NCBI GenBank assembly: GCA_963843555.1
Contig: CAWJKV010000007.1
Span: 160,001-224,000 of the forward strand
From: an uncultured Methanosarcinales archaeon
Lineage (GTDB): Archaea; Halobacteriota; Methanosarcinia; Methanotrichales; Methanotrichaceae
DNA length: 64,000 bases
Reading direction: 5' to 3'
Shown here in pieces: positions 1-64,000 of this stretch. Each line of letters starts with the position of its first letter. The first letter of the stretch is position 1. The translations under genes were made by a program, and so were the position numbers. The notes beneath the pieces are model-generated. The model had not been told where the DNA came from and searched no databases. It saw only the letters and a list, made by a program, of their open reading frames with translations.

Positions 1-1415
1 CCGGGATTTGGCCGCTTGGGTGCAAGTAGAGCTCGGTGAGCATGAGATCTAGCTGATCTTTGGCGTAGTCCGGGTCCACAATGGATAGCGCAATTGCATG
101 GAATGCCAGGTCCCATGCGGCATACCATGGGTATTCCCATTTGTCAGGCATAGAGATGATGTCGTCATTTACCATATGGAACCAATCACGGTTTCGGAAC
201 TAGGCGGCTTGCAAGATGAAGCGGGTGGGCGTGGTGCTCCTCCAGCCACATGTCAGCATCAAAGTAGTAGTACTGCTTGGACCACAGCATGCCGGCCAGA
301 GCCTGACGCATCACGTCTGCCTCTTCGGGAGAAACAGAGGCAGGAGTCAATGAACTGTAGAAATCGTCCGCTTCCTGCTGACGAGCCTGTAAGATCGCCT
401 CAAACTCCTCGAAGGGATTATTCAGCTCTTCAGGCGGTGCCCGGACAAGACGCAGATACAAGACTTCTTCTTCTCCCGCTCCAATGGTCAGCTGGTAGTG
501 AGCTGCGGCCTTTGTTCCGACAGCAGCAGGATTGATGGCGTCGGACTGTCCATGCACCACGAAGTCATTGATTCCGTCCTTGACAAACGGGCTGGCATTC
601 TGGCCTCCGAAGAGCCGAAGGTTATTGGTCTCGTTATCAGTAAAGAGTAGCGGAGAACGGCCCAGGCCGTAAAGATAGTAATCGGGCAGTGAATCCCGGA
701 ACTGGGGATCAGTGTGGTGCGCATGGATCACCCAGTCACCCGCTCCATTAATGGCTTGGAGCACAGGCTTGGAGCGGCCGCTGGACCATGACCAGGTATT
801 GCGGAACCAGAGCGTGGGCAGCACATGGAGAGAGGCAGTCTCAGAGCCGCGATTGTGGATGCTAATCTTGATGAGCATATCTTCTGGGCCGGCTTTGGCG
901 TACTCCACAAATACGTCGAAGTAGCTGTCACTGTCAAAGATCCCCGTGTCAATGAGTTCGTACTCCGGTTCTTTGCGGGAACGTCCGCGGTTAGTCTTCA
1001 CCAAATCGTCATATGGGTACGCCCTTTGGGGATATTTGTACAGATATTTCATGTACGAATGAGTCGGAGTGGAATCGAGGTAGTAATAGTACTCTTTCAC
1101 ATCCTCGCTGTGGTTGCCTTCGCCGTTGGTCAGGCCAAACATCCGCTCTTTGAGGATTGGGTCCTTTCCGTTCCAAAGCGCCAGGCAGAAACAGAGCATC
1201 TGGCGTTCGTCCGAGATTCCTGCCAGACCATCCTCTCCCCAGTGATAGGCGCGTGAGCGCGCCTGGTCATGTGTGAAATAGTCCCAGGCGCTGCCGTCTT
1301 CACTGTAGTCCTCCCGTACTGTTCCCCACTGACGCTCGCTCAGATAGGGGCCCCATTTTTTCCAGTCCGCTTCTTTGTTACGCGCTTCATCTAAACGTTT
1401 TTGTTCCGCGTTCAT
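1..1415 (-). CDS. MGH1-like glycoside hydrolase (GH63-type glucosidase), paralog 1; runs off window edge; frameshift near 190
   Basis: [21 protein letters not shown] and [22 protein letters not shown] motifs. After the shift it continues [29 protein letters not shown], matching paralog 2. ATG 1415 has a GGGAGG upstream. Confidence 0.85.
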
Positions 1416-1438
1416 AATACCCTCCCTTAAATCCAATC

Positions 1439-3289
1439 TCAAAATTTCTTCTTTTCGATAAGAGTCCATGCTCTATTCACTTCAGCAACTGACCAGGCCT
1501 GAGAGATGCATCCATTCGGCCTGTGAGGTGCATCTGCATCAAAGACCTCGGGTATGGTGTTGAATCCTCCCATATCTGGCTTGATCAGAGCCTGAAGAAC
1601 TTCGGATGCTCGTTCTCTACTATCACTTGAGAAATCGTCAATCGCAAGCATGGCTTCCACGTAATGCCCCATCAGCCAGGGCCAGACTGTGCCCTGGTGA
1701 TAGGCCGCATCCCTTTGCTTGGGTCCACCCTCGTACTTTGGTATATACCTGGGGTCTCGAGGTGAGAGCGTCCGGAGTCCATACGGAGTCAGGAGATCAC
1801 GCGTTACCACCTCCAAAATGCTTCGTCGTTTGATTAACGGGAGGAGATCTGGGACGGCAGCAGCTATTATCTGGTTGGGTCTCACCGAGGCATCCTCCGG
1901 GTCCAGCACGTCAAAGAGACAGCCGTTCTCGGAATTCCAGAACATTTGAAAACTATTCTTGACCCTATTAGCTAGACTCGGGTCCCAGGATTCTTTCAAT
2001 GCCCGGGCAAGACCTTCCAATATTCCAAGACTCTTATACCAGAGAGCATTGATCTCGCAAGCTTTTCCGGCCCTGGGTGTGACTGGCACTCCATCCACTC
2101 TGGCGTCCATCCAGGTAAGCTGAGGGCCTGAAATGATGAGTCCGTCAACGTCCATGCCGAGATCCTCACCCTTGCCTGAATAACGAATTATCACCTCAAG
2201 AAGCTTGGGCCACATCAAGCGGATAAAATCCAGATCCTGAGAATAATTATAATAGCTGCCAACTGCATTTATGAACCAGAGGGAAGCATCTACGGTGTTG
2301 AAGGACGTAGCACCAAAATCGTTAGGCAGCACGCCGTTCTTCATGCCAGCAGCAAAGGCTTTCAATACTAATTTGGCATCCTCAAATCGTCCTGTGACAA
2401 GCAGCAATCCTGGGAGCGATATCATGGCGTCCCTTCCCCAGTCATCGAACCAATGATAGCCGGCAATTATGGACTTGGCTGGCCCTCTCTTTACAATGAA
2501 AGAATCTGCAGCCCAGGACAGCTCAGGAACAGGCGATGTGATTGATTTCAGCCTGGAAGTCTCCTTTGATAACGCCTCATCGACGCTGGGCATTGAAGTC
2601 CTCGAAGTTGTTGCCATTATACAGAAGGTATCATCGCCCTCCAATTCTTTCTCGAAATAACCCGGGCTGAAGAGGTCTTCTCTCCAGGAGAAACCACGCT
2701 CTCGCTCGATGTCGTACTCAAAGTTGTTATATGTCAGCTCTTTCGGCATGAACTCTGCCTCATCCGAAAGAAGAACGATCCGGCAGTTCGATTCCAAAAC
2801 GGTCCCTCTTTGCAGGGGGTATTGTTTTGTATCTGATAGTGGAGATACAGCATGAAAGCTGCGGCAGTGCACCAATGGAGTGATGCGTATGGTGCCCTGA
2901 ATCCCTTTGATTCTGTAACAAACCAGAGTTGTATTCTCTCCATGTATCATGAAGATATTCTTTTCAATAAGCCCGTCTTCTATTTCATAAATATAATGCG
3001 GAAATGGATCGAGACGGAACTCTTTCTGGAACCTGAACCCTTGCGGGTGGATTATGCCTGGATATTGATGATTCGCCAGCTCGTATCCGTTCAGCTCCTC
3101 ATCCAATGATGAGAGCAATAGTCTCCTATCTGTGGGGGGATCGAGTGCTGCCACAAGAAGGCCATGGTAGGCACGGGTGTTGGTGCCATAGGCCGTGGAG
3201 GAAGCATAGCCTCCCAGGCCATTGGCGATCAGCCATTCGCGTCTTTTTCCTGATTCGTAATTCGTTGGATTAAATTCAGTTTCCATCAT
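1439..3289 (-). CDS. Glycogen debranching enzyme / amylo-alpha-1,6-glucosidase (archaeal GDE_N + GDE_C)
   Basis: REWLIANGLGGYASST, AGYHWFDDWGRDAMISLPG, LTWMDA, YHQGTVWPWL and QAWSVAE motifs. Confidence 0.9.
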   Translation of the reverse strand: MMETEFNPTNYESGKRREWLIANGLGGYASSTAYGTNTRAYHGLLVAALDPPTDRRLLLSSLDEELNGYELANHQYPGIIHPQGFRFQKEFRLDPFPHYIYEIEDGLIEKNIFMIHGENTTLVCYRIKGIQGTIRITPLVHCRSFHAVSPLSDTKQYPLQRGTVLESNCRIVLLSDEAEFMPKELTYNNFEYDIERERGFSWREDLFSPGYFEKELEGDDTFCIMATTSRTSMPSVDEALSKETSRLKSITSPVPELSWAADSFIVKRGPAKSIIAGYHWFDDWGRDAMISLPGLLLVTGRFEDAKLVLKAFAAGMKNGVLPNDFGATSFNTVDASLWFINAVGSYYNYSQDLDFIRLMWPKLLEVIIRYSGKGEDLGMDVDGLIISGPQLTWMDARVDGVPVTPRAGKACEINALWYKSLGILEGLARALKESWDPSLANRVKNSFQMFWNSENGCLFDVLDPEDASVRPNQIIAAAVPDLLPLIKRRSILEVVTRDLLTPYGLRTLSPRDPRYIPKYEGGPKQRDAAYHQGTVWPWLMGHYVEAMLAIDDFSSDSRERASEVLQALIKPDMGGFNTIPEVFDADAPHRPNGCISQAWSVAEVNRAWTLIEKKKF

Positions 3290-6017
3290 GATTCTTCCTC
3301 TTCGCCAGATTGCTTGAATTTTGGAGTCGCTGGACGGTCCAGATCATCCATAATACTTTTAGCGTCTTCACGTCCGAATATGTCCAGGAGGACAGCGGTC
3401 AGACCGGTCCAACCCGTCTGGTGGCTGGCCCCAACACCCGCTCCATTATCGCCGTGGAAGTACTCATAAAACAGGATCAGGTCTCGCCAATGCGGATCTT
3501 CCTGGAACCTGGCTGTTCCTCCGTAGACAGGCCGTCGTCCATTGGTGTCACGCAAAAACGTTCCTGTCAGCCGGCTCGAGATTTCCTCTGCAACTTCGAA
3601 CAGTGTCATGTACCGGCCGGAACCGGTCGGACATTGAACCCTGAATTCGTCCCCGTAAAAGCTGGACAGGTTCAATAGCGCGCGGATGATCAGAATATTG
3701 ACCGGCATCCACACTGGACCTCGCCAGTTAGAGTTCCCGCCGAACATCCCTGAATTAGATTCGGCCGGCAGGTACTGCACCTTGTACTCCTGTTGACCCA
3801 CCAAAAACGTGAACGGATGATCCAGATGATACCGGGAGAGAGAACGAATACCGTGAGGCCCCAGAAATTCATTCTCGTCCAGCATATAACCGAGAACCCG
3901 CTCAAGTTTCTCCTTATTGAGGATCGACAACATCTTCCGTCCTTTATATCCAGTGAAATCCTCGCCAATAGGAGCCACATGAGAGATTAGCCTGGGGTGG
4001 CGCTTCCGGAACAGGTCCATACTCTCCATCAGTTTCGGATAGCGAGTGACAGCATCCGCCGCGAACACCGTAGACGCGCACAGCGGCAACAGTCCGACCA
4101 TCGACCGTACCTTCAAACTGATCGCCTTGCCGTCCGGCAGTCGCAGTAGATCGTAGAAAAATCCGTCCTGATCGTCCCACATCTGGTCGTGATGCTCTCC
4201 GAGGCGATCCATGGCATAGGAGATCCACATGAAATTCTGGGCAAATTTGAAGGCGACCTCCTCGTACATGGCGTTGTATTCGCTCAGAATAAGGGCCATA
4301 TCCAGCATGCACTGGCAGTAGAACGCCATCCAGGCCGTCCCGTCCGCCTGCTCCAGCGATCCACCAGTGGGAAGCTGCGCGCTCCGGTCGAATACGCCAA
4401 TGTTGTCCAGTCCCAGAAATCCTCCTGCGAAGGCATAGCGCCCGGAAGAATCCTTCCGGTTAACCCACCAATTAAAGTTCAGCATCAATGCCTGGAACGA
4501 TTGTTCCAGGAAATGAATATCAGCCCGGCCTAGCTTGCGTCCCATTTTGTAGAGGTAAAGCGCTGCCCATGCGTGCACTGGAGGATTTACATCGCTGAAG
4601 TTCCACTCGTAGGCTGGAATTTGCCCGTTGGGGTGTAAGTATTGATTGTGCAGCAGCATCAGAAGCTGTTCCTTGGCGAAATCGAAATCCACCAGTGCCA
4701 GGGAGAGTAGTGTGGAAGGCCAGGTCCCAGGCCGCATACCAGGGATACTCCCATTTATCCGGCATTGAGATCACGTTGGCGTTGATCATGTGAAACCATT
4801 CCGTGTTCCGAACGCCAGGCCTGGCTGATTCGAGCAGCGGATGGCTCTTATGATCGTACAGCCACTGTTCCACGTCGTAGTAGTAATACTGCTTGCTCCA
4901 CAGCATTCCTGCCAGCGCCTGGCGGTGCACCCGGCGCTCGTCTTCGCTAAGCGTTTTCGGGGTGATACTCTGGTAGAATTCGTCAGCTTCTGCAATCCGG
5001 CTTTCGAATACCCCTTCGAAGCCACTGAAGGCGTCGCCCTGCAGGCGGAGCGCCGAGCCGCAAGCGGACCGTTTGGCTGCCGCCGCCGGGCACTTCAAGG
5101 ACGTAGTGGGCTGCGGCCTTGGTCCCCACTCGAGCTGGATTCACCGCCTCCCCCTGTCCCGAGATGATGTAAGCGTGGAACGCATCCTTGACGTAAGGAG
5201 AAGCATTGGTCTGACCCCAGAGACGCTGCATATTGCTCTCATTCTCAGTGAAGAGCAGCTCCGGGGCCCCATCGCAATGCAGCCAGTAATTGCCAAGCTC
5301 ATGATGTGCGGCTAAAATCGCGCCCGGCCCCGCCTCGTGCAGGGAGGGCTTTGGATCGTCCTGGCCCCACGACCAGGTGTTCCGGAACCACAGCGTCGGC
5401 AAGAGACGGAGCCGGGCCGCTTCGGGCCCGCGATTGTGAACGGTTACACGTATGAGTATGTCTTCTGCATCACTCTTGGCATACTCCACGAACACGTCGA
5501 AATAGCGGTCCTGGTCAAACACGCCCGTATCGAGCAGTTCGTACTCGGACTCCTCCTGCGACCGTCTCCGGTTCGTCTCGACCAGGTCCAGATAGGGAAA
5601 CTCCAGCTGCGGATATTTGTACAGGTACTTCATGTAAGAGTGGGTGGGAGTGCTGTCGATGTAGAAGTAGTACTCCTTTACGTCCTCCCCATGGTTCGCC
5701 TCGCTGTTGGTCAGGCCGAACATCCTCTCTTTGAGGATAGGGTCGCGCTCGTTCCACAGCGCAAGGGCGAAGCACAGCCTCTGCTTCTCATCGCAAATTC
5801 CCCCCAGCCCGTCCTCCCCCCACCGGTAAGCCCGTGAGCGTGCATGGTCATGGGGAAAATATTCCCAGGCGCTGCCATCCTCGCTGTAGTCCTCGCGGAC
5901 CGTGCCCCACTGCCTCTCGCTGATGTAGGGTCCCCATTTCTTCCATGGAATTCCCGCATCGTGCGCCTCATTCAATCGCTTCTGTTCCGCTGTGTCGATC
6001 TTTTTTTTCTTTGCCAT
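3286..6017 (-). CDS. MGH1-like glycoside hydrolase (GH63-type), paralog 2, split over three frames (shifts near 5060-5095 and near 4710)
   Basis: ORFs 4983..6128, 4520..5098 and 3286..4737 join into one protein with [27 protein letters not shown] and [10 protein letters not shown] motifs. Confidence 0.85.
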
Positions 6018-6265
6018 TGTCTTCCCTGTGAGTAGCGAATACGCAGTTGATGGGGTTCCTCTATCTTTCTTGGCCTTGATTGCAAACTTACGTGGCTTCA
6101 GACAAACAGCATTGCTTTGGGCGGCCATTAAGGGAAAAATGCCCTACTCGCCTCATACATGGGCGAGCGGGTCGGGTAGCCAACCAGCTCAGTCGTTCTT
6201 AATAGCCTTGGCTTACCACCCTATCCTCCTGGACAATCTTATGTAGAAATGCCCAAACTAGTGAA

Positions 6266-6385
6266 TCATTTCTCTTCTTCTTTCTTGGCTTGATCTTGAG
6301 CTTTTGCCTCTTTTTTTGCTTCCTTTTTGTCCCTATGATGTTCAACGCCCTTTGCAGCTACTGCAGCTCTCACTAATCTTCCCAT
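6266..6385 (-). CDS. Small charged protein, 39 aa (MGRLVRAAVAAKGVEHHRDKKEAKKEAKAQDQAKKEEEK)
   Basis: Clean ORF read by hand, GGAGG upstream, directly downstream of TATA box and motif copy 1. Confidence 0.55.
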   Translation of the reverse strand: MGRLVRAAVAAKGVEHHRDKKEAKKEAKAQDQAKKEEEK

Positions 6386-6505
6386 GCTCAAATCCTCCAC
6401 ATAGTCTTAGTTATCAAAATCAGCCTCAACGAGATATCAAGTATGGCTGATTTGACGCTGAGAACTCTTATACCTTAAAGTATTTATAAACATTTAATCC
6501 TGACA

Positions 6506-6529
6506 CATAAAAGTATGAAAAATTATGAA
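6506..6529 (-). promoter_or_regulatory. Conserved 24-bp motif copy 1 (TTCATAATTTTTCATACTTTTATG)
   Basis: One of 5 near-identical copies; TTTATAAATA box follows on the minus strand at 6481-6490. Confidence 0.8.
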
Positions 6530-6734
6530 TCGTGAAGCCGTGGATATTTATAGGAATTTTATTATCTAATAAGGCTGTCGTTTCGGAGATGCAGCAGTCT
6601 TGATCACGTCTGCGGCAACTATGATTTCCATAGTCACCAGAAGGGATTTCTCAATTATGGATTCGTGCCGGCTTGAGAATCACAGCGCCTTTTCATATTT
6701 TCGAATGTTCGTGCTACACACCCGGCCCCGGGCC

Positions 6735-6835
6735 TACAGCTCTCAATCGAGTGTAGGGCGCCAAACGCCAAAGTTTTGCTGTTTGGTGCCCATTCTTCTC
6801 TTACTTCAGCTGTTACTTGTTTGCCAAGACCTGCT
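6735..6835 (-). pseudogene. Degenerate duplicate of the 3' end of the DszB-like gene
   Basis: Translates KQVTAEVREEWAPNSK, versus EQAAVEVLKEEWARKS at the end of the upstream gene. Confidence 0.4.
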
Positions 6836-6855
6836 CATTCTTTGCTTCCTCCCGA

Positions 6856-8022
6856 CTACCCGAGACGCAGACCCTCGGCTTCGAGCCCTCCTCCAGTGGG
6901 AAGCTTGCTCCAGCTCTTTCGGGCCCACTCTTCCTTGAGGACTTCAACCGCTGCTTGCTCCAGGAATTCCGGTCGTGCCCACTTATCCACATCGTAGTCG
7001 TTCTTGATGTAGCCGTGGCTGAGCATGAAATCCTTACCGATCTTAATGCACTGCATGTTCTGCGCACTGAGGCTTGGCACCATGTCGACGTGCTTGATGC
7101 CCTCATACGTATCCTCAGCGTCCAGGTAGAAGGTCTGTCGGTTGAGGATCGCTGCAGCGGCGTGCTTGTGCTCGTTGGCCCAGCGTCCGACCTTGATCAT
7201 GGCCTTCATGTAGGCGATGACGAGCTCGGGATGCTCATTCGCCATCACGTCGGTGCAGGTGATGACGGCAGGGGTATTGGCAACCTGTACAGTGAAGTCC
7301 GGGTACCTTGACAGGTCCTCGATCATCTTGATCTGCCCTGTCGCCTCCTGAAGATGCTGGAAAACCTTGCTCTGGGTATAGATGGCATCGACGACGCCAC
7401 CAAGCAGCGCCTTCTCCAACGGGCGGAAGGCCAGGTCGTGCTTGTGGTCGCGGCGCATCCACAGCTCAGACGGATTGTTCATCGGCGGTACCAGCATCTC
7501 GGGCTTGTCATACCAGTCATCTGGGTAGGGGAACTCCACGAGCTCGATATCGTCCATGGTCATATCGTTCAGCCTCAGCATATTCTCGATGCCCATATGT
7601 TCCTGGATGCGCCACCAGTCGTTCTTGATGGTGTTGAGGCTCTTCGAGATGCCGATCTTCTTGCCTTTCAGGTCCTTCATCCGGAAAATGTTGTCGCGGG
7701 CGCGCACCGCCATACAACCGCCTTCGTATACCCACGTCGCTCCCAGTAGCACTGTTCGGCGGATGTCCGCATGAACATGGATTGGTGGATACAGGCCGCC
7801 GAAGCGGATGAGGTTGTCGAGGTTGTGGATGTAATGCGGGTACCAATTGTTCTCGGGGGCATGGCGGAAGTAGGCGTACTCAACGCCGATCTTCTTGAAC
7901 TCCTCCCGGCACCACCCCAGCTCCTGATCAACGTTGTTGGCGGACACCATTGGGCAGTTGGTGAACCACACCTCTTTCCAGTTTAATGGTACTGTTGTCG
8001 ATACTCTTTGCACATCTGCCAT
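6856..8022 (-). CDS. DszB-like desulfinase / SsuA-fold substrate-binding-like protein
   Basis: N-terminal FTNCP and HNLDNLIRFGGLYPP resemble DszB YSNCP and RFGGEIPP; DLKGKKIG motif; no signal peptide. Confidence 0.7.
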   Translation of the reverse strand: MADVQRVSTTVPLNWKEVWFTNCPMVSANNVDQELGWCREEFKKIGVEYAYFRHAPENNWYPHYIHNLDNLIRFGGLYPPIHVHADIRRTVLLGATWVYEGGCMAVRARDNIFRMKDLKGKKIGISKSLNTIKNDWWRIQEHMGIENMLRLNDMTMDDIELVEFPYPDDWYDKPEMLVPPMNNPSELWMRRDHKHDLAFRPLEKALLGGVVDAIYTQSKVFQHLQEATGQIKMIEDLSRYPDFTVQVANTPAVITCTDVMANEHPELVIAYMKAMIKVGRWANEHKHAAAAILNRQTFYLDAEDTYEGIKHVDMVPSLSAQNMQCIKIGKDFMLSHGYIKNDYDVDKWARPEFLEQAAVEVLKEEWARKSWSKLPTGGGLEAEGLRLG

Positions 8023-8066
8023 AATTCATCTTCTCCTTTTATCTATTCTTTGGGTCTCAATTTTTT

Positions 8067-9806
8067 TTAATCTAAAGAACCAGGTACTATCTTCTCCTTC
8101 ATCAGCACTGAACGTGCCAGCATGCCCCCGGAGATGTTCTTGGCTTTGAAACCATTCTGCAGAAGTATGCGCGTCGCATAGTAGGCGCGCTGGCCGGAGC
8201 GGCAAAATACCAGTATATCGCGGTCTTTGGGCAGTTCGCCAAGGCGCATTCGGAGTTCATCCAGCGGTATGTTGCATGCGCCCGGCACATTCTCTACGGT
8301 GATCTCCTCGGGATGACGCACATCGAGCAGGAACCCGTCCTCTCCGGAATTCCAGTGGCGAAGCGGCATATCTCCCCGGAGTACATCGGCTGCAACCATC
8401 CCGGCGAAGTTAATGGCAGACTTGGCCATTCCGAACTGGGGCGCATAGCAAAGCTCAGATTCTTCCAGGTCATAAACCGTCAAGCCCATCTGGATGGCCA
8501 TGGCAATGACATCGATCCGTTTGTCCACTCCCTCCAGACCCAGTGCCTGTGCCCCGAGAACGCGTCCGTCTGATTTCCGGAAAATCACTTTCATCGCCAC
8601 CATCTTAGCATCCGGGTAATACCCTGCATGGGCATTGGGGAAGATGTAGATCTTTTCATAGTCCTTCTGGCCGAGCCGGATGAGCTGATTTTCGCTAATT
8701 CCTGTCCAGGCCACTGCACCTTCAAATACTCCGACGATTGAGGTTCCCTGGCTTCCGCGGAAACGGGAGTCACGCCCTGAGATCACATCGGCAGCGATTC
8801 GGCCCTCCCGGTTTGCCGGGCCTGCCAGCGGGATCAAAGACGATTCACCAGTCACAAAATCTTTGATCTCAACTGCGTCTCCAACAGCAAAAATGTCCGG
8901 ATTGCTGGTGCGCATGTGTTCATCCACGAGTATTCCTCCACGCTCACCGATTGTGATTCCGGCCATCTTTGCAAGGGCAGTCTCCGGACGCACGCCAATT
9001 GCCAGTATCACAATATCCGCAGGATGGGCCTTGCCGGATTTTGTGAGAACCTGGAGCGATCCGTCAGGAGATTTCTGGAATCCTGCGGCCCCATCGTTGA
9101 GTGCGAGCCGAACACCGTTCTTCTGAAGGTATCGATCAACGAAGCGCGACATCTCCGGATCAAGCCGCGGCAAGAGCTGCTCATGCTTATGGACAATCGT
9201 CACCTCAAGCCCTTGATGCATCAAGTTTTCAGCCATCTCGATGCCGATGAACCCTCCACCGATCACCACCCCGCGCATTGGTCTCTTCACTACCTGATAT
9301 CCAGTGTACGAATTCATCCCGGCTTGTTCCTGTTTATATTGTTCAATCCAGGCGCGTATCTCCCGAGCATCAGGCACGTACCTCACCCTAAAGATTCCCG
9401 GAAGATCGATACCGGGCAAATCCGGACGGACCGGAGCAGCACCGGGAGCCAATACGAGCTTATCATAGGATTCAGTGCTAACTTCGCCGGTCTTGACATT
9501 CTTCAGCTGCACTGTTTTCTGCGCTGCCGAGATCCCGACCACCTCACAGAGTGTCCGCACATCAATGGAAAACTGCTCATGGAACAGCTTTTCATCGGCT
9601 ACCAGGAGGCTTGATTCTTTTTCGATCACCCCTCCGCAATAGTAGGGCAATCCGCAATTGGCGAACGAAACATAGGTCCCTCGTTCCACCATGAGGATTT
9701 CTGCATTCTCATCCAGCCTGCGCAATCGTGCCGCACACGACGCACCACCGGCCACTCCGCCAACTATGACTACCTTCTTTCCCGTCTTCTTACCAACTGG
9801 TTCCAT
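8067..9806 (-). CDS. CoA-disulfide/persulfide reductase with C-terminal rhodanese domain (Npsr/CoADR-RHD type)
   Basis: GGVAGGAS FAD motif, SFANCGLP active Cys, GGGFIG, YAPQF, rhodanese FCRSGQR. Confidence 0.9.
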   Translation of the reverse strand: MEPVGKKTGKKVVIVGGVAGGASCAARLRRLDENAEILMVERGTYVSFANCGLPYYCGGVIEKESSLLVADEKLFHEQFSIDVRTLCEVVGISAAQKTVQLKNVKTGEVSTESYDKLVLAPGAAPVRPDLPGIDLPGIFRVRYVPDAREIRAWIEQYKQEQAGMNSYTGYQVVKRPMRGVVIGGGFIGIEMAENLMHQGLEVTIVHKHEQLLPRLDPEMSRFVDRYLQKNGVRLALNDGAAGFQKSPDGSLQVLTKSGKAHPADIVILAIGVRPETALAKMAGITIGERGGILVDEHMRTSNPDIFAVGDAVEIKDFVTGESSLIPLAGPANREGRIAADVISGRDSRFRGSQGTSIVGVFEGAVAWTGISENQLIRLGQKDYEKIYIFPNAHAGYYPDAKMVAMKVIFRKSDGRVLGAQALGLEGVDKRIDVIAMAIQMGLTVYDLEESELCYAPQFGMAKSAINFAGMVAADVLRGDMPLRHWNSGEDGFLLDVRHPEEITVENVPGACNIPLDELRMRLGELPKDRDILVFCRSGQRAYYATRILLQNGFKAKNISGGMLARSVLMKEKIVPGSLD

Positions 9807-9820
9807 GGTTGATCCCTCCT

Positions 9821-10867
9821 TTAGACCTCATTAAACTGGATGATCACTTTGATGTCGCCGGGTTGTCTCACGAGAGCCTGCTGGAAATTCTCCGGCTTCT
9901 CACGGCGGGTGATCAGGCGGTTCAGCCATGTCCGGTCCGATGCAGCCAGATTCTGACCCGCTCTATACCAGTGACGCTTGTTTGCATTCACGCTGCCGAC
10001 AATCAGGTTATTCTTCAGGACCACTGCTTTTGCGATGTCGCCCACAGCCCGACTTTGGACGCCGCCGGAGCCGACGCCCGTGAGACAGATGATCCCGCCC
10101 GATGCAACTTTCTGGATCGCGTCCCCAATCACCGATCCCACACCGGTGCACTCGACGATGATATCTGGATCGAAATCCAGATCCAGGACACTCCCGGTAT
10201 GATACGTCGCCCCCAGGGCATTGACGAGATCTGGCTTTGGTCCGGTGTCATTGCGATCGAGCACGTGGACATCAATGTTATTCGCTTTCAAACGGAGCGT
10301 CGCCAACATACCAATCGGCCCTGCGCCGGTCACCAGCGCGGTCCTGGGCTCCCAGAAGGCGCGTTGGCCAGCTCGTAAGACCTGTTCCAATGCCTTGGTG
10401 ATCACCGTCATCGGTTCGAGCAGCACGCCGAGGATGCCCAGGGAAGAGTCCACCTTGATGGCGTATTCGGGTTCGATCCGCCAGCGTTCCGACATAAATC
10501 CGTGGATTTCTTTGATTCCGCGCTCGGTGTACTGGCCGTTGGTGCACATGTCCCACTCGCCCACCGCACAGTTGGGGCAGGGAACAGGGTCCGGACGGCG
10601 GACGATGCCGACCACCAGGTCGCCCTTTTTGAAAGAACTGCGTGGCCCCGGATCGATGACGCGGCCGAGGGACTCGTGACCCAGCACCAGCCGGGACTTT
10701 CCAGGCGGCGCCCAGCCGTAATTCCCCGAGACGATGTCGACGTCCGTCCCGCAGACGCCGACAGCCACGGCTTCAACAAGGATCGAGCCCTCACTCTCAT
10801 CGGGCTCCGGGAAATCCTCGTAGCGTGCTGACCCTGGCTTCATAGGTTCTACAGTGATTGCTTTCAT
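9821..10867 (-). CDS. gdh: Zn-dependent glucose 1-dehydrogenase (MDR family)
   Basis: GVCGTD, LGHES, VRRPDPVPCPNC..WDMC, ERGI and GSVNAN motifs typical of archaeal-type GDH. Confidence 0.85.
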   Translation of the reverse strand: MKAITVEPMKPGSARYEDFPEPDESEGSILVEAVAVGVCGTDVDIVSGNYGWAPPGKSRLVLGHESLGRVIDPGPRSSFKKGDLVVGIVRRPDPVPCPNCAVGEWDMCTNGQYTERGIKEIHGFMSERWRIEPEYAIKVDSSLGILGVLLEPMTVITKALEQVLRAGQRAFWEPRTALVTGAGPIGMLATLRLKANNIDVHVLDRNDTGPKPDLVNALGATYHTGSVLDLDFDPDIIVECTGVGSVIGDAIQKVASGGIICLTGVGSGGVQSRAVGDIAKAVVLKNNLIVGSVNANKRHWYRAGQNLAASDRTWLNRLITRREKPENFQQALVRQPGDIKVIIQFNEV

Positions 10868-10920
10868 TCATGTAATCTCCTTGCACTTAACTAATCGAAT
10901 TGTTTTGCTTGCAGATTGTT

Positions 10921-12027
10921 TCAAGCACTTGATAGTTGGATACAAACCGGCGTTGGCACTGCGGCCACGTGCCCGGTTGCCTGCAGCATCCCGGAATCCT
11001 GATCGATCCAGAATGTGACCACGGTGTCCGTATCCTGGTTTGCCACAAGCATCAGTGCACCTGATGGATCGATGATGAAAGCGCGGGGACCTGCTCCCTG
11101 CGTCAATTCATGCCCGACAACCGACAACAGGCCGGTCTCGGGGTCGACGGCATAGATCACCAGGCTATCATGCCCCCGATTTGAGGCGTAGACAAAGCGA
11201 CCGGAAGGCGCAACCATGATCTCCCCGCCCAGGTTCTGGCCTGTGAAGTCGTAGGGGATGGTGGAAATGGTCTGTAACGCCTCAAATGTGCCCTGATGCT
11301 CCTGGTAGCGGCAAACTGTGACCGTGGATTGTAGTTCGCTGATGACGTAGGCGAAGGGTCGGTGTGGATGAAATGCCAGATGGCGCGGGCCTGTGCCGGG
11401 CGGCAGCTCTGTCCAGGGAGGATCGGCAGGGCTTAGCGTGCCCCGCTCCCTATCGAGGCAAAACGCCATCAGCCTGTCCGTGCCCAGGTCAACCGCCAGT
11501 ATGAAGCCGCCATCGGGGCTTGGCACAACCATATGGGCATGCGGGCTTTCCTGACGTTCGGGATTGGGCCCGGAACCGGAAAACTGAACTGTATCGGTTG
11601 CCTCTCCCAGGCTCCCGTCCTTTAGGATCGGCAAAACGCATATGTTGCCTGTCTCATAGTTGGCCACCAGGCAATAGCGTCCTGCAGGATCAATGCTTGC
11701 GTAGCAGGGAGCCGTGCCATGGGTTGATTGTTCATTCAGGTAGCTCAGATGCCCTGTTACCGGATCGATGGCAAAGACGCTCAAAGTCCCGTTAGGGGCT
11801 TCGCTTTTATAGAATTCGTTGACGGCGTACAGACGGTTTCTGTCCGGCCCCAGGATCAGAAACGAGGGATTGACCGTTCCGGCACCGGCTACAGTGGCGG
11901 CGTAGGTCAACTCACCTGAACTCAGATCCAGGTGATAGATGTAGATACCTTCGGCTTTGCCGTCAACAAATGACTCGCGCCGTGTATATGTTCCAATGTA
12001 GGTGATGATGCGATCTGAACTTACCAT
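10921..12027 (-). CDS. pgl: Lactonase family protein (6-phosphogluconolactonase, beta-propeller Pgl/YbhE type)
   Basis: YIGTYT, RQESPHAH, GPRHLAFHP and YASNRGHDS motifs. Confidence 0.88.
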   Translation of the reverse strand: MVSSDRIITYIGTYTRRESFVDGKAEGIYIYHLDLSSGELTYAATVAGAGTVNPSFLILGPDRNRLYAVNEFYKSEAPNGTLSVFAIDPVTGHLSYLNEQSTHGTAPCYASIDPAGRYCLVANYETGNICVLPILKDGSLGEATDTVQFSGSGPNPERQESPHAHMVVPSPDGGFILAVDLGTDRLMAFCLDRERGTLSPADPPWTELPPGTGPRHLAFHPHRPFAYVISELQSTVTVCRYQEHQGTFEALQTISTIPYDFTGQNLGGEIMVAPSGRFVYASNRGHDSLVIYAVDPETGLLSVVGHELTQGAGPRAFIIDPSGALMLVANQDTDTVVTFWIDQDSGMLQATGHVAAVPTPVCIQLSSA

Positions 12028-12073
12028 ATCTGCAGCCTCCTTATGAAGAATTGCATATGAATCTAATCAGGAA

Positions 12074-13009
12074 TCAGATGGGGTGAATCCTGCTCGTTCT
12101 CCTCTCATTGGCTATGTATTCGGACTTTCCATATGGATGTCCGCCAAATCCATGGCGAATTATGGCTATTGCTCTGGCTGCATCGCTATCCTTATTTCTG
12201 GACCTGAAAAGCTCAATGACCGATTGGGTAATTACCGGCAGAGGAATCTCTTTTTCGATACCTTCCTGAACCAGCCAGTTGACCTCTCCTGTGTCCTCGA
12301 TGTAGTCAGGAACTTCTTTAAGATCCTTGAAGTCTCCCAGACCCTTTTCCATCAACTCCACCAGCCAGCTCCTTATAACTGATCCATGTGACCAGACTCC
12401 AAAGATGTCACGCATATTCAGGTCGAAATCGGCGTGTTGCAGAAGCTCTACCCCTTCGCCTATGGCCTGAAGCATTCCAAACTCAATTCCGTTGTGCACC
12501 AGCTTAACAAAATGCCCGCTCCCCGGTTTTCCCGTGTGCAGATAACCTCCTTCAACTGCCAGAGCCTTCAAGATCGGCTCGCAGATCACAGCTGCTTCGG
12601 GCCTTCCACCAATCATGAAACAGGCTCCGTGACGTGCACCATCAATTCCACCACTGGTGCCGCAATCAACGAAATAGATACCTTGCTTCGAGATCTCCTC
12701 TTCTCTGCGGATGGAATCTTTGTAGTAGGAGTTGCCTCCATCCAGGATGACATCACCTTTCTCCAGGTGGGGAATTAGCTCTTTCAAAACCAGGTCAACT
12801 GTAGGTCCTGCTGGAAGAGATAGAAATATGACTCTAGGGTGGCTTAAATTTGCCAAAAAATTTGTGTAATCCTCTACTACTAATACCCCATTTTGGGTCA
12901 ATTCAGGCTTTTGTCCCCTCGCCTTTCCCACGATCTTGATGCCCTTTTCCACACCGTGGAGGGCGATGTTCGCACCCATTTTGCCAAGACCGATAATTCC
13001 AAGTTCCAT
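12074..13009 (-). CDS. gnd: Short-type decarboxylating 6-phosphogluconate dehydrogenase
   Basis: GLGKMG, DGGNS, DCGTSGG, GHFVKLVHNGIEFG and RHGFGGH motifs. Confidence 0.9.
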   Translation of the reverse strand: MELGIIGLGKMGANIALHGVEKGIKIVGKARGQKPELTQNGVLVVEDYTNFLANLSHPRVIFLSLPAGPTVDLVLKELIPHLEKGDVILDGGNSYYKDSIRREEEISKQGIYFVDCGTSGGIDGARHGACFMIGGRPEAAVICEPILKALAVEGGYLHTGKPGSGHFVKLVHNGIEFGMLQAIGEGVELLQHADFDLNMRDIFGVWSHGSVIRSWLVELMEKGLGDFKDLKEVPDYIEDTGEVNWLVQEGIEKEIPLPVITQSVIELFRSRNKDSDAARAIAIIRHGFGGHPYGKSEYIANERRTSRIHPI

Positions 13010-13076
13010 CTCCAGTACATCCAGATATTATCAAATGTTGATATTTCTGGTAATTTATAGATATTTGAGATGCAAT

Positions 13077-13100
13077 CATAAAAGTATGAATAGTTATGAA
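13077..13100 (-). promoter_or_regulatory. Conserved 24-bp motif copy 2 (TTCATAACTATTCATACTTTTATG) upstream of gnd operon
   Basis: Identical to copy 3; followed by atctcaaa and CTATAAAT. Confidence 0.85.
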
Positions 13101-13209
13101 GGCTCCAACGCTCCTGGGAGACAGGCTCATTGGGGCTGGCTTTATTGGTTTCCAAAGACCGCTGGAATCACCATCATACGGCAAAGACATCCGCGATTTC
13201 GTTAATTAG

Positions 13210-13815
13210 CTATGCCTCCTTATCGCCAGTGAGATGGGGAGAGAAAGAGTAGTATAATTGCGCCGCAATATACCCGGCAAGAGCGATCTTTGGAGAGATT
13301 AATGCAAGGATCATTGCAAAGCCAGTAATAGCGGCGGCAAATTGCCGCCTCCTCTTCAAAGCATTAAGCTCGCCTCTTGCCGATTCATCGACGAGGATAT
13401 GGGGAGTGGTGACTGCTGAACGTATGATTGTGTTCATCATAGCCGATGCCGCCAGTAGATTTAAACCGTAGATTACCACCGGGAAAGCTGAATAGAGGCT
13501 ATTGATGTGAGTAGCCATGAACTTCGTAGTGAATGGAAGCAGCGACACGAAGAACAGCATTAAAAGAGTAAATCGGTATGTCCGGGGGGTCTCTTGTTTG
13601 GTCAAATAGGTAATTTCAGAATGCGCCAGCCAAAAGCTACCGATAAATGCAAAGCTAATGATGTACGCGATGAAATCAGGCCATAATGGCATGAGCGCTG
13701 TAATATCTTCGGATACCTCTGGTATAGGAAGATCGAGCACCAGTAATGTGATGACTATTGCAAACACGCCATCGGCGAATGCATCTAAACGACCTTTGGG
13801 CAGGGATTTAATCAT
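13210..13815 (-). CDS. TMEM175 family K+ channel, copy 1
   Basis: RLDAFADGVFAIVITLLVL signature, FWLAH, LLPFTT. Confidence 0.88.
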   Translation of the reverse strand: MIKSLPKGRLDAFADGVFAIVITLLVLDLPIPEVSEDITALMPLWPDFIAYIISFAFIGSFWLAHSEITYLTKQETPRTYRFTLLMLFFVSLLPFTTKFMATHINSLYSAFPVVIYGLNLLAASAMMNTIIRSAVTTPHILVDESARGELNALKRRRQFAAAITGFAMILALISPKIALAGYIAAQLYYSFSPHLTGDKEA

Positions 13816-13889
13816 TGTTATCAACCTCACACTAGAACCTGCTTCTTCCTTCTGGCTTTTGCCCTCTCGCCTTTCCCATCTTCATCCCT

Positions 13890-15155
13890 TCATCTATCTT
13901 TTGCATCAGCTCCGGTCGTGACTGTGGCGAACTGCCGTGTCCCTCCGTCGCGGTCCGAGAGGGCGCTGATCAGGATCGTTTCCTCCGGTCTGGGCGTGTC
14001 TGGCAGTTGGACGTGCACGATCACGCTCGCCGATTCGCTGGGATTCAGAACTGGTGTCCGTCCCGGGATAAGGCTGGCTGACCAGGGCGGAGGAGCCGAA
14101 GGCCAGGTGAAGTCCTCGGCCATCAGGGCGTAATCGGTAGGCTGCGTGTCCTGGTTGGTCACCGTGACGCTGTATGATACCACGCTGCCAGGTGATCCCT
14201 GGCCCGTCTGGTTGGCCGGGCTGAGGTCGATCCCAGGATCTGACTGTAGCACGACTTGAGGATCGTCGCCCTGCTCAGGTCCCCACACCTCTCGCCAGGG
14301 ACCCGAATCGGGTTTCAGGTACAGGTCAAAGAAAGTCAACATCTCGCGGCGCGCGATCTCCAATTGTTCCGCACGCGGCAGCGAGCCTGAGTCGCAGAAT
14401 GGGATGTTGCTGTCCAGGAAGCCACAGTGACACCCTCCCTGGATGAGCAATAATTGGCGCGGTGGCCGGGCCACGGTGTACATCGCCTGCGTGTTGGTCT
14501 GCCAGTCCACGATGTCGTCCTGATCGCCCGTAATCAGCCGCACTGGCGCGCTGATGTTCGGCATTTGGGCGATGGCCGAGGGATTGGTCTCGGCAGCAGC
14601 CAGCGTGATCAGAGCCCGCACGCGCGAGTCGGCTGCCGCGGCCAGGATGCTCGAGCCGCCGCCCATCGAATGACCGGCTATGCCAAAATGGGCGGTGTCC
14701 ACCTGCCCGAAGAGCCATGAATCGGGATTCGCGTTCTCCGACTCCAAAAAGTCAAGGCTGTAGCGAAAGTCTTCTGCGAATCCCTGGTGGCTGGGGAACA
14801 AGAAGGTCATGTACGACATGGGAGCGATCACCAGGTAGCCATGGGATGCCAGGTGTTCCAAGGTGCTGCGGTAGGAGTTCGGATGCACCGTGAAGCCGTG
14901 GCCGAAGGTTACAGCCGGATAGGGTGCGCTGCTGCCATTGTACGGCGCGCCGTCGCCTGCGGTCGTGGCGGGATAGTACAACTGGGATGTGAAGGTCTGG
15001 CCGTTGGGGCGGAGAATGGTCACGACCTGAAGGCCAGCGCCAAAGGGACCTGGATCGGCCAGATCGGCGTCTACGGCTGTGCTCTGCCCCAGCACCCCCA
15101 GCAGCAAGGTGAGCAAGCAGGTCGTAGAAATCCAAACCGAGTTGTGCGTGGACAT
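13890..15155 (-). CDS. Secreted alpha/beta hydrolase (chlorophyllase/cutinase/PETase-like fold) with C-terminal Ig-like domain
   Basis: Signal peptide; HGF oxyanion region; HLASHGY; GHSMGGG nucleophile; GDQDDIV; GGCHCGF; beta-rich tail. Confidence 0.75.
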   Translation of the reverse strand: MSTHNSVWISTTCLLTLLLGVLGQSTAVDADLADPGPFGAGLQVVTILRPNGQTFTSQLYYPATTAGDGAPYNGSSAPYPAVTFGHGFTVHPNSYRSTLEHLASHGYLVIAPMSYMTFLFPSHQGFAEDFRYSLDFLESENANPDSWLFGQVDTAHFGIAGHSMGGGSSILAAAADSRVRALITLAAAETNPSAIAQMPNISAPVRLITGDQDDIVDWQTNTQAMYTVARPPRQLLLIQGGCHCGFLDSNIPFCDSGSLPRAEQLEIARREMLTFFDLYLKPDSGPWREVWGPEQGDDPQVVLQSDPGIDLSPANQTGQGSPGSVVSYSVTVTNQDTQPTDYALMAEDFTWPSAPPPWSASLIPGRTPVLNPSESASVIVHVQLPDTPRPEETILISALSDRDGGTRQFATVTTGADAKDR

Positions 15156-15410
15156 GGAGTCACCTAGAACTTGTTATTGAAGGCAGTAAAGACCAGATTT
15201 GATACTGGAAGTACTTCAGAGCTATTCTGACTTGCATTGTCATGACTGGTTGGTTTAGTGAATTGGTACTTAATGGATTCTCTTGCGAGAGGGATTTGGC
15301 GGATAAAGTAGTCTTGCCGAGGTTATCTCTGACAAACTCGTCAAAGCTGGACATGCCAATGTTAATGAAGGATCGCCCATGAAGTTGTATGAAGAGCTAA
15401 ACGCGAATCT

Positions 15411-16469
15411 TCAAAATCCGGACAATGATGTTGTCATCAACTCTTGGTCCCCCTTTACGCTCACCTGAATGGAAGAGCTTCGTTTTAACATCTCCTTCAT
15501 CCAAATAGAATCCTTCACCATGCCTGCCCTGCTTACCGGATCATAATACTCAAACGACCACGATCCATTATTCTGGGAGGCATTTACGGCTACAGCGCAA
15601 GCCCTCCACCGGAAAAGCACAACCTTTGGGTCAGAATCAGCGAGATGCAAAGCCTCTTTCAGATCCGAAGCTGAATTTGGATCTCCAGAGTCCCGTTCTA
15701 CATGCAGTCGAGGGTAAGAAGCAATGTATGACATATTGTTGCTGAGAGAGTTGTAGCTATAGACCTGGAAACTGCTTTCATTCTTGTTCAGAATATTCCA
15801 TTGAAAAAGGCTCCAATCGGGAAAGATCTCAAAATCTCCTTTAAGGTTTCCCGCAATATTTCCATGATTTTCGAGAGCAAGAGCCCTCTCTTTTCCCTCC
15901 ACTCGCGCGCCTCCGACCACCAATATCATGATCAGAAACAGCACTAAGAGCTTGTTATTTGTGTTTCGGGAAACGGATTTCCTTCCAAAGAAACCTCTGA
16001 TTAACCACAGGGCTATGCACACGCTGGACACCAAGATTATGATCTCATAATGGAAGAGCAGCTCCGCTGAGAATCTTGCTGTATCCAAGGGATAAAGCAG
16101 GGGCACTCCCTTAGTGATGAGATAATCCAGGAATAGGTGCATAAGGACTCCGGCGAACGCCAGAGCTGCCACTGGCCAGGAGAGGCTGAAATCAATTCCA
16201 GTCCAGCGCATGAAGATGTCTCTGGCCGGTGGTCGCGAGATCAGGAGCATAGCTACCAGAGCTGTCAAGGAACCGAATATCAATGAATGGGTTATCCCCC
16301 GATGTACCAGGAGAAGATCTGGCGAGGGAAAGATTATTGCGAGCCAGATGATGAAGACATCCAGGTCCGGGGCCACTCCTCCGATTACAAAGGCCGCTAG
16401 CAGCTTTCTATCCAACTTGAAGGAGCTTCCCAAAAGATACGGCAACACCGCATGAGAAATTATGTCCAT
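15411..16469 (-). CDS. YdjM-like membrane metal-dependent hydrolase
   Basis: SH..APDLD..HRGITHS..HLFLD motifs and TM helices. Confidence 0.8.
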   Translation of the reverse strand: MDIISHAVLPYLLGSSFKLDRKLLAAFVIGGVAPDLDVFIIWLAIIFPSPDLLLVHRGITHSLIFGSLTALVAMLLISRPPARDIFMRWTGIDFSLSWPVAALAFAGVLMHLFLDYLITKGVPLLYPLDTARFSAELLFHYEIIILVSSVCIALWLIRGFFGRKSVSRNTNNKLLVLFLIMILVVGGARVEGKERALALENHGNIAGNLKGDFEIFPDWSLFQWNILNKNESSFQVYSYNSLSNNMSYIASYPRLHVERDSGDPNSASDLKEALHLADSDPKVVLFRWRACAVAVNASQNNGSWSFEYYDPVSRAGMVKDSIWMKEMLKRSSSIQVSVKGDQELMTTSLSGF

Positions 16470-16885
16470 TCAATTCTCTGGGCTTGATATCTCTTAATCA
16501 TTCATTTTCCGATTGATGGATTAATTTCCGCTATACCTTTCAAATAACATCTTGGATACATATAAATGCTTTGCAGTAGCAGTCAACTTTTCGGCATCCA
16601 CTTGAATCGCTTCCTATGACTTGGCCGGGGACTGGCTCGCTTCACGCAAAAGTCGTCACTTATGTCAAGCGGTCACGGCTCGTTTAAGCCTTTCTAATGC
16701 GAATACTGTCGCTTAAAAGGAGATGATGGTCCAAGTAAAATCCCTCATTTGAGTTTTTCGAAACATTTATTTACCATTACTCAGATACCCAAACTCTAGC
16801 ATTATCGTCAGATTGGCAAGCAATCAACTGGATAGACTGAGGGAATATGCGACGAAAACGGTTTCTGAGATGGAGTTGAATCGCG

Positions 16886-17971
16886 ATGACGGTAACCTCT
16901 GATATGATGATAGTATACGCCGTAATCATAAGTCGCTTCTTGTTGCCTCTTGCCATTCCGCGATTTCCTCTTCCTGCAGTCGTGGCCTGCATGCTGTTGG
17001 ATGCAGCAGACTACCAAATTTTCAACTTCTTCACAAGTCTGCCTATTGAAAGCCTGGAATTCTATCAAGGCTATGATAAATCTCTTGATATCTATTATTT
17101 GGGCATAGCCTATATTTCCACGCTTCGCAATTGGACAAATCCCTTCGCGTTCAAGCTTGACAAGTTCCTCTTCTTTTACCGTCTTGTAGGTGTGGCCCTC
17201 TTCGAGCTGACTCAGATTAGAGCAGTTCTGCTCATCTTTCCCAACACCTTCGAGTATTTCTTTATCGCAATCGAGGCCTTCCGCATGAGGCAAGACCCAC
17301 GGAAGCTCACCAAGAGATTATTGATTATCATTGCAGCATTCATCTGGATCTACATCAAGCTCCCACAGGAGTTATGGATTCATATCATCCAGCCAAATTA
17401 CCCCGATCTGATCACTGATAATCCATGGACTATATTGGTTGCAGCAGTATGGTTTGCAGGAATAGCAGCATTTGCATGGTGGCTGCTGAAAGAGAAGCAG
17501 GCCGGTAGGCAGGTTTCATTCAAGGCGGATCCCATTCCCCAGGATTTAGCATTAAAAGCCGAGCAAAGAGGCACGACTTCGAAGTCCAATCGCTTCCTCG
17601 ATGCAGCGCTCATAGAAAAGATTGCAATGATCTCGCTTCTCAGCGTTATCTTTGCCCAGGTACTCCCGGATGTAAAGGCCAGCGGCATCCAGATCGCCAT
17701 CGGAGTGGCTTTATTAGTGATAGTTAACACTGCACTCAGCCACTGGCTTTCCAGGCGCGGGACTGAGTGGAAGTCCATTTTACAGGAGTTCGTCGTCATG
17801 GCGCTGGTGAATTTCAGCCTGATCCTGGCAGCTGACTTTCTGCTGCCCAGATTCGATGGCTCAATCAATCTTAGCACCGCGTTGTTCTTTGTCCTGCTCC
17901 TGACTCTGAATGTTACCCTCTATGACAGATATCACCAGATATATGTGCACCGATTTGCAGACAGTGGATAG
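16886..17971 (+). CDS. Multi-pass membrane protein of unknown function
   Basis: 361-aa hydrophobic ORF with LDAAD...YDKSLD motif. Confidence 0.7.
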   Translation: MTVTSDMMIVYAVIISRFLLPLAIPRFPLPAVVACMLLDAADYQIFNFFTSLPIESLEFYQGYDKSLDIYYLGIAYISTLRNWTNPFAFKLDKFLFFYRLVGVALFELTQIRAVLLIFPNTFEYFFIAIEAFRMRQDPRKLTKRLLIIIAAFIWIYIKLPQELWIHIIQPNYPDLITDNPWTILVAAVWFAGIAAFAWWLLKEKQAGRQVSFKADPIPQDLALKAEQRGTTSKSNRFLDAALIEKIAMISLLSVIFAQVLPDVKASGIQIAIGVALLVIVNTALSHWLSRRGTEWKSILQEFVVMALVNFSLILAADFLLPRFDGSINLSTALFFVLLLTLNVTLYDRYHQIYVHRFADSG

Positions 17972-18203
17972 TTGAGGTTGCGACGGCGGACGGCGGAACC
18001 CTCTGCAAGCTACGGGATAGTCCTTAAGTTCGATTTCCCTGACCAACCCAGCCTGCAGTTCGAACTACCCTCCCAGTAAGGTCGTTATTATTTGCGATTA
18101 TGATTCCGATAATGGCGGTTCCTAATCCCATCGTAACCTTGGCGGATGAGTTGCGCTCATGTGCTCGGTAGTATACGATTTACAGCAACATGACACGCTA
18201 CCG

Positions 18204-18227
18204 TTCATAACTTATCATACTTCTATG
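18204..18227 (+). promoter_or_regulatory. Conserved 24-bp motif copy 5 (TTCATAACTTATCATACTTCTATG) upstream of crystallin gene
   Basis: Matches consensus; GTATTAAT box at the same spacing. Confidence 0.75.
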
Positions 18228-18287
18228 ATTCTTTCTTAAATAAGTATTAATTTGATGGAATTCCAATAAGTCTGATTAGGTGATAAA

Positions 18288-18656
18288 ATGAAATTCACTG
18301 GAAAAATAGCCATGGGAATACTAATCGCCGCAGTTGCGCTAATTGCGGTTGGCATCGCCCAAAACGAGACTGCAACAGAGATTCCCGAAGCAATAGTATT
18401 TTCAGGTACTATGATGGAGGGTAATCACAGACATGTCTTTATGAGTATACCAGATTTGACTGTTGGCTCAAATGAGTGGAACGATGACATCTCATCGATT
18501 GTAGTCATTTCCGGGGAATGGACTTTCTTTGAGGCTCCTCTAGGCGCCGGGGAAGTGCCAAATCCATCCGTTACATTGGGGCCCGGAGTTTATCCTGATG
18601 TAGCGAAAGAGAAAATACCGGACAATTCTATCTCACAAATCCGTTTAGAAGCCTAG
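18288..18656 (+). CDS. Secreted single-domain betagamma-crystallin-like protein
   Basis: Signal peptide; WNDDISSIVVISGEWTFFE and LGPGVYP..PDNSISQIR Greek-key/Ca-site motifs. Confidence 0.75.
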   Translation: MKFTGKIAMGILIAAVALIAVGIAQNETATEIPEAIVFSGTMMEGNHRHVFMSIPDLTVGSNEWNDDISSIVVISGEWTFFEAPLGAGEVPNPSVTLGPGVYPDVAKEKIPDNSISQIRLEA

Positions 18657-18959
18657 ACGAAAAAAGCAGGTAAGGCCTAAGCAGGATCCTTGGGGTCCAG
18701 GCTTTATCTGTTCTATCCTTTTTCCTTTGAGAGTGTAATAGAAAGCATCGATGAATCCTGATTCGCACCCAAAACTATGAAAACGATTTCAGGGAAACAT
18801 ATTTTGATATGGTTGAAGGCTGCTGAATAGCTAGGGATCTGGATCCCATCATAAAAGTAGCCCGACTCTCTCTTGAGCGTTGACTGAGCAATAAACAAGA
18901 TCAAGAATCGGGCCTTCTCACCATTGCCACCACTCTGTCTCCAGATTTTAGCGATTTAA

Positions 18960-19226
18960 TCTTTCTTCTGTTTCTGCGACTTTCTTTTGAGTCATGGCAA
19001 GGCGTTTTTAAAGGCTCATTCTCGGCATGAGCCTGTCCGAGCAGCCTCTCAACTCCGCAATCCTTGCCTCGTACTTGTACCTCTTGCCATTGCCGCTAAA
19101 CGCTTTTTCGGGATTCTCGCCCAATTCATCTCTTGAAGTCCCGGTCATAGCGCCGCCTCGTCTTCTTCATGTACTTCCCTCCATGAGTTGATGTTACTTA
19201 ACTCATTTTCCACTGGGCGGGGTTCA
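18960..19226 (-). mobile_element. IS3-family remnant (internally deleted orfA and probable left end)
   Basis: From ATG 19170: MKKTRRRYDRDFK / ENPEKAFSGNGKRYKYEARIAEL / RLLGQAHAENE. TGAACCCCGCCC at 19226 resembles IS3-type ends. Confidence 0.6.
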
Positions 19227-19800
19227 CTCCAAAGGAGTAGTATAATTGCGCCGCAACATACCCGGCAAGAGCGATTCTTGGAGAGAATAACGCAAAGATT
19301 ATCGCACAGCCAGTAATAACGGCGGCAATTTGCCGCCTCCGCTTCAAAGCATTAAGCTCGCCTCTTGCCGACTCATCGACGAGGATATCGGGAGTGCTGA
19401 CTGCTGAACGTATGATCGTGTTCATCATAGCCGATGCTGCCAGTAGATCTAACCCGTAGATTATTACCGGGAAAGCTGGATAGGGGCCATCGATGTGAGT
19501 AGCCATGAACTTCGTAGTGAATGGAAGCAGCGACACGAAGAACAGCATTAAAAGAGTAAATCGGTACGAACGGGGGGTTTCTTGTTTGGTCAAATAGGTG
19601 ATTGAAGAATGCGCTAGCCAAAAACTACCGATAAATGCAAAGCTTATGATGTAAGCGAAGAAATCAGGCCATAATGGCATAAGCGCTGTAAAATCTTCGG
19701 ATGCCTCTGGTATGGGTAGATCGAGCACCAGTAACGTGATGACTATCGCAAACACGCCATCAGCGAATGCATCTAAACGACCTTTGGAAAGGGATTTCAT
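19198..19800 (-). CDS. TMEM175 family K+ channel, copy 2
   Basis: Close paralog of 13210..13815 with a different C-terminus after LYYSF. Confidence 0.88.
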   Translation of the reverse strand: MKSLSKGRLDAFADGVFAIVITLLVLDLPIPEASEDFTALMPLWPDFFAYIISFAFIGSFWLAHSSITYLTKQETPRSYRFTLLMLFFVSLLPFTTKFMATHIDGPYPAFPVIIYGLDLLAASAMMNTIIRSAVSTPDILVDESARGELNALKRRRQIAAVITGCAIIFALFSPRIALAGYVAAQLYYSFGVNPAQWKMS

Positions 19801-19990
19801 TATGTTATCCACTTCAATGAGCAATAGGCCGGAGGCTGTACCTTTTGGCATGGGAATTCCAGTGCAATCATCTTTGCATGACTCATCTCATCCCTCCCAA
19901 ACAATGGTCACAATTGTAAGCGTCACAAACAATGCTTGGGCAGCTCCCAGCAATGCCAGGAGTGCCAAGATCGTCATGATAAATGACAGC

Positions 19991-20512
19991 CTACTTCTTC
20001 TTTTTTGCCTCTGCGAGCGCTGCACCCATCAAGATTATCGCTTCAGGTTGAAGCAGACCCTGCGAGATCAAGACCCCGTTCGAGTTTCGAAGAGCTTCTT
20101 TTATGCCCTTTGCCCATAAATGCTCAACGAGCATTATAAGCGCGGAGCTATTATTGGGGATCTTGTCTGCCCCTAAATTCAAGATATCGTCTATTGAATA
20201 ACCAAAGCTCCCATCAGCCGCCAATTCTGCACCAGCCTCTGCACCGGCTTTCGCCCCTTCAATCCCGCCTGCGCCCAAACCAAGAAGTGCACCAACCGCG
20301 GCCCCCAGTTTAATAACCTCATCTTTTCCTAAATCTGTGCCTTCAATAGAGGTGATATTTCCTTTCGCATCCTTTGTTACGAAAAGGTAGTCAATTAAAC
20401 GAATGACGCCCTTCTTCTTGGCATCATTTAGAGCTGGAAGGATCTCTCCACTGAACTTGTTACCAGGAAACCCGATAACAAACATCTGTATTGGTCCATA
20501 CATCACTGTCAT
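19991..20512 (-). CDS. DUF1269/DUF6325-like protein with glycine-zipper segment
   Basis: GPIQMFVIGFPG, IRLID, GAAVGALLGLGAGG, SSALIMLVEHLWA. Confidence 0.7.
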   Translation of the reverse strand: MTVMYGPIQMFVIGFPGNKFSGEILPALNDAKKKGVIRLIDYLFVTKDAKGNITSIEGTDLGKDEVIKLGAAVGALLGLGAGGIEGAKAGAEAGAELAADGSFGYSIDDILNLGADKIPNNSSALIMLVEHLWAKGIKEALRNSNGVLISQGLLQPEAIILMGAALAEAKKKK

Positions 20513-20593
20513 GATTCATTCCTCTTATTTCTAATTCCACTAATAACAATTATACAAGCTTTTTTTGAGATATATAGCTTTTTGAGATTCCTG

Positions 20594-20617
20594 CATAAAA
20601 GTATGAATAGTTATGAA
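20594..20617 (-). promoter_or_regulatory. Conserved 24-bp motif copy 3 upstream of DUF1269-like gene
   Basis: Identical to copy 2; followed by atctcaaaaa and CTATATAT. Confidence 0.85.
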
Positions 20618-20712
20618 GCATGAGGCAATAAGATCATATTTAACAGGACGATCGGAGACCTGAAGATCACCGGCTGGCTGACATCTTTTATATGATCGGC
20701 ATGCTGTAGACC

Positions 20713-20736
20713 TTCATAATTATTCATACTATTATG
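20713..20736 (+). promoter_or_regulatory. Conserved 24-bp motif copy 4 (TTCATAATTATTCATACTATTATG) upstream of arylsulfatase
   Basis: Divergent partner of copy 3; followed by gcatctcaaaaa as in copy 2. Confidence 0.85.
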
Positions 20737-20846
20737 AAAGCATCTCAAAAATCTCTATCTACTTCAGTAGTTAACATTGAAATCCTATTAGAATCATGTC
20801 CAAAGAATACGAAAAAATTTGAAATAAAGATGCAAGGAGAATCACA

Positions 20847-23213
20847 ATGGCAACAATCAAGACTTATAAAGACGGAGCGCCGTTCACCGGCGTTATCGGA
20901 CGTACCATAGAGGAATCCTCGCCTGCCTGGCCGGAGCCCCCGCGCTCCGCAGCAGGTGCGCCCAATGTCATCTTCTTCGTGCTGGATGATGTCGGCTACG
21001 GGCAGTTGTCGAGCTTCGGCGGGCTGGTCGAGACTCCCGTGCTTGACAGCCTGGCCAAAAGAGGCCTGCGTTATACCAACATGCATACCACGGCTCTCTG
21101 CTCTCCGTCCCGAGGTTGCATCCTGACCGGCCGGAATCACCACTCGCTCGGGCTTGCATCAATCACCGAGACCTCCACCGGCTACCCCGGCTACAACGGA
21201 ATCATGCCTTTCGATAAGGGCATGCTCAGCGAGATGCTGCTGCAAAAGGGCTACAATACCTTCTTTGCAGGGAAGTGGCATCTCTCGCCTCCTGAACACG
21301 AGACGCCGGCCGGCCCCTATGATCGCTGGCCGCTTGGCCGTGGCTTCGAGCGTTTCTACGGCTTCCTGGGTGGCGACACAAATCAGTGGTACCCGGAACT
21401 GGTCTACGACAATCACTCGGTCGAGCAGCCCTCGCAGCCTGAGGAAGGTTACCACCTGAGCATCGACCTGGCTGATAAAGCCATCCAGTTCATTATGGAT
21501 GCGCATGTCAACGCGCCGGACAAACCTTTCTTCCTGGAATACTCAACAGGCGCCGGTCATGCGCCGCATCACGTTCCAAAAGAGTGGGCAGACAAGTACA
21601 GGGGTAAGTTCGACATGGGCTGGGACGAGTACCGCAAGATCGTCCACCAGCGCCAGATTGAGATGGGTATCGTTCCCAAAGGGACCGAACTTTCTCCGCA
21701 TGACCCAGATATTCCCGTCTGGGATACGCTATCACCAGATGCGAAAAGACTCTTTGCCCGAATGATGGAGGTCTTTGCTGGATTTGTAAGCTTCACCGAT
21801 CATCATTTTGGGCGCGTCGTCAAATTCCTCGAAGAGATCGGCGAGCTGGAGAACACTCTGATCATCGTCATCTCCGACAACGGTGCCAGCGCTGAAGGTG
21901 GCCTGGTCGGATCGCTCAATGAGATGTGCTTCTTTAACAATGTGGCTGAATCGGTTGAGGATAACCTCAAGATGATCGACAAGCTGGGCGGGGTGGAGCT
22001 TTTCAATCACTATGCCTGGGGCTGGACAAATGCAGGTAACACACCGTTCCGCCGCTGGAAACGTGAGACCTACCGGGGCGGCAGCACCGATCCCTGTATA
22101 GTCTTCTGGCCTAAAGGTATAAAGGCCAGGGGAGAGGTGCGCTTGCAGTATGCGCATATCATCGACCTTGTCCCAACGGTCCTGGAGGCACTTGGTCTGG
22201 AAGCTCCGACCAACATCCGGGGCGTGGCCCAGGCACCTATTGAAGGCGTAAGTTTTGCCCATACCTTTAACGACAATGCTGCGCCCAGCCATCACCACAC
22301 CCAGTACTTTGAGATGTTCGGTCACCGCTCCATCTACCATGACGGCTGGCGGGCGGTCTGCCCGTGGCCAGGCACGAGTTTCGTCGAGGCCGCCAAGAAG
22401 GGCCGTCATTTCGGCTCTGTCATCACTAACGAAGTTCTATTGGATATCGAACAAAACGACTGGGAGCTATACAACGTGGCCGAAGACTATTCCGAATCCC
22501 ACAACCTGGCCGCCACGCACCGCAATAAATTGATTGAAATGATAGGTCGATGGTATACTGAAGCGGGCAAGTACAATGTGATGCCGATAGACGGCAGTGT
22601 CATCCAGCGTTTAACTGTGGAACGTCCGACGATATCCAGACCAAGGGACAGGTTTGTCTTCTACCAGAACGGGTCTCCAGTTCCATTTGCTGCAGCGCCC
22701 AAGACATACAACCGCCCATGGTCGATCACAGCCGAAGTAGTGGTCCCAGAGGGTGGCGCCGAGGGCGTTCTAATCGCCCAGGGCGGCCGGACTGGCGGAT
22801 ACACCTTCTTCGTGAAGGATAAGCGACTCCACTTCCTTTACAATTTCCTCAACCGCGATAAATTCTGGCTGCATTCCAACGAGATGGTTCCTGAGGGTGA
22901 AGTCGAACTCCGCTACGAGTTCGAGCCTACCGGAAAACCGGATTTTGCGAAAGGGAAAGGTGTGCCGGCCCGAGGTCAGCTTTACATCAACCGCAAGCTG
23001 GCTGCAAACATCGACATGCCCCATACAGTTCCAATCATGTTCGGGACAGAAGGCCTGACCTGCGGCTACGATGGCGGCGCTCCCGTTGCCCCAGAGGAGT
23101 ACAGCGATACATTCCCCTTCACAGGGACTATCAGCCGGGTCACCCTGGACCTATCAGGAGAGTTGATCAAGGATGCTGAAGCCGATCTGAAGGTGGCAAT
23201 GGCCCGGCAGTAA
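20847..23213 (+). CDS. Cys-type arylsulfatase with C-terminal LamG-like domain
   Basis: LDDVG, LCSPSRG (CxPxR formylglycine motif), GKWHL, SDNG; no signal peptide. Confidence 0.92.
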   Translation: MATIKTYKDGAPFTGVIGRTIEESSPAWPEPPRSAAGAPNVIFFVLDDVGYGQLSSFGGLVETPVLDSLAKRGLRYTNMHTTALCSPSRGCILTGRNHHSLGLASITETSTGYPGYNGIMPFDKGMLSEMLLQKGYNTFFAGKWHLSPPEHETPAGPYDRWPLGRGFERFYGFLGGDTNQWYPELVYDNHSVEQPSQPEEGYHLSIDLADKAIQFIMDAHVNAPDKPFFLEYSTGAGHAPHHVPKEWADKYRGKFDMGWDEYRKIVHQRQIEMGIVPKGTELSPHDPDIPVWDTLSPDAKRLFARMMEVFAGFVSFTDHHFGRVVKFLEEIGELENTLIIVISDNGASAEGGLVGSLNEMCFFNNVAESVEDNLKMIDKLGGVELFNHYAWGWTNAGNTPFRRWKRETYRGGSTDPCIVFWPKGIKARGEVRLQYAHIIDLVPTVLEALGLEAPTNIRGVAQAPIEGVSFAHTFNDNAAPSHHHTQYFEMFGHRSIYHDGWRAVCPWPGTSFVEAAKKGRHFGSVITNEVLLDIEQNDWELYNVAEDYSESHNLAATHRNKLIEMIGRWYTEAGKYNVMPIDGSVIQRLTVERPTISRPRDRFVFYQNGSPVPFAAAPKTYNRPWSITAEVVVPEGGAEGVLIAQGGRTGGYTFFVKDKRLHFLYNFLNRDKFWLHSNEMVPEGEVELRYEFEPTGKPDFAKGKGVPARGQLYINRKLAANIDMPHTVPIMFGTEGLTCGYDGGAPVAPEEYSDTFPFTGTISRVTLDLSGELIKDAEADLKVAMARQ

Positions 23214-23404
23214 GTCGCTTGAGAGGTACCAAGAAGCATAGGCCTGTATGTCATCCAAAGTGGTCGTCGAAGGATAGCCGTATCGAATCCTGCGCCTGAA
23301 TAATCCCCACCAGGTAATTGTGGAAGCCTGGTGGGGGCGCCTTCATTATAAGGAGGCTCGGCCGATATCGTATGTTATTATTCCGAATTATGCTTCCAAG
23401 GCGC

Positions 23405-23880
23405 ATGAGAAAAACTGAGAAATTTGTACCGGGGATAGGACTCATTCGCGGCTATAACCGAGGTTGGCTTAAGACCGACACGGCCGCAGCAGTCACTGTT
23501 TTCGCCATTCTCGTCCCTTCGGCTCTGGCCTATGGTGAGCTGGCCGTTTCGAGCCGGTGATAGGACTGTATGCAGTTCTGGCCGCCATGGTCGCATATGC
23601 GCTCTTTGGCAGTTCAAGGCAGGTCATCATTGGGCCTGAGGCGACAACTGCTATCCTGGTGGCAACTATAGTCTGGCCGTTGGCTGGCGGAGATGTTGCC
23701 CGTTATGCCGCCCTGGAGGCGGCTCTGGCCATATCCATCGACTTCTTATGTCTTCTTGCGGGCCACTACAAGATCAGTTTTGTGGCAGATTTTCTCTCAA
23801 AGCCCATCCTCACAGGTACATAACCGGGACCGCCCTGATAGTAATCGCCAGCCAGTTGGGCAAGCTTTTCGGCATCTCAA
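23405..23880 (+). pseudogene. Truncated, frameshifted SulP transporter N-terminal fragment
   Basis: VPSALAYGELA / GLYA / YALFGSSRQVIIGP / DFLSKPILTG, then homology ends. Confidence 0.75.
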
Positions 23881-23974
23881 GAATGCTGAGCATCAAGGAC
23901 AGACCATGCCTGATTCCTGGCCACAACGTTTTGGCCTATACACCCACCCGGCATTCATAGCTCCTGATGTAGCT

Positions 23975-25684
23975 TCAGCGATATTCTGCCAAATAGGCAT
24001 CAGCTCCCTCGCGTACCGAAATGTAGAAATGGTCGGCACCGATGACCTTCTCCAGCCCAGATTTTCGAAGGTATTCCCGCACATCCTTGTTCATGCGAGA
24101 AAAGCGCAGTTCGACATTTGATCTGACCAGTTCGCCATGAAGCTTCTCCAGCATATCAAGGGCAGTGGTATCGATGTCAGAAACGGATTCAAGATCGACG
24201 AGCACCATTCGGACAGTCGGATCCTCTGCCACAAGTGATCTAACTCTATCCCGGAAATTGGGGGCATTGGCAAAGAACAGCAAGCCGTCAAATCGCAGGA
24301 TAAGCAGGCCGGGATAAGTTTCGACCCCGGAGTAGTTATCAATATTCCTGAAAACGTCTTTACCGGGAACTTTTCCCAGGATCACGGTTGATGGCGCTTT
24401 GATCCTTCGTAGCAGCTGTAGAAGCGATAGAAGCACAGCAAACACCAGTCCAGGAAGTATGCCGAGCACCAGCACACCCAGCAAGGCCACAGACGCGGCC
24501 AGATAATCGTCAAACCGGATTCTATGGAGACGGGAGAGCTTCGAGAAGTCGATCAAATGCCACACGGCATGAATGACTATAGCGCCGAGCGTGGCTTCAG
24601 GAAGGTTTTGAAATAGTGGTGTGAGGGCAACAATAGTGATCACCACCATTGCTGCAAAAATAATAGAGGACATCTGGCTCTTGACCCCTGCCTGGTCGGC
24701 GGCCGATGAACGGGACATGCTGCCATCGACCACAAATCCCTGACTGAGGCCTGCTCCAAGGTTGGCAAAGCCAAGGGCAACCATCTCCTGGTTGGAATCC
24801 ACCTCATATCCGTGGTTGGTGGCATAAGACCGTGCAATAGCCACCGATTCCGAAAATGCCACCAGCACGATTCCGGCAGCTCCTGGCAAAAGCATTACCA
24901 GTTCTGAAAATGTAATACCTGATGGCAGTCCGAATGAAGGCAGTCCTGTTGGGATGTATCCCACGACCTGAACCCCATGCGCCTCTAAATTTAAGAGAGA
25001 TGACGCCAATATGCTCAGCACCATGACTGCCAGAGCAGCCGGTATTTTCGGAACGAATTTGTGGATGGCAAAGAGCAGGACCAGGCTGATAATGCCAACG
25101 GAAAGTGTTGGAATATGGGCCAGGCCCAGGTCACGGATGAAGAACCATAGCTCTTGAAAAAAGCCTGCACTTTCAACGCTGTAACCGAGCATTTTGTCCA
25201 GCTGGCCGGCCACAATGGTCAAAGCCAGCCCTATTATAAAGCCGGTCAGGACCGGATTGGACATGAAATCGACCAGAACTCCAAAGCGCAGCAGCCCGGA
25301 TGCGACCAAAAGGACTCCGACCAGAATAGCCAGTACAGCTGCCAGGATGACAAACCGCTCCGGGTCGCCGGTCGCCACTGGAGCCAACACCAGCGCAGAC
25401 ATGATGGCCACAGTGGAACTGGGACCAACTGTCATGTGACGTGAGGTGCCGAAGATGGCATAGCCGAGCGCAGCCAGCGGAGCGGCATAGAGTCCTGCTT
25501 CAGGCGGAACTCCCGCGAGCGATGCATAAGCCATTCCTTCCGGCACGAACATCGCCCAAACCGTCAGAGCAGCCACCAAATCCCAGCGCAGCCAGGATCT
25601 GTCGTATCTTGGCAGCCAACTTAGAATAGGAAGAAAGGATTTGATTGATGACCTGGGTCGATGATTTTGTGGCTTTTCGGACAT
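23975..25684 (-). CDS. SulP family anion permease with STAS domain
   Basis: VPEGMAYASLAG, GLYA, DSNQEMVALG, GSMSRS; STAS RFDGLLFFAN, DIDTT. Confidence 0.92.
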   Translation of the reverse strand: MSEKPQNHRPRSSIKSFLPILSWLPRYDRSWLRWDLVAALTVWAMFVPEGMAYASLAGVPPEAGLYAAPLAALGYAIFGTSRHMTVGPSSTVAIMSALVLAPVATGDPERFVILAAVLAILVGVLLVASGLLRFGVLVDFMSNPVLTGFIIGLALTIVAGQLDKMLGYSVESAGFFQELWFFIRDLGLAHIPTLSVGIISLVLLFAIHKFVPKIPAALAVMVLSILASSLLNLEAHGVQVVGYIPTGLPSFGLPSGITFSELVMLLPGAAGIVLVAFSESVAIARSYATNHGYEVDSNQEMVALGFANLGAGLSQGFVVDGSMSRSSAADQAGVKSQMSSIIFAAMVVITIVALTPLFQNLPEATLGAIVIHAVWHLIDFSKLSRLHRIRFDDYLAASVALLGVLVLGILPGLVFAVLLSLLQLLRRIKAPSTVILGKVPGKDVFRNIDNYSGVETYPGLLILRFDGLLFFANAPNFRDRVRSLVAEDPTVRMVLVDLESVSDIDTTALDMLEKLHGELVRSNVELRFSRMNKDVREYLRKSGLEKVIGADHFYISVREGADAYLAEYR

Positions 25685-25840
25685 CTGATCACTTCTGTCT
25701 TTTTTGATTTTTCAGCTCTCCGAATGGCTGTTGTCTCCCGGATTAAATAGACCAACATCATGATGAGGGCCAGAATCCCTACCAACATCCCATTCTGGGA
25801 GAGCGGAGGCCTATCTCATCCAATAGCTGAAGGATTTATC

Positions 25841-26320
25841 TCAAAGATTCAATCTCCAGAGGGAGTAATTCAAGTAGGCTGCAACGCTTACCCATATAAT
25901 ATAAGGCACAAGCAAGAGCGCCGCCGTTTTGTTTATGGGCCAGAATTTTATGATAGTTATGAGAATCAAGATCCACAGAACGGCAATTACCAGGAGACCG
26001 CTGGCCGGGGATCGGAGGGTGAAAAAAGCCACGTTCCAGAGAACATTGACTACGAGCTGGGCAGCAAAGAAATATAGAGCGGTTCTTGCGGCCGGATTTC
26101 CGGGAACTTCCCGCCAGATAAGAAAAAGAGATACGCCCATTAGAGTGAATAGAATGATCCAGATCAATCCAATAGTCGAGCCGGGTGGCGTAAAAGAGGG
26201 CTTGATAAGAGTAGGATACCAATCGGCTAGAGATCCTGCTGTCAATACCGAGCCTACTATGCCTGCCGTTTGGCATATGATGATGCTCAGAATAAGACGA
26301 AAGAGGTCGTTCTTGTCCAT
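25841..26320 (-). CDS. tspO: TspO/MBR family protein
   Basis: WYPTLIKPSFTPP, LLVPYIIWVSVAAYLN. Confidence 0.9.
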   Translation of the reverse strand: MDKNDLFRLILSIIICQTAGIVGSVLTAGSLADWYPTLIKPSFTPPGSTIGLIWIILFTLMGVSLFLIWREVPGNPAARTALYFFAAQLVVNVLWNVAFFTLRSPASGLLVIAVLWILILITIIKFWPINKTAALLLVPYIIWVSVAAYLNYSLWRLNL

Positions 26321-26583
26321 ATACCAGCCCTCAAAGGAGATAGCCTCTATTTTTCAACTTTAGGTCTTTAAGTTCCAATTAGTTAAATGTTTTGGTGTTT
26401 CTACTTAAATTTAAATTTCTTACCTGAAACCTGCAGAAAAGTTACCATTCCATGCTCTATTGAGGCAAAAACGAGAACCATAAAATTCTCTATAGATGCT
26501 TTGGCCAAGACAGATAAGGGCGCAAAGCCCTGTCAACCGCAGACAATATATACAAAACACCATCTATTATTATGTTGATTCTT

Positions 26584-26952
26584 ATGTTCGAAAATATCTT
26601 AATCGCAACGGATGGATCAGAACACAGTGAGAAAGCTGCAATTGCTGGTATTGAGCTTTCCAAGCTCACAAAGGGAAAGGTCACTGCTATATACGTCGAG
26701 GATCGAGACAAAAAAGGCATTGAGGCTACGGAGCACATAAGAGATTTGGCGAGCAAAGCAGGGATTCCATTTGAGGCAAAGATAGCCAAAGGAAATCCTG
26801 CAAATGAAATATTGAAGTTTGCTGAAGATGCCAAAATGGATATCATAGTCATTGGTAGTATTGGTGTCACAGGTCTAAAAAAATTCATGCTCGGGAGTGT
26901 CGCAGAGAAGGTAGTTCTTCACTCGGGAGTACCAGTAATGACAATCTATTGA
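26584..26952 (+). CDS. Universal stress protein
   Basis: ILIATDGS, GNPANEI, LGSVAEKVV. Confidence 0.92.
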   Translation: MFENILIATDGSEHSEKAAIAGIELSKLTKGKVTAIYVEDRDKKGIEATEHIRDLASKAGIPFEAKIAKGNPANEILKFAEDAKMDIIVIGSIGVTGLKKFMLGSVAEKVVLHSGVPVMTIY

Positions 26953-27157
26953 GGTCTTGGAGAAGAAAGAAGGAGCCCTTAAAGAATGATTTCGGCGTCG
27001 AAATGGGCGGTGAAGGCTTCGACGAGAAGGGAGATGGAGCGGTGCCTGTGAATCGTGGTTCCCCCATTTAGCGCCGGAATATTTCATACAAGAAAAAGCA
27101 TAGCTCCATTATACTAACAGCTAGCAATGCAATTGAGCAGATCCAGAAGGTAGTATC

Positions 27158-28232
27158 ATGAAAAAATTTCGATTGTTAAAGGCCACCCGCCAGAGCACTG
27201 AATACTCCTGCGGGGCATCGGCCCTGCAGGCAGTATTGAGCTACTGGGGAAAAGATCTGGATGAGGAAGAGCTAATGAAGCTGCTCCATACCACTCCTGA
27301 GACCGGGACTTATCCAGAAGATATTGTTAAGGTTGCTCATGAGCTTGGGTTTGATGCCGAGGTTAGGGACAATCTCAATCTAGACGATGTCGAGAAATCC
27401 ACACAAAAAGGATGTCCCGTAATCATTCTGGGTCAGGCCTGGAAAAGCCGGCAAGAAGCGGAAAAAGCCTGGTCGGATGACTGGGAAGATGGTCACTATG
27501 TCGTAATTCTGAAAGTAGATAAGGATTATGTATATTTCGAAGACCCTTATGTGAGATTGGGGAAAGGTTTCATGCCCCGTCAGGCGTTCGAGGAACACTG
27601 GCATAATATTGCTGGGAAAACACCATCCGATAGATCAAAGCAGATGCACGTAGGGATATTCATCAAAGGAGAGAAACCGGCTAAGCCCCAGTCGTTGAGG
27701 CAAATCGACACTTCAAAGCTGGATCTTGAAAAGATTCCTCCTCTGCAGCTTATTGTCGTTACCTTCAAGGGGGAGATATTGCCGTATGATTTCATTAAAG
27801 AGGTAAGACCTATTGCTGAATCCGGGCTTATCAGGCCGGCAGCGTACTTTGTCTTGCGCAAAGACAAAGATGGAAAATTAACGGCAATTGAAGGGGGCAA
27901 CTTGCAGGAAGAAGAAGAGATGATAGAAATTGATGCTCTGATAGCAGTGATGGCAGGTCTGCGCCTGGGCGAACGAGTAAATATCAAAGTCAGAGAAGAG
28001 AATGCCAGAGAGAGATGCATCCAGAGGAGATTTTGGGCTGCCTGCAGAAGATTTGGTGAGAATAGGGGAGAGGCTACCTGAAAACTCCTCGGCTTTAATC
28101 CTGCTCTTAGAGCATCTCTGGGCAAAGAAATTTAAGGATGCGGTCGCCAATTACGGCGGCGTCATAGTTAATAATGAGATGATTAAAGCGGACACGCTGG
28201 CCGGCTTATCGAAAAAGCTTTCTAAAGATTAA
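27158..28232 (+). CDS. C39-like cysteine peptidase fused to a DUF1269-like domain (frameshift near 28000)
   Basis: QSTEYSCG, GHYVV, EDP. The C-half aligns with 19991..20512, including SSALILLLEHLWAK in the shifted frame. Confidence 0.75.
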
Positions 28233-28256
28233 TTCAAATAATTTCGTGGTGGCAAA

Positions 28257-29138
28257 ATGCAAAAAGAGATTGGCTCAGGTATTTGGCAGTTTTCCGGAAA
28301 TCTTCCCGGAACCCATATCGTGGTGCTGGGTGGAGTGCACGGAGATGAAAAGACCGGTATTATTTGCGTAAAAAATTTGTATGATATGTTTGCCTCCGAC
28401 GAAAAGAGGGTGGACCGGGGAAAACTGACATTGATTTTGGGAAATGAAGAAGCCATCAAAATTGGCAAACGAGCAACGACTCCTGAGAACAATCTCAACC
28501 GCATGTTCTCGGATAAACATCTGAATGGGCCCATTCTGGACTTCTACGAATCCCGCCGGGCTCATGAGCTGGCTCCGATTCTCAGGTCTGCTGATATATC
28601 ACTTGATATTCACTCTACTTCTGTGCAAACCATTCCCTTTTTGCCATGCGCTTTTTCACCCCGCCACGAATTGGTCTATAGGTGGTTTGATGCTGATATC
28701 GTGCTCTCGGACCCGGATTTTGTCCTTGGCGGCGTTCGTTCCACTACTGACGAATATGTTGATCATTCTGGCGGCATTGGCATCTGCTTTGAAACCGGCT
28801 TTGCCAACGATACCAGCCGCTTGCCAGCCGTAACAAATGGCGTCTTGAATATTCTGGCCGATCAGAAATTAACTGAAGTGCCAGCATCGTTTGCGCCGCC
28901 CCAGCCTACCTACAGCGTCTACCGACTCGTAAGGAAGATAGTCCTCACAAAAGCAGGTTTTGCTTTCGTCAAAGGTTTTCCTCAATCATTCCAGGAAGTC
29001 AAAAAGGGGGAATTGATCGGATACCACGGCAGTATTCCAGAGGCTGCTGAGGAAGACGGAGTGATCGTTTTTCCAAGAGCCGCCGATCAATGGAAGATGG
29101 GTCATGATATCTTCTTTCTGGCCAGAAAAATTAAATAG
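28257..29138 (+). CDS. Succinylglutamate desuccinylase/aspartoacylase family (M14-like) protein
   Basis: GGVHGDE, NLNR, LDIHS, FETG. Confidence 0.85.
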   Translation: MQKEIGSGIWQFSGNLPGTHIVVLGGVHGDEKTGIICVKNLYDMFASDEKRVDRGKLTLILGNEEAIKIGKRATTPENNLNRMFSDKHLNGPILDFYESRRAHELAPILRSADISLDIHSTSVQTIPFLPCAFSPRHELVYRWFDADIVLSDPDFVLGGVRSTTDEYVDHSGGIGICFETGFANDTSRLPAVTNGVLNILADQKLTEVPASFAPPQPTYSVYRLVRKIVLTKAGFAFVKGFPQSFQEVKKGELIGYHGSIPEAAEEDGVIVFPRAADQWKMGHDIFFLARKIK

Positions 29139-29203
29139 TAAGGCTGCATCAATTCAATCAACTTGCTATAACTCTTGAGGATAAGCGGTAAGATGGAAAA
29201 TAT

Positions 29204-29962
29204 ATGATATTCCCTCTGATTTGGATAGCGATAATTCTAATTATCCTGGCAATTGTTTTAAGCCTCCTGGGCATCAACCGCATTCCTCCTCGAATAAAGG
29301 AAACCAGAATCGCAAGGCTGATTTTGAGGAATACAACCTTAGGTGACAGGCTATGCGAGATATTCTATGGAGTCACCATGGTTACCGTGGTAAGCGGCAT
29401 GGTAAATGTCGAAGCCTCAGGCTATGAGAACATAATGGCTGCCCTGCTCATCGTTTCCCTGGGCGTAAATATCACCTGGGGAATAATTGATGGAGCGACT
29501 TCCGTTTATGGCGGTCTGGTAGATAAGGCTGAAGAAGACAGGTTAGTAAATTCGCTGAGAACGGACAGGAATAATAAGGACAGGGAATCCGCCTCTGAAA
29601 TCCTCCAGGGGACCATTCTCAGGAGCTTGAGCCAGGAAGATCAATCCAAAGTCGTTGACATGCTCCAGGCGGGAACGGCCGAAAAGCCCGGCAAATATGG
29701 TGCCTCAAGCGAAGACTTTAAAATGTTTCTGGCAATTTTCTCGATGGATTTCATAACCGTCTTTCCCGTGATAATTCCATTCTATGTCCTGAAAGATCCT
29801 CAATCGGCGCTGTTCTGGTCGCACTTCATAGCCATTCTCCTCTTCGTGATAATAGGAATGGCCTGGGCGAAATACTTGAACAAAAATATGATTAGAGCCG
29901 GTTTAGCTCTGGGAGTATTGGCGATAGCGACCATCTCCATTACATATTACTTTGGCTGGTGA
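29204..29962 (+). CDS. VIT1/CCC1-like membrane protein
   Basis: RLCEIFYG, NITWGIIDG, FPVIIPF and TM pattern. Confidence 0.55.
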   Translation: MIFPLIWIAIILIILAIVLSLLGINRIPPRIKETRIARLILRNTTLGDRLCEIFYGVTMVTVVSGMVNVEASGYENIMAALLIVSLGVNITWGIIDGATSVYGGLVDKAEEDRLVNSLRTDRNNKDRESASEILQGTILRSLSQEDQSKVVDMLQAGTAEKPGKYGASSEDFKMFLAIFSMDFITVFPVIIPFYVLKDPQSALFWSHFIAILLFVIIGMAWAKYLNKNMIRAGLALGVLAIATISITYYFGW

Positions 29963-30008
29963 TGGTGTAATATCGAATAAAAAATAGATATGCAGATCGC
30001 TGCTTTAA

Positions 30009-32271
30009 CTATTTCAGACAATAGACAAAGTAGGTTCCATCGATATTTTCAACGCCGTGGCTCTCATGCCCGAATCCTGGAAAAAGGTGATCCCAGGCCT
30101 GAAGGGCGCGCAGGTAGCTGAGATAAGGTCCATCGTCCGGACCTGCATTTTCACCGGGCATTAGCATGGGAATGCCGGGCGGGTAGGGCACAATACCCAC
30201 TGCAACAATCCTCCCATCCATTTTGTTAACTGCAACAGACTCCACTTCATTGTGCACCAGCCGGCTGTAAGCATCACCTGGTTTCATTACCGGCTCGGGC
30301 AGCGTTGAGAAAGCCTGCGAGAGGAACTCTGTCTGCTTCGAATCCTTCATTTGCTTGAACATTTGATCGGACAAATCACGCAAACCCATGCCAAGATAGC
30401 GTTCTGAATGGCTGGAGACAAGGTCTGGCAATACATCTTTCAGAGGGACATTGGAGTCATAGTCTTCCTTGAACCTCAAGAGAGCGTTTGCGAGTGTACC
30501 CCACTTTCCTTTAGTAACACCGATGGAAAACAAGAATAGGATAGTGAAGTCAGTGGTCTTCTCCGCCACAATGCCACGGTGATCGAGATAAGCAGAGACC
30601 AGAGTAGCGGGTATGCCGGTCGCCTCCAGGCTGCCGTCCAGCGCAATTCCTGGTGTGACTACAGAGACCTTAATGGGGTCCAGCATGCAGTAGCCGTCTT
30701 CCAGGTTATGAAAGCCGTGCCATTTGTCACCGGGATGCAGCACCCATGCATTCGGATCGGTGATCAAGAGCGACTCAGGTGCATCCTCAAAGGCCATGCG
30801 CTTGCCTGTAGCGGGATCAGTTACTTCATCAGCATTCCAGGTATTGAAGAACCATTCACCTTTCGCACTATACTGCCGGTGGACCCGCCTGAGCGCCTGC
30901 CGGAAGGCGACCGCTTCTGCTATCGACTCATTGGTGAGGGTCCTGCCACCTGCTCCTTCCATCATTGCTGCCGAGATCTCATTAGAGGCAATGATGGCAT
31001 ATTGGGGTGAGGTCGAAGCATGCATCATGAAAGATTCGTTGAAGCGCTCGTGCTCCACGGGACTGCGCCCGTCTCGAACATGAATGAAAGAGGCCTGAGA
31101 GAGCGCAGCTAGCAGCTTGTGGGTGGACGTTGTCGTAAATACCGTAGGTCCCGTTATGTTCTGCAGGGTCTCCGTTCATGCCGTAACGATCCTGGTAGAT
31201 GGGGTGGAAGCGGGCGTAGCCGTACCACGCTTCGTCGAAGTGAATGCGGTCCACGCTCCGGCCTAACAGATCCAAAACCCGGGTGGCATTGTAGCACAGG
31301 CCGTCATATGTCGAGTTCGTGATAATGGCATGCATGGGTTTATGATTGGCCGCTGTTGCCAGCGGATTCTCGGCAATAGATGCCTGGATGGCCTCCGGGT
31401 CTATCCGCTCCGGGTAAATCGGACCGATAAGGCCCAGATGGTTGCGAGAAGGTACCATGTAGGTGGGAATAGCCCCTGTCATGGTGAGAGATTGTTCGAT
31501 GGACTTGTGGCAGTTGCGATCCACCAGGGCAATGTCATTTCTTGTTATGCAGGCCATGAAGATGACGCGATTTGATGTTGAGGTACCGTTGGTCACGCAG
31601 TAGGAGCGATGGGCTCCAAAGATGTGAGCCGCATACTTTTCGCTCTCGCCGATTGGGCCGGAATGGTCCAGCAAAGAGCCCAATTCCCCTACCGAAATGG
31701 ATAGATCAGATCGAAGCAGGTTCTCGCCGAAGTACTGGAAAAAGGCTCTGCCTATAGGCGACTTGAGAAAAGCAGTGCCTCCGGCATGTCCCGGTGTATG
31801 CCAGGAATACTCATAGACCTGGGCGAACTTCACCAAGGCTCTGGTAAAGGGCGGGGTGATCTGATCCCGGTAGCGGAGCATAGCGGCAATAATCCGTCCG
31901 GCAATAAAATAGCTGGTATCTTCCAGGATCCAGATGATCTCATCCACTATGCGCATCTCTTCGGAGGTTATGGAAGTGGCATGGCCGCGCTCGATCATCA
32001 AAATTATTGGTATATGCACATTTCGCAAACGAACTTGAGACAGCAGAGACTTGGCTTTGGTATGAGTCGTGGGATCATCGTCTCCCAGGCTCCAATCCAG
32101 CAAAATGCATTGTATTGATGGATCGGAGATGACAACGGCCTGGCCGTCGTCTGAAGATGTCGATTCTATCACCTGCACATCTCTACTGTGCAGTTCCTCG
32201 ATCAGCGAGCGGGTAGCACGGCCGTTAGCGGTGGGCGATTGCAGCTCGTCATCTACTATCAACATTTTCAT
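30009..32271 (-). CDS. Orn/Lys/Arg decarboxylase (AdiA/LdcI fold-I with wing domain), frameshift near 31150
   Basis: HTPGH, NGTSTSN, DRNCHKS, HFDEAW, STHKLL (PLP Lys, shifted frame), PYPPGIP. Confidence 0.9.
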
Positions 32272-32407
32272 GCTGATTATTCTTTCACCCTTTGGAGTCA
32301 TTGATCCTCAAACCTTCTATATTTGGGAGTATTGCTTCATAAACGGAAGTTCCGCTCAAAACTTTTCTATAAAAATTCCTTCCTCAAAACTACTTAATAC
32401 TTTCTAA

Positions 32408-33301
32408 TTAGGATACAAGATAAACACCGGCTACTATTAAAAAAACTGCTGCCAGCTTTAAAACTAGCGTTCTTGAAGTCAGCTCCTCTATTAAAGCTCC
32501 AGGAATAAATATACTGAGCGTCACAACATAAATCAGAGTCAAAAATGGCTGCAGTGCAGCAACGCTTGAGACTAAAGCTACAGATCCCAGAGCATAGGCG
32601 AAGATCAGTGCACCTCTTCCCAAAAAGTCGAATATCTCTTCTGCAATTAAGGCTGATGATAATAGCCTTCCCTGCCGGAAATATCCAAATGCTTCATCTC
32701 TAATTTCCTTTATCCATAAAAAAGGAAGAATCATCAAGAAATTTCCTGCGGACGACCACATAATCAGGTGCCATTCGTCCATGAAAGAGAGCAAATACTT
32801 GGCAGCTACGGCATAAAAAGCTGAGAATATCCAGAAGACGACCATGTACTTCAGTGCTGGAGATAAGATCGATGCTTCTCCTTTGGCTGGAGGCTTATAG
32901 GATACCAATATGGCGCTGATCACCAGAAGGATTCCTCCGGCGTAATCTCTCAAATCTAAAGTCTCCCCCAAAAAGATAAATGCCGCCGGGAAGACAAAGA
33001 TCGGGTAAATATAAACCATGGCGGACACTCTGGAGGTCTCCTCAACTTGGAGTGCTCGGAGGTAAGATGCCCAGAGGACAACCTGTGCGGCCCCGGCTAC
33101 CATGGCATAAATGGATTGAGGATAAACGAATCCATGCCCAATCCAAAGGAAAATCCCAATGGTAAAGATCTGTTGTAGAATTATTAATGTGATGAGATAA
33201 CAATTGCAACTGCGTATGTACTTATCCAAAATGAGCTTATCAATAACTCCCGTGATGGCCAGGGAGGAAGCGCCTATAAGGGAGAATATGAACCAGTCCA
33301 C
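32408..33301 (-). CDS. EamA/DMT family transporter, copy 1
   Basis: 10-TM pattern; same length (894 nt) as its tandem paralog. Confidence 0.8.
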   Translation of the reverse strand: MDWFIFSLIGASSLAITGVIDKLILDKYIRSCNCYLITLIILQQIFTIGIFLWIGHGFVYPQSIYAMVAGAAQVVLWASYLRALQVEETSRVSAMVYIYPIFVFPAAFIFLGETLDLRDYAGGILLVISAILVSYKPPAKGEASILSPALKYMVVFWIFSAFYAVAAKYLLSFMDEWHLIMWSSAGNFLMILPFLWIKEIRDEAFGYFRQGRLLSSALIAEEIFDFLGRGALIFAYALGSVALVSSVAALQPFLTLIYVVTLSIFIPGALIEELTSRTLVLKLAAVFLIVAGVYLVS

Positions 33302-33364
33302 ATATCGATCCTTTCTCAAAGGATATTATACCTTTCTTCTTCTTAGCTTTGGATATCATTGGAA

Positions 33365-34258
33365 TTAAGATATCAAATATATTCCTATTACTATCATAAA
33401 GACCGCTATCAACTTCAAGGACAGCGTCCTGCGATCCATTTCCTCCTTTAACAATCCGGGCATCAATAAACTCAGGGCCGCAACGTAAACGAGCGTAAAG
33501 AAAGGCTGCAAGGCCGCCACACTGGAGACAAGTGCAACCGATCCCACTGCATAGGCAAAAATAAGAGCTCCTCTGCCCAGGAAACTGAAGATCTCCTCAG
33601 CCAACAGAGCGGAAAAAAATGATCCGCCTCTTTGCACGTATCCGCAAATCTCGCTCCGGACAGATTTTGTTATGAGAAAAGGCAGCACGGCAATTAGATT
33701 TCCCAGGGACAGCCATATCATGAGATGCCATCCATCCATAAAAGAAAGCAAGAGCTTGGCAGATATGGAATAGGTGGCGTAGAAAATCCAGAATAGTAAC
33801 ATGTACCTGAGAGCCGGCGAAAAAATTAAAGACCTTCCTTTGGTTGAAGGCCTGTAGGATATCAACAGGCCGCTGATCACCAGGAAGAGGCCGCCGATGT
33901 AATCTTTGGGGCTCAGGATTTCGTCCAGGAAGAAGAAAGCAGCCGGAAAGACAAATACAGGATAAACGTATACCAGGGCAGCTATTCTTGATGTCTCCTC
34001 AACTTTTAGTGCTCTCAAGTAAGCAGCCCAATAGGCAATCTGGATGACTCCAACCACAATCGCATAAAGGGAGTGAGGATAAACGAAACCTGATCCCATA
34101 GTCAAGAAAATGCACGCGGCCAGAGCCTGCTGCAAAAAGATGAGGGCTACGAGATAGGCATGGGAATTTTGGACATATTTCTCCAAAATGAGCTTGTCAA
34201 TGACTCCAGTAATGGCGAGAGAGGATGCGCCGAGCAAGGAGAAGAAAAACCAGTTCAT
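33365..34258 (-). CDS. EamA/DMT family transporter, copy 2
   Basis: Tandem paralog; shared YLRAL.VEETSR and GSVALVSSVAALQP. Confidence 0.8.
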   Translation of the reverse strand: MNWFFFSLLGASSLAITGVIDKLILEKYVQNSHAYLVALIFLQQALAACIFLTMGSGFVYPHSLYAIVVGVIQIAYWAAYLRALKVEETSRIAALVYVYPVFVFPAAFFFLDEILSPKDYIGGLFLVISGLLISYRPSTKGRSLIFSPALRYMLLFWIFYATYSISAKLLLSFMDGWHLMIWLSLGNLIAVLPFLITKSVRSEICGYVQRGGSFFSALLAEEIFSFLGRGALIFAYAVGSVALVSSVAALQPFFTLVYVAALSLLMPGLLKEEMDRRTLSLKLIAVFMIVIGIYLIS

Positions 34259-34799
34259 CTTGGAACCTCAGCGGCAGAGACTCAGTTCTTCAAGCCTGGG
34301 AGCAGCCGCGTATCTGGATACCACAAACTGCATATCATCTAAAGGTCGATAATCACAATGCATCCTACAAGCTCACCCGCCAAAGCATTCCATTGCCTTC
34401 GCTAATCACTGGAATCTAGATTGTGCCCTCCCATTCATTAAACCCTTCAAAAGTAATAAGTATTTTGATACTAATGCCTTTAAAACATTCGATTTATCAC
34501 TATTGTTTCGTCCAACCAAGAGCCAGAATATTCGTAGTTCAGTTTAAGGACTCATGACTGGTTACAAGAGATAGAGACCTGCAAGAAGTAGTTGAAGGAG
34601 ACCTTACGAATCCACAATTGAAAGTTGATGCATTGCTGGGTAATCCCTTTCGCCAGAGCTGATCATCCAAATCCTAGCCCCACTTGCGCAGCAGGCAACG
34701 ACCGGGTAGAGGAAAAGCTCATCTTCTCGATGAGCCCAAAAACTTTTTATCAACCCTAAACGTCAGTACTGATATCATCTGATCAGGTTTGGGAATAAA

Positions 34800-35474
34800 A
34801 TGATAGCTAGAACGTCCTTAGGGGGGGTCAACAAACTTCGCACGATTTTTTATATATTATTTTTCATTTATTTATTATATCTCTTATATGATTTTTTTTA
34901 CATGGAGTCAGATCGCTACCTATGGACGTTGTTTGCTATCTCTTTGATATTAATCCCCTTTGCCTTCGAAAAGCTGACCGGAATGTACTTTCCATGGGAA
35001 ATCAAAATTTTGATAGTTCTTTCTCTGCTTCTTCATACGGCAGGAGAGTTTCACAGATGGTATTATACTTTGCCTCATTTCGATAAAATCTCTCACATAA
35101 TTTCTGCTGCCGGAATAGCATATCTGGTATTTATTTTTATCATTTTAGTTGAGCTTTACTATGGGCTGGAATGGAAAATACCCCGAATAATTGTCTTCAT
35201 AATCCTCATGACTGCATCCTTCGCCCTCTTCTGGGAATGGTGGGAGATATTTAGCGATAATTATTTCGGTTCAAAATTCTTTTGGGATTTTAAGGACGGC
35301 GTCGGAGATGCAGCAGCAAATATCGCAGGGGTAATTATTGTATCTTTGGATGTAAATAAATACCTAAAAAAAAGGACTTACAAAGAGGTTGCTGAGGATT
35401 TCATAATTCCGGATGAAAGCGGGCATTATGCTATGAAATGGGCATTCCTACCAATCAAGAAGGAAAAAGAATGA
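34800..35474 (+). CDS. Membrane protein, DUF2238/YjdF-like
   Basis: LH..WY..FDKISH..WEWWE..D pattern; AT-rich. Confidence 0.6.
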   Translation: MIARTSLGGVNKLRTIFYILFFIYLLYLLYDFFYMESDRYLWTLFAISLILIPFAFEKLTGMYFPWEIKILIVLSLLLHTAGEFHRWYYTLPHFDKISHIISAAGIAYLVFIFIILVELYYGLEWKIPRIIVFIILMTASFALFWEWWEIFSDNYFGSKFFWDFKDGVGDAAANIAGVIIVSLDVNKYLKKRTYKEVAEDFIIPDESGHYAMKWAFLPIKKEKE

Positions 35475-35519
35475 GAATAACAAGAGGGATATATTCATAA
35501 AGATATACTAGAGGATATT

Positions 35520-35984
35520 ATGTTTTCTGATTTTCTTATTGGGTCAATTATTATTCTTGTTCCGTTGGGAATCTTAATCCTCACTTTAGCAGTCGATCTC
35601 AATATGAAAGAGCAGCAGCTTTCTCGAAGAATTAAAAAGCTCAACATGATAGCTAGTAGTTTGACAGAAAAGAAGATAACGGATTTGAATAGCGTTCTAG
35701 GCGGCCTCGATTTAGATGAACAAGATAGAAAACAGGTCGACAAGCTGGCTAATCAAGAGGATATTATAAATAACAAAGAAAACGGCCCTGCGAATGACCC
35801 TATTGAGGACTATGCTCTTGCAGCCAAAAAGGTAGCCACAATAAGATTCGAAGAGAAGCTGCTGCTCAGTGCCAAAATAAGGTATTTCAAAATTTATGCG
35901 GCAATTATGTATATATTAATATGGGTTACTTTAGGAATTTTGCCTCTACTCTATAATTTGGGATTTCATTGGGATTGGAAATAA
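35520..35984 (+). CDS. Hypothetical two-TM protein
   Basis: ORF with GAGGA upstream and terminal TM helices. Confidence 0.6.
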   Translation: MFSDFLIGSIIILVPLGILILTLAVDLNMKEQQLSRRIKKLNMIASSLTEKKITDLNSVLGGLDLDEQDRKQVDKLANQEDIINNKENGPANDPIEDYALAAKKVATIRFEEKLLLSAKIRYFKIYAAIMYILIWVTLGILPLLYNLGFHWDWK

Positions 35985-36136
35985 AACATTTAAGCAATAT
36001 GCGATTACATACTGATGCCTACCAGCCGCAGGGAAGATTCTAAGATAGCTTGCCGTTTCCTCCCAGACTACTTCATCTTTTCCAGTCTTTGCCATACGTT
36101 CTCTGAGTAGTCATATCGTCCGCAGTTATGATTAAT

Positions 36137-38951
36137 TTATCCCCAGAACCTCTTCGTCCTGGCATATTCCCTCTCCGCCTTCAGGATATCCCTGTAAAAC
36201 TCCAGCTCATCCCTTTGCCGCTTTCCAACCACCCGCGCTGCCGTCTCCGGCCCCAGGCCCCGGCTGGCCAGGGCTATTGCGGCAGTCTTGCCATAGCTCA
36301 ACACCAGATTGGCATTCCGAAAGACCCTTTTTGTCCTGCGTTTCTCCTCGGCGGTCTTCTTCTTCTCCGGCTTCTTGACCACCTTGATCTCCTCCTCCTC
36401 CCAGGGCTTGAGTGCGGCCACCATGCGTGACCCGCATAAGGGGCACTCCGGCTGCTCGGGCACGCGCTCGACCTGGCGCATGGACTTCCACTTCTTGCAG
36501 TTCACGCAAAAAAGCAACACCCGGTCGTTCATGATCCTATTTTTAAGTAGGTTGATTACTGCGGCATCAGCATGCTCCGGTGAGGTGACGTCTCTGCCTC
36601 CACCACGGCCGCTGGTTCCAATGGGCGAGAGCCCGCTGGTCGTGATGGCTATCGTTCCATCCCGTATCCGCTCCAGCACCCGTTTTGCAATGCAATATGT
36701 CCAGGCGGTCGTGGTAGATCTCCCGCAGCGCTTCCCGGTACATAGGCGTGCCTTCGAAGACTGCCAGCAATTTCGCCATGCTCACCCTCTGGTAGTCCAC
36801 GTCCCTGGAGAAGGCGCCGAACTTGCGGGCCACATGCACCATCTTCCAGCGCAGGAGCGTGGTATTCTTCAGGGTCATCTCCAGGATGGGCTCTACATAA
36901 GTCGGGTCCAGCTCCAGGATCATCTTCTCTATCTCCTCCGCCAGCAGGACTTTGGGCAGCGTCAGCTCGATTCGATAGGGATCTATCTGCAGGGCTATGC
37001 TGGACCCAAAGCGAGCAGAAAGGATGGAGGTCATGACCCTTCCCAGGGTATCGTTGGTCTTGTGGCCAAAGCAGGCGTTGATGATGGCTCCCTCGCCTCC
37101 GCTCTCCACAACGATATGTGATTCATCAGGAACAGGCAGGTTCTTTTCCATCTGCTTTTTTATGAGGTCGACAAGCTCCTCTGCCGCTTCCTGGTCTACA
37201 GGATACTTTCCTCGCAGCTCTTCTACGGCAAGCGTGCACCCATTCCCGCTTCCGCCCCCGTCCTTCTCCAGAGTCTCGCGGATCTCTCTCCGAATCCGGC
37301 CGACCTCCTGTGCCACATCAAAGGGAACGGGAATCTCCTCTCCAGTCCAGCTGGGAATCTCGCCACTGCGGTGAATGGGGACGACCTTGATCTCGTTCTC
37401 CCCTATCTCCGTGATCTCCCAGATCTCTCCCTTGGTGACGAAGGTGGCTCCAGGCTGGGCGAAGCTGATCACGAAGGCTTCGTCCAGAGTTCCCACAGAC
37501 CGGCGTCCCACGATATCGTAGACGTTGAACCTCTTCTCATCCGGGATCATGGAGAGGTTCTCGATGTAATACTCTCGCGCCTTGCGAGTTCTCTGCAAAA
37601 TTCCGTTGTACTGTCGGACCAGCCTGTGTTCTTCCATCTGGTCGACGACACCTTGCAGTTCCTCCGGTGTCAGATCCCGGAAGGGGTAAGCTCGGGTGAC
37701 AATCTGGTGGGTCTTTTCCAGACTGATATCCCCAAAATCCATCTCCAACCCAACAATCTGGTTGGCCAGGACATCGGTGGGCTTTTCATGAATCTGGATC
37801 GACTCCAACTCCATGGCTGCCGCCCTGCGGGAGATGGCGCAGGCCTCGGCCACGTCGTCGGCACAGGTGGCGATTATGGTCCCGGAAGAGATGAGGCCGA
37901 TCTTATGGCCGGCGCGGCCTACACGCTGCAGCAGCCTCGAAACCTCGCGCGGCGAACTGTACTGGATGACGTGATCCACATCTCCGATATCAATTCCAAG
38001 CTCCATGGACGAGGTGCAGATGAGCCCCCGCAGGGCTCCGGCCTTGAAGGCCTCCTCCGCTTCCACCCGGGCTTCCACAGAGAGGCTGCCGTGATGGACG
38101 CCGATGGGCTCGCCCAGCTGCCTGAATCGTGAGCCCAGAACCTCAGCCGCCTGCCGGGTGTTGACAAATATCAGGCACTTTCTGGTATGCACCATCTCCC
38201 TGATCCAGCGAATCTGGGCTGCCAGGCGGGGATCGCACTCAAGCTGGCTTGCCATGGCATAGTCTGGCCGGGAGGCCTGAGGGCTGACTACCCGAAAGTC
38301 GCTCGCTCTCTCCATCTCGGTCTGGACGATTTTGCAGGTGCGACCGGTTCCGACAAGCAGTTTGGCAACGACCTCAGGCGAGCCGACGGTGGCAGAGAGA
38401 CCTATGCGCTGAAAGTCGCCCGCAAGCTCTGCCAGCCTCTCCAGGAGCACGGAAAGCTGCGAGCCGCGCTTGGATGTGGCCATCTCGTGCACCTCATCAA
38501 CTACAACCATCTTGACCGTGGTGAGATTTTGGCGCAGGCGCTTGCCGGTCAGCATTATCTGCATCGTCTCTGGCGTCGTTATCAGCAAATCAGGGGGCTT
38601 TAGCGACTGCTTCCTCCGATCACTCTGGCTGGTATCGCCGTGACGCACAGCTACGGTAATGTGAAGCTTCTCTCCCCAATCATGAAATCGGCGCAGCATA
38701 TCCCTGTTCAGCGCCCGCAGGGGTGTGATGTATACTGCCTGGATGCCCTTCCGCTCGCCGGCAAGAATCTTATGAAAGATAGGCAAACTCGCAGCCTCAG
38801 TCTTGCCGGTGCCGGTGGGCGCAATGAGGAGCACATTTTCTCCGGCTAAAATTGCAGGTATGGCCTGCTCCTGCGGCAGCGTCGGCTCAAGGATAGACTC
38901 CTCCAACAGCCTTGCCCTGATCTGGCTATCAAGCTGACCGAAAACGTTCAC
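36137..38951 (-). CDS. Lhr-like DEAD/DEAH helicase, frameshift near 36690
   Basis: APTGTGKT, DEVHE, SAT, LELGID-like SMELGID, QRVGRAGH; C-terminal Zn-finger ORF 36137..36679. Confidence 0.9.
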
Positions 38952-39045
38952 AAATAATCATTCCTGGAACCGGGTATGAAAACCTTGCGGCAAATGCGAT
39001 AAGAGATTACGTCGATAAACGATTGATTACTGCACTGGGTAATGC

Positions 39046-39369
39046 ATGAAACTCTTGAAGCAACGTTTTTTTCATTCTGAAGAAATTTATCTTACAGACA
39101 GGGGGCTTCGCCTCAGGCGCGGGTCAGTGCTCAAGACGGATGGCTCTCGGAAAACCGCTCACGCATTGGGACGCATTTTGGAGTCAGGCCAAGAGCTTTC
39201 GCTATTCGAAGAGGAAGTGCCGCGCGAAGGCGTCCGCGTCACGCGCAGCTATCAGTTCACGCGATGGATTGATGCTTCATCTCACCTCTGGGTGGGGCGC
39301 CGCAAAGCTGTTGGACGCGGTGAAGGTTCAAGCGGGCTGCAGTTCGACTCTCTGGATGCAAAAGACTGA
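39046..39369 (+). pseudogene. Probable orphan C-terminal fragment of a larger conserved hypothetical protein
   Basis: EEEVPREGVRVTRSYQFTRW..LWVGRRKAVGRGEGSSGLQFD looks like a conserved C-terminus; N-terminus looks non-coding. Confidence 0.4.
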
Positions 39370-39379
39370 TTGATATCGT

Positions 39380-41363
39380 TTATCTTGCCCCGGGCTGCTG
39401 CTGGCTGATGCAGTGGATCGTCCCCAGGCCCTGCACCACCTCCCTGCAGTCTATTCCCACGACCTTCCTCTCCGGGAAAGCCTCCTGAATTATCTGCAGT
39501 GCCACTTCGTCGTTCTCGTCTTCGAACACAGGCACCATGACCACATCGTTTCCGATGTAGAAGTTGGCGTAGCTGGCAGGCAGCCGGCAATCCCCGCCAA
39601 CGGGTCCTGGCATGGGCAGCTTGATGACATTTAATGGGTTACCATCCTGGTCCGTCTCTCTGCAGAGCTGCTCATAGTTCTCTCTGAGGGCTGCGTAGTT
39701 CTCATCCTCGGGATCGTCCTCATAGGCGCATAGCACCGTCGTCGGATTCACGAAACGGGCGATGTCGTCCACATGGCCGTCTGTGTCGTCTCCGGCGATT
39801 CCCTCCTTCAGCCAGATGACCTTTGACGCACCCAGGAATTCCTTCAGATAGGTCTCGATCTCTTCTTTATTCATGCCGGGGTTTCGATTCCCGTTAAGCA
39901 GACACTGTTCTGTGGTCAGAACCGTCCCGCAGCCGTTGACGTCGATGGAGCCGCCCTCCAGGACTATTCCCGGCAAGAAGCATTCCATCTTGAGGTCGTC
40001 ATTGATGAGGCAGGGAATCCTCGTGTCTGCCATCAATCCCGGGTACTTCTCTCCCCAGGCATTGAAGGTCCAGGCGACCATGGCAAGGTTATTCTTCCCT
40101 ATCTCCTTTTCCTGGTTTACGACAAAGGTGGGACCATAGTCCCTGAACCAGACATCCGCATAGCCGATCTGGTGGAATCTGACTCTATGCAGATCGACCT
40201 TTTCTCTCCGCAGCCGATCAAGGACAGCGCTCTGCATCATCTCGTCTTTGACCAGCAGATTGACAATCTCGCTCTTGTGGATGGCTTTGATGATGGCAAC
40301 GTATGCATCCTCCACTCTCTCGATCACAGGGAAGGTGTCCTGATCATAAGGCCAGGAGAGCCAGATGGCAGCATGCTCTTCCCATTCGGCAGGCATGTGG
40401 TAGCCGAGCTGCAGAGGTGTATCCTTCAAACTCAATCCAACTGCCTCTTTCTCTCTCTTTTTTCCTGAAACGTCAACCTTCACCATCTCGATCAGAGGCC
40501 AGTAAACATCGGGCCGGCGGTTCCGGAAAAAGCCCCAACCCTCTCGCACCAGTTCGTTCTTGACAAGATCTATCTCTGCTATCAGAATCTCTTCCTCGCT
40601 GCTGCTGGCTCTGGCCACCATTTTGCCGAAAGAGTCGCACACAAAAGAGCTGCCCCAGAATTTGAGATCCTCCTCCCAGCCCACCCGGTTGGCTGCGGCA
40701 ACGTAGACGCTGTTAGCAATGGCGTGGCCCCTCTGCACCGTCTCCCAGGCATCGTGCCAGTCTCCCTCAGCCTGATCCTTCACACCCTGAATCCAGCCGA
40801 TGGCGGTGGGATAGAAGATGATCTGGGCTCCGTCGCAGGGCGGCCGCCCTCGCGGCCTCGGGAAACCACTGGTCATAGCAGATGAGGACGGCAAATTTCG
40901 CATAGCGCGTATCGTAAATCCGGATCTCCTCGCCAGGTGTGAAGTAACTCTGCTCGTAAAAGAGTGGATCGTGGGGAATGTGGATCTTGCGGTAGGTCTC
41001 CAGAAGGCTGCCATCGCTATCGATCACTGCCACGGAGTTGTAGTAATCTGCCACATCCTTTTCGAAGACGGGTACTATTATCACAATCTCCAGCTCTCTG
41101 GCCAATTGGGAAAAGGCCGCTGTGGACTCGCCAGGAATGGTCTCCGCCAGAAGAGAGGCATCCTTTTGATCCCATTGCGGAAAGTAACGCGTCCGGTAAA
41201 GCTCCTGCAGGCAGACGATCTTTGCGCCTTTGCTCGCTGCCTCTCGTACCTTTCTAATGGTCTTCTTCAGGTTTAGATCTCGATCTTCTGCTACTGTGGT
41301 TTGAATCAATCCAATGGTGACCCGAGTTGCGATACTATCTGCTGCCATTTTCTTTTTCCCCAT
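39380..41363 (-). CDS. Fused N-carbamoylputrescine amidase (nitrilase) - agmatine deiminase, frameshift near 40835
   Basis: Nitrilase triad QEL / YRKIHIP / ICYDQW; deiminase MPAEW, WFRDYGP, EGGSI, TDGHVDD, GTIHCISQQQP. Confidence 0.88.
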
Positions 41364-41425
41364 AATAGAAGGAAGCCCGTGGGTTAACTAGCTTTCGGGA
41401 TTTTCTTTGGACTTTTGAAGATCTC

Positions 41426-42136
41426 TCAAAAAGGCTTTCTTCCTGCCATCAGCCCAATGCAAAGGTACTGCCAGAGCATATTGACGTCCGATAATCCCGC
41501 ATCCCGCCACCACTCCTCTTTCTCTCTCTTGCTGGTGTAGTAGTGAGTCTCCAAATCATCCCTCAGCCGGGCCACAAAGTCGGAAGTGGCCGGATCAACT
41601 TTCAGGCGCCTCGTCTCCATCTCCTGGAAGAACCACTCCTGCATATCGCTTCCCTCTTCGGCGTAGCCTTCCGCCGCCAGGAGCCAGCCGCCTGGTTTGA
41701 GCAAGCGAAGGCATTTTTTTATGGCTGCCTTGTAGCGATCAAAGGGCAGGTGCTCCAGGACCAGGGTGGATACAATGGCATCAAACTTTTCGTCGCCCAA
41801 CCCCTCATCCCAATCATCCCGGGAGAGGTCCGCCACCCTGGAGCCCAGGATCGCTTTCGGATATGTGCGGGAGATCTTCTCTTCGGCTATGCGCACCATT
41901 CTCTCCGAGCCGTCGATAAGAAAAACCGATGCCGGAATTCTCTTGAGGATGGCAAGCGTTGCATTGCCAGTTCCGCAGCCCAGATCGATGATCCTCGGCT
42001 CCGGCGGCAGGTATCTGTGAGCCGCCTCTGCCACGAGGTCGATCATCTCCAGGTAGCCGGGCACAACCTGGGACTGATAGTGATCATACGCCTGGGCATG
42101 CTTGTCGTAGCACGAGACGGTTGCATCCTCGCTCAT
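41426..42136 (-). CDS. Class I SAM-dependent methyltransferase
   Basis: IDLGCGTG, LLKPGG. Confidence 0.88.
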   Translation of the reverse strand: MSEDATVSCYDKHAQAYDHYQSQVVPGYLEMIDLVAEAAHRYLPPEPRIIDLGCGTGNATLAILKRIPASVFLIDGSERMVRIAEEKISRTYPKAILGSRVADLSRDDWDEGLGDEKFDAIVSTLVLEHLPFDRYKAAIKKCLRLLKPGGWLLAAEGYAEEGSDMQEWFFQEMETRRLKVDPATSDFVARLRDDLETHYYTSKREKEEWWRDAGLSDVNMLWQYLCIGLMAGRKPF

Positions 42137-42198
42137 CGCTTTTCACCATCGTCATCAGTTATATTTAATTTCGCGCTTTTTTTCCTGGCTTTTTGCGG

Positions 42199-43432
42199 TC
42201 AGAGAAATATCCAGTAGACCAGCACATTCAGGACCGTCAGTGGCACGCCCACCCGCGCGAAATCCAGGAAGGTCAGCGTCTCGCCGCTCTTCTCCGCATT
42301 TTGGATTATTATCACGTTGCTTGCGGCGCCCAGGATGAAGAGGTTCCCGGCGATGGTGCTTCCCGCGGCCAGGGCCATGAGATCCTTTGAAGTGGGATTC
42401 AGCAGGAGCGGCTGGAAGAGGGCGACGAATGGCACATTGGAGATGATCTGGCTGAAGAGGACGCTCAGAGCCAGGATGGCGGGAATGGATGTGAAGCTTG
42501 CAGAATTTCCCACCAGGAAGGTCTGGAAAGCTCCCGACCTCCAGACGCTGTCCATCAGTACGAACATGGCCGCAAAGAAGACAAGAGTGCTCCAGTCAAT
42601 ATTTTTCAGAACATCAAATCTTCTCCCAGATAAGAGGATGATGGGCAGGGCGGAGAGAACGGCGATATAAGTCAGCCGGAATTCCTCTCCACTGCCGAAA
42701 ATGACGGCCGCGATCTTTGCCGATATCAATATGAGTAACAAAATCACTGAGATCCGGGAGAGACGGGCAAGCTTTGGATCCCGGATCTGCTCCTGGCAGA
42801 TCTGCAAGGGACGGTGCTGGAACTGATCCCTGTAAAAGAGCCGGAGCAGCAGATAAGCCAGCAGAAGGTTGACGACTGTAGGAATAAACAGGTATCGCAG
42901 GAAGACCAGGAACGGATTGGCCAGACTTCCATTGATGGCGATGAGGAGATTTTGCGGATTGCCGATAGGACTCAATGCGCTTCCGGTGGTCACGGCAAAG
43001 GCCAGAGTCAGGAGGAGCAGTTTGGGGGATATCCTGAGCATCCTTGCCAGGTAGAGCACGAATGGCGTGCCGATTATGGCCAGAGTATCATTCATGAGCA
43101 GGGCGGATAGAAACCCCATGACAAAGAGAATAAGGAGCACGAGCTGATCCAGATTCTTTGCCCGGCAAAATATCTGGTTGAAGAGATGAATGAGATAGCC
43201 GCTCTCCGACATGGCCTCTCCTATCACAAACATCCCTGCCCAGGAATATCATCACATCCAGATTTATAGCACGAGCTGCAACTTCAGGGGTCGTCTCGCC
43301 AAAGATGAGAACTACCAGAGCGCCCAGCAGCATAATCTGCCAGATCTGAAGCTTGAATTCCCCAAACTGCCTAATGGCTATGAGGATCAGAACAGCAGCC
43401 AGAGCTACGACGGAAACATTAGTATCGAGCAT
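42199..43432 (-). CDS. ArsB/NhaD/SLC13-family anion transporter, frameshift near 43235
   Basis: SALLMNDT, SPIGNPQN, ISNVP, AGSTIAGNL..AASN. Confidence 0.85.
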
Positions 43433-43715
43433 ACAATCTAGAATTCCAGGGTTTCTTGACTATTGTTCCCCGGCTCTTCTCACTGCCATTTATAAAGGGA
43501 TCGCTATCAAAAAGTTCTGAATCGAGCCAGATAATATTATAAAATTACTCCATTGACCTCGTAATCTCTTAGAGAAAGATCATAACATATAATCCTGACC
43601 GACATCCTTATAGCTTGCAAAAATGCTACATGCTACCACATACCATGACATTTCGTTGAGGGGATGTTGTGTTGTAGCGGCTGCATAGAGAGCAGCCAAA
43701 GGGTTGGTGTTAAGC

Positions 43716-43904
43716 ATGCTCGGCATTGATGATCCTTGGGTCTGGGGCGTCTATCTTCTTTGCATTTTTAGTACGCTCTTGTGCGTGATTTACGGCATTA
43801 TCAACTGGAATCGAGGCGGAGAGCAGGAATCCCAGCAGATTGAAGAGGAAGCTGCATGGGAGACCGGCGAGGAAGAGATGCAGGAAAAAGAGCTGGGGCT
43901 GTGA
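43716..43904 (+). CDS. Small symporter accessory membrane protein
   Basis: MLGIDDPWVW..CVIYGIINWN; directly upstream of SSS gene. Confidence 0.8.
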   Translation: MLGIDDPWVWGVYLLCIFSTLLCVIYGIINWNRGGEQESQQIEEEAAWETGEEEMQEKELGL

Positions 43905-43909
43905 TTTAG

Positions 43910-45496
43910 ATGAATCTCCTTCTTTTAAATGTCATTATCCTGATCTATCTGCTGGCCACGCTATATCTCGGGTACCGAGGTTGGAAATCCACCAAGGACT
44001 CGGAAGGCTACCTGGTGGCGGGCAGGAAGACCCATCCCTATATCATGGCCATGAGCTATGGTGCCACATTCATCAGCACCTCGGCCATAGTCGGCTTCGG
44101 CGGCATAGCCGGCCTCTACGGCATGGGCCTCTTGTGGCTGACTCTGCTCAACATCTTCGTGGGGATCTTTGTGGCCTTCATAGTTTATGGGAAGCGCACC
44201 AGAAAAATGGGTCACAACCTCAATGCCATGACCTTCCCCGAGCTCTTGGGCAAGCGATTTGATAGCAAATTCATCCAGTATTTCAGCGGTCTCGTGATCT
44301 TCTTTGGCATGCCGCTCTATGCCGCGGTGGTTTTGATCGGAGCAGCTCGCTTTATGGAGGCAACTCTGGCCATAGACTTCAATGTGGCATTGCTCATTTA
44401 CTCTGTTATCATCGCTGCCTATGTGATCTGGGGAGGTCTGCGCGGAGTCATGTACACCGACGCCTTGCAGGGCACCATAATGTTTGTGGGCATGGCCCTT
44501 CTCCTGGTTATGACTTACTTCCAACTGGGAGGCGTAACGGCTGCTAACCAGGCCCTTACGGATATGGCTTACCTGGTTCCGCCAAATCTCGCTGCCCAGG
44601 GTGACACCGGCTGGACGTCGATGCCCGCCTTTGGAAGCCCCTGGTGGTGGTCTCTGATATCTACCATTGTCATGGGAGTGGGAATAGGAGTTCTGGCCAT
44701 GCCTCAGCTCGTGGTGCGATTCATGACCGTAAAGTCCAACAAGGAGCTGAACAGGGGCGTATTGATTGGAGGCATTTTCATTCTGGCCATGACCGGCGTC
44801 GCCTTCGTGGTGGGGGCTCTCACTAATGTGTTCTTCTACCAGACACAGAACAACATATCCATAGAGGTTGCCAAGGGCAATGCCGACAGCATAATTCCCA
44901 TCTATATCAACGCCGCCACGCCGGAGTGGTTCGTCTACATCTTCATGCTCACGCTTCTGGCGGCAGCTATGTCGACCTCCAGCTCCCAGTTCCATGCCCA
45001 GGGAAGCGCCATAGGCAGGGATATCTACGAGACGCTGACCCGGAAAAAGGGCGGTAGCTCCATACTGATCACGAGAGTGGGGATTGTAACTGCCATAATA
45101 ATTGCCGTCACCCTCGGTTATATCCTTCCCGCGAACATAATAGCCCGCGGCACGGCGATCTTCTTCGGCCTATGTGCTGCCGCTTTCCTTCCCATGTACT
45201 CCTCTGCCCTCTACTGGCGAGGAGCCACCAGGGCCGGAGCCATGGCAGGCTTAATTACCGGCACATTCGTAACCGTCTTCTGGTATCTGTTCATCCACAA
45301 AGCCGAGGCAGTACCACTGGGGATATGCAAGATGCTCCTGGGCAGAGACGTCCTGATCACTCAGATGCCCTGGCCCGTCGTGGATCCAATCGTGGTAGCC
45401 CTGCCTGTGGCGATACTGGTAACTGTGGCCGTCAGCCTGGTGACGAAGAAGATGAACGAAAAGCATCTGGAGGAATGCTTTAAAGGATTGAAATAG
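43910..45496 (+). CDS. Sodium:solute symporter
   Basis: ATFISTSAIVGFGG, GGLRGVMYTD, AAAMST. Confidence 0.92.
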   Translation: MNLLLLNVIILIYLLATLYLGYRGWKSTKDSEGYLVAGRKTHPYIMAMSYGATFISTSAIVGFGGIAGLYGMGLLWLTLLNIFVGIFVAFIVYGKRTRKMGHNLNAMTFPELLGKRFDSKFIQYFSGLVIFFGMPLYAAVVLIGAARFMEATLAIDFNVALLIYSVIIAAYVIWGGLRGVMYTDALQGTIMFVGMALLLVMTYFQLGGVTAANQALTDMAYLVPPNLAAQGDTGWTSMPAFGSPWWWSLISTIVMGVGIGVLAMPQLVVRFMTVKSNKELNRGVLIGGIFILAMTGVAFVVGALTNVFFYQTQNNISIEVAKGNADSIIPIYINAATPEWFVYIFMLTLLAAAMSTSSSQFHAQGSAIGRDIYETLTRKKGGSSILITRVGIVTAIIIAVTLGYILPANIIARGTAIFFGLCAAAFLPMYSSALYWRGATRAGAMAGLITGTFVTVFWYLFIHKAEAVPLGICKMLLGRDVLITQMPWPVVDPIVVALPVAILVTVAVSLVTKKMNEKHLEECFKGLK

Positions 45497-45500
45497 ATTC

Positions 45501-46098
45501 TTATTTTTTCGACTTCAGCTCCTTTGGAATAACCCTCGGCACCTCTTTCTGGTAGTCTTCGTACTCTTTGCCGAACTGATAACGCAGCCTTCTCTCCCAA
45601 TGAAGTGATCCCAGGAAGAGGTAAACCGATGTCATGGCGTAAAGGACCAATAGCCTGGAGGTCATAAATGGAGTAAGCCACATCTGCAGGAGACCGGAGA
45701 GGAGGAACGGGTCCTGCACGAAGCAATAGATGCCTCGCGGATTTGAGAGGCTCCGGATTCTCGGCCTTGCGGAGCTGCTGGCTTATGGAGAATCTGTGAG
45801 GTGCATTAATGAAGGCGAGGATGGTCGCCATGCTCGCCATGAGCTGACCGGTAACCATCAGCCATCGCCAGGGCGACTTGATTGTGTAGAGCCTCTTGCC
45901 GGGAGACAACAAGAAAAGCAGTGCCAATGGCGCCAGGGTGATGGCGGCGAATATACTGAAGAACTTTACATACCAGCTATCCATGCCTGGCCCGAAGATG
46001 TGCCAGACGAGACTCTTGAACTGCCTGCTTACCAGGAGGCTATGCAGAGCCGCATAGGCGGGCAGGTAGGCAAACTGAATGGCGCTGATCATTGACAT
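45501..46098 (-). CDS. ICMT/NnrU-like membrane protein, frameshift near 45740
   Basis: LHSLL; GIYCFVQDP; HWERRL..FGKEYEDYQKEVPR. Confidence 0.6.
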
Positions 46099-46165
46099 AG
46101 AGATCAGATCTCCTCTACATTTTGAACTGACTATCCAATCAAGTGCTATTATCTGTAAATCGCAT

Positions 46166-47504
46166 TTAATCAGGTTTTCGCTTCACCTGCAGCCTCGTCC
46201 CCGCCTTTGCCACAATCACTACCTTCTCACCCTTCTCCACCGGCTCCCTTGCCTCTGCTCTCCAGTACTCACCCTGGAAAAGCACATAGCCTTCCGGGTC
46301 CAGCCTGTCGATGGCCTCTGCTTCCTCGCCATCAAATCGATCATTTTCAGGCGGAGCAAATCTGGCCCGGGCCACCTTATAAATGGCAAGGGCCAGGAAT
46401 AAGCCCAGTATCAGCGAGGGCAGAATGAGAGCTAGGGCCATCGACTGCTGGTAGCTTCCCGGTACGTACCACTGGGGAAAGCTGGTGGGCACGAAAAGGA
46501 CGCTGCCGACGATAACGCATATCAGGCCGGCCACGGCCAGAATTCCAAAGGAATGGCTGTGAAGTTCTGCCAGGATCAGCCCCAATCCCAGCAGGAGCAG
46601 GAAAACAGCTCCAATATTCACATTAAAGCCCAGTCCAATCAGGCCCAGTGCTAAAGCCGTCACGCCAAAGACTTCTGCACCCACTCCCGGGCTGGAGAGT
46701 CCGAACACAAGGGCATAAAGGCCGATCAACATCAGCAATCCGGCAATCGTGGGGTCCGACAGGAGCGACTGGAACTGCAAGTTGAGTGGCGGCTCAAAAT
46801 ACTCTACCTTTGCCCCCGAGGTGATCAGGGTAGCATTCTTCGCCCTGCTGCCGTTGATCTGGCTCAGCAGATCCTCGGGCGAGGCTGCAATGTACTCCAC
46901 GACGCTGTAGTTCCTGGCCTCATCAGCGTTCAGGTTCAGATTGGAGAGCACGAACTCCCTGGCTGCTGTCGTGTTTCGCCCGTGCTTTCTCGCTTTCTCC
47001 TCGATCAGAGCCACGATAGCATTGATGGTCTTGCTGTCGTTTATCGGCACTGTTCCGCCTGTGGGAGAGAGCTGCACCGGCTGAGCTGAGCCGATGATAG
47101 TATGCGGCGCCATGGCTGCCACATCGGAGCTGACCAGAATGATTGTTCCCGCAGACCAGGCGAAGGCGTCTTCCGGGTAGACATAGACGACAACAGGCAA
47201 CTTCGTCTCCTCCATCTGCCTCAGGATTTCCGTGGTCTCTGCCAGGCCGCCGCCCGGTGTGTCCAAAAGAATCATCAAAGCCAGGGCCTCTTCCGCCTCC
47301 GCTGCACCAATGGCGGCGAGAACAATGTCATCGCTGACGGGCGTAATAGCACCCCGCAACTCGACAGCCAGGACCGACCCGTTCGATCCAGCAGAGGCCG
47401 AGCTGGCAGGGTTAACAGAGAGCAATAAAATTAAAATTAAAAATAGAAGGTCAATAAAGCCCGCTCTGTTCCCTGCTCCCGAGCCGGGACCGGATTGCCT
47501 TCAT
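46166..47504 (-). CDS. nfeD: NfeD/STOPP membrane serine protease (start uncertain; probable N-terminal frameshift)
   Basis: LDTPGG, AWSAG, IGSAQP, C-terminal GEYWRA OB domain; adjacent to stomatin. Confidence 0.88.
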
Positions 47505-47511
47505 ATGCCTT

Positions 47512-48372
47512 TTAACTCCTGGATCTTGCTGCCTCAGTATCCGCTTCTCTTAAGGCCGTTCGCTTTGCCTCATCCGCCCGGTTCGCTTCCTTTTCGGAAA
47601 GCTCCCTGTTTAGAGCCGCCGTCAGACCTGCAATTGAGCCCGTTCCCGTATCGCCGGCAGGAGTGACGACGATGAGCGTCTTCTCCCTGGCGATATCTAC
47701 CAGAGTCTGCAGCTCCCTCAGCTTCAAGGCTGCAGGAACTTCTTCATAAAGCCGGGCGGCATCGGTCATTGTCTTGGAGGCCTGGAACTCGCCATCCGCC
47801 AGAATGATGCGTGACCTCTTTTCCCGCTCCGACTCCGCCTGCTTGGCAATTGCCCTTCTCATCGATTCAGGCAGAGCGACATCCCGCAGTGTGACTGCTG
47901 TTACCTTGATTCCCCAGGGATCGGTATGCTTATCCAGGATCTCTTGCAGCTTCTTGTTCAATTCATCGCGCTTGCAGAGAAGATCATCCAGTTCGATCTG
48001 GCCCAGAACGTCCCGCAAGGTAGTCTGCGACAGCAAAGACGTGGCCATCTTGTAGTTCTCCACCTGAATGACAGCTCGAGCGGGATCGACCACCCGGTAG
48101 TAGATGACCGCATCCACTTCCACGCTCACGTTGTCCTTGGTTATGACCACCTGCTTGGCCACGTCGATGGTGAAAACTCTCAGGTCGAGCTGCATCACTC
48201 GATCGATGATGGGAATTATAAGAAATATGCCGGGCCCCTTCACACCACTGAAGCGTCCCAGTCGAAATATGACCACTCGTTCATACTCTCGAACGATCTT
48301 TACAGCCTGGGATAGTACGACCAGCACAATCAGAATCAGCAGAGCTATGATAGCATTATCAAATAAAGCCAA
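47512..48372 (-). CDS. SPFH/stomatin (slipin) protein
   Basis: YERVVIFRLG, TKDNV, QTTLR, QAESERE, LRELQTL. Confidence 0.92.
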   Translation of the reverse strand: MALFDNAIIALLILIVLVVLSQAVKIVREYERVVIFRLGRFSGVKGPGIFLIIPIIDRVMQLDLRVFTIDVAKQVVITKDNVSVEVDAVIYYRVVDPARAVIQVENYKMATSLLSQTTLRDVLGQIELDDLLCKRDELNKKLQEILDKHTDPWGIKVTAVTLRDVALPESMRRAIAKQAESEREKRSRIILADGEFQASKTMTDAARLYEEVPAALKLRELQTLVDIAREKTLIVVTPAGDTGTGSIAGLTAALNRELSEKEANRADEAKRTALREADTEAARSRS

Positions 48373-48489
48373 ATAAACACCATCAGGTAAGCGTCCTTCT
48401 TATCTTAAATACCTACCCTGCAATATCCAGAAAAGAGTGAATCAGGTCCGAGAATAGAGACCTGGGCTTAGACCTGGGGCACGAATAGA

Positions 48490-48675
48490 CTATTTCTTGA
48501 ACTCTGTGTAACCGCACTTTCCGCAGCTCTGACGATCTCCATGCTCCGCCAGGAATACGCCGTTTCCACATCGCGGGCAAACAGATTTCTTGGTCTTGAT
48601 GGTGTCTCCGCTCACTTCATAGTATTTGGCTGCACCATTTACCTCACCCTTCTTGCCCTTCTTTGCGGCTGCCAT
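48490..48675 (-). CDS. rps27ae: 30S ribosomal protein S27ae
   Basis: CPRCG.GVFLAEH..R.SCGKCG. Confidence 0.95.
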
Positions 48676-48984
48676 CTAGCTTGCCTCCGGCTTGGCTTCC
48701 TCGGGCTTGGTGAATGTGTTTCGCTCTATGATATGAACTCTCTCCACCTGCTTGGCCCTTTCTGCAGTCTCGTAGATCTTGGCATAACCAATGGTCTCGC
48801 GCTTTCCAAACTCCGTCTTCATGCTGTCCACGAAGACGAGGCTGCTCTTCGAGTTCATTGTTGCAGCCAATCTCTCCACAACGCTCTTTCTGGAAGGTGT
48901 GGACTCATCGTGAATAACCTTGAAAACAATCTCCCGCCGATTCAGGTTGGGGTTGTTCTTTTCTTCTATAACCTGTATATCCAA
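48676..48984 (-). CDS. rps24e: 30S ribosomal protein S24e
   Basis: NPNLNRREI, TPSR, GYAKIY. Confidence 0.95.
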   Translation of the reverse strand: MDIQVIEEKNNPNLNRREIVFKVIHDESTPSRKSVVERLAATMNSKSSLVFVDSMKTEFGKRETIGYAKIYETAERAKQVERVHIIERNTFTKPEEAKPEAS

Positions 48985-48987
48985 CTT

Positions 48988-49518
48988 TCATTCCTCCACT
49001 ATCATTTGTTTCATAAATTCATCAATTCGCGTCTTCATCTCAGGTGTAACATCGACCAGGACACTTCCCTCATCGGGCTGGCCATAAACCACCACGGAAC
49101 CCAAGGGGGCATAGAGTATGGCTGGAAGAGTCGCCAGATCCTCTTCGCCATCTACTACTATCTTCACCCTCTGGTCGCCGTTTAGAGATTCTCTGATCAC
49201 GTCTATGAGCTCTTTTGTCAGAGTTGCCGCAGGGTTTTTTACTTCAATCGTCTTATAGCTATCGTGATCCAGACTCGTTACGATGTGATCTGGGACCGGC
49301 ATCCTCTTGGTTTTGTTGTCGACGACGGCCAGGTCCGGCACTATGGATGCGGTCAAAAGATAGAATGCCGTCATATCACCAACTGCTGCAACTTTCTTGG
49401 CGGCCATCAGCTTCTTTTTCATAGCTATTGTGCAGTCCAGGCCATTTCCCTTGAACAGCCTGCCCAGAGGATCTTTCAGCTGAAGTCGCAGCTCTTCTGG
49501 AAGACGGAGTAGACGCAA
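48988..49518 (-). CDS. GTP-dependent dephospho-CoA kinase (DUF359)
   Basis: VGD, VDNKTKR, DGEEDL, YGQP; conserved operon position. Confidence 0.9.
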   Translation of the reverse strand: MRLLRLPEELRLQLKDPLGRLFKGNGLDCTIAMKKKLMAAKKVAAVGDMTAFYLLTASIVPDLAVVDNKTKRMPVPDHIVTSLDHDSYKTIEVKNPAATLTKELIDVIRESLNGDQRVKIVVDGEEDLATLPAILYAPLGSVVVYGQPDEGSVLVDVTPEMKTRIDEFMKQMIVEE

Positions 49519-49519
49519 T

Positions 49520-49705
49520 CTATCGCACCTTCAAAGCATACCTTCCGGGAAGGGTAATCTCCAGCTTCTGCGCGATGATCGACTCTTTGGGATCGATGAT
49601 CACGACATATCCACTCCAGTCTTTGCTGAGCGAGGCTGAGTTGCAGATGGGACAGACCTGCCCCTCAACTATTCTGCGACATTCTCTGCATGCCTGCTCT
49701 GTCAT
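49520..49705 (-). CDS. spt4: Transcription elongation factor Spt4 (RpoE2)
   Basis: ACRECR..CPIC..W.GYVVIIDP..PGRYALKVR. Confidence 0.95.
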   Translation of the reverse strand: MTEQACRECRRIVEGQVCPICNSASLSKDWSGYVVIIDPKESIIAQKLEITLPGRYALKVR

Positions 49706-50280
49706 TTCGCCTCTGCCTCAACGCTTACTTCCGCTTTAGTATCGGCTTCAAGCCACTCCTGTTTTCCTAAGCCCGTCTGCCTCATGGTGAGCCCGATCTT
49801 GCTCTCGCGAGGCTCTTTTTCATTCAGGCTTACGGCTATAACCCTGGCTCGAACCTTATCCCCTTCTGCTAAGGACTTGTTCGACTCTTTGCTGACCAGC
49901 CGCGCGTTCTTTTCATCATAAGATATATACTCATTGGTGATCTGGCTGACATGCAGAAGGCCATCGAATGGTCCTAAAGAGAGGAATGCACCGAATTTGA
50001 CGATCTCCACGATCTCGCCTTCGATGATCTCCTGCATCTCGGGATTGAAGACGAGGGCATCGAAATTCACTTCGTAGTAAATGGACCCGTCTCCGGCCAG
50101 GATGTGACCTTCTCCAATATTATCCGCTCCGAGCACGGCCACGATGGTTCCTAAAGACTTGTCAACTACTGCCTCGTATTTGTCGCGCAGTGCCTTGTCC
50201 ACCGCCGCCTCGAGGGGATCACCCAGATGATCCGGCTCGATCTTGGCCACACCCTTAAGCTTCATCTTCTTATACATCAA
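49702..50280 (-). CDS. rpoE1: RNA polymerase subunit E' (Rpo7)
   Basis: GDGSIY, FGAF..GPFDGLLHVSQI, KIGLTMRQ. Confidence 0.95.
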   Translation of the reverse strand: MMYKKMKLKGVAKIEPDHLGDPLEAAVDKALRDKYEAVVDKSLGTIVAVLGADNIGEGHILAGDGSIYYEVNFDALVFNPEMQEIIEGEIVEIVKFGAFLSLGPFDGLLHVSQITNEYISYDEKNARLVSKESNKSLAEGDKVRARVIAVSLNEKEPRESKIGLTMRQTGLGKQEWLEADTKAEVSVEAEAK

Positions 50281-50687
50281 TACTCCTTCTTCGTCGCCTC
50301 TAGATACCGTCCCTGGCGCAGGTATATTACGGTGATGCCTTTACTAAATAACCTTTTCTTCAGAGCTTTGTCATTGGTGAAGACGGCTGCGCCTTCGCTT
50401 ATGGCCAGCTCCTCGATGGCTTGATCGGCATCAAAATTGTCTTCTCCAACGATATGGCAGCACTCGGAGAGTCCCAGTGCCACGCGGGCAGCAATTTTGT
50501 CCCTTCCTTTATCGGCCTTGGTTGCCAGAGAACGGAGCTCTCCCAGGACCTCGGCCGGAACGATCCACTGCACATATCCCAGACGCTGCAGCTCGTTGAA
50601 GATATCCACTCCGAACTGCTCGGGCACCATCAATGCGTTTGTGTCGATGATTACCTTTATGCTATCTGTATCGAGGATTTCCTTCAT
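50277..50687 (-). CDS. PIN-domain protein (Fcf1-like)
   Basis: IIDTNALM, EL, AD, TND; operon position. Confidence 0.9.
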   Translation of the reverse strand: MKEILDTDSIKVIIDTNALMVPEQFGVDIFNELQRLGYVQWIVPAEVLGELRSLATKADKGRDKIAARVALGLSECCHIVGEDNFDADQAIEELAISEGAAVFTNDKALKKRLFSKGITVIYLRQGRYLEATKKEY

Positions 50688-50696
50688 GCCGCTCGA

Positions 50697-51992
50697 TTAC
50701 TCAATTATGGTGCCGACGCCAATGAGCCGCCATCTGGCGCCAATGCGCCTGCTCACGGCCACGCGGTCTCCCTTATCGGCGCAGACGGGCCTCTTGAGCT
50801 GCACCTGCACCACGCCGCCCTCACGAGCACTGGTGACGACTCCCACGGTTGTGGCTGTGCCGACGTTGAGCATGAGCGGCTCGCTGGAGTGGATGGGCTC
50901 TACATTGGATTCGTCCGTAACTCCCACGACCCTTTCCAGGAGCTGCATATTCATGGTAAAAGTGCCTCTTGCGGGCGGAAGTTTGCCGGGTTCGCCTGCA
51001 ACCTGGCCCACCAGAGCATCACTCTTGGTCATGATGGGGTCGAGCAGAGTGCCTACGCCCATCAGGCCGCCGGGAGTTATCTCATCCTGGACATGACTTC
51101 CGGCCAGAAGAGTTACAACTTTGGTCTGAATGGGGACCCATTGTTTCCTGCCTTCGTATTCCACCAGCCTGCCCGGGCAGATCTCTATCTTGTCGCCTAT
51201 GTGCAGCACTCCCTGGCTGAGGGAGCCGCCGATGACTCCGCCTTTGAGGGCCTCCGGCGAGGCTCCTGGCCTATTGATATCGAAGGATCGAGCGACCTTC
51301 AACAAGGGGGGCTTGTTAATGTCTCGGGACGGCGTGGGTATTTTCTCCTCGATGGCCTGTATGACCATATCGACATTCAGGTTCTGCTGAGCTGAAATTG
51401 GAACAATGGAAGCATTTTCGGCAACGGTTCCTTTTATGAAATCTTTGATCTGGCGATAGTGCTCCAGTACTTCTTCCCGGGACATGAGATCGATCTTATT
51501 TTGCACTATCACGATTTTATCGATACCTGAGATGTTGAGGGCCATGAGATGCTCTTTGGTCTGCGGCTGGGGGCAGGGCTCATTGGCAGAGATGACGAGC
51601 ACCGCACCATCCATAATGGCGGCTCCGCAGAGCATTGTGGCCATGAGCGTTTCGTGGCCCGGGGAGTCCACGAAGGAAACGGTTCGCAGAACTGCAGTCT
51701 CTGTGCCGCAGTGGGGGCATTTCTCTTCTACGCTATAATTATCCGGCTCCGGGCATTTAGGGCACTTTCTGAAGGTCGCATCCGCATAGCCCAGGCGAAT
51801 GGAGATGCCTCTTTTGACCTCTTCGCTATGCTGATCGGTCCAGACTCCGGAGAGCGACTTAACAAGAGTGGTTTTGCCGTGATCGACATGGCCAACCATG
51901 CCGATATTGACCTCTGGTTTTTTGGGCGCAGGCTTTTCTGCCTCGGTTTTTGGATCTGATTTAACCTCAGATTTGATATCGGATTTTGCCAA
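50697..51992 (-). CDS. eif2g: Translation initiation factor aIF2 gamma
   Basis: [34 protein letters not shown]. Confidence 0.97.
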
Positions 51993-52083
51993 ATTGAAAT
52001 CTCCTTAAGGATTGTAATGATCAGGGGTTGATGGTTATCACTATATAAATACTTCATGGCTCAGCCGTTAGCCCGGGATTCGA

Positions 52084-52333
52084 TTATTTTTCAGCAATTC
52101 TACCTTGTCCAGAATCTCTTTTGAACTCCTTCCACTTCTCAACCGGGATGCGAAATTCCGTTCTTGGACCATCCTGTGTACCTCTCGCTGGTCACATACT
52201 CGCGGATGTCAATTCCTACTGTTTCGTGAAATTCGGTCTTCTCAACAACGATTCTCAGTGGTATCGCTCTTCTTTAATCTTCCCGTCTCCACCATGAAAA
52301 TGCTCCGAGGTTTGGCTTTCGTCTCCCTGCCAT
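52084..52333 (-). CDS. PC4-like ssDNA-binding protein (about 81 aa), hidden by four single-base insertions
   Basis: Removing four extra bases in short runs gives MAGETKAKPRSIFMVETGRLKKSDTTEIVVEKTEFHETVGIDIREYVTSERYTGWSKNGIRIPVEKWKEFKEILDKVELLKK. Confidence 0.65.
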
Positions 52334-52393
52334 AATTGGCTTTCCAGAAAAGGATTTGGGATCAGATCCTTTTGCCAGAGGCTGCTTTCTACT

Positions 52394-53345
52394 CTATCTG
52401 GAAATGTCTACATGGAAGGCTCTTGTGTCTGCCACAATGTTCTCCCAGGACCGTTTGTAGACGAAGTAGATGGTCGTCTTGCCCGGCTTCAAGGGCGTGA
52501 AGACAAATACAGATGTGCCGCCTGAGCCCAGCGCCCCGGATGGGGACTTCTCAAACTCAGTTCTCGCTTGCTCGAGGAGGACGTAATCGTAGTCCGCGGT
52601 CCAATTATATCCTGTAGTGGGATTGGCAGGTATGGAGATGGTGAACGATTCGTTTACCCGGGCCTGGATCAACTGCACCTTCGTCTCCTTATCATCGGGA
52701 ATTATGTAGTTGTCCACGGGCTGCATGAGTGGATAGTAGTCTACATTCTTATCGTTCAGGATCATGGGCTCATCGCCAATTCCGTCGCCGTTCCCGTCCG
52801 TTCCGGCATAGTCGGCCCAGTAGTTGCCCAGGCGGCTGCGCAGCACGCGGCTATTGAACTGGTAATTTATCCCTTCGCTGGAATTCCAGTGAGCAGTCAT
52901 CTTCCGCGCAGACGCCGCTCTGGCTATTGAAATCGTTGAGGAAGATGGTGGCGGGAAGGACGACCTCCAGGGTGCAGTTGTCACTATTAGCCCCGTCGCA
53001 GCAGGGCCGCCGAACAACAAGGAAGCCCCGCAGAACTGCACCATTGAGCAGCCAGAATTACCCGTCCCTTATCCGGATCAAGGGTGGGCTTTCCGCTGCC
53101 CGTGTCCAGGCCGTGCAGATTTACAGGTTTGCCAATTATCAGGGATTCGCGGTAGGTTCCCGTCTCCACAGTTATGGTATCTCCAGGCGAGGCTTCGCCC
53201 AATGCGGCCTGGATGCTGGCATAGTTGCAGCCCTGCGGGCAGACGCGCGTCTCGGCCGCGGACGACGGCGGCAGAATTGCGAGGAGCGCGGCGACGCAAG
53301 GAGGGCGAGCAGGACGGGAATAAATAGTCTTTTGTAATCGGGCAT
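52394..53345 (-). CDS. Secreted NosD/CASH-like + chagasin (I42 protease inhibitor) domain protein, multiple frameshifts
   Basis: Signal peptide; SIQAAL..PGDTITVETGTY; GNYWADY..DGIGD; ANPTTGYNW, GSGG, YKRSWE. Confidence 0.75.
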
Positions 53346-53423
53346 GGTAATATGCAGTAATTAGTCTTGAAATTTATTAGCTTTCTGATCGGCTTGGCAA
53401 GGGAAAAAGGCGGGCGAGCATCC

Positions 53424-54360
53424 ATGTCTCAAGGAAATGTTATGGGAGAGCGGGAGCTGATCCGGCGCATATCGGAGATCCTGGGCGGTGTGGAGAACGA
53501 TGACTGTGCTGTTATTGATGCCGGGGACCGTTATCTTGTAGCCACCACGGACATGCTGCACCAGAAGACCGACTTTCCCGATATCATGAACCCCTGGCAG
53601 ATGGGCTGGATGGCAGTGGCAGTGAACCTGAGCGACATCGCTGCCATGGGTGCAGAGCCTGCGGGCGTGCTCATCGCGGCGGGCCTGCCGCCGGAAGCGG
53701 ATCTTTATTTTATCGATGAGCTTTTCAGCGGATTTGCAGATTGTGCCGCCTTTTACGGCACAAGGATTCTGGGCGGCGACACCGACTCGCATCAGGAGCT
53801 GACCATCACCGGCACGGCCCTGGGTTTCGTGGAGAAGGATCTGGTGCTGCGGCGCAGCGGCGCGCGTGTGGGCGACCTGCTCTGCACGACCGGCGCGCTC
53901 GGCCGCGCAGGCGGAGGGCTGTGGGCCTGGCAGCACGGAGTGGAGAGCGAGTTCATAACAAGTCTGCTGGAGCCCGAGCCCCGGCTGAAAGAGGGTCGGG
54001 CTCTGGCGAAGAGCCGGGCGGTCACGGCCATGATGGACAACAGCGACGGTCTTGGTCTCTCGCTCTCTGATCTATCGGAGGTGAGCCGGGTGGGGTTTGT
54101 GGTGAAGGAGGAGACGTTGCCGGTGGCCAAAGGCCTGGTGGAGATGGTGGGGCACGAAAGAGCTGTTGGAGATGGTGATGAGCGCTGGCGGGGACTTCGA
54201 GCTTGTCTTTACGGTAAAGCCAGAGGCACTGGAGGCGGCCCGGAAGGCGTGCGAGCTGACGGTTATCGGGGTTGTGGTGGAAGAGGGGATCTGGATGGAG
54301 AAGGGAGGCGAGAGGAGACGGATCGAGGCGAAGGGGTACGAGCACAGGATCGGAGAGTGA
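53424..54360 (+). CDS. thiL: Thiamine-monophosphate kinase, frameshift near 54165
   Basis: GERELI, DDCA, NLSDIAAMG, GGD, MDNSDGL, GGDFEL, GYEH. Confidence 0.92.
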
Positions 54361-54451
54361 TTGCGGGAATCTGAACCTATGAGGAATGATGCCTGCAGTT
54401 GATCGAAGTTAGCAAATCTTATCTAGACGAAAAAATTCCACCACTTCTTTC

Positions 54452-54530
54452 GGGGTTCCGCGCGGTGAGACGCGGCCCACCGGCCCACTCAAGGCCGTGG
54501 CGGCCCCCCTGACCCCGCGTTCGCGGGGGA
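54452..54530. repeat. GC-rich multi-hairpin intergenic element; degenerate relative at 61738-61778
   Basis: Stems CCGCG/CGCGG, CCAC-GGCC/GGCC-GTGG, CCCCGC/GCGGGG. Confidence 0.5.
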
Positions 54531-54902
54531 CAATCTGTGAAGCTCTTCCCTTTACGTTTAGACGTTTTTAAGAAGGTCCAGATGAAGCGCTTACATGCCA
54601 TTATTGTGAGAGAATGAACGAGATGCTTGACATCATTGACTAGTTTTATGCCAACGGAGGTGGATTCATTAAAGCTATGCCTCGTGGAAATTTCGCATTA
54701 AGGTAAAAAATTTGGATTCTGAACCGACGAACCAGATATCCGGCATTGATATCTTCCGAACCACATTTCCATTGTTGAAGATCCTTGAGGGTGCGCCATT
54801 ACCTATTCTGCTCCTTCAAGATCGATCCCCATTACCACAGCAGCCCACAACCGGGAGGCGTCGCCGTTTAATTCTCTCGATTCCTGGCATTTACCGTTGG
54901 TT

Positions 54903-55337
54903 TCATGTCGCCTTCACCTTCCCTATCGGCTCCTTTTCCGAAGTCGACGTTGCGTTCCCGGTGGAGACCAGCTCCTCAATCCTCTCCGCCAGCAGTGCTT
55001 CGGGATTCTTCGCAGTCAGATAATGTCCAGCCTTCGCATACCAGAGATATTTCTCATGCTCCAGCGCTTCAGCAGCAGATCGATAAGTTATCCAGTTACC
55101 ATGAAACTGGTAGATGCTCTGCAGCGACTCAAGGATGACTACTATTACGCCCAGAGATCCCGTTACAGCCGGCGTACTCAATCCCGCAGCAAATGGAACC
55201 AGTGCTGCGGCTATGATCTCGACCACCTTGAGCCTCTTAAACCAATCTTGATTCCAGGCGCTCTTTTCGCTGTACCATTTAATCTGGTCTTCCATCCTCT
55301 CCAGTGTTATATTCATGACCATTGCCCTAACCCCCAT
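54903..55337 (-). CDS. DUF4231 / SLATT-like 2TM protein
   Basis: R.EDQIKWY..K, two TM helices, NWITYRSAAEAL.HEK..AGHY, LAERIE. Confidence 0.75.
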   Translation of the reverse strand: MGVRAMVMNITLERMEDQIKWYSEKSAWNQDWFKRLKVVEIIAAALVPFAAGLSTPAVTGSLGVIVVILESLQSIYQFHGNWITYRSAAEALEHEKYLWYAKAGHYLTAKNPEALLAERIEELVSTGNATSTSEKEPIGKVKAT

Positions 55338-55457
55338 AGCTCTAAATAAGACCGCTCGATTTGCGTTTGGATTGCTCGGATTGCTTTGGATTGTTCCTCC
55401 AATCCCTTTGGGCTATCTGAATATATTCTGCTCAGGATTTCAAATCTTCGGAAGAAT

Positions 55458-56393
55458 CTATTTGATCCCGGATTCATTGAACATTGGTGTTGGCCCGGTC
55501 ACCGGCTTCGTCCCAAAATATGGCTCTCTCCTCGCATTAGCAGCCCTGAGCAGCTCTTTGATCTTCTCAGTGTCGCAGGTATCAATCTCGATCAGATTGT
55601 CGCTGCGCAGCAAGCAGGGCTTGATCTTCCCGTCCGAGGTGACGCGAAGACGCGTGCAGTTGGCGCAAAACTCTGTGTTGTCCATTGGCCGGACGACCTC
55701 CACCTCTGCCCCGTCCAGGAAGTACTTCCGGCGTCGGTGCATCGCGCGCGTGCGGATGCTGTCCGCCCGGGCCTGCAGGCCTCGTTCAATGCCTTCGATG
55801 TCTCCCGAGATGCCCAGATTCTTCAGATCGAGAAGCTCGATGAGCTGCAGTATCACGCCCTTCCGGCGGCTAAAATCGATCAATCCCGGGATCTCATGCT
55901 CATTCTTCTTCAAGACCACCACATTCAGTTTGATGGGCTCGAGGCCTGCTCTTTTGGCAGAATCAATTCCTGCCAGGACACTCTCCATGTCTCCAGCTTT
56001 TCCGCCTGTGATGGCACAATAGTTCTCCGGGTTTAGCGAGTCCAGGCTCACATTTACTCTGTCCAGCCCGGCTTTTGCCAGAGATTCGGCCTGATCGGCG
56101 AGAAAGATGCCATTGGTGGTCAAAGAGATATCCAGATCCGGAGGCATTTGCGATATCAAACCAGCCAAATCTTTTCGTAGGAGCGGCTCTCCGCCCGTGA
56201 ACTTCAGGGAGCGAACTCCCAGTTCGGCTGCCGCCCTGGCGACATTCACCACCATCTCGTCCGGGATCTCTTCTTTCGGCCCCACCTCGCCCTCGTGGTG
56301 GCAATAGATGCACTTCAGATTGCAGCGAGGGGTCAGAGCGATCCGCAGGCCCGTTACCGGTCGGCCGAAAGAGTCCACCATCTGGCAGCGCAT
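55458..56393 (-). CDS. moaA: GTP 3',8-cyclase MoaA
   Basis: DSFGR, CNLKCIYCH, TGGEPLLR, FCANCTRLRVT..KPCL. Confidence 0.95.
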   Translation of the reverse strand: MRCQMVDSFGRPVTGLRIALTPRCNLKCIYCHHEGEVGPKEEIPDEMVVNVARAAAELGVRSLKFTGGEPLLRKDLAGLISQMPPDLDISLTTNGIFLADQAESLAKAGLDRVNVSLDSLNPENYCAITGGKAGDMESVLAGIDSAKRAGLEPIKLNVVVLKKNEHEIPGLIDFSRRKGVILQLIELLDLKNLGISGDIEGIERGLQARADSIRTRAMHRRRKYFLDGAEVEVVRPMDNTEFCANCTRLRVTSDGKIKPCLLRSDNLIEIDTCDTEKIKELLRAANARREPYFGTKPVTGPTPMFNESGIK

Positions 56394-56437
56394 TGATGAG
56401 CAGCTTGTATGCTGCTAGTATTAGAACTCTGTTCCAA

Positions 56438-56827
56438 CTAGTATTCTATCTCACCCAGGCTGCGCTTGAGATAGCTGAGCAATATCATGGCCACTATTAT
56501 GCAAACGGCTAGGCCGGAGAGCAGTTCCTCCCCTGATTGGGGCGGGGCCTTCAGGTATATTATGCCACCGGAAAGCAGTGTCAGCATAAGGGTTACAATA
56601 AGCGACACCAGCATGGACCACATAATTGACCCCACTTCGTATCGCTCGAAGAAGGACGCAGAAAGGACGAAGGCGATCGCCGCCAGGATCAGGATTATGG
56701 AGAAACGTAAAGCCGGACCATCTCGGAAAAGCTGGATCAGCCCGAGGGCCAGAACCATCATCACTATTGACAGGAGTCCTGAAGCAAGAAAAGCCTTCAG
56801 AATGTAGTTCTCAAACCGAAACTCCAT
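56438..56827 (-). CDS. Hypothetical 4-TM membrane protein
   Basis: Hydrophobic ORF with GAGG upstream. Confidence 0.7.
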   Translation of the reverse strand: MEFRFENYILKAFLASGLLSIVMMVLALGLIQLFRDGPALRFSIILILAAIAFVLSASFFERYEVGSIMWSMLVSLIVTLMLTLLSGGIIYLKAPPQSGEELLSGLAVCIIVAMILLSYLKRSLGEIEY

Positions 56828-56946
56828 CCTAAACCTCCAGACCTTTATAGAGACTATATTGAATATAAAGATTGTGTTTAGTTGCCTTCAAATAGTTTCG
56901 TATCCGAGTCTTCAAAAGCCAAAATCTTCAAAAAACTAAATTCTAC

Positions 56947-57354
56947 CTATTCAATTCCAGCCTTAATCTCCGCATCCAAAGCCGTCATGACCCGCATATG
57001 TTCATCTTTCAGCATTTCAGCCTTCTCTTTTGCCCCGTCCATGACACTGGACCGGCCCATCATCTCCAGCTCCTTGCTCATCGCCGAAAGGCGCATCGCC
57101 CCCACATAGGCGCTGCTGGACTTCAAGCTGTGAGCTGCCACTTGCAGCCCCTTTGCATCACCCGATTCTACAGCCTGCAAAATTGCTTTTACCTTTTCTG
57201 GCGAATGCTCGATAAAAAGGCCGCCCACCTCAGCAATTATATCTGGATCCCCAACATCCTGCAGCTCCCGCAAGCTGGCCAGCACCTTTCGATCAATAAC
57301 CTCGCAGAAACCTTCTTCTCCTTCCTTCATCTCTAGCACTTCCACTATAACCAC
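56947..57354 (-). CDS. Stand-alone Hpt (histidine phosphotransfer) protein
   Basis: AAHSLKSSSAYVGA..LS..ELE. Confidence 0.88.
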   Translation of the reverse strand: MVIVEVLEMKEGEEGFCEVIDRKVLASLRELQDVGDPDIIAEVGGLFIEHSPEKVKAILQAVESGDAKGLQVAAHSLKSSSAYVGAMRLSAMSKELEMMGRSSVMDGAKEKAEMLKDEHMRVMTALDAEIKAGIE

Positions 57355-57484
57355 AATCCCTTCGATATAGAAGTCTAACTAATTTCGTACTATTTATTCT
57401 TACCTTTTGTCCCTTCTTCCGGCCCTTGATTTTTCAGAAGAAATTCAAATCAGATCGATCATCCATGTCCCTTTGAAAGTTTGA

Positions 57485-57592
57485 AACTTCTTCCGATAGC
57501 GCTAGCAAGCTATCTCATGCTAACGGATTTGCTGACATAGTCGTCCATCACTGCCTCGATGCTCTCGCGAATGGCCTTTAGAAGAACTTCAT
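57485..57592 (-). pseudogene. Remnant of a receiver-domain C-terminus (hybrid kinase/response regulator)
   Basis: Translates AIRESIEAVMDDYVSKSVSMR*LASAI, resembling the receiver consensus RCLEAGMDDYVSKPV. Confidence 0.55.
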
Positions 57593-57626
57593 CCCTTTGC
57601 AGCTAATCTGCTCTGCTCCCCAGCTA

Positions 57627-57922
57627 TTGATGCGGTCATCGCCGAGGTGGAGAGGATATTCGCTACGAGTATCCGCGGCATACTCAATAAATTGAATGCA
57701 TTCCATGATGAAGACTACATTTCATTAGACGGAAACACGAGTCATGGGCCTCTTCGCAGAAAATTATGGAGGACAAGTTTAAAATATATAACGAATATGC
57801 CACTGTTGTGAAAGATGTCGCTGAATATAGTGAACAGATCCTGCTGAAGCTGGATAAGCTTCCTGGGAGACCTCATGCCTAAAATGCTGGAGCGCGGCCA
57901 ACTGGAGCAAATGGCCGGCATT
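57627..57922 (+). pseudogene. Degenerate 3' remnant of a paralog of 57953..58687
   Basis: Aligns by eye with about 58341-58640 (ttgatgcggtcatc..gaggtggaga; gaacagatcctgctgaa.ctggataagct; ggagcaaatggccggcat). Confidence 0.75.
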
Positions 57923-57952
57923 CTACACAGAAAGATCCGAGGGCAAGAGTAC

Positions 57953-58687
57953 GTGGACAGAAAAGAGCTGATTGGACTATTGAGCCTGAATTTAGGCATT
58001 GCTGCAGCCAACATAATTGTCTTCGCAATAATAGGACTGGAGTTTCCCGGGGCCAGTGCATTGGAAACGGCCTTTGGCGGCACAATAATCGTTTTAAGCG
58101 GCGTCGGGTTGACCTACGGCAACTATAAGCTCCTTACCAGAGAGGAGATAATAATTCCACCTCCTGAATGGACGCTGGAATATTGTATTGAAGTGCTGAA
58201 CAATCACCTGGGGCTCAAGACATTCGAAGAAACCATTGGCTTTCTGCTAGACCAGATTGAGCGGCTGAAGAAAAAGAATAGGACTATCCGGGATATCCTT
58301 CAGCAGAAATTCAGCGACTCAGAGATAAGCTACCGGAAATTTGATGCGGTCATCACTGAGGTGGAGAAGATATTCGTCAAGAATATTCGCAGCATCCACA
58401 ATAAAATGAATGCATTCGATGAAGACGACTACAATTCCATCAGAAAGAAATACGAAGCAGGGGCCTTTTCGCAGCAAGTTATGGAGGAAAAATTCAAGGT
58501 CTATGACGAATTCATAACATTCGTGAGGGCTGCCACTGAATATAATGAACAGATCCTGCTGAAACTGGATAAGCTGCTGCTGGAGATATCAGACTTTGAC
58601 GGCGTAGATCCCAGCCAATTGGAGCAAATGGCCGGCATGATCGAGATCGATAATTTGATCAAGCAGGCAAAATACTATAAGAATTGA
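57953..58687 (+). CDS. 2TM + coiled-coil protein of VWA/TelA cassette (XpaC-like position)
   Basis: GTG start, two TM helices, helical C-domain; operon with VWA and TelA genes. Confidence 0.7.
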   Translation: MDRKELIGLLSLNLGIAAANIIVFAIIGLEFPGASALETAFGGTIIVLSGVGLTYGNYKLLTREEIIIPPPEWTLEYCIEVLNNHLGLKTFEETIGFLLDQIERLKKKNRTIRDILQQKFSDSEISYRKFDAVITEVEKIFVKNIRSIHNKMNAFDEDDYNSIRKKYEAGAFSQQVMEEKFKVYDEFITFVRAATEYNEQILLKLDKLLLEISDFDGVDPSQLEQMAGMIEIDNLIKQAKYYKN

Positions 58688-58703
58688 TGGGTGGAGCATA
58701 AAC

Positions 58704-60381
58704 ATGATTGACAAGAGCAACCAGAACGTAATTTTAAAGATAATCGGATTAGCAGTTGCGGTATTTATCTTGATTTTATATAGTTGATGCTATGATAGGG
58801 AGGCCCGGGCCCGATCCTAATCTCCCTCCGGATGAACAGCTGAAGGCCATGATCGGAGAAATAGATGTGAAAACAGTCCCGCATCAGATGGGCAAGGTTG
58901 ATATTCTGCCCCCTGAACTGATCGATATCCTGCCCCCTATCTCCAAATATCCGCCGCAGGTGAACAGCAGCACACCCAGCTACATCGAAATATTTTCCTC
59001 AACCGAAAAAGCGGGCAGCGGTACTGATGGCTGGCTGACAGAGGTGGCCAGAGACTTCAACGACGAAAAAATAATGATCGACGGCAAACCGGTATCGGTA
59101 AGGCTCAGAGGAATCGCTTCCGGGCAAGGTGCCGATTATATTACCTCTGGCAAGTATTTGCCGGATGCCTATACGCCGTCCAATGAACTCTGGGGCGAGA
59201 TTATCAACTCCCGAGGGGTTAAAGCGGAAATGGTGGAAAAGAGACTTGCTGGCAATGTGGCCGGGATCCTGCTCACCAAATCCAAGAAAGACGAGCTGGA
59301 AGCCAAATACGGGGAAATCAATATCGAGACGATTGTGGATGCTGTCGCAAACAAAGAAATGACTATGGGCTACACCAATCCTTTCGCCAGTTCAACAGGG
59401 CTGAACTTCTTGATTTCGACACTGCAGACCCTTGACAGCAATAACTCATTGAGCGATAAAGCAGCAGCAGGATTTGAGAGCTTCCAGTCCAATATTCCCG
59501 TGGTTGCCTATACAACTTTGCAGATGAGGGATGCAGCCAAATCAGGTCTTCTGGATGGTTTCATCCTGGAATACCAGACCTACATGAATACACCGGATAT
59601 CAGGTCCTACGAATTTATTCCCTTTGGAGTCAGACACGACAGCCCAATGTATGCGATCGGCGAGCTATCGGAAGAGAAAAAGAAGATCCTGAATGAATTT
59701 GTTAAATTCTCTCAGCAGGAAAAGTACCAGAACCTGGCCACCAAATATGGCTTTAACGGCCTTAATCAATACAAACCCGAGGCTGATGCAGTCAGTGGCG
59801 ACGTGATCATCCAGGCCCAAAAACTCTGGAAGGAAAAGAAAAACACCAGGAATATCGGCGCCGTCTTTGTGGCTGATGTTTCCGGCAGCATGATGGGCGA
59901 GCCGCTCAATAAACTGAAGGAGTCACTGCGCCAGGGTCAAAAATACATTGGCGAGGACAATCTGATTGGCCTGGTATCATATTCCGATGATGTCAATATC
60001 GATCTGCCCATTGCCAAATTCAATCTGACCCAGAGGTCCCTGTTTGCCGGAGCGGTTGATGACATGCAGGACGGTGGCAGCACGGCAACCTTCGATGGGA
60101 TTGCTGTCGCCATGCAGATGATCCTGGACCAGCAGGCAATAAATCCCAATCTGAAACCGATGATTTTCGTTCTCAGCGACGGCGAAACCAATAGAGGCTA
60201 TTCTCTGAACGATATCAAAGACATAGTTAAGAAACTCGGAATACCAATCTACACAATCGGCTATAATGCAAATATCCCGGCCCTGCAGGAGATCTCCAGC
60301 ATCAATGAGGCTGCCAGTATTAACGCCGATACCGAAGACGTTGTCTATAAACTGGCCAATATGTTTAATGCCGAATTGTAA
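58704..60381 (+). CDS. Membrane-anchored substrate-binding + VWA domain protein (frameshift near 58775)
   Basis: N-terminal TM; NPFASSTG; MIDAS DVSGSM, TATFDG, LSDGE. Confidence 0.85.
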
Positions 60382-60398
60382 TCCTGGGAGGAATTAAG

Positions 60399-61538
60399 AT
60401 GGCCTTTACAATGGAAGTCCCAGATGAAGCGGCGATCAAGAGCGAGGTCATAGAACAGGTCAAGCCGGTACCGGAAGAAGTAGCCCAGCTTCAGGCTGTA
60501 GCGGAAAGCAACGTCGCCGAGATCATGACCATGGATATCGATGAATTTGCCAAGAAGAAGGATATCCTCCAGTCAATCGAGTCTTTTGGGGCTGACTCGA
60601 TGAGAAGATCGGCCGCAAAAAATTCTATGCTGCAGGTTACAGTCGGTAAGCTGTCCAAAGACGGCGATGAAGGCAGCCTTGTGGCAAGAGGTTTAGTGGA
60701 TTTGCAGCGGGAATTGGAAGACCTGGACCCCAGCCTGATTGACTTCACCAAGACCGGCATTCTCGGCAAGCTTTTTGACCCGGTCAGGGCCTATTTTGCC
60801 AAATACCAGAAAGCAGATGCCGTGATTGCAGATATCATTGTCTCTTTGGACAGAGGTAAGACAACTCTGAAAAACGACAATACTACTCTGGAAATCGAAC
60901 AGCAGGGAATGCGCGAATTGACCAAAAAGCTGATGAAAGAGATCCAGCTCGGAAGCCTGATGGACGAATCGATTGAAAAGCAGATCGAGGCGGCCAAAGC
61001 CAGGAATGAAGACCCGGAAAAAGTTAAATTTGTCAGTGAAGAAGTCCTCTTTCCCCTGCGGCAGCGGTTTATGGATATGCAGCAGATGATAGTCGTCAAT
61101 CAGCAGGGCGTAATGGCGACAGAGATTGTTATCAGAAATAACAAGGAACTGATGCGCGGGGTAGAAAGGGCCAAAAATGTGACGATTTCCGCTTTGGGGA
61201 TCTCAGTGATGGTTGCCGAAGCTCTCTATAACCAGAAGATTGTCCTGAAGAAGATTCAAATGCTCAATGAGACCACGAATAATATCATCAGGAGCAACGC
61301 GCAAATGCTGAAGGGACAGGGGGCGGAAATCCAGAAACAATCAATGGAAGCCAATATCTCTGTCGAGACGATGAAGACTGCCTTTGCCGATGTCATGGAA
61401 GCAATGGATTCCATCAGCACCTATAAGCAGGAAGCTCTGCCCAAAATGCGGGATACTATCAATCAGTTCAAGGAATTGGCCGCCATAGGCGAAGAACAGA
61501 TTCAGCAGCTGGAGAAGGGACATAAACTAATGCCATAG
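60399..61538 (+). CDS. telA: Toxic anion resistance protein (TelA family)
   Basis: LDPS, YFAKYQ, L.NDN..L, LRQR..D.QQ, IRNNKEL. Confidence 0.88.
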   Translation: MAFTMEVPDEAAIKSEVIEQVKPVPEEVAQLQAVAESNVAEIMTMDIDEFAKKKDILQSIESFGADSMRRSAAKNSMLQVTVGKLSKDGDEGSLVARGLVDLQRELEDLDPSLIDFTKTGILGKLFDPVRAYFAKYQKADAVIADIIVSLDRGKTTLKNDNTTLEIEQQGMRELTKKLMKEIQLGSLMDESIEKQIEAAKARNEDPEKVKFVSEEVLFPLRQRFMDMQQMIVVNQQGVMATEIVIRNNKELMRGVERAKNVTISALGISVMVAEALYNQKIVLKKIQMLNETTNNIIRSNAQMLKGQGAEIQKQSMEANISVETMKTAFADVMEAMDSISTYKQEALPKMRDTINQFKELAAIGEEQIQQLEKGHKLMP

Positions 61539-61788
61539 CTCTAGAAAGCCGATGCCTGAAGGGCTGCTCAGGCTGGGGCAGAGTTTTATAAATCCTTGGA
61601 TATTCTTCAGGCGGTCCAGGCTCCATTTTTCAGGTTCCTCGAGCTAGTTGAGGGATCAGAGTCAGTAGATCAATCGATCTTTGGAATTGGAACTCTGCTG
61701 CAAGACGGCTGATTGATCCATACCAGCTTCTTTTCAGTGGGTTACGCGCGATTAACGCGGTAGGGTCTGGCCCCCTCAACGATATTGG

Positions 61789-61917
61789 CTATTTAAGCGG
61801 AATTATGACCTTGCCTCCGCTCTTCTGGCAGAAGGATTTGTTCGCCCGGGTCAACCTCCGTCGATTCCCGGTCCCTCTCCAGTATGGATGAGCCAGTATT
61901 CCATGGGCTCTTCCCAT
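61789..61917 (-). pseudogene. Degenerate VOC/glyoxalase fragment
   Basis: PMEYWLIHTGEGPGIDGG and SGGKVIIP resemble 62455..62866. Confidence 0.5.
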
Positions 61918-61927
61918 TTCTGTATCT

Positions 61928-62419
61928 TTATTTTTGCATCTTCTCCAGCAGTTCATCGAGACGGTCATACGAATCCTTGAGACCTTCTTCCATACCACTT
62001 TGGAGCATACCGTCACGGTCTTCAACCGACAGGAAGACGGATTGAGAGACCAGCTTTGTCCTATTGTTCGGCAACTCTTCAAACCTATCTTTTCCGAGGA
62101 TGACATGCCCTGTCTCCGGCAATCCCTCGAACTCGAAGGTGCTGATGATTCGTTCAGGCGGCAAGACCTCGTGATTCACGCCATGAGATGCATACTCATT
62201 GCCTTTTTCATCTCTCTGGATAAATCGATATGAACCACCGTTTCTCGGTTCAAACGTCTCAAGCTTCATTGTGAATCCGCGTGGCCCGAGCCATTGCACA
62301 TAGAGCTCCGGATCGATATGGGCCTTGAAGACGAGTTCTCTTGGTGCATCGAACTCCCGGATGACAATGAACTCTTGCTTTCCAGGCTCTGCTATGAGTG
62401 TCATCTTATTTTTTGTCAT
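61928..62419 (-). CDS. SRPBCC/AHSA1 family protein
   Basis: [29 protein letters not shown]. Confidence 0.9.
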
Positions 62420-62454
62420 ACGAGTCCACCTTCATTGATCTCTGGTCTTGACCA

Positions 62455-62866
62455 TCATTGTGCATTCTCATCGCTCTGCATCATGCCAAAGATGTTGCCC
62501 TCGGTATCCTTGCAGTAGGCCAGCCAACCGACGCCTTTTATCGCCATCTTGGGGACGGCTATCCTTCCGCCGGCTTTGAGAGCGCTGTCAACGTGCTCGT
62601 CCAGGTCGGCAACGGACACTGTACAGACAAATGCGTTAACCGGTTGTCCTTCGACTGGGCTCTGGCCCCCGCCGGAACAATAGGCCGCCGTTGATGCCAG
62701 GTTCGGTCTCGGGTCCAGTCGTCACAAGCCAGTAACGATTTTCATCTTTAATCTCGACTCCGGGTATTACCCACTCGGTTATCTCCCAGCCGAAGACATC
62801 TTTATAAAACTTCACAGCCCGTTCGGGATCGGCGGCATGTATCTCAAAATGTACTATTCTGTTCAT
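62455..62866 (-). CDS. VOC/glyoxalase family protein, frameshifted near 62660
   Basis: IVHFEIHAADPERA..FY..VFGW, GINGG; GVGWLAYCKDTEGNIFG in shifted frame. Confidence 0.85.
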
Positions 62867-63058
62867 ACGATTGACATCTCCCGCATAATTTGATCTATTG
62901 TTATCGGTTCGATTGATTTAGCTGCTAGGGTTATACTTATGTCTGATCGTATAAATCTCTACGGATCGATTCAAATCTTTGGCTCTCTCTGTGAGCTTTG
63001 GATCTCTGTGGTTGAAAACGTCTCGAGCACGCTGGTTATAACCAAATGGTTACGGACG

Positions 63059-63142
63059 TTCACCACAAAGGGCCCATGATCCTCAGGCGGGGATCATGCC
63101 CAAAGCATGAAAACCAGTATGCTTTAAGAGTTTTTCATGTGG
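63059..63142. repeat. Structured ~85-bp direct repeat, copy 1, embedded in CACAAAG/CACAGAG short repeats
   Basis: Differs from copy 2 by 4 substitutions and 1 indel. Confidence 0.9.
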
Positions 63143-63270
63143 AGAGCACAAAGCTCACAAAGAACGCACAAAGACGATTTAGCCGGAGCGCTGGGAACGC
63201 AGCGAGGGATAATTGAGTTGGACTCACTGACTGTGGATAAGACCATATACAAAGAGTGTGGAATTTCTAT

Positions 63271-63858
63271 ATGATGAAGCTCACCGCATTTGTATCTGGC
63301 AAAGTCCAGGAGGTCGGCTATCGAGCCAGGATAGTCGATATAGCCAATGCATTTGGCCTCAAGGGCATGGTCGAGAACCAAAAGGATGGCCGGGTGAAGA
63401 TAATAGCCGAGGGCGAGGATGAAAAGCTCAAATGGTTTGAGAGTGCCATAGACATAAAGAATAGCTTGATCTATGTCTCGTCCATAGAAAAGGAGTACTC
63501 TCCTGCAAGCAATGAGTTTGAAAATTTCGGTAAGCTGGTGGTCAAAGGCGAGACAGACACCAGGCTGGACACGGCTGCAGTCTATCTTAAAGAGCTCGTC
63601 TCTGAGGTCAAGAATCTGAATGATAATCTGGGCGGCAAGATGGACCAGATGCTCGATAAGCAGAGACTCTTAATGCTCGGCAGGCAGGATCAAATGATCG
63701 ACAAGCAAGACCAGATGCTCGGCAAGCAGGACGCACTTCTGGATGAAGTTAAGGATATGAACAGGAAGTTCGACAGGGTACTGGAAAATGATATCGTAGA
63801 ATTGAAAAACGATATGGCCGAGGTAAAAGCTGCATTGAGAGAAAAAGGAATTATCTGA
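63271..63858 (+). CDS. Acylphosphatase with C-terminal heptad-repeat coiled coil
   Basis: VSGKVQEVGYR, GMVEN..DG.V; KQDQML repeats. Confidence 0.85.
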   Translation: MMKLTAFVSGKVQEVGYRARIVDIANAFGLKGMVENQKDGRVKIIAEGEDEKLKWFESAIDIKNSLIYVSSIEKEYSPASNEFENFGKLVVKGETDTRLDTAAVYLKELVSEVKNLNDNLGGKMDQMLDKQRLLMLGRQDQMIDKQDQMLGKQDALLDEVKDMNRKFDRVLENDIVELKNDMAEVKAALREKGII

Positions 63859-63915
63859 TAGAAACTGCATGGCTCAGTTTCCATCTGCCTTTGGAAAATA
63901 CTAAGGCTTACGACC

Positions 63916-64000
63916 TTCACCACAAAGAGCTCATGATCCTCAGGCATGGATCATGCCCAAAGCATGAAAAACCAGTATGCTTTAAGAGTTTTTCATGTGG
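63916..64000. repeat. Structured ~85-bp direct repeat, copy 2 (reaches window edge)
   Basis: TTCACCACAAAGAGCTCATGATCC...TTTTTCATGTGG. Confidence 0.9.

Follow-up and report, generated by a model that had tools for sequence, protein, structure and literature searches.

Archaeal activators are described as binding just upstream of BRE (PMC5512572, in the part of the paper available). For nitrogen assimilation in methanogens, the NrpR/NrpA scheme of Methanosarcina mazei and Methanococcus has the same targets as the longer of the two promoter forms considered here, namely glnA, amtB-glnK and nif, but NrpR is a repressor and NrpA is nif-specific, unlike the activator that we propose (bioRxiv 10.1101/2020.05.06.080432, PMC11456600 and PMC9765008, in the parts of these sources available). 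In this study, we analysed a 64,000-nt stretch (the window) of a Methanotrichaceae genome (G000, 82% complete), in which a preliminary description had reported five copies of a 24-bp box as a stand-alone, unknown motif. The box instead matches the Methanotrichaceae glnA/glutamate-synthase promoter module less one base, and the sequences make it very probable that the two modules are siblings of common origin. Its promoters form a real, apparently undescribed regulon, a variant of upstream-of-BRE archaeal regulation. A literature search of texts without figures or supplements returned no description of the motif or of the ribbon-helix-helix (RHH) regulator family discussed below, and a published similar NrpA/FilR1 site may exist; no motif was found in the available part of the FilR1 paper (PMC3991700).

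The 24-mer forms the upstream portion of a 49-bp promoter module, in which four TTCATAA-like half-sites (H1 to H4) at 0, 10, 19 and 29 bp are followed by BRE and then TATA, in a register where TATA reads TATAAATT and BRE reads AAATAnC. The preliminary description had placed the half-sites 10 bp apart and a shared atctcaaa at BRE. Steps of 10 and 10 bp are indeed present, but the middle step is 9 bp (10, 9 and 10 bp in order); three copies do carry ATCTCAAA, but in the register used most of the conserved (A/T)TCTCAA falls before BRE, and it reads as H4. Rfam gave no matches in positions 1-30000 of the window, where the box lies upstream of TATA, and scans for sigma-70 promoters and terminators stayed at chance (25 vs 18.3 and 15 vs 18.0, respectively).

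All five 24-mers lie where they had been placed, on the same strands, and a consensus scan of the window at three or fewer mismatches returned exactly these five and nothing in any of 100 shuffles. Each is intergenic and aimed at a gene; the proposed distance of 60-120 nt from box end to start codon was borne out (120, 67, 60, 81 and 110 nt for copies 1 to 5), as was that of about 17 bp to TATA (17 nt). The module of copy 1 occupies 6481..6529 on the minus strand (H1-H3 at 6529-6504, a degenerate H4, BRE at 6495-6489, TATA at 6488-6481). It had been said to drive a GH63/glycogen-debranching operon, yet the first gene behind it is an ORF for a 39-aa basic microprotein (6266..6385, minus strand), which has no Pfam match and resembles ORFs that also come after the box on metagenome contigs. 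The GH63 and glycogen-debranching genes lie downstream of it (186..6128, minus strand), the GH63 gene being two broken copies, the second of which extends past the window start. Because the microprotein ORF and a further ~140-250 nt precede the GH63 frame, control of these genes by copy 1 is putative. Copy 2 (13052..13100, minus strand; H1-H4, BRE at 13066-13060, TATA at 13059-13052) precedes a gene run at 6856..13009, also on the minus strand, encoding 6-phosphogluconate dehydrogenase, a lactonase, glucose dehydrogenase, a CoA-disulfide-reductase-like protein with a rhodanese domain and an NMT1/SsuA-like protein. Copy 3 (18204..18252, plus strand; BRE at 18238-18244, TATA at 18245-18252) precedes the gene of a beta/gamma-crystallin-domain protein (18288..18656, plus strand). 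Copies 4 (20569..20617, minus strand) and 5 (20713..20761, plus strand) stand back to back, the former facing a DUF6325/DUF1269 gene and a TMEM175 channel gene (19198..20512, minus strand) and the latter a sulfatase gene (20847..23213, plus strand). The poorest TATA belongs to copy 5 (20713), where it reads TCTATCTA, and not to copy 4 as had been thought.

The five copies are real, but the set is larger. A scan of the genome with a position weight matrix, one of the checks that had been suggested, gave 20 matches above 24 bits against none in three shuffles, and three quarters lie outside the window; 17 are in register, one is shifted by a base and two are without a promoter. Fifteen of the 20 fall in C7:134,614-180,713, one 46-kb island that begins before the window, and about 18 promoters, mostly in this stress-type gene cluster, carry the shortened copy. 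The island genes are not nitrogen genes. Many short-form sites occur in two of 105 family genomes, with a single site in a third (G078, 68% complete), and an exact scan across GTDB gave four matches, one of them within Methanotrichaceae. The fixed distance to the promoter, another of the suggested checks, was found among metagenome matches, where BRE/TATA stands at one distance in 46 of 71 (38 distinct 48-mers) and at any other in none; 68 of 72 metagenome loci were examined. Segmental duplication had been named among the findings that would count against the motif; it was looked for, and the upstream flanks proved unrelated, identity across 18 sites being 0.84 in the box, 0.72 in BRE/TATA and 0.25, the shuffled level, in the upstream flank. 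These data support a transcription-factor site that the promoters have in common and that keeps a fixed geometry to BRE/TATA; the module is almost certainly a real factor-binding one.

Kinship with the nitrogen-assimilation promoters is seen in 24 distinct glnA promoters, which carry the same H1, H2, H3, H4, BRE and TATA. This long form occurs in 71 of 104 family genomes and in 1 of 196 others, and 25 of the 29 family loci read precede glnA; the single match outside the family (G239) was discarded, as it sits among genes without nitrogen function. The forms differ in the H2-H3 step, which is 10 bp (5-nt spacer) in all 62 glnA/GOGAT sites counted and 9 bp (4-nt spacer) in 12/12 island sites of G000 and 4/4 sites of the 97%-complete genome G088. 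Half-site pairs lie upstream of glnA (25/30), amtB (30/30) and nifH (21/29), compared with 0/30 for nifH of another family, 0/29 for an MreA-family gene and 17/1715 for the genes of this genome. Only five intergenic places have triples at 10+10 bp: four belong to glnA, amtB, a glutamate-synthase-like gene and a formate/nitrite transporter, and the fifth separates two other genes. Outside the family, one nifH promoter has a TCATA repeat, which was set aside because it is not conserved (exact lattice pairs 0/30). As the preliminary description had held, the box is unlike the GGAA-N6-TTCC-type pattern that we take to be the NrpR operator. With that pattern, widened from Methanosarcinaceae loci, matches in Methanothrix-genus promoters numbered 2/30 for glnA, 1/30 for amtB and 0/29 for nifH (3/89 in total); three Methanosarcinaceae sets gave 3/3, 4/8 and 0/30, so it does not hold throughout that family.

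The likely binder is encoded on contig C16 (C16:27592-28140 of G000), in keeping with the earlier claim that it lies outside the window. It is a 182-aa protein with an N-terminal RHH domain (RHH_1 PF01402, 34.3 bits against a cut-off of 20.5), whose nearest solved relative is CopG (PDB 2cpg, E 0.005). Its genome distribution, profiled for two candidate regulators, is confined to Methanotrichaceae (61/65 family genomes vs 0/155 others), as would be that of any family-specific gene. Gene neighbourhood lends further support: an RHH paralogue adjoins amtB in 6/6 genus-g21 genomes read, in three of them between nifH and amtB; in G085, G086 and G097 an RHH-family gene adjoins the glnA-GOGAT operon at its end, in G062 it lies one gene off and in G035 it sits between glnK and gltB. 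The main copy has housekeeping neighbours in 7/7 further genomes read, and no nitrogen gene was found within 1.5 kb of it in 25 genus loci read. On distribution and neighbourhood, the chance that this family binds the island form is somewhat better than even; since G000 is 82% complete, another factor could be missing from the assembly. The C-terminal domain is likely ligand-binding and, from structure comparison, perhaps V4R/H-NOX-like, with middling Z of 7-8 (Z 8.0, rmsd 3.6, 95 residues aligned) and Foldseek E of ~0.003-0.01 to H-NOX, Bet3, YslB, BcsD and DmpR folds; the best match is a designed protein (Z 10.6).

Our model, to which we give an even chance as a whole, is that the glnA-sibling module is bound by the family RHH regulator, which probably activates through contact with TFB. 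RHH dimers would line one face of the helix, taking one half-site after another whatever its orientation; the last half-site would abut BRE, and the putatively V4R/H-NOX-like domain would sense an effector, most likely a nitrogen-status signal. Activation, co-induction of the target genes, binder identity and signal are all putative. RHH proteins are mostly repressors, CopG among them, and the same binder might instead cover the BRE edge and leave when the effector changes, as NrpR does elsewhere. H4 does overlap BRE by two bases (positions -7/-6), and the island BRE keeps A at -6 in 16/16 and at -3 in 15/16, with TATA near consensus in most copies and varying in a minority. Against this, three of the four half-sites sit upstream of BRE, the module keeps a single distance to BRE in 46/46 metagenome sites, TATA is poor in several copies, and known methanogen nitrogen operators in the loci examined sit downstream of TATA. 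Repression of this kind seems unlikely, and the binder is probably an activator. The 9-bp step would define a second class of promoter, confined to the stress-type island. Nothing about a flexible single binder calls for so strict a split between 4-nt and 5-nt spacers, and a separate, island-specific factor would explain it, the nitrogen promoter being merely the ancestor and another signal (oxygen, drying, redox) arriving through the multi-PAS protein of the island. In keeping with this, island copies of H3 come closer to the consensus (central A 16/16) than those at glnA (9/24), the targets include HSP20, USP, CMD, channels and two tetraether synthases, and the kinase-less multi-PAS protein tracks the short form. 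However, half-sites and BRE/TATA are otherwise as at glnA, the RHH family is single-copy in both G000 and G088, no DNA-binding domain was found among the island proteins scanned, and the G000 GOGAT promoter itself reads with a 4-nt spacer, which may be an assembly error. We regard a separate factor as improbable.

In the RHH model, short-form promoters may need the multi-PAS protein as a co-factor, though we hold its participation to be rather doubtful. Of 105 family genomes, it occurs only in the two that have many short-form sites, and it is also present on four distinct box-bearing metagenome contigs; in G078 no match was found. A predicted RHH-PAS complex scored 0.42 against 0.00 for the best control (runs 0.48, 0.42 and 0.00), which is weak support, with contact agreement of 0% and partner pLDDT of at least 62; the mark for complexes was reached by 116/157 solved and 2/215 mismatched pairs, 18 of the solved and both mismatches lying at or below 0.60. 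The single-sequence model of its C-terminus is poor (pLDDT 41.6), an Atlas search with the protein returned PAS clusters only, and likeness of its tail to what we take to be the kinase H-box found no support.

A binder of another known type (an MreA-family, NrpA-like, EarA-like or NrpR protein) is quite improbable. The EarA site TACATA is one base from TTCATA (PMC10665913), NrpA binds repeats upstream of BRE (bioRxiv 10.1101/2020.05.06.080432), in both cases from the available text, and NrpRI, NrpRII and four MreA-family genes are present in G000. The long-form motif is nevertheless found in 0/134 genomes of Methanosarcinaceae, home of the described NrpR, NrpA and MreA, no motif is reported to have been found for MreA (PMC3419521, available text), and none of these proteins has a nitrogen-gene neighbourhood in the loci read. 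Among individual candidates, 'EarA-like' proteins score as MreA family, which is present in 77/77 family genomes and therefore uninformative; the only multi-domain AbrB-domain protein lies behind phosphate-uptake genes; and a double-HTH candidate for NrpA is an HTH-kinase hybrid. It is also hard to credit that duplication or a mobile element spread the module as a promoter cassette whose upstream part no factor binds. Several targets are paralogues, the sites are strongly clustered and, in two promoter pairs, 80-122 nt are shared from the box onwards; but the upstream flanks and the 6-nt spacer fall close to the shuffled level of identity while half-sites are kept, the same module occurs across genera despite reshuffled genes, and BRE/TATA persists in one promoter that lacks the box carried by its orthologues.

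Methanothrix-type archaea account for much of the methane made from acetate, yet no regulator site mapped in them came up in our literature search; the module supplies a concrete one. With it come a candidate protein that can be named and two naturally occurring classes of promoter that differ by one base, all open to tests in vitro with no need for genetics. The module points to nitrogen control unlike the NrpR/NrpA model, and suggests that re-spacing of an existing promoter is one way for a stress regulon to arise, here with chaperones, channels, glucose oxidation, sulfatases and two tetraether synthases. In its strongest form, which we consider a long shot, Methanotrichaceae would run nitrogen assimilation through an RHH/V4R activator instead of NrpR/NrpA, a one-base deletion in a glnA promoter would have made the stress regulon, and the short form would be read only with the PAS protein docked, so that one factor serves two regulons by half-site spacing.

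The candidate resembles CopG/NikR-type regulators in joining an N-terminal RHH domain to a likely ligand-binding domain, and differs from them in that the latter looks V4R/H-NOX-like. Its putative sites, of either orientation and spaced 4-5 bp, recall those of the beta-strand binder AbrB of Bacillus subtilis, whose pentamers are direct, inverted or everted with gaps of 4 or 5 bp, although AbrB has another pentamer and fold, is a global repressor and keeps no fixed promoter distance (PMC3738160, available text). The EarA archaellum promoters share with the module four short sites immediately before BRE and proposed TFB recruitment (PMC5512572, PMC10665913, PMC10117864), and have a consensus of TACATA, one base from TTCATA (PMC10665913). 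As far as the available parts of these papers go, EarA is a winged-HTH protein of archaellum genes, whereas the candidate here is an RHH protein with nitrogen and stress-type targets and half-sites in both orientations on a 10-bp lattice. The regulon is not that of EarA, since the half-site is TTCATA and the targets are other than archaellum genes. It shares with the upstream-of-BRE activators EarA, Ptr2 and TFB-RF1 a site at fixed distance, found in 46/46 promoter-bearing metagenome sites.

A consensus scan of the window returned exactly five matches, against none in any of 100 shuffles, and these are the five 24-mers of the preliminary description: 6506-6529 (-), 13077-13100 (-), 18204-18227 (+), 20594-20617 (-) and 20713-20736 (+). 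The spacing given there also held, with 60-120 nt from the end of the box to the start codon and 17 nt to TATA at all five copies. The genome-wide scan that it had proposed, with a matrix built from the five copies, gave 20 matches above 24 bits in the source genome (82% complete, 2.68 Mb), whose relatives bear Methanotrichaceae/Methanothrix labels, and none in three block shuffles. Fifteen of the 20 lie within 46 kb of contig C7 (the island), on which the window covers 160001-224000; ten of them precede the window. BRE and TATA are in register at 17 of the 20, shifted by one base at one and missing at two. Long homologous flanks had been named as an argument against the regulon; pairwise identities over 18 sites average 0.84 for the box and 0.72 for BRE/TATA, falling to 0.25, the shuffled value, in the 60 nt upstream, and the five longer BLAST matches between sites lie downstream of the box or begin at it. 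The box is a real feature of this genome. The first half of the island (C7:130000-158000) is atypical in tetranucleotide use, with only 2 of 87 segments more so, and no tRNA gene was found near it.

The module repeats a near-palindromic heptad, TTCATAA or its complement. In island promoters there are four such half-sites (H1 to H4), placed at 0, 10, 19 and 29 bp, with H3 in reverse orientation and the others forward; BRE (AAATAnC) and TATA (TATAAATT) follow, in a register that we infer from the consensus. The conserved string previously placed at the BRE position reads as a TTCTCAA-like H4 and shares two bases with BRE. Among the genome's 263 BRE/TATA-like strings, H4 accompanies only 12, nine of which also have an upstream half-site pair. 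At C5:195570 (-), C5:236089 (+) and C7:141135 (+) the box is lost or altered and the BRE/TATA string or a paralogous layout is kept; orthologues of the C5:195570 promoter do carry the box.

Genes behind boxes include those for DUF1269/DUF6325 proteins, a universal stress protein, a CMD protein, sulfatases, a glucose dehydrogenase-lactonase-6PGD set, a crystallin-domain protein and a TMEM175 channel, with HSP20 and SHOCT genes farther along gene runs that begin at boxes. Both tetraether-synthase (Tes) homologues of the source genome, 95% identical to each other, stand behind short-form boxes (C2:2942-4519, L005; C7:145828-147168, L002), as does that of a second family genome, G078. First behind the copy at 6506-6529 is an ORF for a 39-aa lysine/alanine-rich microprotein (window 6266-6385, -), and comparable ORFs stand behind the box on several metagenome contigs. 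Both GH63 copies (window 186-6128) are interrupted by frame breaks, the homologue in another family genome (G088) being intact at 907 aa, and the nif genes on C11 are also fragmented; either assembly error or decay could account for this breakage.

The short form, taken together with its BRE edge, was found in 3 of 105 family genomes (16 sites in the source genome, five in G088, one in G078). Among 71 metagenome matches in the 68 loci read of 72, 46 have BRE/TATA, all at one distance and none at any other; the remaining 25 are mostly in AT-rich contigs. Metagenome box loci hold the gene set of the island in shuffled order. Inspection of DUF1269 homologues at 21 loci of other genus genomes revealed no such module, so it was in a single lineage that these genes acquired the box. 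In G078, a TCATAA array (L042:5162-5210) adjoins a small winged-HTH gene and a transposase.

The promoter of glnA, ranked 21 in the first matrix scan, has the same module plus one base between H2 and H3. This long form occurs in 71 of 104 family genomes versus 1 of 196 genomes from elsewhere in the class, and 25 of 29 family loci read lie upstream of glnA; the glutamate-synthase (GOGAT) operon promoter carries H2-H4 in the same register. Half-site pairs precede glnA (25/30), amtB (30/30) and nifH (21/29) in genus loci, compared with 0/30 at nifH of another family, 0/29 control loci and 17/1715 genes of the source genome. The H2-H3 spacer is 5 nt at 62 of 62 glnA/GOGAT sites and 4 nt at all island sites (12/12 in the source genome, 4/4 in G088), 39 metagenome sites being left out since they were retrieved with the 4-nt pattern. 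The exception is the source genome's own GOGAT promoter, whose short spacer may be an assembly error, given the many broken frames. Other arrays were noted in the source genome: five half-sites in direct orientation, each 10 bp from the next, ahead of a formate/nitrite transporter gene (C12:74390-74436, L281); an array between genes that by sequence inspection are likely PEP synthase and moeA (C6:32191-32227), the sole non-nitrogen place with a 10+10 triple; and tandem repeats of an 8-bp unit that includes TCATAA (C14:99602-99793). In another genome (L271, G117:C22, ~1400-1539), a long form with its back to the ribbon-helix-helix gene described below points at ~100 nt of non-coding sequence, which has a C-rich stretch and may specify a small RNA under nitrogen control.

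AbrB, as described in PMC3738160, recognizes half-sites that lie 4-5 nt apart in varying orientations, as in this module, and beta-strand binders were therefore examined as candidates. Of three ribbon-helix-helix (RHH) matches in the source genome, the candidate is a 182-aa protein (C16:27592-28140). Two candidate regulator families were profiled across genomes; that of the 182-aa protein is present in 61 of the 65 family genomes covered and absent from all 155 others. A paralogue adjoins amtB in six of six genomes read of genus g21, lying between nifH and amtB in three, and is itself preceded by half-sites. In three genomes the main copy is a direct neighbour of the glnA-GOGAT operon, in a fourth a single gene intervenes, and G035 has an additional copy between glnK and gltB. 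Against this, the main copy sits amid housekeeping genes in 7 of 7 further genomes and 25 genus loci read. Its model (pLDDT 73) has a C-terminal domain with a middling resemblance to H-NOX/Bet3/YslB/DmpR (Z 7-8). A conserved small ORF of ~40 aa (C16:28339-28467, L294) lies back to back with the gene in several genera.

Most likely, the RHH protein would line up along the half-sites and aid TFB onto BRE. Repression is possible instead, as H4 touches BRE; we favour TFB-recruiting activation because the fixed geometry and position match known activators (PMC5512572, PMC10665913). The 9-bp step of the island may, alternatively, be read by a separate factor. No island-specific RHH paralogue was seen in the source genome or G088, which have one copy each of the family.

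The 9-bp step may also define a separate promoter class dependent on a 1194-aa island protein with PAS domains and no kinase domain. Its gene is back to back with a boxed promoter in the source genome and G088, the two of 105 family genomes that have its C-terminal part and many short-form sites; that part, which ends in a strongly conserved tail, is also on four distinct box-bearing metagenome contigs. A predicted complex with an RHH dimer scored 0.42 (runs 0.48, 0.42 and 0.00) against 0.00 for the best control, with contact agreement of 0% and partner pLDDT of at least 62. The benchmark mark was met by 116 of 157 solved and 2 of 215 mismatched pairs, and the range of this score holds 18 of the solved pairs and both mismatches that passed, which hints only faintly that the two proteins might associate. 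A second copy of this kinase-less multi-PAS gene lies outside the island (C17:11596-14460), with no short-form box beside it in the matrix scan.

We found no description of the box motif or the RHH protein in the literature searched, the sites compared being those of NrpR and EarA. The box differs from the NrpR operator pattern, in agreement with the preliminary description. While the box set is not part of the EarA regulon, its proposed working mode resembles EarA-type upstream activation, as set out in PMC5512572 and PMC10665913.
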